Shown here in pieces: positions 1 to 64,000 of a stretch of DNA of 64,000 bases. Within the stretch, counting starts at the first letter, position 1; each line of letters opens with the position of its first letter. The position numbers and the translations under genes were made by a program. Origin of the DNA: Squalus acanthias (lineage: Eukaryota); the NCBI GenBank assembly GCA_030390025.1, contig CM059447.1, forward strand, positions 19,220,001-19,284,000, written 5' to 3'. The notes below the pieces were generated by a model, which worked only from the letters and a program-made list of their open reading frames with translations, did not search any database and was not told the origin of the DNA.

Positions 1-205
1 TACCTGTCCCGGCTCTTTGAAAGAGCTACCCAATTAGTCCCATTCCCCATAGCCCAGCAAAATTTACCCCTTCAAGTATTTATCCAGTTCCCTTTTGAAA
101 GTTATTGTTGAATCTGCTTCCACCACCCTTTCAGGCGGTGCATTCTAGATCATAACAACTGCCTGCATTAAAAAGATTTCTCCTCATCTTGCCTCTGGCT
201 CTTTT
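1..205 (-). mobile_element. CR1 LINE 3' end fragment
   Basis: Matches the CR1 3' region seen elsewhere in the window (ccggctctttgaaagagct; gaatctgcttccaccaccctttcagg); compare 51040-51350 and 63280-63400. Confidence 0.75.
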
Positions 206-1699
206 GTCAGAGACATCAGGCATATACCTGATGTATTAGATGATGAAGATTCACTTGTCTTTAGTTTAAAGATCTACACTATAAGATTATCAACATATAC
301 TGTCGATGGTGCTCACTGATTTAGTGTCCTACTGAAGTATCCATTTGCATTCCAAAGACAGCAAACAATGCAAGAAAACTGACCCCCACCCCCCACCACC
401 ACTATACCTGACCAATAACATGTGGCTAAAGAAAATGCTCTCAAAATCTGCATGGAAGTAATAGCATCAAGAAAACAATGCTTAATAAAGAAAAAATCTG
501 AAGCCCTGCTTCTGTTTTCAAACACTTTCACGTGGACAGTACTACTATTGCTAACTGCATCAGCAACAAATTGTTCAATGTCCCTAACCAAAGCTACCCT
601 GCTGCATTCTAAAGTCACAGCATTGTACAGAATTGATCTGAATTGCGCTTTGATTCGAGGCTAACTGAAACCATTCAGTAGAACTTTCCCAGCTCCTAGT
701 AACAGTCTGTTGTCTATATAGAGAGATCGCCAATGTTCTCACACACGCTGCCTTAGCTAACTGAGCTTTTCCATTGTACAGTAACAGCAGGCCTCAACCC
801 TCACGGTTTTAGGGGCTCAAAGCTATTTTACTGTGTGTACAACACAATGAACATTCAGCCTCCCATTTTTACGAGCTCTGCTCTAGATCCCTGCAGAAAG
901 TGTCATTTACAATTTATACCTAGATATGGGATTCCACTGCCAAAAAATGCTTTATTTAAAAAAAAATTTGTTCTGCATATTAGGAGAAACCTCTGTTTAG
1001 TGATATCAGTATAAATACACTGATTATAAAGCTAATTTACATTCTTCACCTTAAAAGACTGTGAAAGGTAGACTGAAGGTAAACCAGAGGGAATGTTATC
1101 AGAAGTTTGCTGAGGTTACATATTAATTTCCATTCACTGCATCGCAGTGAAAGGAAGGAGTGGCTCAGTACCTGCAACATTTAATTGCATCTTTCCTGTT
1201 GCTATACCAATATTGAATTTATTTTTGCTTCTATTGAAATCTATGGTGTCCCACAGATGCCACCAAATTTATTTTTCCAACCCATGTACACACTGGAAAA
1301 GTATATCTATTAAACAATTCTTCTTAATACCACTGATTGTGAAAATATAGTACCTTTCATCATGTAGTGCACATATTTATTCCATTGGCCGCCCTAGTTT
1401 GCCCTTTAGATTCTGGCTCAGTGATTGGATGGACTCAGACTACCCTTTGTGCCTCTCTCAGCATTCTCGGGCAGGCTCATTGTAGCAACTGTTGTTGCTA
1501 CCTTAAGAGTAGTCCACCTTAAGAGCAGTAACCCCAACTGCCCTGCCTACTCTCCCAAAGACATACCTATCCAACACAACTGTTGGGGACTAATTTCATC
1601 AACCTCCTTCCCACTTCACTCACGGCACCCATCCTGGACACTGCCAGTGGATCAAAATCACTGCCCCTCTGCTCATTTCCCCCCAGGATGTCTGTTAAT

Positions 1700-3592
1700 C
1701 TGTGAACAAGGCATTTTTCAACCACATCCTCATTGTGGATGTCATCCTGGTTTTGACTGAAACTGGCCTATAGGAGAGGCAACACTTTACTTACACATCC
1801 CCTAAGTTTCCTTCAACCCCACTTCCTTCTGCATCCACTTCTGGAAAAACATCACCTCAAGTCACTTACAACTGCACTCTCAAACACGATACTGCCTAGC
1901 CTTTGACCCTCCGTTCACCAGCTCCATTCTGCAGCTGCTGATTTGCTGAACCAGTCCCTCACTTCTATCTCTAATGCCCTTGTCCCCAGTGAAACCTTTA
2001 CTCTCTCCCATCCAGATTGTTCCCCATGGAGTGACCACCATCTTTGCTCCCTCAAGTTAAAAGGAGCATAAACTTCAGTGTGCCTGTCACACAACTGGCT
2101 TAGCTATCCATCGCCAAATCTGGCTTGACCACACCAAGCTCTACCAGGCCTTGCTCTCCTTTACCAAAATGGCCGACTACTTTACAATCATCCTAGAGGA
2201 AAAAGAAAACCCCTGGCTCCTTTTCTCTATTGCCAACCATGTCCTTAAACTGCTCTTCCCCCATACTCCCTCCACCCTCACCTCTAACAACGAGCTAATG
2301 GAATTCTTCATCTCCAAGATAGAGATCATCAATTCAGGTGCCTTTGCTGCTTCCTGCTTTCCTCTGCCCATTAAGCCAAACTGTGCCATCTCATTCCCAC
2401 CCTAGCATTGAACCCTCTTCTCTCCATAGTTTCCCCTCCCCCCAGCTCCTCCGCTGCCCCTCTCTAATCTGATCTCATTCATGAGACCGACATGCTGCTC
2501 CCTCGACCCCAATCCCACCCAACTTCCATTGTAGGCCCCTAGCTGACATTCTAAATGTTTCCCTCTCTGCAGGCACTGTGTCCCCCCCCCCCTACCTTTT
2601 ACAACTGCTGCCATTACTCCCTGCATAAAAATTCTACCCTTGACCCTTTGTCCTAACTAATTACCATCCCATCTTCAACCTCTCTTAATTTCTCAAGTCC
2701 TTGAACATGTTGTTGCCTTCTAGACCTGTGCCCAGCTCTGCTGAAACTCCCTTTTTTTAGTGCCTCCAATCAGATTTCCTACTCTCCCACAGCAATGTAA
2801 CAGCCCTAACTAATGTCACAAACAACAGGTGACTATGACCATGGTGCATGATCCCTTCTCATCCTCCTTGACCTCTGTGCAGCCGCTGACACAGGTAAAT
2901 CACACCATCCTCTTCCAACACCTGTTGTCCAGCTCCATGGTACTGCCCTTGCTAGGTTCTACTCTCACTTGTCCAAACATAGTCAAAGTATCTCCAGTAA
3001 TGGCTTCTCTTCCCAACCCAGCACCATCACCTCAGAAGTTCCCCAAGGATCCATCCTTGGCCCCCCCCCCCCTCTTCTTTGTCATCTACATGCTGTCTCT
3101 CAGTGACATCATCCAAAGCCATGGTGTCAGCCTCCACATGCATGCTGATAGCTCCCATGTCTACCTCTCTTGACCCTCCCACTGCCTCTGTGCTGTCACA
3201 CAGTTTATCCAATATACAGTTTTGGATGAATTGGATCTTTTTCCTGCTAAAACATTTAGAAGACTGAAGTCATTATCTTCAGCCCCAGTCATACAACCTC
3301 CCCTCCCCTGTACTCTTTGTTTCTCTAACTCTGGCCTCTTTTGCATCCCTCCCTTCCTTCACCCTACTACTGTGCCTTTAGCCACCTAGATCCCACTCTC
3401 CGGAATTCCATCTCCAAACCCCTCTCCTTCTTTAAGACCCGCGTTAAAACCCACCTCTACGACTAAGTTCTTTGTAACCCCTCCGAATCACCTGTGCCTC
3501 GGTCTCCATTTTTCCTTACACCTCTGCGAGACACCGTGGAACCTTTTATATGTTGAAAGTGCTATATAAATGCCAATTGTTTTTGTTGTTGT
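1700..3592 (+). mobile_element. Degenerate L2 LINE (ORF2 remnants plus 3' tail)
   Basis: ORF fragments such as ELMEFFISKIEII and PLFFVIYMLSLSDIIQSHGVSLHMHADSSHVYLS resemble L2 RT; ends in gctatataaatgc..(ttg)n tail. Confidence 0.85.
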
Positions 3593-5212
3593 CAATAGTA
3601 CAAGCTGAATATTCCTGAAATTAACATTCACTGAGAAAACAGCAGATGGCACTGGTAGAAAAACAAGTTTTAAAACAGGCCAGCGTCTTTGACTTTTACG
3701 TCTGTGTGAACACAATGGCTTTCTTTTTTCAATTAGGATTTTTGTAGTTAAATAAAAATAGAACATCTGTCAATTACTGCAGTTTTAATGCCAGACGGAT
3801 AGATTACCATGGAATATTTTTGTATGTTAAATAGTAGTCAGGGCGACATTCTGGTTCAATCAGATAATGTAATTATTTACTATACATTACTTAAAATATG
3901 AATGAATGCAAAAAATATATTGCACAGATCTGCATTCAATATCCTAAATATAAATCAAGCAGCTCAGTGGAACTCTGCCAAGTGTAGATGTCTTACATGG
4001 GAAGCAGCAACTTCCATTTTAAACCAATTACCAGCCATCTGCTCAAAAAATGAGCAGTATCCCAGGGTTAGATTTAGAGCCAGGTTAAAAATATGTTTAA
4101 CAGCAGTTACGACACATACTTTCAGGGAAATGATTGGACTGGGCTAAAACGATCAAAGATATTCAAACAAATTTATGGTTGCATGTTATTATGGGCCTGG
4201 AAGTCCACAGAACACAGCACAGTGAGGCTGTAATCTTCAGGAAGTGTGCGCATTCAGGCATGAATTAAGAGCTAAAAATCGATGAAATCTTAACTCAGTA
4301 AAATTGATTATTATTTGTGCAGGCGTCCTCTCCATTACTGTGTCAGCAATACTGTAATGTTGCATGCTTCCTGCTTTTCTAATGCCGTCTAGTTGTCAAT
4401 TTCTAGTTGTGAATTTAACCTGAAATTGACACCTTTGAAATCAAGCACCGAGCGGTGCCTTATTCCCCCACTGAATATATTTCAGCCCACACCACATTAA
4501 GGCCCGAGGAGCTGGGAGCAGAGCACTCTCACAATGACTTCACATTCCCTCCCCCCTCCCCTAGCTCGTTAAGTGGGAGGCCCTCAGCACATCGGAATGG
4601 TGAAATGCCTGCTTCCACCTCTCCGAGAAATTGCAACATGTCGTCCATCCCAACATCCGCAACGTGGAGACAGATCGGAGCGTGCTATTGAAAAAAAAAA
4701 GACACACTGTACACAAATCACACCTCGATCTGAACGACCGAATGCCGTGCGGTAGAAAAAAAAAACACCTTAAACGTGAATTTACCTTCAATCGAGTATC
4801 AACAGCAGCCATAAATAAAACACAAGGATGAGCCCCTCTTTAAAAAAATGGCAGCGCTGTAATCGTATCTCCACTGCAACATAATCAGACTAATCAGATG
4901 AGAGGAGCTCAGGAGCAGCGCCCTGGAGATAGCCATTAACGCTGCGAATCAATTAACTCTTTTAAAGAATGGAAACACTAAACCTTTGTACAGTTCTAAG
5001 CAACCCGTTTACTCTCTCCATCAAGGTTAGTGCGCAGACCCACCCGCGCCATAGAAACCCTCTGAAAGGAGTGTTTTCTGCCCTCCCCGAGTTTATATTT
5101 CGTTCTCCCACCCACCCCAGTCGCCCTGCCATGATCAGTGCGAGAGCGACTGGTATCCCAGTCATTCAAACCCATCAGATATATCTAAAATATGTAAAAG
5201 TGAAAGTCATAC

Positions 5213-5357
5213 CTGTACTGTACTTCCTTTCAAATCCAGGAGAGTTATTGTCTCGCCTTCCTTTGTTTAGAGATGTATTCAATGATATTAGAGCAGTATT
5301 TTTTTTTCAATAAATAATAGTCTATTCCCTCTGCGCTGCCTTGGGCTGCCGTCTCTA
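5213..5357 (-). other. FASN: Non-coding first exon (5' UTR) of fatty acid synthase
   Basis: Minus strand begins AGAGACGGCAGC (5356-5345), which I recall as the start of human FASN mRNA. Ends at donor CAG|GTATGA (5213/5212). Lies below a TTTAAATA TATA box and next to CCDC57 as in mammals. No MEEVVIAG coding exon found in the window. Confidence 0.8.
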
Positions 5358-5510
5358 GAAGCTGGGCTGTGCTTCTCAATGCTTCTCTACATTATTTAAA
5401 TGGCTGATTCGCCGGCTCGACACGCCACATGGTCTGACAGATTGGGTTTTCAGCCCAGTCCAATGAGAGGAGAGGCAGGGCTGGACCACAAGCTCATGAG
5501 ATGATCAACC
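5358..5510 (-). promoter_or_regulatory. FASN: FASN proximal promoter: TATA, SRE/E-box module, CCAAT (NF-Y) boxes, SRE-like site
   Basis: Minus strand reads CTCATTGGACTGGGCTGAAAACCCAATCTGTCAGACCATGTGGCGTGTCG...CATTTAAATAAT, closely matching the mammalian FASN core recalled as CTCATTGGCCTGGGCGG...GCTGTCAGCCCATGTGGCGTGG...TTTAAATA. E-box 5426-5431; CCAAT 5460-5464 and 5441-5445; TATA 5393-5400; SRE-like ATCATCTCAT 5505-5496. Confidence 0.85.
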
Positions 5511-5547
5511 CCCCCTTCAAACGCCTGAGAAGACGCAGTCTCCGTAG

Positions 5548-5563
5548 AGGTTACTACAGTTCA
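5548..5563 (+). promoter_or_regulatory. DR4 nuclear-receptor element (LXRE-like)
   Basis: AGGTTA-CTAC-AGTTCA: two half-sites spaced by 4 nt, ~190-205 bp upstream of the inferred FASN TSS. Confidence 0.7.
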
Positions 5564-6441
5564 TGTGCAACATCACTGTACTGGACGGGCTAAAAAGGTG
5601 CAGAACAGACAGTCTACAATCTGGAACTTCAAACAAATGAAATCTCTTCCTCTGTAGCCCTGGGTTGAAGCCAAATTAAGCGTTTGCAAGTATACTTTGC
5701 AAAGGATTAACTCATTGTTGTAAGAGAAAGGCAGATATCCTTTCTGACTTGTTCTCAAAATAAATGTATCCTAAGATCTCCAGACAATACATTTATATTA
5801 TGTCTCAGGATTGCTTGTGAAGGGCATGTTTGTTATTTGGTACAGACACATTGAGCTGCCTAGTGTTGAACAATGCGTTTCACCCTGGAACTGGCAGGAC
5901 ACGGAATCTTTCTGTGATTCCACCAGTCGTGGTCTCCGACAGGCCGGCGAGAGGTAGGCTCTCAATTGCAGGTAAGCTACTTCGCAACAGCGAGACAAAA
6001 ATCAGAGGGTGAGTCAACCAGCACCACTTGTGTGCATGTACCAGCTCGTTAGAAATAATATTGAGAGCCCTTTGGAGCAGGTTACCTGCCTGACTGCTCT
6101 CCCACCCATGGAGGGCGGTGCAGCAGAAGGAGCAGAAATATGTGAGTGCGATGTGGGGGTGTAATTACATTCAATTGTTGGAAGTTATCTCTCTTTTAAT
6201 CATCTGTCCCAAGATACATATTTTTCGGATGTGAACGCAGAGGCTGGTTCTCCTGGCAACAAAGTCCACGTGAACTTAGTTCTGAAAATAGCCATTGTAG
6301 ACAGATTTTTTTAATGTATTATTCAGCTAATAGTTGCAAAGATGGGCTAAAGGTAGTTAATTTTGAATTCGCACGCATCTGCATTTCCTTTAGTGAACTG
6401 AAATTGGTTGTTGATGCTGTGATATTCCCAGTAGTGAAGCA

Positions 6442-6678
6442 TCCGGGAAGGCGCCGAACACCTCGAGTCTCTTCGCCGGGAGCAAGCGGAAGTCAAGCGC
6501 AGGCAGCGCAAGGAGCGCACGTCAACCCAAGCACCCCGCCCACTCGTCCCTTCAACCACCGTCTGCCCCACCTGTGACAGAGACTGTAGGTCCCGCATTG
6601 GACTCATCAGTCACCTGCAGAACTCATTTTTAATGTGGAAGCAAGTCATCCTCGGTTCCGAGGGACTGCCTAAGAAGA
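6442..6678 (+). mobile_element. 5'-truncated RTE LINE 3' end
   Basis: Near-identical to the RTE 3' end at 31590-31800 (CPTCDRDC zinc knuckle); (AAG)n tail; 9-bp TSD AGTGAAGCA at 6433-6441 and 6679-6687. Confidence 0.85.
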
Positions 6679-7044
6679 AGTGAAGCAAAAGCTCAGATTT
6701 CCCTACTTGCCCTCTTTGAATTTTCTGATGAAAAGTGAACTGAAAGAACTATTGAAATACCTGAAACCAAACCTGAGAAATTAAATAATTATTTCCATGC
6801 AATGGATACTGAGGGGTTTTTTCTTGCATTGGAATACTTTAACTGCCTAAAATGTTATAACATTACAGAATTATTGCAAGAATTACGAATGGGTGCAGGG
6901 GAAAGTATTAGCTTGTGGTACAATTTTCATGATTTTCTAACTGAATTGGTGCAATATTTATTTAAAGAAAAAAAATTGTACCTGTATTTTTTAATTTGCT
7001 TGTTTGGACTGACAACCAATAGGAAGTGATGTTAATGTCTGCAT

Positions 7045-7425
7045 AGAACATACAAAATTCTTACAGGGCTTGACAGGGTAAATGCAGGGAGGATGTTTCC
7101 CCTGGCTGGGGAGTCTAGAACCAGGGGTCACAGTCTCAGAATAAGGGGGTCAGCCATTTAGGACTGAGATGAGGAGAAATTTCTTCACTCAGAGGGTGGT
7201 GAATCTTTGGAATTCTCTACCCCAGAGAGCTGCGGAGGCTCAGTCGTTGAGTATATTCAAGACAGAGATCGATAGATTTTTGAATATTCAGGGAATCAAG
7301 GGATATGGGGATAGTGCAGGAAAGTGGAGATGAGGTAGAAGATAAGCCATGATCTTATTGAATGGCAGAGCAGGCTCGAAGGGCTAAATGGCCTACTCCT
7401 GCTCCTATTTCTTATGTTCTTATGT
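7045..7425 (+). mobile_element. CR1 LINE 3' end
   Basis: Encodes RRNFFTQRVVNLWNSLP; 3' UTR gggctaaatggcctactcctgctcc followed by (ttcttatg)n tail. Confidence 0.9.
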
Positions 7426-9384
7426 TTAACATTAATATTATTTCAGTCTAGTATAAATACAAGTTAAACATTTCACTGTTATGACCAATTATCTTGAATA
7501 AATTGCATTTGTGATTAAACTTCAAAGTGAGAAGACTGTACATTATACCCGCTACTCCAACTCATGTGCACTGCTGTAATTCTTTGGCCCTTGGAACAGG
7601 CTGGAGATTATCTTTTGTCGGTAGATTTGTTTTTTGCTCTGACATGCGTGGAAGTCCGTCAGCATGTTTAATAGTCTCCAAATAAAGCTACTGAGAGAAA
7701 AAGCATACAGGTACATTTTATGTTTGCCCAGTATGGATTGCACAATCTTTCCCCATAGCGTCACACACCACCTATCTAAGTCCAGAGAGCTTAGGCGTAG
7801 GTTTAACCTTGGGGATCCCCAAGTGTCAGGGACTGCTGGATTTAACCAGATAACACTGCATGGCCATCCACTACAGAGCACTAATAAGCTTCCTGCTGCT
7901 TGTCCTATCCATTAAAATATTGGCTTGTACAGTTATCTGGAGCAGTAAGAAGAATCCCAGCCATCAATGACAGATCTAGCTCTCCAGTTTCCATTAGTGA
8001 GCCAAGCTGGCTAGTCAATCATCGACAGTGCCCTGCAGTACTGTGGACCTGCCTACCAAACACCATTGTGTAAGCACTATCACCATGAGGACTGCAGCGG
8101 TACAAGGATAAGGCCCACCACCACCTTCTCGGGGAAACTGGGGATGGATAGTAAATGCAGCCTTGTCAGCATTGCCCACATCCAGAGATCAAATAAAATT
8201 AAAATCCCCTTGGATCCTGGCTTGGGCCTAGTGATTAACCTCCCCTTGCATGCTGCTTGACAGTGCATCTGAACGCCTGGTAGCGCACACAGTTGCTGTT
8301 GCATGCTTCCTGAATTCACATGCAGCAAAAAATAGGTCAGTTCGCAGGAAATGATGCACTGAATCTGTCTCAGCCAAGCAAGGCTTCTTCCTCATTGAGT
8401 ATTGTAAGTGAAAGGTAAATATCTTGTCTTAGCCTTTCTTTTTTCTTTTTATATGCAAACTCCCCCTCCTCACTCAATAGCTAACACCCAGCTCACCAGG
8501 AGTAATGGGTGGGTCACACACTCCTATAATATGATTTAATAATGTATATTTATACCTCACTTCACTCTGTCTTCTGCTCACAATTCCCTAAAATTGAATG
8601 TGTACCATATATTGTGCCCTTTATTCAACAATAAAATCCACTAACGATAAATGAAATGTATTCAATAAGTGTGCAATATATTTCGGACTATATTAAGTTT
8701 CATGTTTGTGATTTATGGCTTTGTGCTATATAATAAACAATTTCACTGCTAAATTCTTTAATGTTTTATTAATCATGTCTTTTTGTAACATTTACATTCC
8801 TAATTTTTTATCTCTATGTTTCAATATTTTATATGTACCTCTCCTCTCCAGCAGATGAGGGTGCTACTTCACACCCAACGTGCTGCCCCTCTTACAGGAA
8901 AATGCCTGGTTCAGTTCAAGTTCTTCCACTATGATGCGTCCCTTCCACTAAGCACCTCCTTCTGACACCCCAGCTGAGTTTGGGAACGTACCATGTGTGA
9001 ATTGTAGGTGCAGACTTGCATCTTGTCACTCAACAGTTCATATGGGTTACCACACTACGCTATAATCATCTTGAGCTCGACTGTTCTCATTGATTTATAA
9101 TTTAGCATCCAGAAATACAAGCAAATATTAGATAACCTTTAGCAGAAAAAAAGACTGAGACTTTAACTTGGGATAAATTCAATCGTAGAATAAAGTCTTG
9201 TGTATAACTATTCCAGTCTAAAAAGTTTCTGCAGTGTTTTCATGATGAAGCTCTGGATTGGCTATCGACAGTTTTTGGTGTTGGCATGCATAGAGAAACT
9301 AATGGGAGGACACTACTACTGCATACTTTATAATGATATATATGGTACAAGCTGTTTGTACTCATGGATAATGCTCCCAGTGCT

Positions 9385-9815
9385 GTCAGCTAGTACAAAT
9401 GAGACTTTGCTATAAAGGTCCCAGTGTAGTACTGAGCCATGTGAAGCTCCTAAAATTTGATCTCCAGCTGAGTTCGACGATCACAGCAAGACTGGCAGTA
9501 GGGTGTGTTACAATAGGCATTAGTGCCCTTGGGTTAGGGAGTGGTGGGGGTGGGGAAATATCAGCCAGTATTTCCACTTCAGACGGTCGCTCAGCGACAC
9601 CTGCTGGATGGGGTGCACGTGGGGTGAGGACGGGATCAGATTCAGCTGTGACGCTCTCCGTAGTGGAATAGCCTACCGCAACACTCTATCAAAGCTCACA
9701 CAGGAAGACCATCCACCTGAGAGAGGCAGTGGAATATTGTCAGCGTCACTGGAACTGAACTCGGTGTGAGTCAGCACCTGCCGGTGAAGAGGTGAAAAAT
9801 GAGGAAAAGAAAGAA
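9385..9815 (+). mobile_element. Old shark SINE family 'B' copy (name not assigned)
   Basis: Shares diverged blocks (gctgagtt..gatc.cagc, aaatcagccag, ggatcagg/attcagctgtga, gaatagcctgcc..cactc) with copies near 28400, 34320 and 58610 (+) and 37250, 40250 and 44450 (-). Confidence 0.6.
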
Positions 9816-10506
9816 CACTAGTTACATTACGACGGATCACACACATTTTTTAAGGCATCAATAATTTGGCAGAATGCGGCGTATCTGAACTTTTAAATTT
9901 ATATTCCCCCCATTTTTTTATTTGTTATTTTCTCTCCTGTAGCATACAACTAACTTACACTGAGGGCACTGCTTATAAAAAATGTAACCTAACCACAAAA
10001 GATGTGCAACATTTTATTTTTGAAAAGCCAATTTGTGGCTTAGCAAAGCCCGGCACCAGGCCCTTCCCTACTCTCTCAGATAGACAATATTTGTAGAATA
10101 AAGTGGATGAGAGAAAAATGTACATTGTGAGTGTCCCATGTTTGAGCACCAGCATGTGCAGTGGGGGGCCAGTGGGTGGAAGTTTGATCCATCACGCTGC
10201 TTGGCTCCTGACTTTATCCGGAAACATGCCAAGTGAAGCAAATACTTCTTCATTAGTTTTGTAAAAACTGGAGGGGGAATCAGTTTTATCCCCCCCCTCC
10301 CCACCTTCCTGAAGCTGTCCTGGGATACAGTTCCATATAGATACCAGGCCCAAGTGAAAGGGGGCTAAGACTGATCCCATTCTCGCCTGTTCACTTGTGT
10401 ACATTTTCCAGCAGGGTTCACTGTGGAGCAATCAGAAGCAGGAACCCTGGACGATGTTCCCTCCCTCTCTCATCCAGGAGTGCTGAAGCCAACTATAGTG
10501 TCCTTG

Positions 10507-11423
10507 CTGTGGTCCAGTGGGTAGCACTCTCACCTCTGAGTCAGAAGGTTGTGGGTTCACAATCCCACTCCACGGGACTTGAGCACAAAAATCCAGGCTG
10601 ACACTCCAGTGCAGTACTGAGGGAGTGCTACACTGTTAGAGGTGCCGTCTTTCGGATGAGACATTAGAAAGAAAGACTTGCATTTATATAGTGCTTTTCA
10701 CGACCACTGGACGTCTCAATGCACTTTACAGTCAATGAAGTACAATCACTGTTGTAATGTAGGAAACGCAGCAGCCAATTTGCGCACAGCAAGCTCCCAC
10801 AAACAGCAATGTGATAATGACCAGATAATCTGTTTCATGATGTTGATTGAGGGATAAATATTGGCCAGGACACCATGGATGACTCCCCTGCTCTTCTTCA
10901 GAATAGTGCCAAAGGATCTTTTCCATCCACCTGAGTGGGCAGACAGGGCCTCAGTTTAACGTCTCATCCAAAAGACAGCACCTCCGACAGTGCAGCACCC
11001 CTCAGTACTGCACTGGAGTGTCAGCCTAGATTTGTTGTGCTCAAGTCCCTGGAGTGGGACTTAGAACCCACAACCTTCTGACTCAGTAAGCGAGGGTGCT
11101 ACCCACTGAGCCACAGCTGACACAAAACTGAGGCCCCGTCTGCTCGCTCAGGTCGACATAAAAGATCCCATGGCACTATTTCGAAGAAGAGTAGGGGAGT
11201 TGTCCCCTGTGTCCAGGCCAATATTTATCCCTCAATCACTAAAAAAAAAACAGATTATCTGGTCATTATCACATTGCTGTTTGTGGGAGCTTGCTGTGCG
11301 CAAATTGGCTGCCATGTTTCCTACATTACAACAGTGACTACATTTCAAAAAGTACTTCATTGGCTGAAAAGCGCTTTGGGGCGACAGGTAGTCGTGAAAG
11401 GCGCTATAGAAATGCAAGTCTTT
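10507..11423 (+). mobile_element. Deu-domain tRNA-SINE (SacSINE1/AmnSINE1-like), host copy split by a second copy
   Basis: tRNA-like A/B boxes, central gatgagacgttaaaccgaggcccc..gatcccatggcact domain, L2-like tail gcgctatagaaatgcaagtcttt. Host = 10507-10665 plus 11124-11423. Confidence 0.85.
10666..11123 (-). mobile_element. Full-length Deu-domain SINE nested antisense in the same family
   Basis: Complete head-to-tail reverse-complement copy interrupting the host at gagacatt|aaactgaggcccc. Confidence 0.85.
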
Positions 11424-12231
11424 CACTGTTGCACCTGTCAGTACAAGCTGGGGTTTCCCCGGTTAGCCCACCAGATAATCATATGAGCCAAAAACAGCAG
11501 CTTCACAATGGAGAAGGAAAAATCCGAAGCAACGTTCCCCTCCAGCTGCTCCTAAAAGTCAGCGTAGAGCAGCATTTGCAGAGAAAAGCAGAGGGTTTTT
11601 ATCCCCTTACAATTTTTTTTAATTAAGTGCAATAAAGATTGAATAGGGCCTAAAAATAACCAGCCATTACTTTTAAACACACTTTTAAACGTTGATAGTA
11701 TATACAGACGGCGGAGCAGGAAGCTGTCAATCAAGGAGGAAGCTGAGTCAATCATGGAACAGACAGCCATTCACAGAAGGAGGGTATGGAGGTGGGGCGA
11801 GTCTGTCCAATCATGTGCAGCGGATGGGTGCAGTGCAATGATGGGCTGATGTGGTGGTGTTGTTTGAAGGGGCAGGGCTTAATGTAAAGGGCGTGTTGCA
11901 GAAATCAGTACTGCCAAGCTGTGAACTGAAGCTTACCCTCGGTCATTCACCTCAGGACACACTGATTCAGGATCAGGGAACTGAAGGGTTACTAAAAGTC
12001 ATTCATAGCACTGTCTAGCATTGGGGATGCTGCTAAAATAGTGTTTCAACATAAAACATGTACTTTTTTTTTTACAAATCTGACATTGTGTTAAAGTAAG
12101 CAATTTACTGCATGAATGCTAAATGTCTGAAGGTTTAAATGTAACTTGCTAAAGGAAATTTCTTTCACAATGTATAATGTCTGGGAGTGACTCAAAGAGG
12201 ATCTCTGGAGAGGGAAGCATCTATTTAAACG

Positions 12232-12360
12232 ATAGCAAAATACTGCAGATGCTGGAAATCCGAAATAACAACAGAAAACGCTGGAAAAACTCAGCAGGCG
12301 AGGCAGCATCTGTGGAGAGAGAAACAGAGTTAACGTTTCAGGTCGATGACCTTTTGTCGT
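12232..12360 (-). mobile_element. Penelope-like element terminal fragment
   Basis: Reverse complement gacctgaaacgttaactctgtttctctctccacagatgctgcc; same family as 17390, 23345 and 57260. Confidence 0.6.
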
Positions 12361-12737
12361 CGCATCTATTTAATCCTGACTATTCCTACACTACTGCAGT
12401 GCTTCTGATCTGTGACCTTACCCACATGTGAAGAACCTCACATTCTCCCCATGTGAGCATCACAGCAGAGCCTGATCCAGTTCTCACTTGGCGTTCACAC
12501 ACGTTGTTGCAATTCAGGCTATTAAAGCATTGTTTTCTCATTCAAACGACCTGACAAGTTTTCAGAAGGGCTGCACACCCCTTACAACCTGAAACCTGCA
12601 ACTTTCGCTTTCTGCCCTTGAGGTAACAGCCACGATCTAAGAATGAACCCTGACGGCAGTTAATTACATCTTGGAGATTACATGGCATTCCCATAATGTT
12701 TTCAGTTTTTTTGGACGTTGCAATTCAGGCTTTTAGA

Positions 12738-14525
12738 ACAACAACGACTGCTTGTATTTAACGCCTTTAACATAGCAAAACGTCCCAAGGCGCTTCACAG
12801 GAGCGCTATTAAACAAAATTTGACACCGAGCCACAGAAGGAGTTATTAGGGCAGATGAGGCAGGTTTTACGGGGCGTCTTAAAGGAGGAAAGAGAGGCGG
12901 AGGGGTTTAGGGAGGGAATTCCAGAGCTTTGGGCCTAGGCAGCTGAAGGCACGGCCGCCAATGGTGGAGCGATTATAATCAGGGATGCTCAAGAGGTCAG
13001 AATTGGAGGAGCGCAGATATCTCGGGGGTGGGGGGGGGGGGTTGTGGGGCTGGAGGAGGTTACAGAGATAGGGAGGGGCGAGGCCATGGAGGGATTTGAA
13101 AACAAGGATGAGAATTTTGAAACCGAGGCGTTGCTTAACCGGGAGCCAATGTAGGTCACCGAGCTCAGGGGTGATGGGTGAACGGGACTTGGTGCGAGTT
13201 AGGACACGGGCAGCCGAGTGTTGGATCAGCTCAAGTTTACGGAGGGTAGAACTTGGGAGGCCGGCCAGGAGTGCATTGGAATAGTCAAGTCTAGCGGTAA
13301 CAAAGGCATGGATGATGGTTTCAGCAGTGGATGAGCTGAGGCAGGGGCGGAATCAGGCGGTGTTATGGAGGTGGAAATAGGCAGTTTAGTGATGGCGTGG
13401 ATATGTGGTTGGAAGCTCATTTCAGGGTCAAATATGACACTAAGTTTGTGAACAGTCCGGTTCAGTCGCAGACAGTTGCCAGGGAGAGGGATGGAGTCGG
13501 TGGCTAGGGAACGGAGTTTGTGGCGGGGACCGAAGACAATGGCTTCAGTCTTCCCAATATTTAGTTGGAGGAAATTTCTGCTCATCCAGTACTGGATGTC
13601 AATTTAGAGACAGTGGAGGGGTCGAGAGAGGTGGTAGTAAGGTAGAGCTGGATGTCGGCAGCGTTCATGTGGAAACTGACGCTGTGTTTTCAGTTGATTT
13701 CACCAAGGGCAGCATGTAGATGAGAAATAAGAGGGGGCCAAGGATAGATCCTTGGGAGACACCAGAGGTAACGGTGCGGGAGCGGGAAGAGAAGCCATTG
13801 CAGGTGATTCTCTGGCTACGATTAGATAGATAAGAATGGAACCAGGCGAGTGCAGTCCCACCCAGCTGGACGATGGTGGAGAGGCAGTGGAGGAGGATGG
13901 AGTGGTCAACCGTATCAAAGGCTGCAGACAGTTCGAGAAGGCAGAGGAGGGATAGTTTACCTTTGTCACAGTCACAGAGGATGTCATTTGTGACTTTGAT
14001 AAGAGCCGTGGTGGGGCGGAGAACTGATTGGAGGGATTCAAACGTGGAGTTGCGGGAAAGATGGGCACGGATTTGGGAGGCGACAACACGTTCAAGGACT
14101 TTGGAGAGGAAAGGGAAGTTGGAGATGGGGCAGTAGTTTGCAAGGACGGAGGGGGTCAGGGGTTGGTTTTTTGAGGAGAGGGGTGATGACGGCAGATTTG
14201 AAGGAGAGGGGGACAGTACCTGAGGATAGAGAACCGTTAACAATGTCAGCTGACATGGGAGCCAGGAAAGGAAGTTGGGTGGTCAGCAGTTTAGTGGGAA
14301 TAGGGTTGAGGGAGCAGGAAGTGGGTCTCATGGACAAGATGAGCTCGGAGAGGACATGAAGGGAGATCGGAGAGAAACTGAAGAAAGGTGCGAGTTCAGG
14401 GCTAGGGCATGGGGGAACCTTAGAGGAAGTTTGGCCCGGTGGGCTAGGGGAAGGGAGGGAAGTGACAGAGGCAGCTGATCGGATGATCTCAATCTTAGTG
14501 ACAAAGAAGTCCATAAGCTCCTTGC
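12738..14525 (-). mobile_element. L2 LINE, 5'-truncated
   Basis: ORFs 13665-14243 (NYCPISNFPFLSKVLERVV...SAAFDTVDH...GVSQGSILGPLLF) and 13226-13585 (NFLQLNIGKTEAIVFG) are L2 reverse transcriptase. Confidence 0.92.
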
Positions 14526-15844
14526 ACTGTTTTCTCATTCATTCGGGTTGGGGAAACCCTTGCCTCTGTACCATGCTATAACATTTGTCACGGCTGGGTG
14601 CGCTGATGGTGCTTTGGCTTTGTTTAGCTTTTCAGTTCTTGTCTGATTCTGAGTAACTGCAGATGGTATCTTTATACTGAGATCCATATTCTCTGATAAT
14701 ACATCATACACCAGTGTAACTGCATCTTCTACTTCTTGTTCTTCAGTTCAAAAGGGACATTACTTTTGCTAAAGGCAGATCTTCTTCCCCCCCAAAATGC
14801 TAGGAATGTGGGCACTCCTTCCCTCTTGAAATTGAACATCGCCCACCAGATGTGGACTAACTAAAGTTAGGCTGCAGCCTACATCACTCGGGCCTTCTGT
14901 TATATGATCATTTACGATGATCTGGTGGAAATATTTTATGGAATTCACTGCACATTTCTCAGGTCTCACAGCATAATTCAGTCTTCCAGACAGTGCCCCA
15001 GACCCTCCGGGACCAACAGTCATTCACTTTGCATCCCACCTTATTCCAATTCTAACATTCAATGTCCCTAAAATTAGCCTCTGTGATCAGTCCACAGCTC
15101 ATAGCTTTTCGCGTCAGAAAGTTTTATTTGAATTTTTAGCAGGTTAATTTGTGAGTTTTAAAAAATATGTTCTTGGGATGTGGGCGATGTTGGCAACACT
15201 GAATTAATTGCCCTGAGAAGGCAGTGGGCCTTCGCCTGTAGTGATTGTTTGTACAGCTCAGTGTCTTGCTCGGTCACGTTAGTGGCCATTAACAGTCAAC
15301 CACATAGCGGCACATGCCGGCTAGAACAGGTAGTCCCTTGGAATAAAAAACAGTCTCTCTTCATATCCCACAGGTAGGGAGTTTTATGTAAAATAAGTAA
15401 ACCAAAACGCCCACTGAGCTCTTTAATTTAAACTGCCTTCTGAAATCCAGTAAAATCTAAGCAACCACAAAAAAGGACCTGATTTCCGCTTCCTACTATT
15501 ACTTTGGAAGATGAAGGGTAAGTCTTTGTTTCCTCATCAATGATATTGTTTTCATCAAACTCCTTAGTCGTGATTCCACAACGCAGCACTCGAAGTGGAG
15601 AGCGGAGCTGACAGAGAATGCATCTTTGGAAAATTATAAACTGTACACCTGCAATTTCTCGAAGTATTCCCTGCTGAGATCAGTTAACGCCACACAGATT
15701 AGCAATTAGACCTTGGACTTTGTAATCTGTGGTTTAGACCACTCGGTGCTGTCTTTGCTCTTTAACCAGGGAAGCTAAAAATAATGTTTTATCCTTTCGA
15801 TCTCTTTTCAGAAATGACTAAAGGAAATATAACAACATTCAAGA

Positions 15845-17260
15845 TCACAAGGTACATAAGGATGAAGAAGGCCATTTGGCCCATCTTAAGTCATCCATCC
15901 AGAACAACCCTAAACTTCCCTAATTGCTGCATCCAATTGATTCTTAAATGATTCCCGGGTTTTTGCCTCTCTGCCCAGAAATCCAATCCTAGTGTTGATC
16001 ACTCTGCATGAAGAAGAACCTCCTGATATTAATCCTAAAAGTACGTTTACTAGTTTGAACCTGTTTCCCCTCGTCCTACGCCCACTGTTTATTTTAAAGT
16101 AGTATTCCGGATTAACCTTTTCAATACCATTTACTATCTTAGATACCGCTATATGATTGCCTCTCAGGGGCCTCATTTCCAAGCTAAAAGCCCAAGTCTC
16201 TCCCGTCTTTCCTCAGACTCCTCACACAATATTTATCCCTCAATCAACATCACTAAAACAGATTATCTGGTCACTATCACATTGCTGTTTGTGGGAGCTT
16301 GCTGTGCGCAATATTGGCTGCCGCGTTTCCTACTTTACAACAGTGACTACACTTCAAAAAGTACTTCATTAGCTGTAAAGCGCTTTGGGATGTCTGGTGG
16401 TCGTGAAAGGCGCTGTAGAAATGCAAGTCTTTCTTAGGGATCAACCTTGTGGATCTTCTCTGCATTGCGTCCAGTGCTTGAATGTCTCCCTTGTATCTCA
16501 ACAAGTACAACTGGACACAGTACTCGAGGTATGGTCTGAATAGAACACTGTACAGTTTGATCACAACTTCCTCTGACTTGCAGTTTAACATTCTATTGGC
16601 TTTGTTGATTTGTTTTTGCACTGGTTGGTCATGTTGAGGTTTGAGTGTACTCAGACTCCTAGGTCTCTTTCAACTTCAGTCTTGGCTACTTCAACATCAT
16701 GCATGGCGTACATGTGCCATCCATGTTTCCTTCCTATGTGCAATTAGTTACACTCGTCTGCATTTAATTGCACCTGCCATTGTTTGGCCCATTCACATAT
16801 TTTGATTAGTTCATTCTGTGGTTTCAGGGCTATCTCCTTTGATTCCTCCTCCCCCCTCCAAATTTGGTATCATCTGCCAATTTGACCAATTTGCATTGAA
16901 TCTCTGAATCCAAGTCTTTGATATAAATTAGAAACTGCCGTGCAACCAATACTGAGCATTGGTGCTACCCCACTCAGTACTTCCTCCCACCCTGATATCA
17001 CCCTTCTAACCAGTACACTTTGTTTCCTACCCTTCAGCCAATTTCTTATCCGTACCTAAGCTTTGCCTTGAATCGCCATAGCTTTGAGCATAATTAATAA
17101 CGTTTCGTGTGGAAATTTATCAAATGCCATTTGGAAATCTAAGTATACAACTTTGTAGAGTTTCCACAGTCAACTTGGCTTGTCACTTCCTCAAAGAAAT
17201 CAAGGAGGGTGATCAGTTTGGATCTTTGCCATCTAAAACCATGCTGGCTTTTGTTTGTTA
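15845..17260 (-). mobile_element. Degenerate CR1 LINE with an internal Deu-SINE fragment (16226-16433, +)
   Basis: LFRPYLEYCVQ, RRTRGNRFKL and other CR1 ORF2 motifs; the SINE body interrupts it. Confidence 0.85.
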
Positions 17261-17389
17261 GACATAAAACATTAAACCTACATTCCTTTCTCCAAGATGC
17301 TGCCTGACCAGCTGAGTGTTGCCTGCATTTTCTGTTTCTACGGCATTTCCTGACCTAGAGAATGCACAAGAAAATACCTAATAGATTAG

Positions 17390-17712
17390 AAGCAAAATAC
17401 GGTGAACACTGGAAACCTGAAATAAAATCAGGAAATGCTGGAAACACTCAGCAGGTCAGGCAGCATCTGTGGAGCGAGAAACGGAGTTAACGTTTCAGGT
17501 CGCTGAGCTTTCATCAGAACTGGAAGATGTTAGAGATTAACAGCTGTAAGCAAATACAGAGCCAGGGAATAAAGAAGGGGGGGGGGGGGGAGCAGGAAAA
17601 GAATAAAGGGGAAGGTCTGTGATAAGGTGGAGGGCAGGAGTGATTAAATGACAAAAGGTCAGTGCAAAAGGGACTGATAATAGGACAAGTAAAGAAACAA
17701 ATGATAGGTCCA
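17390..17712 (-). mobile_element. Penelope-like element fragment with minimal hammerhead motif
   Basis: Minus strand AGTT-CTGATGA-A-AGCTC-AGC-GACCT-GAAA-CGTT-AACT (17521-17485), followed by the ctccacagatgctgcc terminus. Confidence 0.65.
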
Positions 17713-17720
17713 AAAAAAAA

Positions 17721-18105
17721 GACTTGCATTTATATAGCACCTTTCATAACCTCAGGATGTCCCGAAGCAGTTTACAGCCAATGAAGTACTTTTTGAAGTG
17801 TGGTCACTGCTGTAATGTAGGAAATGTGGCAGTCAATCTGCGCACAGCAAGCTCCCACAAACAGCAATGTGATAATGACCAGATAATCTGTTTTTGTTAT
17901 GTTGATTGAGGGATAAGTATTGGCCAGGACACCGGGGAGAACTCCCCTGCTCTTCTTCGAAATTGTGCCATGGGATCTTTTACATCCACCTGAGAGAGCA
18001 GACGGGGCCTCGGTTTAACGTCTCATCTGAAAGACGGCACCTCCGACAGTGCAGCACTCCCTCAGCACTGCACTGGAGTGTCAGGCTAGATTTTTGTGCT
18101 CAAAT
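17721..18105 (-). mobile_element. Deu-domain SINE
   Basis: Reverse complement of the family body and tail. Confidence 0.88.
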
Positions 18106-19202
18106 CTCTGGAGGGAATCTTAAGGAGGTGTAAATGGCTATAGCAGAATACCAAAATGGGAGGGTAGCGTGAAAAATGTGGTAAAGAGGCGAAGGCTCCC
18201 GTGGCTCGGGAATGTGGCAGAAGAAATATAGATAGACCCTTTGGGTTGTGGACCACCCCGCCGGCCATGTGCCTAATATATCTCTGTCTTTGACACTCTG
18301 GAGGTAGAGAAGAATGATATGCTCAATAATTTTCTCTCCCTGCATGAGAAGAAATTTGTAGTAAGGCTGAGCTTCGGTGCTTGGTTGTTTTATGTTTTGA
18401 GTCAACTGAATTTCATTAAATTAAATGTAAATTTTGGGTTTTCACACACAACAGTGGAATTTTCTCACTGTAAGCAAGTGTTTCACTGTTTTCACAAGGT
18501 CAGCCTGTGTTACAGAATGTCCTTCACACATATTTAATATTGTTGGGAAAAGATGTACATTTAGATGCTGCAAAGAATGATGAGTTATGAAAGACCTTTT
18601 TAAAATCAAGGCCAATGATAGAAGATTCATGATTAGTTTGTATGAATACATTGTAGTGTCTTGCCCTCCTCTTCATGTACATTTTAGAGGTCACTGGTTC
18701 AGATCATGTAATTTAATTCTTACACAAAGTTATTAAAGATGAATGAAAATCAAAAAGTTTGAGATTTGATTGAAACTGCAGTTAATGATAGCCAGCTATG
18801 AAACCAACAGATAAATTTGCTTACAAGCCTCAACTGAATTACAAAGTTAATATCTAACTGTGATTTATTTAGTCAATAAGTTTATTAAGTAAAAATAACC
18901 ATGCCGCTATACTAAGAAACACAGTAACAAATTGACAATAGACAATAGGTTTGGTACAGCAACTGTAAAAGTAATGATTTTATTTTAAATTGAATTTAAT
19001 ACTACAATTTTTGTCTTAATGAACAGCACAAACTCATTTCATGCGTGAATCATAAAGTATAATGCTATTTAAATAGCATTAGATACAGTGTTGCATAAAT
19101 TTCCCCCCCAACATTACAATAGATTCAATTATCACAATTCTACATTTAAAAAAAACCACACAGATTAAAGTGGGCAAGTTATTTATGTAGTATTATTATT
19201 CA

Positions 19203-19720
19203 GCAGGGTTCCCACAGGTGTATGGAGCAATTGCTAGATCGTGCATGACACTCAAAGCCCTATATAATGACCATCTCAATTTTATGAATAGGAAAATCTT
19301 TCATTCTATTAATGTCCAGCTAGTGCGCAATGCCACTCACCTTATCCTACTTGTCAATGCCAAGTACCCAGGAAGCTGCCATGATGTTTTCATCATGTGA
19401 TAGTCCATCATTTCAGCCCTCATTACAGAGCCATGTATTCAGATGGTTGATTGGTAATTAGGACTACCTCCTGCTGTCATGGCTAATGACTCCAGTAAGG
19501 CTTTTACAGACAGAACGAGGCAACAGATACATTGAGGCCCATGTCACTACAAGAAGTGTCATAGAACAGACTTTAGGAATGATCAAATGTGATGGATCCC
19601 CGCAGCACAGCCCAGAAAGAGTCTCAAGAATCATTGTAGCTTGCTTCGTTCTTCATAACATGGCAATGAAGAATGGCTTGCTGCTTCCGGAAGCTAAAGG
19701 CGATGATGAAGAAGAGGAGG
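19203..19720 (+). pseudogene. PIF/Harbinger DDE transposase (HARBI1-like) fossil
   Basis: AGFPQVYGAI, NRKIFHSINVQLV, AKYPGSCHD, YLLLSWLMTP, HVTTRSVIEQTLGMIK and SPERVSRIIVACFVLHNMA are Harbinger transposase motifs; contains stops and frameshifts. Confidence 0.88.
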
Positions 19721-21099
19721 TGGAAGGTCTTCTCTCCCCCACAGCATGTGAAGGGTGCGCAGGAAGGAGAGGATGTGGGACAGGACAGCCACCAGTCAAT
19801 AACTGTCAAGAGTTCAGAGAAAGAAGGTGCAATTGACAGCTCACTGCTTTTAATAAACAAAGGTGCACTCACCAAATAAAGTCACTTCACACCTCACAAA
19901 CTCCCTCACTGTCGAAGACTTCTGCCAAGTTCCTTCATAAGACAAAAAAAATCTACATTTCCCCGACTTCATGCCAACTCCGCCCCACCCCCAAAACCTG
20001 AAAGCATCTACAGAAATGACCTCAGAACTTTGTACAGAAGCTGTGCTTACTTCACACATTTTCTCCAAAAAGTGCCAACAATTCCAATCACCTTATCTAC
20101 AGCTACTTCTTAAACTGCATCTCACCTTTGTGCTAGGAAACTTATTTGCTTGTGCTCCTAATTTACTGCTTCAATGAAGTGCTCCCTGATTGAGATGGAG
20201 TTGAGGTGGGTGGCTGGGATAGTCCCTCTGGAGCATTAGAAGCCTGAGGTGACTCTCGTCGCAGGGAAGCAGCTGCCCTGGGGTATCGGCTTCGGGTTGT
20301 TTCCCTTGCAGGGTGCCAGGCCCACATCTGTAGTCTGTAGTCTGTAGTTGGTCAATGAAAGTACAGGACAAATAATTGTAACCAGGTCTTGAAAATCTCG
20401 TGAAAGTGTCCTGTTCAGGGCACTATTAGCTGGCATTCCTTAGTACTGTAGTTGTTCTTAGCATCTTGATACTGCAAAAATCTGCTGGGCTCTCACAGTC
20501 TCCAGGGTGTTCTGCAGGTCGTGGGAAACTTTCCCGCAATGCGTTGAAGACTCATGTGGAGCATAAGCACTGGCGTAGAGCTGTTGGGCCGAATGGCCTG
20601 TTCCTGTGCTATAAATACTTTATAAGATACAGGTAGTGGACTACTCCCATTTATCCATCATTTCCATCATGTGTATAGAAACGTTCTTCAGTGCCTCCAT
20701 GAGATTGATGCTCCCTAGTCATAGGTCTTTTGAAGAGTGGACCCCTGAGATCTGGGTCCCTAAGCTCCTCAGTCAAGGGTGGTAATTTCTCCGCCCCCCC
20801 ACCCCCTTGGAGCAACGGCACTCTTGTCCTCAATCTCACTGGTGCTCAGTGCTTCACCCAGTGACAATCCTCCAGACTACTAGTTACTTCCTCCCGAGTG
20901 GGTGTCTCTGTGCTGGTGCTTGCGCAGGTATGACATCACGATACAGTTGGTGAGAGAGTAGCAGCAGTGAGGCTGTCGGTCTGGCAGGCAATCCCCCATT
21001 GAAAGTACCTGGGTGCTCATCATGTTGATCAGCTTCTTCCTGTAAGGCACCCCTTATGTTGTGAAATGCAGAAAAGCTTGTTTATCTGGGCATTCAGAA

Positions 21100-21445
21100 A
21101 CATTCCCTCTTGAAGCCCCACTCCAGCACAAAATGTAGGTTGATAGTTCAATACAGTACTGAGGGAGCACTGCACTGTTGGAGGCCACATCTGCCCTCTC
21201 ACATGAATGTAAACGATCGCATGTCACTTCAAATATGAACAGGGGAGCTCCCCTGGTGTTCTAGCCAACATTTATCCCTCAACCAACACCAGATTACTGG
21301 TCAATTATCTCACTGCTGTTTGTGGAACCTTGTAGTACACAAATGTTACCCTGCATTTCCCTACATTACAACAATGACTACACTTAAATTATTTCATTGG
21401 CTGTGAAATGCTTTGGGAAGTTAAATATAAATGCAAGCTCTTTCT
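21100..21445 (+). mobile_element. Diverged Deu-domain SINE
   Basis: cagtactgagggagcactgcactg, tttatccctcaaccaac, ctacattacaacaatgactaca and aatgcaag tail. Confidence 0.8.
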
Positions 21446-21823
21446 TCAAAGAAATCGTTGCTGAGTGTAAGGGCATTTCAATACTTTTGAGAAAATACAT
21501 TAAGCTGACACTACCTATGATTAACATTGCCCAACTTTTACCAACCTTCTGTTGCCACCTCGCTTCCAACCTTGCCCTTTCCCACAGATTCTCCTGTCTC
21601 TATGCCCACAGTGTGCAGTGTCTCCTTGTCATGTGCACTCAGGGTTTTCAGCATAGCTGCTTCTCCTCCAGTTGTAGTTCTTTGGCGTTGATTGTCCTTT
21701 GGAGGGACATGTGAGTGACATAGATACTTTCCCCCATCTAAGTGCATGCATCCCATGATAAAGTCCTTTTAAATCAAGTGTTTGTGAAGACTAGAGGTAG
21801 CCCTTGTGCGGTCAATGTGAGTG

Positions 21824-21926
21824 TATTGTAATTCCTCGTCTTTGCAGTTGTTGCTGAATGTTTCTGTTTTGTTCCAGTTTCAGGAAGGTGGTAAGGTTTT
21901 GCTGTGGACTTTAGCGTTAGCTCCTT
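21824..21926 (-). pseudogene. Diverged duplicate of the CCDC57 terminal coding exon
   Basis: Aligns to 25142-25249 with 11 mismatches in 103 nt and a 5-nt deletion (hand count). Confidence 0.85.
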
Positions 21927-21989
21927 TATCCAGTGCGGTTAAGGTATCCCCATTTCCTAATCTGTGCTGAAGTACTTCATCTCAGCCGG

Positions 21990-22378
21990 GTAGTAAACCA
22001 TCTTCACATATAATGAATTGCTTTGAAGTGCAGTGACTGTTGTGGAAGCCATTGTGATTACAGCAAGATCTCACAAAATACAATATGATGAATGACCAGT
22101 AAATATGATTTTTTTGCTGGTGTTGGTGAGGGAGCAATGTTGGGCAGGACACTGGGAGAACTCCCTGCATTTCTTTAGTGTCATTGGATCTTTCATATCC
22201 ATCTGTACCACTGGAACAGGGCCTTGGTTTAAAATCTCATCTAATGAATGGCACCTCTCTCAATGCAGTACTCCCTCAGAATTGCACTGGAGTGTCAGCC
22301 AAGATTACACAGAAGTGGAGTTTGAACCCACAAACCCCTGATTCAGAAGTGACATTGTTACCAATTGAGCCACACTAA
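21990..22378 (-). mobile_element. Diverged Deu-domain SINE
   Basis: gcactggagtgtcagcc, tttgaacccacaaacccctgattcaga and ccaattgagccac are the reverse-complement head. Confidence 0.75.
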
Positions 22379-23344
22379 TAATTTCTAGACTATGTGCTTG
22401 TATCTGCCCAAGGGGAAGGGGGAAGAGAGGTTCTCCTTAAGTCAAACAAGTTTCAGGCAGAGTTTTACTGTGCACATAGCATTTCAGTGGTGTAGGAGCC
22501 CTGCAGGTATGTTAAGATGGCTGACGATTGCAGTTATGCTCCCATATCATTCATAGCCCTCTCGTGCTTAACATTCTGTTCATAGTTTCACAGCAAAATA
22601 ACGATGATACTTATCGTGGCCAGTTTTTGTTATATGGGAGAATTTTGCTTTTAATTTTTTTTAAATACTTACTTTGATTTTACAAAAATACCACTTCCAA
22701 GATATAAGAATGTTTGCAATCTGCCAATTTGTTTCTCTTGTGCTTTTGATTTGCACCACTGGTACTGCTGAGGAACTGTTCCAGTGAGTTCTTACTGATG
22801 ATACCTGCAATGTATGCCTCAAGTCTTAACTTTTATTTTGAAATACAATTCTGCAGTAACTGATATTGGGATAGTAATACTGTATGGAGCAATACAGAAA
22901 TAAGTTCATAAATAGCTTGAAGGTCTGAAAAATTAATGCACCAAACCACACTATCTGAAGAGCAGATAATGCGATATAGGAAAGTACAGCGAGGGAATTT
23001 ATGTCAGCACTGGATAGAAAACCAGTTCAGAGCTTTCTGATATATTAAATCCCCTGGCAGAAGATGGCATTTCCTGTTATGGTCTATTCCATATGGTATC
23101 CTTTGCGAGAAAGGTCTTGGCTATTTGTAACAATTTGCATTTATTATACAGCAGAGGTTTCCTTTTGAAAGCAAAATTCACACATTCACCAATAATTTAA
23201 CTCTCAACAGCAGAGATGCAATTAGAAAAACAATTTTAAATGATATAAAACATCTGTGCTGTCGTGGAACAATTCTAGCTGTTCATTCCAAGAGACCATT
23301 TTAAAATAGGATTTAAAAAGCAGTCTGGTAGAAAAGGGTCCAAA

Positions 23345-23560
23345 AGTCCAAAAATGCTGGAAACACTCAGCAGGTCAGGAAGCATCTGTGGTGAGAGGAA
23401 GGTAAGGTTAATGTTTGAGCTTGATGATCTTTTGTCAGAACCCAAAAGGTTATCGGTCTGAAACATTAGCCTACCTTCCTCTCCACAGATGCTGCCTGAC
23501 TAGCTGAGTATTTCCAGCATTTTCTGATTTTATTTCAGATTTCCAGAAGCTGCAGTGTTT
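23345..23560. mobile_element. Penelope-like inverted-repeat terminus
   Basis: aaaatgctggaaacactcagcaggtcagg..catctgtgg and ccacagatgctgcctgac..ctgagtatttccagcatttt form imperfect inverted arms. Confidence 0.65.
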
Positions 23561-23954
23561 TACTTTTAGTTCCATACGTAAAGTGTTTGAGCCCAACCAT
23601 GCGAAGAGTTTGGGGCCTTCAGGTTGACACTTCAGTGCAATGGTCCTATTTGGAGAAGTTTCACCAGTTGGTCGGACTTCCGGGAATTCTGTGTCAAAGC
23701 GAACTCGTCCTGCTCTGGAAAACACACCCCTTCTTCATAAATCCTGAAATGGTACCAAGGCCACTCATAGTTTGTGGCCTAGGTGTGTGGCTTTCAAAAT
23801 TTTCTGAGTGGAGAACCCCCTGCAAATATTGACATTGTTGGGAACCACCTATCCTAATATCTGAAAAACAGTGTCAGACACACAAATAGAAAATTATTAG
23901 TATGCAGCAACAGAAACAACACACTAGTGAGCAGACATACAGAATACTGCTGGA

Positions 23955-24508
23955 TAGAGATCTGGTTTTTGGCCTCCGTTTCTCGGCTGGCATCCAGCCA
24001 GATTGAGAGGTTGGCTGGCTGTCAGGTGGGAAGGCCTGCGCTAGAAGGCCGCAGCCAGGGACCAGAGAGGAGGGAAGAGATCGTGGAGGAAGTAGATCAT
24101 TGGGATGGGGGGGGGGGGGGGGGGGGGGAGGCCGATCGCGGCAGGATGGCTTGGGGAGCCGGGGAGAAGCACACCTGCTTCTCCTGGAACACAAGCAGTG
24201 CTATAAAAAGCACTTACCAACTGGATCCAGTAGTTCTCTCCTTCCTTTAGCTGCCAGGTTTCCCGAGCACTGGGAAACCCGGCCCGCAGCCGTTAAAATC
24301 TAATAGGCTGCTAAAATCTGAGGCACATAGCCTCATTAACATATTAAAATTACTGACCCGCCTCTCGAGAGCAGGTTATTCGCCCGCCCCCTCAACCCAC
24401 CCCGGATAAACTGGAAAGGGGCGCGTTCGTGGTAGGTTGGGGTCGGGTTTCAGATTTGTAAGAATTTAACTCCCACCCCTCGTCCTGAGGGGTTAAAATT
24501 CTTCCCAA
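23955..24508. mobile_element. GC-rich non-autonomous DNA transposon, probably Harbinger MITE (partial)
   Basis: Ends ggggttaaaattcttccc, similar to the Harbinger MITE termini in this window; no left TIR seen. Confidence 0.45.
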
Positions 24509-24509
24509 T

Positions 24510-24985
24510 TACTTTATGAAATGAAAGTGCTAGATGGGCTAATCCAGCTCAAAACAAATAAATCCCTAGAGATAGATCGTATTTATCTCAGAGTACTGAA
24601 AGAGACCAGGGAAGAGATTTGTGAAGCACTGACAATCATTATAAGAAAGGCAATGGACACTGGGGAGGTACCAAAAGATTGAAAACATGCTAATGTGATG
24701 CCCATATACAAAAAGGTGACAAAACAGACAGAGTCAATTACATTTGTCTTACTTCCATTCCATGTAAAATAATCAAATTGATTATCGGGAGAAAGGCTCA
24801 GGATTATCTGTGCAACAATAATCTAGTAAACAACAGTCGACATGGATTCAGAATGGGAAGATCCTGCCTGACCAGCCTCCTTGACCTCTTTGCGGAAGAG
24901 ACAGCCCAACTGGACTGTGGTAAGCCCTATGACATGATATTCTTGATCCGAATGCATTTGACAAAGTTCCTACTACGCTGGTGAA
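24510..24985 (+). mobile_element. Degenerate CR1 ORF2 fragment
   Basis: RHGFRMGRSCLTSLLDLF matches CR1 RT domain 3. Confidence 0.8.
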
Positions 24986-25130
24986 ATTAAGCCTGTAATA
25001 ATCCTGAAGTGTGTGGTTGGTTTCAGGAATTGTAGAGTGGCCATTTTAGGACATGCAGTGTGGGAAAAAATCCTGTCTGGTATTTGTAACACTTATACTT
25101 TTTGCTTCAGGTTGTAGTTCATGAGAGTCT

Positions 25131-25339
25131 TTAGTCACGTATATTGTAATTTCTAATCTTTGCAGTTTTTGTTGAATGTTTCTGTTTTGTTCCAGTATCA
25201 GTTAAGTGGTGAGGTTTTGTCTTGCTGTGGACTTTAGCTTTAGCTCCTTGCATGGCGTACATTGGTTCCATTCCAGCTTTCTTTATGGCAACAGTGTCTT
25301 GCACTGACGGCATCGATCCTGTGTTATTCCCAACATTAT
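25131..25339 (-). CDS. CCDC57: CCDC57 terminal coding exon (DNVGNNTGSMPSVQD...KTAKIRNYNIRD*)
   Basis: Acceptor tttttttctag; phase-1 start fits exon 39868-40120; C-terminal KIRNYNIRD matches the CCDC57 end (human KIRNYNIMD); TAA stop. Confidence 0.9.
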
Positions 25340-25955
25340 CTAGAAAAAAAAACTTTCTTTAAAAAAAAACAATTTGTGAATGATTGAAACAGTGTGTTTC
25401 CAATCAGTTACTAATTTATTAAATTAGACTAGAAGATTTCTTATACTGCCCATTGTTATACGAGAAAGAATGACAAGGCCAGGTGTTCAAAAGGGCAAAA
25501 CAGAAAATCCAATGAATCGCGATACAATAGAGCTTGGTCCAAAAAATAGCATCGGTCTCCTGCATTCAGACTTTTCACCCCCTCCCCACATCCATCAGTA
25601 ATAATTGTAACCTTGGAAAACATTCTTCCCCTTTCTCCTCCTAAAAAAAAAGCACCAATTCCTGATCCTTTTTATAGTAAAAGTCCATTCGAGATTCTTT
25701 GCATGCACCTTTTTCAAAGATATGCTGATAAGATATATGGAGCTAGCCATAATATGCAGCACCTCTAAGAAGAAATGCTATACAAATGGAATATCATTTT
25801 TTGTAGATAAAGCCTTTCAACTGTAACTAAATTATATGAGACATAATTCTTGTTGGTCACAAGAAAGCACCCAGTGCGACTGTTTTTGTATAGTGATACT
25901 GTTTAAAGGTAAGGAAACTGGATAATTTCCCAATCTTTGGGAATTTTGATTTAAT

Positions 25956-26381
25956 TTATTCATTCTCGGGATGTGAGCATCAATGGCAAGGTTGGCGTTT
26001 ACTGCTCATCCCTAGTTGTCCTGAGGAAGTGGTAGTGGGCATTCTTTGTGAACTGCTAGTCTTTGCAGCAGTTTGATACAACTGAGTGACGAGGCCACTT
26101 CAGAGGACAGCCATGTCGGTGTGGGTCTGGGGGTCACGTATAGACCAGACTGGGTAAGGTTGGCAGGTTTCCTTTCCTATTACAAGGCCATTAGTGAACC
26201 ATTGGGTTTTTACGACAATCCAACAGCTTCAGTCACTTTTCCTTTATACTGATAGCAGCTTTTTATTTTCAGATTTGATCATTCAAATTCTCAAACTGCC
26301 ATGATGAGATTTGAACGCATGTTCTCTGGATTATTAGTCCAGGTCTCCTGGATTACTAGTCCAGTAACATAACCACGACAC
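25956..26381 (-). mobile_element. tRNA-headed SINE sharing its body and tail with the LINE at 41106-44300
   Basis: Head gtgtcgtggttatgttactggactag..gttcaaatc; body matches 44060-44300; tail matches 41117-41230. Confidence 0.75.
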
Positions 26382-26399
26382 TAAGTTCCTAAAATCAGT

Positions 26400-28053
26400 A
26401 AGATTGAAACCATCCATTCTGCCTATGCCACATCCCTCCCTTCCCCTAACCCACCAAGGCAACTTCTCCCAAGGTTGCCCCATCCCTATCCCTGAACCCA
26501 CATCTTCCTCTAGTTTCTCTCACATCTCCCCTCATGCCCTCTCTGAGCTCATGCTGTCCATGAGACCCACCTCTCGATCCTATTCTCACTAAACTGCTGA
26601 CCACCCAACTTCCCTTCCTGGCCACCATGATAGCTGATATTGTGAACAGTTCCCGCTCTTCAGGTACTAGCTCCTTCCTTTTCAAATCTGCTGTCATCAC
26701 CCCTTCCTCAAAAAAAACCCTTGACCATTCTGTCCTTGAAAACTACCACCCATCTCCAACATCCCTTTCCTCTCAAGTCCTTGAATGTGCTGCAACCTCC
26801 CACATCCATGCCCACCTTTCCCACAACCCATTGTTTGAACCTCTGCAATCAGATTTCCGCCACTGCCACAGGATTGAAACGGGCCTAACCAAAGTCACAA
26901 ATGACATCCTATGTGACTGTGGCCATGTTGCACTATCCCTCCTCATCCTTCTCAACCTGTCTGCAGCCTTTGACAGTTGACCACACCATCCTCTTCCAAT
27001 GCCTTTTCTCCATTGTCCAGCTGAGTGGGAGTGCCCTCTCCTGGTTCCATTCTTACTTATCCAGTCATAGCCAGACAATCTCTGTAATGGATCTATCCTT
27101 GGCCCACTCCTATTTCTCATCTACATACGTCAGGTTCTACATTTACGCTGATGACACCCAGCTTTAACTCAATACCACCTCTCTCGACCCCTGCACTGCC
27201 ACTGTGTTGTCCGACATCCAGTACTGGATGAACAAAAATTTCCTCCAATTAAACATTGGGAAGGCTGGAGCCACTGTCTTTGGCCCCCGCCATAAACTCC
27301 ATTCCCTAGTCACCGATTCCATCCTCTTCCCTGCCCACTGCCTCAGGCAGAACCCGAATGTTCGCAGACTCAGCATCCTATTAGACTCTGAGCTGAGCTT
27401 CTGACACCATATCCTCTCCATCACCAAGACTGACTACTTCCACCTTTGTAATATCCCCCATCTCCGCACTTGCCTCAGCCCATCTGCTGCTGAAACCCTC
27501 ATCCATGCTTTTGTTACCTCCAGACTCGATTATTACAATGTTCTCCTGGCCGGCCTCCCATTTTCCACCTTCCATAAGCTTAAACTCATCAAAAACTCTG
27601 CTGCCATATCCTAACTCGCACCAAGTTCTGTTCACCCATCATCCCTGTGCTTGTTGACCTACATTGCCTCCCGGACACCAAATGCTGCAATTTAAAATTC
27701 TCATCCGCGAGTTCAATTCCCTCCATGGTCTCGCGACTCTCTATCTCTGTAACCTCTTCCAGCCATACAACCTTCTGAGAACTCTGCGTTCTGCCTCTTG
27801 TCCATCCCCCACTTCCTTCACCCCACCATTGGTGGCCGTGCCATCAGCCGCCTAGGCCCCAAGGTCTGGAATTCCCTCCCCTAAACCTCTCTGCCTCTCT
27901 CCTCATTCAAGACTCTCCTTAAAACCTACCTCTTTCGCTAAGCTTTTGGTCAACTGTCTTAATGTGTCCTTTTGTCTGATAACACTCCTGTGACGAGCCT
28001 TGGGATGTTTTACTACATTACAGGCACTATATAAATGCCAGTTGTTGTTGTTG
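26400..28053 (+). mobile_element. L2 LINE, degenerate
   Basis: KVTNDILCDC, LSAAFD, FYIYADDTQL and NFLQLNIGK motifs; (gtt)n tail. Confidence 0.92.
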
Positions 28054-28939
28054 CTGCCAGGACAGTGCTTGGAGTGGACAGGACGGACTCCTATTCCAGG
28101 GAACAGCCACACTGGTATTCTAGTACCTTTAAATCATTTGTTTTTTCCTTCTTACCGTGGACAATAAAAAAGGCATACTTATCTGTTACAAGCTCCTTCT
28201 CTAATCAGGAAAAATAATTTAACACCAGCCATTCTACACGTATCTCTAATCTGTTTTACCACTGCAGTCTTTGGTAATAAAATGCCTTTATTGCTAATGG
28301 CATCCAACCAATGTCGATTATATCACTGTTGAGAATCAAGAATGGGATTTTAAAGAGGAATATATAAGGTTTACTAATAACTCAGATTATCCAGTGAGTG
28401 ACTAAATTATACCAAATTCCCAGTCTGTACTGAGTTAGCTCATCTCACTAGGGTGACAGTTGCATGTCTCAATACCAAGGGAAAGGAGGATTAGTCAGAG
28501 TTATACTTCAGCAACCCAGCTGGAAGTGCATATGTACGAACATTAGGTGAGGATCAGGCTCGGTTGTGATTTGGTTTAATAGCCTGCTTGACACACACTG
28601 TCAACACTCACAGATGAATAATGGCAGCTTAAGTGAGGTATCAAAATGTGACAGCTCTGGTGGAATTGTACTCTAAGAAGAAGTAACTTCATTCAGGGCA
28701 GTAGGTGAGAAAATGACTGATAAAAGAGGAGTAATTCCATCAGAAATTTAAAAATAAATAAAATGAACAGTGTCTAAGAATTAAGATTACCATTACCAGC
28801 CCAGAAATGTCTGGCCCTCAGTGGTGAGAAACAGTCAGAGCGGGGCAGGGAAAGATGAGATAGGACCTAGTTACACCAGATCTCCATCCTTTTGTGGCGG
28901 GGACCGAAGACATTGGTTTTGGTGTTCCCAATGTTTAAT

Positions 28940-29047
28940 CGGTGGCCCATTCAAAATACCGCGCATGCGCCGTTTTTCCCTATTGAATAGCCGGCGAGTC
29001 AGCTGCGCAGGAGGTCCGGAGAGCTACGCAGCTTAAAGGGAACATTG
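28940..29047 (-). mobile_element. hAT MITE, partial copy of the 50860-51021 family
   Basis: Ends cttaaagggaacattg (TIR) and shares gcgcatgcgc/ggcccattcaaa internal sequence. Confidence 0.7.
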
Positions 29048-31524
29048 ATCCAGCTCTGCTTCTCCGACATCCAGTCCTGGATGAGCCAATATTTCCTCCA
29101 ATTAAACATTGGGAAGACCGAAGCCATTGCCATCAGCCTCCGCCACAAACTCCTCTCACTCACCATGAGTAATGCTACGGGAGATTCACGAACAATATAT
29201 TAAATGTCTTTCAAATAGTACGCATTGTCACACACTTCCTTTAACACTTTTGTGCTTCTCTGTAACAAGTCTCAATCACATTTAATCATAGTCAAATTTA
29301 TCTTAACCTAGACAATCTTATTTTAATGCACCTCATTGGGAGGTCATCATTCCCATGTGATTGACCCCCAAGCCTTGATCCCATCAATCCTGACTTCCAC
29401 TTTCTCAAGAGCTGCAGCAGATAAGATAAACAAAGTAAAACAATTGAAAAGCTCCAAACTTGGTCTAGATGTAGGAAACCAAGATCACAACTGAGCCTGA
29501 TTCTCACCTCTGCTCTTCAAATGATGTCATCGGGGCCTTGATCTGCTAATTTAACCACAGGTCTGAGTGGGGGGAGCAGTGATGACTTTCCCAACCAGGC
29601 TAAACCTGCCAGGAACAGCAGCCAAGGCCAGAAGAGGGCCAGCAAGACTAGTTTTTAAAATTTTATTTGTTTCCTAGTGGGCCAGAAAGACCAGGAATGC
29701 CTTTCTGAGCACCACAAGAAAGCCTTGGACGCCCTCTGCCTCAGGCTCCCCCCTTCCTCCCCTCCATGGACCGTGACTCCCTTGTCGAGCCCCAACAATC
29801 CACTTACCTTGTGCCAGGGACCGTTTCCCTGGGTACCCGGTGGCGGCCTTCTGCGACCCGATTTTAACGGTCAGGCAGCCGCTTCCCGGCAAATTCCTGG
29901 CTGTTTTGGTCGGAAAGCGGCAAGCTAATGAGGCCTGGCCATTGAGAATCAGCCAAGCCTGCATGCTGCTGTTCCTGGACACGCTCGTCACTCGCTTTGT
30001 CACTTTCCCGCCCGGGAGTTAAAAATCTAGCACCTAGATTCTGGGTGTTTTGATTATGCACAACTGGCTAACTACCTCTGGGTATTTTCTGCATACTATA
30101 ATTCACCACCTGTTACCAGCTAGCACTTTCCACTTATTTATTTACTCAGGGGAACTCATTATTTTCATGATTCCTTATTCCTGGATCATCAGGCACATGC
30201 TCTTCAGGTTTATGAATCAGTTCTACTTTTCAGTATTGTCAACCTGTTCACATAAAATTCACAGCTGCTACAACTTAATTTCCAAAACAACATTTCCAAC
30301 TGCATTATCATCTATGTTTTTTTTTAGATTTGTTTGAAACAGACAGGAAATCACCAGCAGTCGGATTTCTCTTGGGTTTCAATGTATTTTTGAAATACCA
30401 TCTTTACGTGTTTTTTCGTCTCAGATTGCATAAATGTTACTTTTTGGATCAAATTCTGTGTTTTTCTGTCATTTAACTTCCTTCTGGCCCATAAGATCTT
30501 GTTCAATAAAACCAATGTCCTGTTGTTTTTATATTGACCTCCTTCTTCAATCCGGTGTCTATTGGAAATGTCTAACTCAATCCGAGCAAGACTTTTTTCA
30601 AAATGGATTCCTGATTACCAGATTGCACAGCATTTCCATGTTTATACCAAATCATGTAAATATCTATTCAATCTTATTTTGTAAAAAAATTGTGACAAAA
30701 ACTTAAATTGCTGTGCTTGTGGTTACAAAAAAATTGAAAATAAAATCTGTATAACTGATGGAATCCAGCTATGCAGATCCTTGCAGCATTGTGTGGTGGG
30801 TGATTTTAAGCTGTTAAATGGAAATGGTTCAGGATTTTAATAAAAGACATAAAACAAAAATCAGTTTCTGAATGTCATCTTATTCATTTTTTTTCTAGTT
30901 AGAACACTGCAAAAATTATACTGTCTGCATAAGACAGGAGACATGAAATGCCTTGAAGCATTTCATTTAAACTGAATTTTATACTTGTGAAAGGGCTCAT
31001 TTGAAATAAATTAGAATTGCAATCATTTGTGAGAAAGTTGGAGTTGATGTAGTTACAAAATTGCTTGATCTGAATTTGCAATGTTGTATTTCAAATGTGA
31101 AATAACGCTCTCCTAACTGTAATCTTACTGTCTGAAATTTGTTGCCTAATCCACCCAGTACAAGTAAGGGTAGTCTAGATTGTAGTCACCTCATGTGCTG
31201 AACTACTGATTTCTGCTAGACTTACACTGTTGGTTTATTCGGGTCATCTGCTGATAGGCAGCAATCTAAAGTGTCATCATTATTTCAAATAGTTCAGAAA
31301 ACACATAACCTTTCCACTCAGTCAGAGACAGTGGTGCGCAATCAAAGTGTTCCCAAGATAAAAGTCCCTGTAGACCTAAAACAAACAAATGCCCGATCCA
31401 AAACATGCAACAAAGTAAAATTCTATTCAATCCCAGGAATAAAGCTGCAATTTTGTTGCAGAACTTTTCCTTGAAATTCAGCAGAAGTGTTGCATGAATG
31501 GCTCAGTGAGTAAATGCACCATCT

Positions 31525-34302
31525 CTTCTCCTTCTTCTTCTTATGATGCGGAGATGCCGGTGTTGGACTGGGGTGGACAAAAGTAGGCAGTCCCTCGGAA
31601 CCGAGGATGACTTGCTTCCACATTAAAAATGAGTTCTCAGGTGACTGATGAGTCCAATGTGGGACCTACAGTCTCTGTCACAGGTGGGGCAGACGGTGGT
31701 TGAAGGGGCGGGTGGGCGGGGTGCTTGGGTTGACGTGCGCTCCTTGCGCTTGGCTTCCACTTGCTCCTGGCGAAGAGACTCGAGGTGTTCGGCGCCTTCC
31801 CTGATGCTTCTCCTCCACTTTGTGTGGTCTTGGGCCAGGGATTCCCAGGTGTCAGTGGGGATGTTGCACTTTTTCAAGGAGGCTTTGAGGGTGTCCTTGA
31901 AGAGTTTCCTCTGCCCACCTGGGGCTCTCTTGCCGCGTTGGAGCTCCGAGTAGAGCACTTGTTTTTGGAGTCTCGTATCGGGCATGCAGACGATGTGACC
32001 CGTCCATTGGAGCTGATTGAGCGTGGTCAAAGCTTCGATGCTGGGGATGTTGGCCTGAGCGAGAACACTAACGTTGGTGCACCTATCCTGCCAATGGATT
32101 TGCAGGATCTTGCGGGGGCAGAGTTGGTGCTACCTCTCCAGTGCTATGAGGTGCCTGCTGTATATGGTCCATGTCTCTGAGGCATACAGCAGGGCAGGTA
32201 TCACTGCTGTTCTGTAGACCATGAGCTTAGTGCCAGGTTTGAGGTCCTGGTCTTCAAACACTCTCTTACTCAGGCGACCGAAGGCTGCACTGGCACACTG
32301 ACGTCTGCCCTCGTTGAAAGTAGGCTCCCGAGGTATGGAAAGTGGTCCACGTTGTCCAAGGCCTTGTCGTGGATTTTGATAATCGGGGGACAGTACTGTG
32401 TGGCGGGGGCAGGTTGGTAGAGGATCTTTGTCTTACGGATGTTTAGTGTAAGGCCTATGCTCTCATACGCTTCGGTGAAGGTGTTGACGATGGTTTGGAG
32501 TTCGACCTCCGAGTGAGCGCAGACGCAAGCGTCGTCTGCATACTGTAATTCAATGACAGAGGATGGGACGACCTTGGATCTGGGCTGGAGGCGAAGGAGG
32601 TTGAACAGTTTCCCGTTTGTTCTGTAAATTAGCTCCACTCCAGCGGGGAGCTTATTGGGGGTGAGATGGAGCATTGCAGCAAGGAAGATCGAGAAGAGCG
32701 TTGGTGCGATGAGACAGCCTTGCTTGACCCCGGTCCGTATGTGAATTGGGTCTGTGGTAGAACCGTTGGTGAGGATCACGGCTTGCATGTTGTCGTGAAG
32801 CAGGCGGAGGATGGTGACAAACTTTTGAGGGCAGCTGAATTTGAGGAGGACACGCCATAATCCCTCACGGTTGACAGTGTCAAAGGCCTTTGTGAGATCA
32901 AAGAAGGTCATGTACAGCAGTTGGTGCTGTTCCCTGCATTTCTCTTGTAATTGACGCACGGTGAAGATCATGTCCATTGTGCACCTTAGTGGGCGGAATC
33001 CGCATTGCGACTCTGGGAGGAGCTCTTCGGCCACTGGGAGAAGGCGATTGAGGAGGATTCTTGCGATGACTTTCCCTGTGGCAGACAGCAGGGAAACTCC
33101 TCTGTAATTACCGCAATCGGACTTGTCACCTTTCTTGAAGATGGTCACAATTACGGTGTCTCTGAGATCCCCTGGCATGTTCTCCACCTTCCAGATAAGA
33201 GAAATTAGTTCATGAATTCGCGCCAGTAGTGCTTCTCCGCCATGCTTTAGTGCCTCGGCAGGGATTCCATCTGCTCCTGAGGCCTTGTTGTTCTTCAGTT
33301 GTCGGATGGCCTTTTCAACCTCATGCCGGGCTGGGGTTGTGCTGAGATGGTGGCGGGTAGCATGCTGCGGGATGGAGTTGAGGACACTCGCATCGAAGAC
33401 AGAGGGCTGGATTTTCAATGACCTGTGGAGTCGGGTTTGGAGGTGTGTGGGGGGTTAAAGTTGCAGATTCGGGGGTCCCGACCCCGTCCCGACTCCATTC
33501 TGCCTCCATGCAATTTTGACAAAATCGGTCGTGGGGTTCCCGACTCCGTCCCGCCTCCAAGAGGCGGGAGAGGCCATTAAAGCCCTTAACAAGCCCTAAA
33601 TTGGCTCTGTAATGCCATTTTGAAACATTTTAGCTAGTTTAACCCTTTTCCGACGTGAAGTACGCCTGATGTGAAACACTCCAGTGAAACCTGGCGGGAG
33701 CACAAGTGGATAGCTGACTATCAGCTGCAGGTCCACTATTACAACGGAGATGTGATGAAGGTAGTAGTAATATTAGGTCTGAAAGTTGACTCTGATGCTG
33801 CTGCATTGAATGTCTTCAGAGACTGCCTGGGAGGACTTGGTTGCAAAAAAAATTCTCTCATTCTCTCTCTCTGAGGTGCTGCTCATTTTGCATCCAGGTC
33901 CTCTCACAGCAAAGGCCAGGCAATCTCTGAGACCAGGCAGTCGCTGACCTGCAATGATGACATCATCAGAGGTGACTTTCAGACTGAAACCACTAATTGG
34001 TTCATGGGTTCCCACATGCTGGAACTCAATTGCCCAATTAAGTGAAAATTGAATCAATCTCCCACATCCAATTGCAGGCGGGTGGATAACACGAAATGCG
34101 GATGACACGACCCCAACCTGCCCCAGTATCAAAATCCAGCCCAGAGTCTCGGTTAAGGAGATCTTCGAAGTGCTCCTTCCAGCGGGTACTGACTGCCTCT
34201 CTGTCCTTGATGAGTACCTCTCCGTTCTTGGCCCGCAGTGGGGTAGGACCTTGGGTGCTTGGGCCGTAGATGGTCTTGACTGCACAAAAGAATCCACGCA
34301 CG
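31525..34302 (-). mobile_element. RTE-clade LINE, 5'-truncated, interrupted by a Harbinger MITE
   Basis: 382-aa RT ORF 32270-33418 (NYRGVSLL, QCGFR, DLTKAFD, GVKQGC, YADD); C-terminal CPTC..SH zinc knuckle; (AAG)n tail; upstream RWKEHFEDLLN. Confidence 0.95.
33404..34142. mobile_element. Non-autonomous PIF/Harbinger element (739 bp)
   Basis: 12-bp TIR GGGCTGGATTTT/AAAATCCAGCCC; 3-bp TSD AGA (33401-33403, 34143-34145); removal restores the RTE frame ...NRDSVFDAS. Confidence 0.9.
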
Positions 34303-35099
34303 TGTAGTAATGAACCATCACAGACCAGGAAGGGCTCAGGCCCCATTCAATACTGAGCTAATCTCAGCCAGGAAGGTTACTGGGTTCCTCCAGCAATCTG
34401 AGCTATGGAACTGAAAAAAGTTAGCTAGGGTTCCCGCTCCTGGTCGCTATCCAGTGACTGCTGCTGGAAAGCGCATATGTGTGTCTGTGCATGCTGTGAA
34501 CAGGGAAAAGGCTCAGCTATAATGTCCTCTATAGTCAAATAGTCTGGTGACATTGCCTAGGTTCACACATGAATGCCCAACTGGGCAAGATACACACAGG
34601 CAGACATTCCAGCAGCAGTGACTCTTCATTGTGAAATTGACCAATACTGTATATATTGCTCAATGATACTATCTCTTGTATCATGTGAGATTGCCAGATT
34701 TGCTCAGCACACTCAGCAATCACTTACATCCCACGTGTTATTTTAGCAATATGCTACCTCGTAAGATGTCTTGTTACAACACTGATACATTTGTGTCACA
34801 ATTTGAATGAAATCTCAGCAGCTATCCTTAAAAGACCTTCACTATTCTCTGGGTCTAGACATTTACAAATTAGTTTTCCTCTACTCAGAACAGCCAAAAA
34901 AGCAAAAGTACCCAGAGTCACCAATTTCACCCATGCTGCCGGGTGAAAGGACGGGTGCTGAATTGCAGTGAAGGGAAAGGGAGTAAATTCAGATGCTCTC
35001 ACACATCTGCTAGCTACTGGCCATAGAGTAGCATAGGCAGTGATGTCCGAGTAAGTCCCTCTTCAAGTGACCTGAAAAAGGTTTCCACTGGTCATAGAA

Positions 35100-35760
35100 A
35101 TATTTGGCGGTTGCGGGGGGGGGGAGGGATTCTTCTGTTTTGGTCAGAGTTCCGGTAGGGTAGGACTTCCACCTGCCCCTCCGTAGTCGCCCCAACCTGG
35201 CCCATTTTTCTGGGTCTGGGCACATTGCATATGCACAGCGGGCTGCTGGCAGGACTCCCATCATGAAGAAGGAGCCGGTCAGTGTAACCAAGTACTGCAG
35301 TAGGAACCAGATGAGGTGGTGAGGGATCTTAAAGGGGCATAAGTGCTGCAAAAATCAAAATGAAGGCTCCCACTGAAGATCTCGGCCGTACCAAAGCCTT
35401 CAGCAGTGGAGTGTTTGTGATTGACTGGACGGAGCAGAGGCCACAACAAGACCCTCTCTCTCCTTTGGGGGATCTTGGGCCTCTATTGCCACTTCCCAGG
35501 ACCTACCGCCATCTTCAACATGGCGGCCCTGGGATCCGGCAGTAACTGGGCCGGAAAGGAGGGAAATCCACGAGGCCCTGCCTCCACACCACCATTTGTA
35601 CACAGTAGGTAGGAAGGAGCGGCCACCAGCAAACCCGGTGGAGGGGGAGGGAAATTCCAGTTGGGACACTGAAGCAGCAGTAGGCCTCATCATCCAAATT
35701 TTCTGACAATCTCCATCGCAATGGGATTGCGGAGGTACATTCTCTCCCATCACGTCCTAA
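35100..35760. mobile_element. Probable Harbinger-related non-autonomous remnant
   Basis: GC-rich, with atctt.aaaggggc and ccgccatcttcaacatggcgg motifs seen in such elements; no TIR/TSD pair resolved. Confidence 0.4.
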
Positions 35761-36214
35761 AAGTTTTATTTAAAAAAAATGAAGGACTTGCATTTATTTA
35801 GCACCTTACCATGTCTTTCAGAAATGTCTTAAAGCACTTTGTAGTGAATTATTTTGAAAAGCAGTGACTGTTGTTATGAAGGTAAACAGGGCAGCTATTA
35901 AATATTCAGTTGATTTTTGTTCCTGGGAGATAGGCCTGGAAAACATTTTCTGGAATGTTTCCCAGGCCCCATTATCTCGTCTCCAGACTTTAATGGAGCT
36001 CAGATGGGACCTGCAGAAAAGTCAATTTGACAGAACGAGACTGTTGGGAAAGATCAGAGTGTTTTTTTCTATCATTTCTCCTGAAGCATCGAGGCACTGA
36101 CTCATTCTGGGGCGTGGTTCCAGAGGTGCTGACAGCTCTCCAAGTGTTCGTTCATCAATTGTGAGACTTTATAGAGTGTCAGCAAACGTTTTGGTCTCGA
36201 TATTGACCCCCCAC

Positions 36215-36650
36215 CCCACGACGGGTGGGAGCAGTTCGGGGGCATTACCATCGCCGAATCTCCCACCATCATCATCCTGGGAGGGTCACCATTGACCAGA
36301 AACTTAACTGGACCAGCCACATAAGTGGCTACAAGAGCAGGTTAGAGGCTGGGTATACTGCTGCGAGTGACTCACGTCCTGACTCCCCAAAGTCTTTTCA
36401 CCACCTGCAAGGCACAAGTCAGGACTCAGGAGTGTGATGGAATACTCTCCACTTGCCTGGATGAGTGCAGCTTCAACAACACTCAAGAAGCTAGACACCA
36501 TTCAGGACAAAGCAACCCGCTTGATTGGCACCCCATCCACCACCTTAAACATTCACTCCCTCCACCATTGGCGCACCGTGGCTGCAGTGTGTACCATCTA
36601 CAAGATGCACTGCAGCAACTCGCCAAGGCTTCTTCAACAGCACCTCCAAG
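36215..36650 (+). mobile_element. 3' fragment of the CR1-superfamily LINE (same family as 41106-44300)
   Basis: MEYSPLAWMSAASTTLKKLDTIQDKATRLIG...LHHWRTVAAVCTIYKMH. Confidence 0.88.
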
Positions 36651-37639
36651 AAGCTGGGATATGCTTCCGGAGACCCTGTGAAAAGTGCTCGATAGTAGAG
36701 GTAGGTGAATAGAAGGCAAGCAGTCATCTTTTTGCTGCTTCCTTGTCTTTCCCCCCCGCCCCCCTGTTGGTGAAACCTAGTGCTTCACAGTATAAAGGGG
36801 ACAGTTTCACCAAAAAGTGGGCAAGTTTCCAAAGCAGTTCGGAAGAGGAAGAAGAAACTGAATGGTTCTCCAGAAGCTTATCCCAGCAAAATTAGTCAGA
36901 CAGCAGGAGCTGCACACAGATATGGGGGTGGTTGAAGAGTGAAGAATAGAAATAATCAATGTTCCCAACCCATAGGGACTGTCAATCTGATAGCACTAAG
37001 ATATCTTCATGAGCCTGATTAAACAAATTCTAGTCAATGTCTAGTCGGTATGACATATTTATTGATTACCTTAACAGCAATGTCAACAGATTGATTGATG
37101 TTAGGTTTGCAAAAGCAACTGTCAGATAAGTAGTAGGGGGAATTTCAGTGATGGCTGAACTGTGCTAAAATGAAGGACAATTATGTTGAAATACATCCAT
37201 ACTTATTGCCTCCCAACTGCCCTGAAGGTATTGATTCTTGCTGTGCTACAATTCTATAGGACCAGCTGTCCTGCAGTATGCAAACAGAGTGATATTCCTC
37301 CTGCGTGAGCCTAGACACTGAGTATTGGCAGGCTATTTTGTCGTGGGAGGCATCACAGCGGAGGTGAATCCAGTTATGATCTAACTTCCACAGAAGAGAA
37401 TTTTCCAGTGAGTGTGATCAAGCGTGGATTCTTCTACAGAACATCAAAAGATGCAATCCTACCCTATGGAGACTACTAAAACAGAAAGAAAGTAACTTAT
37501 TCTTCTAACTTGCAGATGATATTGTGACTACACTTACAAAAAAAAAATTGGCTCTGAAGCATTTTGAGACGTTCCGAGGATGTGGAAGGTGCTATATAAA
37601 TGCAAGTTCTTTCATCTTTCTAAATCACCAATAGAAAAC

Positions 37640-39530
37640 AACCTGGAGGAGATAGATATTCAGCCAGTGCAGGAAGGGAGAAAAGCTGCAAAGTGGGGGA
37701 AAGGGAGCAGGCAGAAGAGAGAGAAATTAGACATAGAGTAATAGAGGAGAGTGAGAGAACGAAATTCAGAAATTTGGGGATGAGAGAAAAGTTTAGAGAA
37801 AGAAGGAGAGAAGTTCAAAGACACAGAGAGAAATATAAGATCAGACACCGAGGGAAGTTCAGACACAGAGAAAAATGTGGAGTAAGAGACAGGTTTAGAC
37901 AGAGCAAGAGAGAGAGTTCAGAAACACAGGGAGACCGAGAGAGAAAGAAGTTCCTGCACACAGGGAGAGAAGTGGGGAGAGAGATTCAGACCCACAGGGT
38001 AGAGAGAGTGAGAAAGAGGCTCAGACACATGGGAAAGAGGGGAAAAGAGAAAGAGATCTAGAGACACAAAGCAAGAGAAAAAATAGATTCATGGTGGGGA
38101 AGGGGGGTGGGGAGAAATAGAGATCAGACATATAGGGAGAATGAGAAAGAAATTCAGAGAGAATTTTGGGATGACAGAGAAGTTGAAACAGAGAGAGAGA
38201 AAGAAAGAGAGAAGTTCAGACGCACACACAGAAAGAGATAAGTTCAGACAAAGAGTGCAAGGGAATCTCAGACACAGAAAGATGGGGAAGGAGAGAGAGT
38301 TTTAGACAGAGTGAAAGATTTCAGAAATGATGAAAGAAAGAGACAAAGACATTCAGACACACAGGAAATGGGGAGAGAGACACATTCAGACATGTGGGGG
38401 AAGAGATGGGTTCAGATAGAGGGAAGATGGGGAGAGAGAGAGAGATAGTCAGACATACAAGGGGAGAGGGAGGGTAAAAGAAGTTCAGAAACATTGGGAG
38501 ACAAAGAAGTTCAGACACACAGGAAGAGAGAGGAGTTCAGATAGACAAGAATGAGAAGTCGCACAACATCAGGTTATAGTCCAACAGTTTTATTTGAAAT
38601 CACAAGCTTTCGGAGCTTACACCCCTTCCTCAGGTGAAGGAAGGACTTCACCTGAGGAAGGGGTGTAAGCTCCGAAAGCTTGTGATTTCAAATAAAACTG
38701 TTGGACTATAACCTGGTGTTGTGCGACTTCTCATTTTTGTCCACCCCAGTCCAACACCGGCATCTCCGCATCATGACCAGATAGACAAGGACAGAGAGAA
38801 GTTTGGATTTATGGGGGAGGGGGTACTAAAATCCAGACACACAAGGCGAGAGGGGTCTAGACAGAGGGAGAAAGAGTAAGTTCAGGCAGGGGGAGAGAAA
38901 GAGGGGGAGGAATATAATCACAAATTGCTGGAAATACACAAGTCAGTCAGCATCTGTAATGGGTGTATACCCTTCTTCAAAACTGAAAACTATAGTAAGC
39001 CCCTCTGTAGGGTGGAAGAAAAAAGTTGGTGGGGGATGAAACTAATAGATTGAATGACCTGCAAACTATTTAGTATTTTAGCAGAAATCCATTAAATAAC
39101 AAAAAAGATCATTTCAGTGAAGCAAGGAAAAGGTTTTAGAAGAACAAAAGAAAATGCAAATAATTGAAAAGCCCAGGAAAGAAAGTCAGAAGTAAAGGTA
39201 GAAGATTGAACAATGCCATCTGAAAAGGAAGACTTCCGCCAGAAAGCAGAGAGGGGTTGGGGGGATGTGCTTGTAGTGAGATCATGAGAGATAGAGCAAA
39301 GCTCAGACATACTGGGGGAGGGGGAAGAGAGAGAGAGAAAAGTTCATACAGAGAGGGAAAGAGAAGTTTGGGAGAGAGAGAGAGAGAATGTTCAGAAACA
39401 GTAGAGAGAGACAAAAACCAACAATACGCACAGGGATAGAAAGAGGATAGCCATACATATAAATTGACTCACACAAAAGGAGTGTGCAAGAAGAGGGGGG
39501 AGAGAAAGCAAGAACAATGGACACTCACAA
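37640..39530 (+). repeat. Purine-rich degenerate tandem/low-complexity array
   Basis: Recurring (g/a)agaagttcagacaca motif separated by GA-rich spacers. Confidence 0.8.
38544..38775. mobile_element. Penelope-like palindromic insertion with hammerhead motifs
   Basis: 96-bp inverted arms (38544-38639 / 38646-38741, 2 mismatches) with 6-nt loop; unpaired tail ccaccccagtccaacaccggcatctccgcatcat; 12-bp direct repeat CAGATAGACAAG at 38538-38549 and 38778-38789. Confidence 0.75.
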
Positions 39531-39867
39531 AGACAGAAATTGATTTTGATAATTTTCTGCCACAATGAACTGGTCATGTGCGTCAGCTGCTCGAGAGTGG
39601 GTTTACAAAACATGAAAAGTACATAATTTTAATCCAGAGCTTCAAGATTTTGCTCCGGTAAAATTAGCTGTGCTCACTCATATCAGGAGGCCACACAAGA
39701 CAGTAAATCACTTTATGTTACAAGTACTCCATCTTATGCTAACATTTCTCCTTAAATACAAAAATATCTGCAAAAATAACCTTCGTCCTGTACCATTTTC
39801 CATATTCGCCATTGAGCAGATGAATTAAACTAACGCTCTGCACTTTCTCTCATTCCGCACACATCAC

Positions 39868-40120
39868 CTGGTTCAGTGTTTTTCTGTGGAGTAGATATGG
39901 AGGGACTGGGCCCTCCCTCCAACATCTGCCAGATATCTTGAATAGAACTGTCAGCTCCATAGGATGACATTAGTAGATCGGACTGGGTGGATGGACCGTG
40001 CATCATCGGTTGGGACTGGCTGGGTTCTGGTACGAGTAGATGTGACTGGCTAGTTTCTGAGAGTGCACGTTCCTTTGTTTTGCTATTCGCAGTTTTTCCT
40101 GTTGACGCTACAGCTGGGTC
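39868..40120 (-). CDS. CCDC57: CCDC57 exon (DPAVAST...SSIQDIWQMLEGGPSPSISTPQKNTEP)
   Basis: ttgcag| acceptor, |gtgatg donor, 253 nt, phase 0 to 1; QDIWQMLEGGPSPS corresponds to human QDMWRLLDLGSSPS. Confidence 0.9.
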
Positions 40121-40780
40121 CTGCAAGTCAAAACAGAAAAAGACAGACCATGCAAATTCAGTTGAAAGAATTGAACACACCTATCCTTTTAATCGCTTAC
40201 CAATTTTTCCACTCTCTTTCCCATCTGCTGAAGATGTTGACTCCTTGCTGGGATATAGTTCTACAAGTGCCAAGTACCTTGCCCAAATGGCTATTATTTA
40301 TGTGATCCTTCACAATGAGTTTTGACAGGCTATTTGACCACTGGAATATTAACAGCCAAGCCAAATTTTGTCCCCGTCCTATGTCCACAGCTGCATATAT
40401 CCAGCAGGAACACATGAATAGTAATCAGGAATGGGAGCCCTGATTGACTCTTCTCCTTCCTCACTCCCTAACCCAGGAACGTTGAGGCTAATTGTACAGT
40501 TGCTACTGCTGCCCTGACTAAAGACCAGCGAATTCAACACAGACTGGGGATTGAACATAGAACTTTCCTGGTCTGCATGGCTCAGCTACTCATTGGATAA
40601 ACTCACTGAGCCATCAAGCAACCCTTTAAACATACCCTTCCTACACAGTTTAACTTCTAGATCATGCAAGAGGAATACTCTTCTTCACGTGCAGTCACTA
40701 AATTACTATTTTTTTCTCTGCCAATTTCTCCCCTTTCTTCTTCTTTCTCTTTTCGAATATCAGCCAGTGGCTCAGTTGGT

Positions 40781-43700
40781 AGCACCCTCGCCTCCGAGTC
40801 AGAAAACTGTGGGTTCAAGTCCCACTCCAGAGACTTGAGCACTAAAATCTAGCTGACACTCCAGTGCAGTATTGAGGGAGTGCTGCACTGTCGGAGGTGC
40901 CGCCTTTCGGATGAGACGTTAAACCGATGCCCCGTCTGCTCTCTCAGGTGGACGTAATAGATTCCATGGCACTATTGCAAAAAAGAGCAGAGGAGTTATC
41001 CCCAGTGTCCTTGCCAATATTTATCCCTCAATCAACATCACTAAAGAAACAGATTATCTGGTCATTATCGCATTGCTGTTTGTGGGAGCTTGCTGTGCGC
41101 AAATTTTTTTTTTTTTTTCATTATTCGTTTATGGGATGTGGGCGTCGCTGGCAAGGCCAGCATTTATTGCCCATCCCTAATTGCCCTCAAGAAGGTGGTG
41201 GTGAGCCGCCTTCTTGAACCGCTGCAGTCCGTGTGATGAAGGTACTCCCAAGGTGCTGTTAGGTAGGGAGTTCCAGGATTTTGACCCAGCGACGATGAAG
41301 GATCGGTGATATTTTTCCAAGTCAGGATGGTGTGTGACTTGGAGGTGGTGGTGTTCCCATGCGCCTGCTGCCCTTGTCCTTCGAGGTGGAAGAGGTCGTG
41401 GGTTTGGGAGGTGCTGCCGAAGAAGCCTTGGCGAGTTGCTGCAGTGCATCTTGTAGATAATACACACTGCAGCCACGGTACGCCAGTGGTGGAGGGAGTG
41501 AATGTTTAAGGTGGTGGATGGGGTACCAATCAAGTGGGCTGCTTTGTCCTGGATAGTGTCGAGCTTCTTGAGTGTTGTTGGAGCTGCACACATCCAGGCA
41601 AGTGGAGAGTATTCCATCACACTCCTTACTTGCGCCTTGTAGATGGTGGAAAGGCTTGGGGGAGTCAGGAGGTGAGACACTCTCCGCAGAATACCTAGCC
41701 TCTGACCTGCTCTTATTGCCACAGTATTTATGTGGCTGGTTCAGTTAAGTTTCTGGACAATGGTGACCCCCACGATGTTGATGGTGGGGGATTCAGCGAT
41801 GGTAATGCCGTTGAATGTCAAGGGGCGGTGGTTAGACTCTCGCTTGTTGGAGATAGTCATTGCCTGGCACTTCTGTGCTGCGAATGTTGCCTGTCATTTA
41901 TCAGCCCAAGCCTGAACGTCGTCCAGGTCTTGTTGCAAGTGGGCATGGACTGCTTCATTATCTGAGGAGTTGTGAATGGCGCTGAACACTGTGCAGTCAT
42001 CAGCGAACATCCCCATTTCTGACCTTATGTTGGAGGCAAGGTCATTGATGAAGCAGCTGAAGATGGTTGGGCCTAGAACACTGCCCTGAGGAACTCCTGC
42101 AGCGATGTCGCGGGGCTGTGATGATTCACCTTCAAACACCACAACCATCTTCCTTTGTGCTAGGTATGACTCCAGCCAGTGGAGTTTTCCCCCCTGATTC
42201 CCACTGACTTCAGTTTTACTTTGGCTCCTTGATGCCACACCTGGTCAAATGCTGCCTTGATGTCAAGGGCAGTCACTCTCACCTCACCTCTGGAATTCAA
42301 CTCCTTTGTCCATCTTTGGACCAAGGCTGTAATGAGGTCGGGAACCAAGTGGTCGTGGCGGAACCCAAACTGGGCATCAGTGAGCAGGTTCCGCTTGATC
42401 GCACTGTCGATGACACCTTCCATCACTTTGCTGATGATTGAGAGTAGACTGATGGGGCGGGAATTGGCCGGATTGGATTTGTCCTACATTTTGTGGACAG
42501 GACATACCTGGGCAGTTTTCCACATTGTCGGACAGATGCCAGTGTTGTAGCTGTACTGGAACAGCTTGGCTAGAGGCGCGGCTAGTTCTGGAGCACAAGT
42601 CTTCAGCACAATAGCCGGGATGTTGTCGGGGCCCATAGCCTTTGCTGTATCCAGTATGCTCAGCCATTTCTTGATATCACATGGAGTAAATCGAATTGGC
42701 TGAAGACTGGCTTCTGTGATGTTGGGGACCTCAGGAGGAGGCCGATATGGATCATCCACTCAGTACTTCTGGCTGAAGATGGTTGCAAACGCCTCAGCCT
42801 AGTCTTTTGCACTCATGTGCTGGGCTCCACCATCATTGAGGATGGGGATATTCATGGAGCCTCCTCATCCCGTTAGTTGTTTAATGGTCCACCAAAATTC
42901 ACGACTGGATGTGGCAGGACGGCAGAGCTTTGATCTGATCCGTTGATAGTGGGATCACTTAGCCCTGTCAATAGTTGCTGCTTCATCTTTTTAGCATGCA
43001 TGTAGTCCTGTGTTGCAGTTTCCCCAGGTTGGCACCTCATTTTTAGGTACGCCTCCTGCCATGCTCTTCTACACTCCTTATTGAACCAGGGTTGGTCCCC
43101 TGGCTTGATGGTAATGGTAGAGTGAGGGATATGCCGGCCATGAGGTTACAGATTGTGGTGGAATACAATGCTGCTGCTGCTGATGGCCCACAGTGCCTCA
43201 TAGATGGACAGATTTGAGCTGCTAGATCTGTTCTGAATCTATAATATTTAGCACGGTGGTAGTGCCACACAACATGATGGAGGGTGTTCTCAGTGTGAAG
43301 ACGGGACTTCGTCTCCACAATGACTGTGCGGTGGTCACTGCTACCAATACTGTCATGGACAGATGCATCTGCAACAAGTAAATTGGTGAGGATGAGGTCA
43401 AGTAGGTTTTTCCCTCGTGTTGGTTCTCTCACCACCTGTAGCAGGCCCAGACTGGCAGCGATGTCCTTCAGGACTCGGCCAGCTCAGTCAGTAGTAGTGC
43501 TACCGAGCCACTCTTGGTGATGGACATTGAAGTCCCCCACCCAGAGTACATTCTGTGCCCTTGCTACTCTCAGTGCTTCTTCCAAATGGTGTTCAACATG
43601 GAGGAGTATTGATTCATCAGCTGAGGGAGGGCGGTAAGTGGTAATCAGCAGGAGGTTTCCTTGCCCATGCTTGACCTGAAGCCATGAGACTTCATGGGGT

Positions 43701-44415
43701 CCGGAGTCAATGTTGAGGATTCCCAGGGCCACTCCTTCCCGACTGAATACCACTGTGCCGCCATCCCTGGTGGGTCTGTCCTGTCGGTGGGACAGGACAT
43801 ACCCAGGTTTGTGATGGAGGAGTTTGGGACATTGGCTGAAAGGTATGATTCTGTGAGTATGACTGTGTCAGGCTGTTGCTTGACTAGTTTGTGGGACAAC
43901 TCTCTCAATTTTGGCACAAGTCCCCAGATGTTGGTGAGGAGGACTTTGCAGGGTCGACTGAGCTGGGTGTGCCGTTGCCGCGTCCGTAGCCGGTGCCAAG
44001 GTTGATGCGGGTGGTCCGTCCGGTTTCATTCTTATTATTGTGTTTCGTAGCGGTTTGTTACAACTGAGTGGCTTGCTAGGCCATTTCAGAGGGCAGTTAA
44101 GGGTTAACCACATTGCTGTGGGTCTGGAGTCACATATAAGCCAGACCAGGTAAGGACAGCAGATTTCCTTCCCTAAAAGACATTAGTGAACCAGATGGGT
44201 TTTTACGACAATCTGATAGTTTCATGGTTACCATTACTGATACTAGCTTTTTATTCCAGATTTGTTTAATTAATTGAATTTAAATTCCCCAGATGCTGTG
44301 GCTGCTGTGTTTCCTACATTACAACAGTGACTACACTTCAAAAGTACTTCATTGGCTGTAAAGTGCTTTGGGAAGTCCGGAGGTTGTGAAAGGCGCTATA
44401 GAAATACAAGTCTTT
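40781..44415 (+). mobile_element. Deu-domain SINE (40781-41105 plus 44300-44415) split by a LINE insertion
   Basis: Head gtggctcagttggtagcac, body up to gcgcaaatt, resuming ggctgctgtgtttcctacattac after the LINE. Confidence 0.85.
41106..44300 (-). mobile_element. Near full-length CR1-superfamily LINE (APE endonuclease plus RT; exact clade uncertain), frameshifted
   Basis: EN motifs LTESYL, TYRPP, VGDFNVHH, PTRGKNLLDL, SDH; RT motifs [27 protein letters not shown]; A-rich tail at 41104-41125. Confidence 0.9.
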
Positions 44416-45299
44416 CTTTTCTTTTTTCTCCTGAAGACCTTAGCTCCTTATTGGGCTGCAGCTCCATGGGTGCTGGGTGTCATTCTCATTTCGTCAAAGT
44501 GGCCATTCTTCATGTATGAGCCTAGGTATGAAGCGTTGGAAGGCTATTCAACCACGGCGACGATCACAGTTGAGCCCAATCTTCTCCTCACCTAATGTCC
44601 ACAGAACTGCCAGCTGATTTTCCCCTCCCTAACCAAGGAGACACTGAGGCCAAATGCAGTTTGCCTAGATCAGCTGAAAATGGGGATCAATCCTGGGGCC
44701 TCCTGGCTTGTTTGGCTAAGCTACTCACTGCTTTAATCAGCTGAGCCACTCCGGGGTCAGGGGGGGCATGTAAAATGATACAGCACAGAAGGAGGCCATT
44801 CAGCATTGTGTTGAGATTTACACTCCAGATTTTATGTTTTTTTTATTTTATAGATCAGAAAAATGAAAGCAAGCAGAAGAATAATGATTATTCTTTCCTC
44901 TAACATTACTGTTTAGCATGGTAAGATCCCTGAATGATCACCTGGCAAACCTCTGGGCTTGAATATCCAGAAAGTAAAATTCCAACGTGATACGTGAGGG
45001 GTCGTTTTTCAGCTTCACGTTTCCAGTGAGGAGCCCTGACTGTGCACATTGGGAATTCTGGTGCATGCTGCGCCCGATCCTCTAACCATTGATTTAAATG
45101 GTCAGACAATCATCCACGGGAAGCGCAAAGTCAGAAAAAGACACCTTTGCCCTTTGTGAGCAGAATCCAGAACCACTGTCTGGAGTTTCAGCAGTTTCGA
45201 ATTCTGCTGGAAAGAACTTGACGTTAGATGCCATCTATTGGCTAAAATAGTAACAACATTCCAGAAATGGGTGAAACTGCATGTAATATTATCACCGAA

Positions 45300-45570
45300 A
45301 GATCACAAAATAGATATGGACGAGGAAGGCCATCTTAGCTCATCCATCCAAACAGAACTACTGCTTCTTAAATTATTTGAGGATTTTCACCTGCAGTAAC
45401 CCATCAGGAAATCCATTCCATGTGTTGACTGCTCCAAGTGTGCAGAATTACCTCGAAGTCAGTCCTAAATTTGCTTATTATTAGTTTGAACCTGTGTCCC
45501 ATGTTTTTGTATCATGGGTAGTTTGAAGTAGTGTTTCAGATTTACCTTTTCTATATCTTGTGTACCTCTA
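45300..45570 (-). mobile_element. Old CR1 3' fragment
   Basis: Similar to 15845-16150 (gaaggccat, tttgaacctgtgtccc). Confidence 0.6.
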
Positions 45571-45572
45571 TG

Positions 45573-45700
45573 ATAGGGTTGCCAAGCCTCCCGGATTGTC
45601 CGGGAGTCTCTCGGAATTCAGGGCTGCTCTCCTGGGCACTGTAGCTAGCAACCCGGGAGAAAAACAGAACTTTGCGCCTCTGACTCGAGAGGAGAGAAAT
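45573..45700 (+). mobile_element. hAT-like DNA transposon terminus
   Basis: Starts TAGGGTTGCCAA with ccgg/cccgg subterminal repeats; partner TIR not found. Confidence 0.5.
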
Positions 45701-46169
45701 CCCGGGAAATATTGTCACAAAGAGGTTAAAATGCAGCCGATCTGGTGGGAGGGTGGAAAAGGCCCTGCACAGGGGTATGGATTTATAGCTGAAAAATTAA
45801 CCTTCGAACCAGCAGCATTCCAATTCTCCATCCTGAAAAAGGGATCGGGCCAGATCAGTCACATGGGGACAATTGATTGACAGAAAGGGAGAGGAGCGAG
45901 GGCCAGGATATTGGACAAAGGCAAAGGGTGGTAGCAGTGAGAAGTGATGGAAAATACAGGTAATGTGAGGATAAAAAGAGATTTTGGAACAGTGGACAAT
46001 TGTCTCCTGGTAGAGAAAAAAAGTTCGGCAGTAACCCAAAAACAGCGGAGGAGATGGGTTACCCAGCCATGCTTTAATTTATAAATTATTACAATGAACA
46101 TTTGTTTTGTAATTTTCTTCACCCAATTTACTATATTATTTCTCCCAACTCTCAACTCCTCCGCAGTCC

Positions 46170-47625
46170 CTGTGCCATCGTACTGCTTGTCTGACATCTA
46201 GTCTTGGATGAACCGTAATGTTCTCCAGGCAAATACTGGGAAGACCAAAGCCATTGGGGGAAAAATTGGGTCACGCCCCCTTTAGGGTGCTAACTAGCGC
46301 CTCGAAAAAGTTAGCACCCCCGTGCCCGAAATTGAGTGGTAGCGCCCCAAGCAGGAGGCAGGGCGCTACTGGAAGCGTCCCCCTCCCTCTTGGGGCACTC
46401 CCATTGAATATCATGGTGCTACGTGCAGCAGCGCCGCAGTTCTACAAGCCTCCCTCCCCTGATTAAAGGGGAGGGGCCCAGCCCAGCGCGCACCGGGGCC
46501 CTGCTGGACCACCGGGGAGCTGGCAAAAGAGCCTGGCACTCAAGAGGAGAGCCGGGCTGACCGATCGCGGCCGGCACCCCACAGGAGGAGGCGAGAGGGG
46601 GCAGGTGCTGGCAGGTGGCCCCACAAAAAATGGCCGCCCTGCACCTGCCCTTTAATTTGCGCTGCCGCGGCCGCAAACACAGCACCCTGACCCTGTCGGA
46701 CATAGCGTCCGCCGGTAGGTCGGGGGTGCGAGCGAAGTTTGCGGCCGGGGCGCTGCGCACGGCGATGACCGGCTACTGCCGCTGCTAACCTCCCACTGAA
46801 TTTCGCGGGAAGCGTTAGCGGCACCTCGCCCGGGCGCTAACGGGAGGTGTAAAGCAACCGAATTTTTCCCCCATTGTCTTTAGTCTGTGCCACAAACTCT
46901 ATACCCTTACCACTGACTTCATTCCCCCTTCCTGGACAATGTCTCAAACTGAACTAGACCATTTGCAATCTCGGAATCCTGTTTGACTCAGAGTTGAGTG
47001 CCCGATCCTATATTCGCTCCATCACAAGGATCACCTACTTCTACCAATATTGCCCGCCCTCTCCCCTACCTCAGCCCATCTGCCACTGAAACCCTTATTT
47101 GTGCCTTTGTCACCTCCTACCTCAATTATTCCAATGTTCTCCTGGCTAGTCTCCTATCCTCCACCCTCTGTAACGTTCAGCAAAACCCAAAACTCTGTTG
47201 CCTGTATCCTATCTAGTATCATGTCCTGCTCATCCATCACTCCTGTCTTCGCTGGCCTACATTGGCTCTCGGTCGCCCCTCACCTCAAATTTAAAATTCT
47301 TAACCTTGTGTTTAAATCTCTCCATTTCCTCACCCCTCTTTATCTCTGTAACCTCCTACAACCTTCTCACCGCCGTTATTCTCCATTGCTCTGACTCCAG
47401 CGTCTTGCATAACCCCTGACCATTGGTTGCTGTGCTTTCAGCCGCCTCGGCCCCACGTCTGGAATTTCTTTTCTAAACCTCTCTGCCTCTGCTCCTTTAA
47501 GGCTCTGCTTAAAAGCCACTTTTTGGACCAAGCCTTTGGTCACGCCTCCTAATCTTTCCTTCTTTAGCTTGCAACCATGTTTCCTTGTGCCTCTGTGAAA
47601 CAACTTGGAATGTTTTTCAAACCAC
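46170..47625 (+). mobile_element. L2 LINE 3' region interrupted by a MITE
   Basis: ETLICAFVTSYLNYSNVLLA and LHWL...KFKIL motifs. Confidence 0.85.
46256..46872. mobile_element. CpG-rich PIF/Harbinger MITE (617 bp)
   Basis: TIR GGGGGAAAAATT/AATTTTTCCCCC; 3-bp TSD ATT (46253-46255, 46873-46875). Confidence 0.9.
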
Positions 47626-47870
47626 GGGTGAAGGACCAAGTAAATAGGCAAACAGTTTTGCTACAACTATACCTGGGACCAGCAGTTTAGTACAGGAACG
47701 ACTGTACTGACGGGCTAAAAACATTTACTTTAATATCAGATACAATTTGGACACTTGGGCTAATTTACATTCTGCACCATATCTCGTGTTAAAACAACAT
47801 TTTGAAGCAATTACCCAATTGGTAAAAAGACTTTGATGATCTTATTCTGCAGTGTTCTCTAGCACCTTAC

Positions 47871-48002
47871 CGTATTCCTGGTATGTTCTCTTGTTCCAGT
47901 TTTCCTAATGTGGGCATTCTGGCCATTTTCACTCTCCGATGAACTCTGCTGCACAGTGATGGGAACTTGTTTGAAGTGTTTCAGCTGTGCATATTGCAAC
48001 TC
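47871..48002 (-). CDS. CCDC57: CCDC57 exon (ELQYAQLKHF...EHTRNT)
   Basis: atttcag| acceptor, |gtaagg donor, 132 nt, phase 0 to 0, open frame continuing ...LQYQLTTQ. Confidence 0.85.
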
Positions 48003-48353
48003 CTGAAATCATACAAGTCTCCGCTGTAGTTAGTTCAAAAAAAAAAGACAGCAGTGAACTAAATACTACACTAAATATAAAGAATTCAGATGCTTCCCAA
48101 TAAGGAAGGAGGTAAAATTCATGGCAAAGTTACTCAGCAATTTTGTGCCTATTGGTAGCACGATCGGCAGAGTAGCCATGGGTGGCTAGGGAAACCTAGA
48201 GGTTCGCCAGAAACTACAATAAAACAAGAGGCGATGGGACGAGAAGAAAATAAAATTTAAAAAGAGCAGATTTATGATAAAATGGTAGAATGTTAGAGAG
48301 GAACTTTATTTCAGTAAGATATTGAGAAATATTGCATACACGGAGATCATCAC

Positions 48354-48478
48354 CTGTGTAGTGAGTTGGTACTGTAAGTGCTCCAAAGCAGACAGATGAT
48401 GCTGCGCTTCCTGTGCTAGCCCTCTGGGAGACTGAGCAGGTAGGACCGAATGGCCTACACCAACAGAGGGCTGAGAAA
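48354..48478 (-). CDS. CCDC57: CCDC57 exon (VSQPSVG...HLSALEHLQYQLTTQ)
   Basis: ctcctgcag| acceptor, |gtgatg donor, 125 nt, phase 1 to 0. Confidence 0.85.
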
Positions 48479-48685
48479 CTGCAGGAGAAAGGCATAGTTA
48501 CTGATTAAATACAATATCTGAGAGATAATATAAATATGTTCATAATATGTACATGGCAGTGAACAGCAAAAAATGATATGGAACTGAGCTGTGGACTTGG
48601 CGTTCTTCTGTATTGACGGAATTTCTACTCTACAGATTACAATTTTTTAATTTAAAAACAATTAGTGATGTGACTGGTGACGTAC

Positions 48686-48914
48686 CATCTAATCCAGATC
48701 TAACCAGTTCTGCACGGAGTCGATTTCCCATCTCAATCAATTGCTGTTTGTCACGGGATAGCTGACTGATGTAGCGAGCTGCCTGCTTTAGTTTGGCTTG
48801 TAAAATTGGCACAGTAGAGCTTGGCTGTTGTGAGGGGCTGTTACCTAATCGTGAGTGAACCAGTTGCTGTCGTAGTCGGAGAATTTCTCCCTGAAGCTCC
48901 TTGACAAGTTCACT
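48686..48914 (-). CDS. CCDC57: CCDC57 exon (SELVKELQGEILRLRQQ...LKQAARYISQLSRDKQQLIEMGNRLRAEL...)
   Basis: ttccag| acceptor, |gtacgt donor, 229 nt, phase 0 to 1, coiled-coil heptads. Confidence 0.88.
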
Positions 48915-49489
48915 CTGGAATAGGAATGAGTAATCACGCACTTATTCATGAAAATACTATAACAGAGCATTTGATGGGATGAAAACAATAAAGACCGGTG
49001 CGTAGGTTTGACATTTTTTCCTGGCATACTTGATGACCCCATTGCTTCAAAATTATTCCAAAGGAGAAGGATATAAATGGACTTGTACTCCTCAGGACAG
49101 ATACTTGTGGGGGTCATCTATCAGAGCCTACTGAAAATCTCTATCTCCTAGCATCTCTTGCAGAACCCTCAAAACAAGAAACAGGGAAGTTTCCTATGAA
49201 ATACAAAGCGCATTGATATAGTTCAAAAGCATTATAGATCTTCATTTCCAATAGGATAAATTGAAAACCAAGGTGAATGGTCAAAGCCAAATAGTGCAGG
49301 TACAAAGTTAGAAGAGAGAAAACAAGATTTAAAAAAATCACAAAGTAGAGAGCTTGAGTTTTAAAAGACTTGAGATTATAGGAAAAGGAAAACGTTGCAC
49401 AAAGTAAGGAATTCCACAGATTTGAGGTCCAGGCATGCTGTGGTAGCAGCTTAAAGGCCCAGGTGTCCTCTGATTTGTTTTTTTTAAAT

Positions 49490-49895
49490 ATATTCATTCC
49501 TGGGATGTGGGCATCTCTGGCAAGACCAGCATTTATTGCCCATCCCTAATTACCCTCGAGAAGGTGCTGGTGAGCTGCCTTCTTGAAACACTGCAGTGAA
49601 GGTGCTCCCATAGTGCTGTTAGGGGGGGAGTTCTAGGATTTTGACCCAGCGATGATGAAGGAACGGCAATATATTTCCAAGTCAGGATGGTGTTTAACTT
49701 GGAGGGGAACTTGGAGGTGATGGTGTTCCCATGCGCCTGCTGTCCTCGTCCTTCTAGGTGGTAGAGGTTGCGGGTTTGAGAGATGCTGACAAAAAAGCCT
49801 TGGCAAGCTGTTGCAGTGCATCTTGTAGACGGTACACACTGTAGCCACGGTGTGCCGGTGGTGGTGGGAGTGAATGTTTAAGGTGGTGGATGGAT
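49490..49895 (-). mobile_element. 3' fragment of the CR1-superfamily LINE
   Basis: Nearly co-linear with 41117-41520. Confidence 0.88.
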
Positions 49896-50039
49896 GTTGC
49901 ACTCAAGCAAATTCTTTTATCTCTGAGGTCAGCAGTAGAGCAGAGAACACTTACCCCGTGCTCCCCCCACCACCACTTCTCATATGCAGCTGTTCCACTT
50001 TTGATAAAAGAGGGAGCCCTTACACTGTAAGGCTGGCCT

Positions 50040-50165
50040 CCAAGGAGAGTGGTCAGGGGCAGTGAAAGGAGCTGGCCAGTGCAGTGAATACCAGTGCCAA
50101 TACCCCATGCATGGCCACTCAGTGTCAGAAAAAGTTTAAAAGCCTGATCAAGCCAGGCAAGTTAA
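50040..50165 (+). pseudogene. Harbinger Myb/SANT-like DNA-binding gene fragment
   Basis: *KELASAVNTSANTPCMATQCQKKFKSLIK resembles the trihelix W..(V/I)A..VN....RT..QC.KK(W/F)..L motif, with the conserved W mutated to a stop. Confidence 0.6.
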
Positions 50166-50454
50166 AAGGAGTCAGTTATACATTCCAAGAATACAATGTA
50201 CAAAGCATGTTAGCCACTTACAATGATCTCCCCTCACACTCTGTTACAGTCCTTGAATCATTTAGCATCAAAGCCGATGAGGTAGTGCCGGTTTATGCCT
50301 ACAGCCTTTATATGCATGCATTTCTTTACTCAGATACTTTTACCGCATAAAAAGCCTTGCATGGTATGTAACTGCCTGCTGCATGCATGTCATCACACAG
50401 TATGTGTATTACTGCATGTCATGGTAACCAAAGGTACTTAGGCCTTCTCTGATT

Positions 50455-51360
50455 TCTTTGTTGATAAGGCTGTTAAAAAGCATATGGGATCCTTGGCTTT
50501 ATAAATAGAGGGATAGAGTACAAAAGCAAGGAAGTTATGTTAAACCTTTATAAGTCACTGGTTAGGCCTCAGCTGGCGTATTGTGTCCAATTCTGTGCAC
50601 CACATTTTAGGGTGGAAGACCTTGGAGAGGTTGCAGAGGAGATGCACTAGAATGATATTAGGAATGAGAGACTTCAGTTATGTGGAGAGACTAGAGAAGC
50701 TGGGAATCTCCACTTTAGAGCAGAGAAGGTTAAGGGGAGATTTAATAGAGGTGTTCAAAATTCTGAGTAGTTTTGATAGATTAGATAGGGAGAAGGAGGG
50801 TCGGTAACCAGAGGACACAGATTTAAAATAATTGCCAAAAGAACTAGGGGGCAGATGAGCAATGTTCCCTTTAAGCTGCGTGGCCGTGCAGCGGTCTGGA
50901 GGTTCCACGCAGGCCGCTTGCCGGCTTTCCAATGGAAAAACCGCACATGCGCGGAGATTTGAATGGGCCGCGCAGCATGCTAAAGGGGCCGCGCACCCAA
51001 AATAAATTGCAGGGAACATTGGAGATGAGGAGAATTATTTCTTTACACAGTGAGTTGTTATAATCTGGAATGCACTGCCTGAAAGGGTGGTGGAAGCAGA
51101 TTCAACAGTAATTTTCAAAAGGGAATTGGATATACACTTGGTATATCTGACCGTCAGTCGGATCTTTCTCACCTCACTAGCAGCCATACTCCTCACTTCT
51201 TCTGGCTTGAGATCTCGAATTGGACCCAGCCTTGAAAAGGAAAAAAACTGCAGGGCTATGGGAGAAGAGCAGGGAAGTGGGACTAACTGGATAGCTCTTT
51301 CAAAGAGCTGGCACAGGCACCATTGACTGAATGGTCTCCTTCTGTGCTGTATGATTGTAT
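50455..51360 (+). mobile_element. CR1 3' region with two internal insertions
   Basis: SYVERLEKLG..LEQRRLRGDLIEVFKI; (tatgattc)n-type tail. Confidence 0.88.
50860..51021. mobile_element. hAT MITE (162 bp)
   Basis: TIR CAATGTTCCCT/AGGGAACATTG; 8-bp TSD CAGATGAG/GAGATGAG. Confidence 0.88.
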
Positions 51361-52072
51361 AATTCTATAAGTTAACCTTGATGTGGTGCAGAGAGAGGGA
51401 ATACATATCAACCCTATACACTGCTGCAAGGAGGTGTCCATAACAGGCAGTCCTAGAATCCGTAGCATCTGGTTTAAAAGCAAACAATGAACAAGCTGAA
51501 AAATTGCAAAATATGAGCTTCTAATGCTGTCAATGCTTTGCATCTTCCATTAATAAAAGTCTAAAAGCAAACAGTGAAATAAATCATAAATGGGAACAGG
51601 TGCATGGTGGGGAAAAATATACTTCTTTAAGGGGTTCATGAGATCTAGCTGTAAATTTCTCTCACTGAAAAGGTTCACATTCCTACAGTCCAAACTAAAT
51701 TCAAAGAAATAACTTATGAAGATTTATTGTTATGTACATGCTACCATTGATTTCAATAGAAAAGAAAGCACTAACTGTAGGTTGGGTATTTACTTTAACA
51801 AAGCATTGGTATTGTCAAGTTTTGAATGCAATCATTGTTGACGTAATTCATACTAAGGAATGAATTGACTTATGAAGCCCTATGGAGACATTTGAAGGAA
51901 AAAATAAATTTGACAGTCTCAAACTTTGAAACATCCAAATATTTAGAAAGCGTTTTTGTGCATTGGAAAAGATTCAAATCTGCTAGCCACACATAGGTTA
52001 TGTCTTTGCAATTCTAAGTTGGGCTATGCATAGCAACACTACAAACACTTTATTTTTGATTGCATTTACAAT

Positions 52073-53640
52073 GGCCTAGAAATTGCAGTCGGAGGCGTAC
52101 CTCCGGAGCACACCTCCGACCCGTGAAACATTTACGAATTTACTTCCAGGCCACGAAAAGTTGCGGTCTCGGGCCTCCAGGCGGACGGCAGCATAAAGGC
52201 CCACTGGGACACTGGCGGTTCGGAAGCGTCCCAGGGATCACGTGGGCCCAGTCCGCCAATGACAAAGGAGGATTCCATTGCAATCATTTACGAAGGGAAT
52301 CCCCTAATGATAGGCAATGGAATCCCCAAATAATTATACAATGTACAGAATTCTAATAATTATAAATGTTCTGAATTGCAATTTTATTCATAAGTCCGTT
52401 CATTGCACCAACGTCAATAAAAATTTAATTTTTTGATCAATAATTTTAAACATCTTAATCCGGGCCAATATTTGCATAAACTCATTTAACGTGTATGGGC
52501 ATCATTTTGGATTTTTAAATCATAGCGTCAGAGTCATATGGCACAGAAGGAGGCCATTCGGCCCATTGAGTCCGTGCCGGCTCTCTGTAGAACAATCCAG
52601 TCAGTCCCATTCCCCCGCTCTATCCCTGTAGCCCTGCAAGTTTATTTCCCTCAAGTGCCTATCCAGTCTCCCCTTGAAAACATTGAGTGTCTCCGCTTCC
52701 ACCACTTCTGTCAGCAGCGAATTCCAGGTCCTCACCACTCGCTGTGTAAAAAAGTTTATCCTCACGTCCCCCTTGTATCTCTTGCCTCAAACCTTAAATC
52801 TGTGTCCCCTAGTCCTTGTACCATCAACTAGTGGGAACAGCCTTTCCCCGTCTAGCCTATCCAAACCCGTCATAATCTTGTACACCTCTATCAAATCACC
52901 CCTCAACCTCCTTTGCTCTAATGAAAACAAATCCAGCTTCTCCAACCTGTCCTTGTAGCTAAGATCCCCCATCCCCGGAACTATTCTGGTAAATCTCCTC
53001 TGCACCCTCTCAAGGGCCTTCACATCCTTCCTAAAGTGTGGTGACCAGAACTGGACGTAATACTCCAGTTGTGGCCTAACCAGTGCTTTATAAAGGTTCA
53101 GAATAACTTCTCTACTTTTGTACTCAATACCTCTATTTATGAAGCCCAAGATCCCATATGCTTTGCTAACCACTCTCTCAATATGTCCTGCCATCTTCAG
53201 GGACCTATGCACATTAACTCCCAGGTCCCTCTGTCCCTGCACACTCTTTAAAACTGTGCCATTAAGTGTATATTGCCTCTCCCTGTTCCTTCTGCCAAAA
53301 TGCATCACCTCACACTTCTCTGTATTAAATTCCATCTGCCACTTGTCTGCCCATTCTGCTTGCCTTTCTATGTCGTGTTGCAGTCGATTGGTAAAATGTT
53401 TTATTTAAGCCTTATATATACCCTTACGCTGATGAAAGCAGGCCCTGCTGCTTTTACCCAACTCTGCGCCAGCAATAGTCATTTTTCAGGCGGTTCGGAT
53501 GATCTGTCAAGGTGTACCTTGACAGATCGCAAGTTCCAGATTTCGCACATACGGAAATCCGGAACTTCCGGGGCCGTTGAACTGGATTACGATGACGTAC
53601 TCTCACAGTACGCCGTCACGGAGACCGCAATTTCTGCCCC
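52073..53640. mobile_element. PIF/Harbinger MITE containing a nested CR1
   Basis: Imperfect TIR GGCCTAGAAATTGCAGTC vs GGGGCAGAAATTGCGGTC; TSD AAT (52070-52072, 53641-53643). Confidence 0.8.
52520..53385 (-). mobile_element. CR1 3' region (relatively young)
   Basis: Open ORF 52787-53335: FNTEKCEVMHFG...LVRPQLEYYVQFWSP...RRLRGDLIEVYKI. Confidence 0.92.
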
Positions 53641-53813
53641 AATATCACTACACAACGACCAGAACAATTCTACCCCATTGGCAATAGTCTGTTAAATGAT
53701 TCTATTGAAGGAAGCCGAGTAGAGATGAGAACCTCTAAGGACAACCTGGGAGAGAAAGGCTCTACTCATTATAGGATACCTTGTTAAATAATAGCTGGGA
53801 AATAACCATGTAC

Positions 53814-53870
53814 CTGTTCAACCACCACTGGGGCACGGCCACTCACCAAATCCAGCTTCAGAGCCGAAAC
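53814..53870 (-). CDS. CCDC57: CCDC57 short exon (VSALKLDLVSGRAPVVVEQ)
   Basis: ttctttgcag| acceptor, |gtacat donor, 57 nt, phase 0 to 0; continues ...VALGNE in frame. Confidence 0.75.
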
Positions 53871-54279
53871 CTGCAAAGAAGATTCACTTTTTGAGATGAT
53901 ATTTTTTTCTCCCTATCCTTCCAGCACTATTCATAGGTTTCTAGGTGTAAAAGTGGCAGGTAACCTGCTCTCTGGTCCTTCTCAATGGCACTGACAAACC
54001 AAACAAACACGAGATGTGCTGTAGTTCATGGCGACTCCTTAAGGAGATACATCTGACTTGCATCTCCTACCCAAGATTAGCAACTTTCCAAGCGGGGAAC
54101 CGTGCCTCTGGAATTACACCAATAGTAGGTATTAAGTGGACTTGAAGCACTTCTTCCAGAAACAGGAAATGTTGATTTTCTTCCTTGTTGATATTTCAGG
54201 ACTGATTTTAGCAGACCCAAAGAATAAAAGAACTAACTACCCTCTTGGATGGGGAATATTTTGTTTTTTGACCCAAGAC

Positions 54280-55600
54280 AACAATAACTTGCATTTATCT
54301 AGCACCTTTAATGTAGTAAAATGTTCCAAGGCGTTTCACACGAGCGTTATCAAACAAAATTTGATGCCAAGCCACATAAGGAGATATTAGGACAGGTGAC
54401 CAAAAGCTTGGTCAAAGAGGAAGGGCCAGAACTTCGTCTCAGGCGGTGGTGCAAAACAGGCGGTATCGGATCGACCGCCCGTTATACACAGCGCCTGATA
54501 TTCCGTCAATTACAATCAATGGAACTGAACATCAGGCACTGTGTATAACGGGCAGCTGATCCAATACCGCCCGTTTGTGCCACTGCCCGAGACAAATTTG
54601 TAGGCCGTAGGTTTTAAGGAGCATTTTAAAAGGAGGAGAGGGAGGCAGTGGCTTAGGGAGGGAATTCCAGAGCTTAGGGCAGAGGCAGCTGAAGGCACGG
54701 CCACCAATTATGGAGCGATTAAAATCGGGAATGTGCAAGAGGCCAGAATTGGAGGAGCACAGAGATCTCGGAGGGTTGCAGGGCTGGAGGAGGCTACAGT
54801 GATAGGGAGGGCCGAGGCCACGGAGGGATTTGAAAACAAGGATGAGAATTTTTTAATTGAGGCCTTGCCGGACCAGGAGCCAGTGTAGCTTAGCATGCAA
54901 AGGAGTGATGGGTGAATGGGACTTGGTATGAGTTAAGATACGGGCAGCAGAGTTTTGGATGAGTTCAAGTTTATGGAGGGTGGAAGATGGGAGGCTGACC
55001 AGGAGAGCATTAGAATAGTCAAGTCTACAAGTAACAAAGGCATGGATGAGGGTTTCAGCAGCAGATGAGGTGGAAGTAGGTGGTCTTGGTGATGGAGCCG
55101 ACATGTGGACGTAAGCTCAGGGTCAAATAGGATGCCAAGGTTGCGAATGGTCTGGTCCAGCCTCAGACAGTGATCAGGGAGAGGGATGGAGTCGGTGGCT
55201 AAGGAATGGAGTTTGTGGCGGAGACCGAAGACCATGGCTTTGGTTTTCCCAACATTTAATTGGAGGAAATTTCTGCTCATCCAGGACTGGATGTCGGACA
55301 AGTAGCATGACAAATCAGACTGCGGAGGGGTCAGGAGAGATGGTGGTGGGGCAGAGCTGGGTGTCGTCAGCGTAAATGTGGAATCTGACGTCGTGTTTTC
55401 AGATGATGTTGCCGAGGGGCAGCATGCAGATGAGAAATAGGAGGGGGCCAAAGTTAGATCCTTGGGGCACTCCAGAGGTAACGGTGCAGGAGCGGGAAGA
55501 GAAGCCATTGCAGGTGATTCTCTGGCTACGACTCGATAGATAAGAATGGAACCGAGCGCAGTTCCACCCAGCTGGACGACAGAGGAGAGTTGTTGGAGAC
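54280..55600 (-). mobile_element. L2 LINE 3' half
   Basis: SDIQSWMSRNFLQLNVGKT, ETLIHAFVTCRLDYSNALL and GGRAFS motifs. Confidence 0.92.
54423..54606. mobile_element. Palindromic Harbinger-type MITE (184 bp) inside L2
   Basis: Long imperfect inverted arms (gcccgttatacacagcgcctgat / atcaggcactgtgtataacgggc); TSD GAA/GTA; removal restores L2 gtcaaagaggtaggttttaagg. Confidence 0.82.
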
Positions 55601-55672
55601 ACATAATAATAGAAAGAAAAATTAAACATGTTTATTTTGGGGTTTAACCAGAGCTAGGATTTACCCCCTTAC

Positions 55673-55873
55673 CTCATTTCCTAAAGCCACTGTTTCCAAG
55701 TTTTGTTGAAGATTACCCTTAAAATACTCGTCTGCCTCTCTGCGTGCTTCAACCAACTGTAACTCCAGTTCAGCAATTCGCTCATTTAGTCTCAATATTT
55801 CTGCATTAGTTCGCTGTTGCTGGCTGGTTAATTCATATCTCAACTGGTCAATTTCAACCTGCTTCTGACGAGC
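55673..55873 (-). CDS. CCDC57: CCDC57 exon (ARQKQVEIDQLRYEL...EADEYFKGNLQQNLETVALGNE)
   Basis: ttcttcacag| acceptor, |gtaagg donor, 201 nt, phase 0 to 0; VALG motif as in human CCDC57. Confidence 0.9.
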
Positions 55874-56539
55874 CTGTGAAGAAGAAGAAACAGTACAGAA
55901 TTCCACACTTAGAAGTGCAGGTAATATAGGGAAATTTCAGACCTCCATTTCAACTGGCATATGCGAATCAGAGCACTACAAGGTTCCCCTGCAATCTGGT
56001 TTGCAATTGACAGTGAGGAGCATCCTGCATTGCACTGTGGATTACATCTTCATTGAAGAGCAGTTAACAACTGTCGGCAAACATAGTAAACCATGAAGTT
56101 TATATTACCCAGCTCTGCTCACGATACTAATAAGAAATTTAGAGGTTTATGCCAGAGCATAATGTCATCCCATCATTGGAGCACACAGGTGCCCCGTATG
56201 TAAGCAGGTGCTGAACACTCTGCACCAGTTTGTAATTGTGCCCAAGTTATGCAAATCTCTTTGGATGGGAAGTAAGCACGAGTCCCAAACATTTGCTCCA
56301 GAATCCAACATAAAAAGAACCTAAAGGACAAAAAAAAACAAACAAATGAAAATACTGGTATCTGTGAGTATAGGAGCAAAGATACTGGGGTCTATTTTGA
56401 CTATTGGGTGACCGGCCATTCCAGCGGCAGAGTGGCCCCATGATTTTGAGGCTCTGGCCTCATTTACATTCGCCAGGCAAACTGCAGGGCGCTAGACAGG
56501 TGTTGCGACGCAGCTCCCCAGATTTGGCAAAGGCAAAAG

Positions 56540-56945
56540 AAGAGTAAGAGGTGACTTGATTGAAACATATAAGATCCTGAGGGGTCTGGACAGGGTGGAT
56601 GTGGAGAGGATGTTTCCTCTTGTGGGAGAATCTAGAACTAGGGGTCACAGTTTAAAAATAAGGGGTCGCCCATTTCAGACAGAGATGAGGAGAAATCTTT
56701 TCTCACAGAGGGTCGTGAGTCTTTGGAACTCTCTTCCTCAGAGGACGGTGGAAGCAGAGTCTTTGAATATTTTTAAGGCAGAGGTAGATAGATTCTTGAT
56801 AAGCAAGGGGGTGAAAGGTTATCGGGGGTAGGCGGGAATGTGAAGTAATCAGATCAGCTATGATCTTATTGAATGGCGGAGCAGGCTCGAGGGGCCAAGT
56901 GGCCTACTCCTGTCCCTAATTTGTATGTTCGTATGTATGTTCGTA
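56540..56945 (+). mobile_element. CR1 3' end, inside a GC-rich probable MITE (~56386-57250)
   Basis: IETYKILRGLDRVD...RRNLFSQRVVSLWNSLP; (tatgttcg)n tail. Confidence 0.88.
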
Positions 56946-57259
56946 ACGGCCTTAAAATAGGGTCGGGTAGCCTTACTGCCCTGTTAACACCGGTGATGTG
57001 GCCGGTACCATTTTAAAAAGGGCCTACTCTGGGTGCCCAAAGCGCCCACCTGTTTCAGATGAGAGGTTCCATTTAATATGGAAATTGGGCTCCTGTGACG
57101 TAACTAGGACGCCAATTGCCATTTTAGGCAGTGCCGGCTTCGACTAGTTCCACGGGCGATGGAAGAGAAGATGTCCCCCAAAGGTAAGTCTGAGGCTTAC
57201 AAACATAATCTGGGCCGCTGCCGCACTGGGACCATGCCCCCATGACTTACCTTGCTGGC

Positions 57260-57392
57260 GGTGGAGAGAGAGAGACAGAGTTAATGTTTCAGGTCGACAA
57301 CCTTTTGTCTGACCTGAAACGTTAACTCTATTTCTCTCTCCACAGATGCTGCCTGACCTGCTGAATATTTCCAGCATTTTCTGTTTTTATTA
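57260..57392. mobile_element. Penelope-like inverted-repeat terminus
   Basis: gtggagagag..agagttaatgtttcaggtc / gacctgaaacgttaactct..ctctctccac. Confidence 0.65.
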
Positions 57393-58609
57393 ATCATACT
57401 ATGTGTTATTTTTCAATTTATTACAGTTATTTGACGACAGTAAAAACAAAAATGATAATTCATTGCCTAAGGGAATCAAGGGATATAGGGATAGGGTGGG
57501 AAAGTGGAGTTTTGTTAGATCATCAGCCATGATCTTATTGAATGGCGGATCAGGCTTGAGGGGCCATATGGCCTACTCGTGCTCCTATTTCTTACGCCTA
57601 TGTTCCTGCTCACATTCTGTGGTCTTCCATTTTGGAGGAAGTCAGATCAACCAGTGTGTGTAGTCAATATACAAAGACACGCATTGTACCTACCAGTCAA
57701 ATGGTCAGCTTCACACCATTCGGTGGCTTTAGTATGGCTGCAGTGCATGTCATTATTTGGCAATGTGTCAGCTCCCGCTGTTAAACTAAAGCTGATATGT
57801 TGACTTGGGTGGGTCTCAATGGAATCAACTCAGCTTTGGATTTAGTGGCACTAAATGAGATTTCTGTGCCTCATTTATACCATTATAAGTGTAAATGTGG
57901 CATGAAATCCTAGTGTAACATTTCCTACTTTACAATAGTGACTACATTTCAAAAGTACTTAATTGGCTGCAAAAGTGCCTTGGGACATCCTCTATATAAA
58001 GCTCTATATAAATGCAAGTCTTTCTTTCTATAAGTTACCATACAAAGCACAGAATTCCATTGTTCGCAAGCATTATAAAAACAAATGCTCAATGGAAAAT
58101 TAGGTTATGAAGCTTCAATGCAAGAGAACTACAATGTTGGTATCACCATGCATTTAAAACCTTAAAAAAATGTTTCCAATTATTCCCATTCAAATGATTG
58201 GAGCAAAAAATATATGTTTATATAGTCTGGACTTATGGGGTAGAAATCGGACAGCACCCAAAATTGGGCGCTATTCTGGCGGGATGCAGCGACGGCTGTA
58301 GTTTAGCCTGTACAAAGTACTGTAACCTTGTGATAATTTTCATTGTCCAAATTGATAGGAGACCTAGTGGACATTCCAGATATTCTCAAGTAATCAATTT
58401 AATTGTTAAACCTGGGCTACACTAACTCAATATGCTAAGAGAATAACGACTCGGGTTTCAGTTCACGGGTGATTCCGTGCTTATGGAAACAGTTGCCGAG
58501 CTGTTTACACTGTAAAGAGATTAAAATCTGTGAAAACAAAGCAAGAATGGTTTATAATGTCACCTCAACTCTAAGATGTGTTTTTGCCATAGAACACACT
58601 CCAGTTCTC

Positions 58610-58980
58610 CCACAATGGCTCAGCAAGTTTATCCAGTGACATCTGTGTCATACAGGCTCGGAAAGTTCCAAATTCAATTCCTGGTCTGTGCTGAGTTAGA
58701 TGATCTCAGCCAGGCTGCACCTGACCTCAGTGTCCTCTGGTTTGGGGAAGGAGAAATAAATCAGCCAGAGTTCCTGATCGTGATCATTATAGTGACCCTG
58801 CTGGAAATGCACGTGAGTGAGCGTCAAATAAGGAGGATCAGGCTCGGATGTAATGCCCCTGCGATTGAATAGCCTGCCAACATTCATCAAGACTCACATA
58901 TGAATATTGGCCACTTGCCCTTGGAACTATATCCCAGGAAGTAGTTGACACCTGCTGGAGAGGAGGGGAGAAAAAAAATC
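58610..58980 (+). mobile_element. SINE family 'B' copy
   Basis: tggctcag head, ctgtgctgagttagatgatctcagcc, aatcagccagagttcctgatc, gaatagcctgcc, ggagaggaggggagaaaa tail. Confidence 0.65.
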
Positions 58981-59189
58981 AACCTCACCCCAGAGTGTGT
59001 TAATCTAAATAATACATAGGGACTTTGATTTTCTGTCACAAAAGATAGCAAGCAAGATAGTGATCAATACATATGATTTTGTAGGAAGCGATATTGGGAA
59101 TATTTAACTGATTAACACGGGGGAATATCATAACATCCATATATTCCAAACCAATGATTCAAATATATATGAAGTAAGCTTAACCAACT

Positions 59190-59580
59190 GGCGTCAGCCT
59201 TGGCTTAGTGGTGGTTCTCACCACTGAGTCAGAAGTTTGAGAGTTCAAGCCCCACTCAAGAGCATTAAGCACATAATCTAGGATGACACTCAGTGCAGTA
59301 ATGAGGGAGCAGATGAGATTTTAAACCAAGGTCCTATCCACCCTTTCAGGTGGACGTTCTCCTGGTGTCATGGTCAACATTTATTCCTTGACCAACATAA
59401 ATTATCTGATCATTTATCTTATTGCTTATTCTGGCACCTTGCTGTGTGCAAATTGGATGTTGCATTTCCCTACATTACAACAGTGATTACACAACAAATT
59501 TACTTCACTGACTGCGAAGCGCTTTGGGATATCCTTGGGTCATGAAAGGCACTATATAAATGCAAGTTCTTTCTTCCTTT
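59190..59580 (+). mobile_element. Diverged Deu-domain SINE
   Basis: tggcttagtgg..gttcaagcccc A/B boxes; gcactatataaatgcaagttctttc tail. Confidence 0.8.
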
Positions 59581-59624
59581 TCTTTAATGGTAAATGGCTC
59601 TGTATAGATTTTCACTGGATGAAT

Positions 59625-61690
59625 CATAGAAGATAGGAGCAGGAGTAGGCCATTCGGCCCCTCTAGCCTGCTCCGCCATTCAATGCGATCATGGCTGATC
59701 ATCCAAATTCAGTACCCTGTCCCTGCTTTCTCCCCATATTCCTTGATCCCTTTAGCCTTAACAAATATATCCAACTCCTTCTTGAATCTATTTAATGAAT
59801 TGGCCTCTACTGCCTTCTGTGGCAGAGAATTCCACAGGTTCACCACTCTCTGGGTGAAGAAATTCCTCCTAATTTCTGTCCTAAATGGCTGACCCCTTAT
59901 CCTTAGACTGTGACCCCTGGTTCTGGACTCCCCGACCATCGGTACATCCTTCCTGCATCTAGTTTGTCCTGTCCTGTCAGAATTTTATAAGTTTCAATGA
60001 GATCCCCTCTCATTCTTCTAAACTCCAGCGAGTATAAGCCCAATCGACCCAATCTTTCTTCATACGTCATTCCTGCCATCCCAGGTATCAGCCTTGTGAA
60101 TCTTCGCTGAACTCCTTCCATGGCAAGAACATCCTTCCTCAGATAAGGCGACCAAAACTGCACACAGTACTCAAGGTGTGGTCTCACCAAGGCCCTGTAC
60201 AACTGCGGCAAGACATCCTTGTTGCTGTACTCAAACCCTCTCGCTATGAAGGCCAACATACCATTTGCCTTCTTAACCGTCTGCTGAACCTGCATGCTTA
60301 CCTTCAGCGACTGGTGCACAAGGACACCCAGGTCTCGTTGCACTTCCCCTTCTCCCAATCTATTGCCATTCAGATAATAATCTGCCTTTCTGTTTTTGTC
60401 ACCAAAGTAGATAACCTCGCATTTATCCACGTTATATTGCATCTGCCACACTTCTGCCCAATCACCCAACCTGTACAAATCATCCTGGAGTTTCTCGGCA
60501 TCCTCCTCGCATCACACACGCCCACCCAGTTTTGTGTCGTCTGCAAACTTGGAGATATTACATCTAGTTCCCTTGTCTAGATCATTAATATATATTGTGA
60601 ATAGCTGGGGTCCAAGGACTGATCCCTGCGGTACCCCACTAGTCACTGCCTGCCACTCGGAAAAAGACCCATTTATTCCAACTCTTTGCTTTCTGTCTGC
60701 CAACCAGTTCTCTATCCAAGTCAATACCTTGCCCCCAACCCCATGTACCTTAACTTTACACGCTAATCTCTTATGCGGGACCTTATCAAAAGCCTTTTGG
60801 AAGTCCAAATACACCACATCCACTGGTTATCCCTTATCTATTTTACCAGTTACATCCTCAAAAAATTCCAGTAGATTAGTCAAGCATGATTTACCTTTTG
60901 TAAATCCATGTTGACTTTGTCCGATACTGTCACTGTTTTCCAAGTGCTCAGCTATTACATCTTTTATAATGGACTCTAGCATTTTCCCCACTACCGATGT
61001 CAGGCTTACCGGTCTGTAATTCCCCGTTTTCTCTCTACCACCCTTTTTGAATAGTGGGGTAACATTAGCTACCCTCCAATCCATGGGTACTGTTCCAGAT
61101 TCCATCAAATGTTGGAAGATGATCAGCAATGCATCTACTATTTCTAGGGCCACTTCCTTAAGTACCCTAGGATGTAGATTATTAGGCCCTGGGGGTTTAT
61201 CGGCCTTCAATCCCTTCAATTTCCCTAACACCATTTCCCTACAAATACTGATTTCTTTCAGTTCCTCCCTTTCATCAGACCCGATGTTCCCCAACATCTC
61301 TGGGAGGTTATTTGTGTCCTCCTTTGTGAAGACAGAACCAAAATATGTATTTAATTGGTCTGACATTTCTTTGTTCCCCATTATAAGTTCCCCTGATTCT
61401 GACTGCAAGGGACCTATGCTTGATTTCACTAATCTTTTTCTCTTCACATATCTATAAAAGCTTTTACAGTCAGTTTTTATGTTCCCTGCAAGCTTACTCT
61501 CGTATTCTATTTTCCCCTTCTTAATTAATCCCTTTGTCCTCCTTTGTTGAATCTTAAACTGCTCCCAATCCTCAGGGTTACTGCTTTTTCTGGCCAATTT
61601 ATATGCCCTCTCCTTGGATCTTATGCTATCCCTAATTTCCCTTGTTAGCCACGGTTGAGTCACCCTTTTTGTTTTATTCTTATGCCAAAC
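59625..61690 (-). mobile_element. CR1 LINE ORF2 (RT), 5'-truncated, few disablements
   Basis: [50 protein letters not shown] and LVRPHLEYCVQFW. Confidence 0.95.
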
Positions 61691-62056
61691 TTAAAAGTTA
61701 TGTTAAAAGAATGTTATGGAGGGGTATAGTCAACATTAAGTATTCTCCTCTTTCAGTTATTCAGTAATTTCAATAATCTCCTATTTGATAGCAGAAATCT
61801 GTTTTTTTAATTTCCCTTCCTGCAATCTTGTGAAGATGCAAGCGGTCTGGAACTGACTGAATGAATTGGGCTTCGACAACAAGTAGTTATACTGAATCAG
61901 CAAGAATGGGCATCCTTTTCATTCCAGGCTAGTGATTCAGAGCTGCTAGTCATTTTAAAACCATGGTCTGGCAGATGGGGAGATCTGTGCATTTGTTTGG
62001 AGATAGTTTCACTGTATGATTGCATATGAATTATCCAGCTTTTTGCAGAACATTAC

Positions 62057-62157
62057 CTGTTGTGTGAGCTGTGTTACCATAGAGTCTAAATGCACAATCC
62101 TGGCTTCATGCTTCTTTGCAGTAGCAGCTGCCGAGACCTTTTCAGTGCGAAGGCCAC
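62057..62157 (-). CDS. CCDC57: CCDC57 exon (GGLRTEKVSAAATAKKHEARIVHLDSMVTQLTQQ)
   Basis: ccttactattag| acceptor, |gtaatg donor, 101 nt, phase 1 to 0. Confidence 0.88.
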
Positions 62158-62718
62158 CTAATAGTAAGGAAAGGAAGTGATAGATGAATAAAACACTCCG
62201 CAGTACAGAAAGAAACATTACAATGTTTTTAAGGCACATTTAACACAGTCAACGTGTTCTGATCTCTTAGCAAAAGGTTATGGCCTCAAGCTCCACATTG
62301 GAGAATTTGAGCTTGTATCACTATGAATACTCCAATAAGGGCTGTATGAATGTGGAATGCCATAGATTCAAAATCAATTGAGGTGTTTAAAAAAAAAAGT
62401 TAGATACTTACTTTAGAAGTAAGGATTTTAAGTATATGAAGAAAGGGCAAAGAATTGGGTTAATAGTGATAGTGGTAATAATGGTAGAAACAATTTGTGG
62501 TAATGAATTAAGAATGTCACATAACATTATGAAGATTGGCTTAACTGTGGTTTTCCTTTAAAAAGTTCAGTACCAATACACTAAATAAGGCTGCTGGAAA
62601 ATGGATATATATTGTGTGGATTAGAGGGTCTTTGTCACTTATGAAATTTTAAAAATTGTATCATCTATGATTCTATATGTTCCAAAAAACAGTTTTCCCC
62701 ATAATATAGCATTCTCAC

Positions 62719-62901
62719 CTATAGTCTCATTTAAAGTACGGATGTGGTTCTGGAGGTAAGCATTGTCTGCAGTAACAGGGAGGCCTGGAAGGGAAGCCTT
62801 GATCTTACTGGAAGCTTTTGAAATGTCCTCTAGTTGTTCTTCCAACTTTCTGCACTTCTGTTTCAGTTCATAAACCTCGTTTTCCAAAGATTTAACATAC
62901 T
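62719..62901 (-). CDS. CCDC57: CCDC57 exon (YVKSLENEVYELKQKCRKLEEQLED...NHIRTLNETI)
   Basis: catttccag| acceptor, |gtgaga donor, 183 nt, phase 1 to 1; corresponds to human DYVLALEAEIRTLKHKFKTLEKHLED. Confidence 0.9.
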
Positions 62902-63279
62902 CTGGAAATGTACAGAAACAGTATTGCACTAATTTCAATCTGAAGTACATAGTAACTCTTCTTTCAAAAGAATATTGCATCAGTTTGTTCACATTGATGT
63001 ACACTTGGGGCAAAAGTAGAAAATGTACCTCAACAAGGTGCTACTGGTTGAGCGAACATAGAGCGAGCTAGCATGAGATGCCAGTGGGCACGATTCCTGA
63101 CACAACCTGCGATTTTAGGCAACTGCTCTTTCCAACCTATTATGTGTAACAGAATTCTACACTAACTGCTATCAAATCCATTTTGATTTTATTAAGTGGA
63201 ACAGTAAAATCAGATTGACATAGGAAGTTATCTTGAACCACAATGAATGACTTAATGAAAAGCCGATAAAATCACATCA

Positions 63280-63400
63280 TAGAATAGAATAGAATCATAC
63301 AGCACAGAAAGAGGCCACTCGGCCCATCGTGCCTATTCCGGCTCTTTGAAAGAGCTATCCAATTAGTCCCGCTCCCCCTGCTCTTTCCCCATAGTCCTAT
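63280..63400 (-). mobile_element. CR1 3' UTR fragment
   Basis: (agaat)n tail and cagcacagaaagaggccactcggcccatc. Confidence 0.75.
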
Positions 63401-63493
63401 TAAATATAAATCATCCAGACTGGCTGAATTTGTGGATCAAAGCAATGCAACGGCTTCAGGGCTTCATATCACCTCTCCGCCCCCCACCTCCGC

Positions 63494-64000
63494 ACTGTAC
63501 TGGGCATCAGTCTGTACCAACTGAGTCTCCATTCACTGCACTGGACATCAGTCTGTACCAACTGAGTCCCCATTCACTACACTGGGCATCAGTCTGTACC
63601 AACTGAGTCCCCATTCACTGCACTGGGCATCAGTCTGTACCAACTGAGTCCCCATTCACTGCACTGGGCATCAGTCTGTACCAACTGAGTCTCCATTCAC
63701 TACACTGGGCATCAGTCTGTACCAACTGAGTCCCCATTCACTGCACTGGGCATCAGTCTGTACCAACTGAGTCCCCATTCACTGCACTGGGCATCAGTCT
63801 GTACCAACTGAGTCCCCATTCACTGCACTGGGCATCAGTCTGTACCAACTGAGTCCCCATTCACTGCACACTGCACTGGGCATCAGTCTGTACCAACTGA
63901 GTCCCCATTCACTGCACTGGGCATCAGTCTGTACCAACTGAGTCCCCATTCACTGCACTGGGCATCAGTCTGTACCAACTGAGTCCCCATTCACTGCACT
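63494..64000. repeat. 41-bp minisatellite, ~12 copies, runs off the window end
   Basis: Unit ACTGCACTGGGCATCAGTCTGTACCAACTGAGTCCCCATTC; few substitutions; one 7-bp internal duplication near 63865. Confidence 0.97.

Follow-up and report, generated by a model that had tools for sequence, protein, structure and literature searches.

The likely main FASN promoter of the shark Squalus acanthias shares motif blocks and part of their spacing with its mammalian counterpart

Results

The window analyzed here is a 64-kb stretch (C24:19220001-19284000, contig CM059447.1) of the 3.7-Gb genome of Squalus acanthias. The initial annotation had proposed that the gene to the left of the window is FASN, and the gene itself bears this out. 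A profile search (PF00109) located KS exons on the same strand as the promoter described below, starting at C24:19212809, 12.4 kb downstream. The translation of the first KS exon (exon 2) begins MEDIVIAG, and FASN proteins are its top PDB matches. For exon 9, the PDB match to FASN (E 7e-62) is far better than that to animal polyketide synthase (PKS; 1e-31), and identity is 90% to a whale shark FASN-like protein, 65-73% to named amphibian, bird and sturgeon proteins, 61% to a primate protein and 50% to a lamprey protein. With FASN relatives as queries, tblastn traced a full KS-MAT-DH-ER-KR-ACP-TE coding series in one gene, running from C24:19212809 to 19146372. Both the PDB and the protein comparisons favor FASN over animal PKS for this gene.

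Exon 5 (C24:19206269-19206468, equivalent to L018:2269-2468) is frameshifted in the assembly, which could spoil annotation of the gene. Contigs from all four sequencing runs carry one additional base here relative to the assembly, so the frameshift is likely an assembly error, and we rejected the idea of a broken FASN gene.

The upstream neighbor of FASN is CCDC57, whose last coding exon lies within the window (Table 1) and is 85-96% identical to named shark CCDC57 proteins. Exons of the DUS family (PF01207) lie downstream of FASN, giving the gene order CCDC57-FASN-DUS-family; the human order is CCDC57-FASN-DUS1L. A sturgeon database protein, P0070, is a fused CCDC57 and FASN prediction, likely an annotation artefact, in which CCDC57 also precedes FASN. 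At 21822-21914 the window holds a second, partial and diverged version of the last CCDC57 coding exon (65-69% identical), and broken reverse-transcriptase-like frames at 12879-14538 and 26368-27657, labeled by inspection, are likely LINE retrotransposon remnants. Elsewhere in the genome, C4:142845841-143061171 contains at least three near-identical spliced sets of KS exons, likely tandem animal polyketide synthase genes, and an intronless KS at C4:76075873 may be the mitochondrial enzyme. Rfam gave no matches in positions 1-20000 of the window.

Table 1. Features of the FASN 5´ region, in window coordinates.
Feature	Position	Strand	Basis
CpG-rich start of intron 1	4600..5213	.	CpG observed/expected 0.89 vs 0.36 at 6000-12000
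Minor alternative 5´ exon or extended exon 1, donor 4786	4786..5064	-	one X3 contig
FASN non-coding exon 1; donor AG/GT after 5213	5213..5370	-	X1/X2/X4 contig joints; 5´ end inferred
12-nt 5´ UTR block common to human	5345..5356	-	12/12 to published human primers
Predicted main transcription start	5366..5371	-	TATA +30 and E-box = -65 (rodent numbering)
8-nt direct repeat, two copies 10 nt apart	5370..5387	-	repeat search; single copy in L024
TATA-like box TTTAAATA, 31 nt past E-box start	5393..5400	-	8/8 to human primer core
Tandem SRE-like sites flanking E-box CATGTG (5431-5426), predicted USF/SREBP site	5418..5441	-	20/24 to -75/-52 probe
Second, forward CCAAT	5441..5445	-	G where mammalian probe and L024 have T
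Pyrimidine block and inverted CCAAT (core 5464-5460), predicted NF-Y site	5453..5481	-	19/24 to ICE probe; 24/29 to L024
SRE-like site, 74 nt upstream of E-box	5496..5505	-	7/10 to classic SRE, weak; 494 window sites score equally
DR-4, LXR-response-element-like (TGAACT-4-TAACCT), 132 nt upstream of E-box	5548..5563	-	12/16 to human FASN LXRE; predicted
Candidate distal enhancer, ~6.5 kb upstream: DR-4-like, SRE-like, E-box, CCAAT cluster	11730..12001	-	motif count
CCDC57 last coding exon, upstream neighbor of FASN	25134..25343	-	tblastn

Transcript evidence came from contigs of four runs (X1-X4), RNA by presumption, from which neither starts nor strand can be read; contig depth was left out of ranking and of start placement. 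Contigs from three of the runs (X1, X2 and X4, representing two studies) leave the window at 5213 and continue as the start of exon 2, across a ~12.4-kb intron 1. The initial annotation had anticipated that 5213 would be joined to an exon of the MEEVVIAG type, and the exon joined is the MEDIVIAG one. Four further junctions downstream, with GT-AG ends, are found in all four runs. By the 5213 junction, the promoter motifs sit at the 5´ end of the spliced FASN mRNA and, as in mammalian FASN, exon 1 is non-coding. Position 5213 is uncovered in X3, where one contig is spliced from 4786 to exon 2; an unspliced X4 contig crosses 4786. This alternative exon contains five upstream ATGs. Human FASN has a second promoter within intron 1, of which the 4786 exon may be an analogue; our literature search returned no report of that second human promoter.

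The promoter stretch is single-copy in the genome. Reading along the minus strand, it contains CTCATTGG (5467-5460), TGGGC (5457-5453), the second CCAAT (5445-5441), TGTCAGACCATGTGGCGTG (5439-5421), TTTAAATA (5400-5393) and AGAGACGGCAGC (5356-5345), followed by the splice donor after 5213, so that each motif listed in the initial annotation is present and in the order given there. A pattern of CCAAT, E-box and TATA matched once in the window and in none of 100 shuffles, and a CCAAT plus E-box pattern matched once in the 3.7-Gb genome, with no match for the reversed control. Because the site supplied both patterns, the comparison with published mammalian sequence is the independent test.

That reference consists of printed oligonucleotides and primers, 96 nt from mixed species, taken from passages of the source papers: the ICE probe, -110/-86 (PMC12673625), the SRE probe, -75/-52 (PMC10910086), a human EMSA probe (PMC13314538) and human ChIP primers (PMC6089769; PMC6120245). 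Together, the ICE and SRE probes match the shark sequence at 39 of 48 bases (19/24 + 20/24) at their published offset of 35 nt. The next best two-probe score in 224 kb, counting both strands, is 27, and the null maxima are 28 (2000 shuffles of 1 kb) and 31 (30 shuffles of the 64-kb window). Other offsets between the probes score 19+3 to 19+9, compared with 19+20 at offset 35, and the 20/24 match to the -75/-52 probe at 5418-5441 is unique in the window. The expected mammal-like CCAAT and SRE/E-box blocks are thus both found, at the published spacing.

When all published pieces are anchored on their motifs, 65 of the 96 bases (68%) are identical, a count over printed sequence, which spans neither the 11-nt gap from one probe to the other nor the stretch past the TATA box. 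The promoter had been described as preserved "almost base for base". This is apt for the motif blocks, which are near-identical, and overstated for the whole, because the linkers diverge, those around the TATA box included (TATA primer 11/21, UTR primers 12/22). The gene, the order and orientation of the motifs and the 36-nt distance between CCAAT block and E-box are those of rat, mouse and human FASN promoter I; the TATA core and the 12-nt UTR block are identical. The shark promoter differs in its lower GC content, divergent linkers, extra CCAAT, small duplication past the TATA box and 12.4-kb intron 1, and in having no GGGCGG box nearby and no ChoRE that we could find.

The second CCAAT, which had been singled out as a shark feature, is indeed present. 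A single substitution separates it from the mammalian probe and from L024 (described below), and it lies 19 nt from the first CCAAT, a distance likely too short for two NF-Y trimers; it is likely incidental.

Transcription starts ~30 nt past a TATA box. In the shark, the spacing of both TATA box and E-box suggests a main start at ~5368 (5366-5371), 10-14 nt upstream of 5357, the mammal-like start named in the initial annotation; contigs of two of the four runs reach upstream past both positions. As the contigs carry no information on start or strand, this position is one that we infer from spacing. The 8-nt repeat separates the TATA box from the AGAGACGG block. It is likely a small duplication that displaced the UTR block downstream, and may explain the gap of 10-14 nt.

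A second copy of this architecture came from a scan of a metagenome collection with the SRE/E-box motif. One of the seven matches, on a vertebrate-like contig (L024), is accompanied by a CCAAT box and a TATA box. The other six, like both genome_contigs matches and the single viral match, have no TATA box and were dropped as chance. In a blastn comparison of L024 with the 224-kb region, the shark promoter is the best match (62 nt, 82%, E 7.5e-11), and 24 of 29 bases agree outside the search pattern. L024 has the spacings of the shark, with 36 nt between CCAAT block and E-box and 31 nt between E-box and TATA box, and the same order of DR-4, CCAAT block, SRE/E-box, TATA box and GT donor. It differs in having no second CCAAT, in largely lacking the 12-nt UTR block and in placing the DR-4 11 nt further upstream (143 nt from the E-box, compared with 132 in the shark). 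No coding exon is found on L024.

The DR-4 is absent from the initial annotation and was found by a motif scan, as two RGKTYA-like half-sites with a 4-nt spacer at 5548-5563. It matches the human FASN LXRE at 12 of 16 bases in the same orientation. Passages of PMC5548719 give the human sequence and place the element between -0.82 and -0.36 kb, compared with ~190 nt upstream in the shark; this distance raises the possibility that the proximal location is the older of the two. Across 448 kb, 12 sites score at least 12/16 against the human LXRE, and a stricter DR-4 pattern, written after the site had been seen, has two matches, at 5563 and 12001, which makes the DR-4 by itself suggestive. A DR-4 can also serve the thyroid hormone receptor. 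In the literature search, no FASN LXRE with the spacer of the shark site turned up. Both LXR paralogues are present in chondrichthyans, according to PMC5381633.

Other elements known from mammals are weaker or were not found. The SRE-like site at 5496-5505, likewise missing from the initial annotation, fits the consensus YCAYNYCAY and lies 74 nt upstream of the E-box, compared with 85 nt for the rodent -150 SRE; only its ATCA core aligns in L024. In mammals an Sp1 GC box lies near the CCAAT box, and in the shark no exact GGGCGG occurs within 700 nt, the nearest being at 6113. Sterol regulation of the mammalian promoter reportedly needs Sp1. The distal ChoRE enhancer known for FASN lies ~7 kb upstream; in the shark the ChoRE consensus has no match with up to one mismatch in 4000-16000. 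Further upstream, the single-copy cluster at 11730-12001 equals the proximal promoter for the most motif matches among 1274 overlapping 300-nt windows, and includes a decamer that we take to be of the PBX/PREP type. Compared with shark 5600-25100, the upstream part of L024 gives no meaningful match, and conservation therefore lends the distal cluster no support.

Discussion

We conclude that this region comprises the upstream part and non-coding exon 1 of shark FASN and is likely, with a probability of roughly 0.8, the main TATA-directed promoter of the gene, with CCAAT, SRE/E-box and DR-4 elements predicted from sequence to serve NF-Y, USF/SREBP and LXR-RXR as in mammals. The promoter is orthologous to the mammalian one and deeply conserved in blocks, and represents no new type of element and no new mechanism.

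How such a promoter could work is suggested by its mammalian counterpart. USF on CATGTG together with NF-Y bound 36 nt upstream would form a fixed platform; the 36-nt distance is seen in the shark, in rodent numbering and in L024 alike. In mouse adipocytes, NF-Y binds the ICE probe (PMC12673625), and passages of a review (PMC8699568) describe USF on the E-box, its cooperation with SREBP and LXR acting directly on the mammalian promoter. By analogy with that review, USF on the shark E-box would cooperate with SREBP and be needed for SREBP binding. After feeding, nuclear SREBP would bind the E-box-flanking sites or the upstream SRE-like site, and LXR-RXR on the DR-4 would contribute sterol input. 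Sharks and mammals would both have received the cassette from their last common ancestor, with purifying selection keeping motifs and spacing while the linkers drifted.

An alternative that we consider unlikely, though well short of negligible, accepts the orthology of the core promoter and holds that it is a basal or housekeeping one, served by USF, NF-Y and TBP, which SREBP and LXR brought under nutritional control at a later stage. The weak match of the upstream SRE (7/10) and the lack of a ChoRE in 4000-16000 would fit such a history. In mouse liver in vivo, moreover, USF alone and not SREBP was found on the proximal E-box, with the upstream SRE as the SREBP site, according to passages of the same review (PMC8699568), and this keeps the basal reading alive. 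Against it stand the E-box-flanking bases, which are kept (20/24 over the -75/-52 probe), and the DR-4, which is kept in both shark and L024. USF alone is not known to need the E-box-flanking bases.

It is also conceivable, but quite improbable, that the main start lies further upstream, at ~5530-5970, and that the conserved block is a transcribed secondary promoter or a conserved 5´ UTR. An X4 contig spans 5213-5527, and X3 contigs cover 5278-5430 and 5556-5971, so either some RNA begins upstream of the motifs or DNA was present. Yet the contigs show neither starts nor strand, and those of X1 and X2 that include exon 1 stop at 5248 and 5316. In L024 the TATA box lies at the same 31-nt distance, and leaders as long as this reading requires would contain upstream ATGs. 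We also observed low-depth X2 and X3 contigs upstream of the promoter, at 5556-5971 and 6078-6300, with X2 covering 5620-5758. The CCDC57 3´ UTR is an unlikely origin for these upstream contigs, given that 19 kb separate them from the end of the last CCDC57 coding exon.

Finally, single motifs are common in the window (173 CCAAT, 56 CAYGTG), but the probability of a chance or convergent assembly is close to nil given the 39/48 match at the exact offset, far above all nulls, the location at the 5´ end of the orthologous gene and the repetition of the architecture in L024; for the core this reading is refuted, whereas the SRE-like site (5505), the extra CCAAT and the distal cluster may still be chance occurrences.

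There is also a bolder proposal, to which we would give somewhat less than even odds. At the time when LXR alpha and beta arose, the gnathostome ancestor might already have possessed the whole cassette, consisting of the LXR DR-4, NF-Y, SREBP/USF and TATA elements, as a single compact unit of 200 nt. The 36-nt spacing between NF-Y site and E-box would have been frozen since then, implying a rigid enhanceosome, while the distant LXRE and Sp1 dependence of mammals would have come later and the cluster at 11.7-12.0 kb would be a shark distal enhancer without a ChoRE.

Our literature search, which missed most of the classic promoter papers, found no report of shark-mammal conservation of the FASN promoter; public vertebrate alignments may already display it. 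For the yellow catfish, passages of PMC6071087 describe a FAS promoter with a TATA box, CAAT boxes and predicted SREBP1 sites, and call fish and mammalian core promoters different, without a base-level alignment in those passages. Passages of PMC2878982, PMC4811486, PMC7597640, PMC2844827 and PMC3909891 (LXR probe) have no bearing on the shark sequence.

Promoters seldom remain alignable between sharks and mammals, and the shark FASN promoter amounts to a natural mutagenesis of a textbook metabolic promoter. The CCAAT block, the E-box flanks, the 36-nt spacing and the DR-4 appear constrained, and the linkers, the GC box and the distance of the LXRE appear free to vary. This pattern bears on whether SREBP binds the E-box flanks in vivo. 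It deepens a known system, and provides a ready reporter fragment for the lipid biology of the shark liver. It is a reasonable inference that the fat-synthesis switch likely dates to the jawed-vertebrate ancestor, which would place sterol and feeding control of fat synthesis in early jawed vertebrates.
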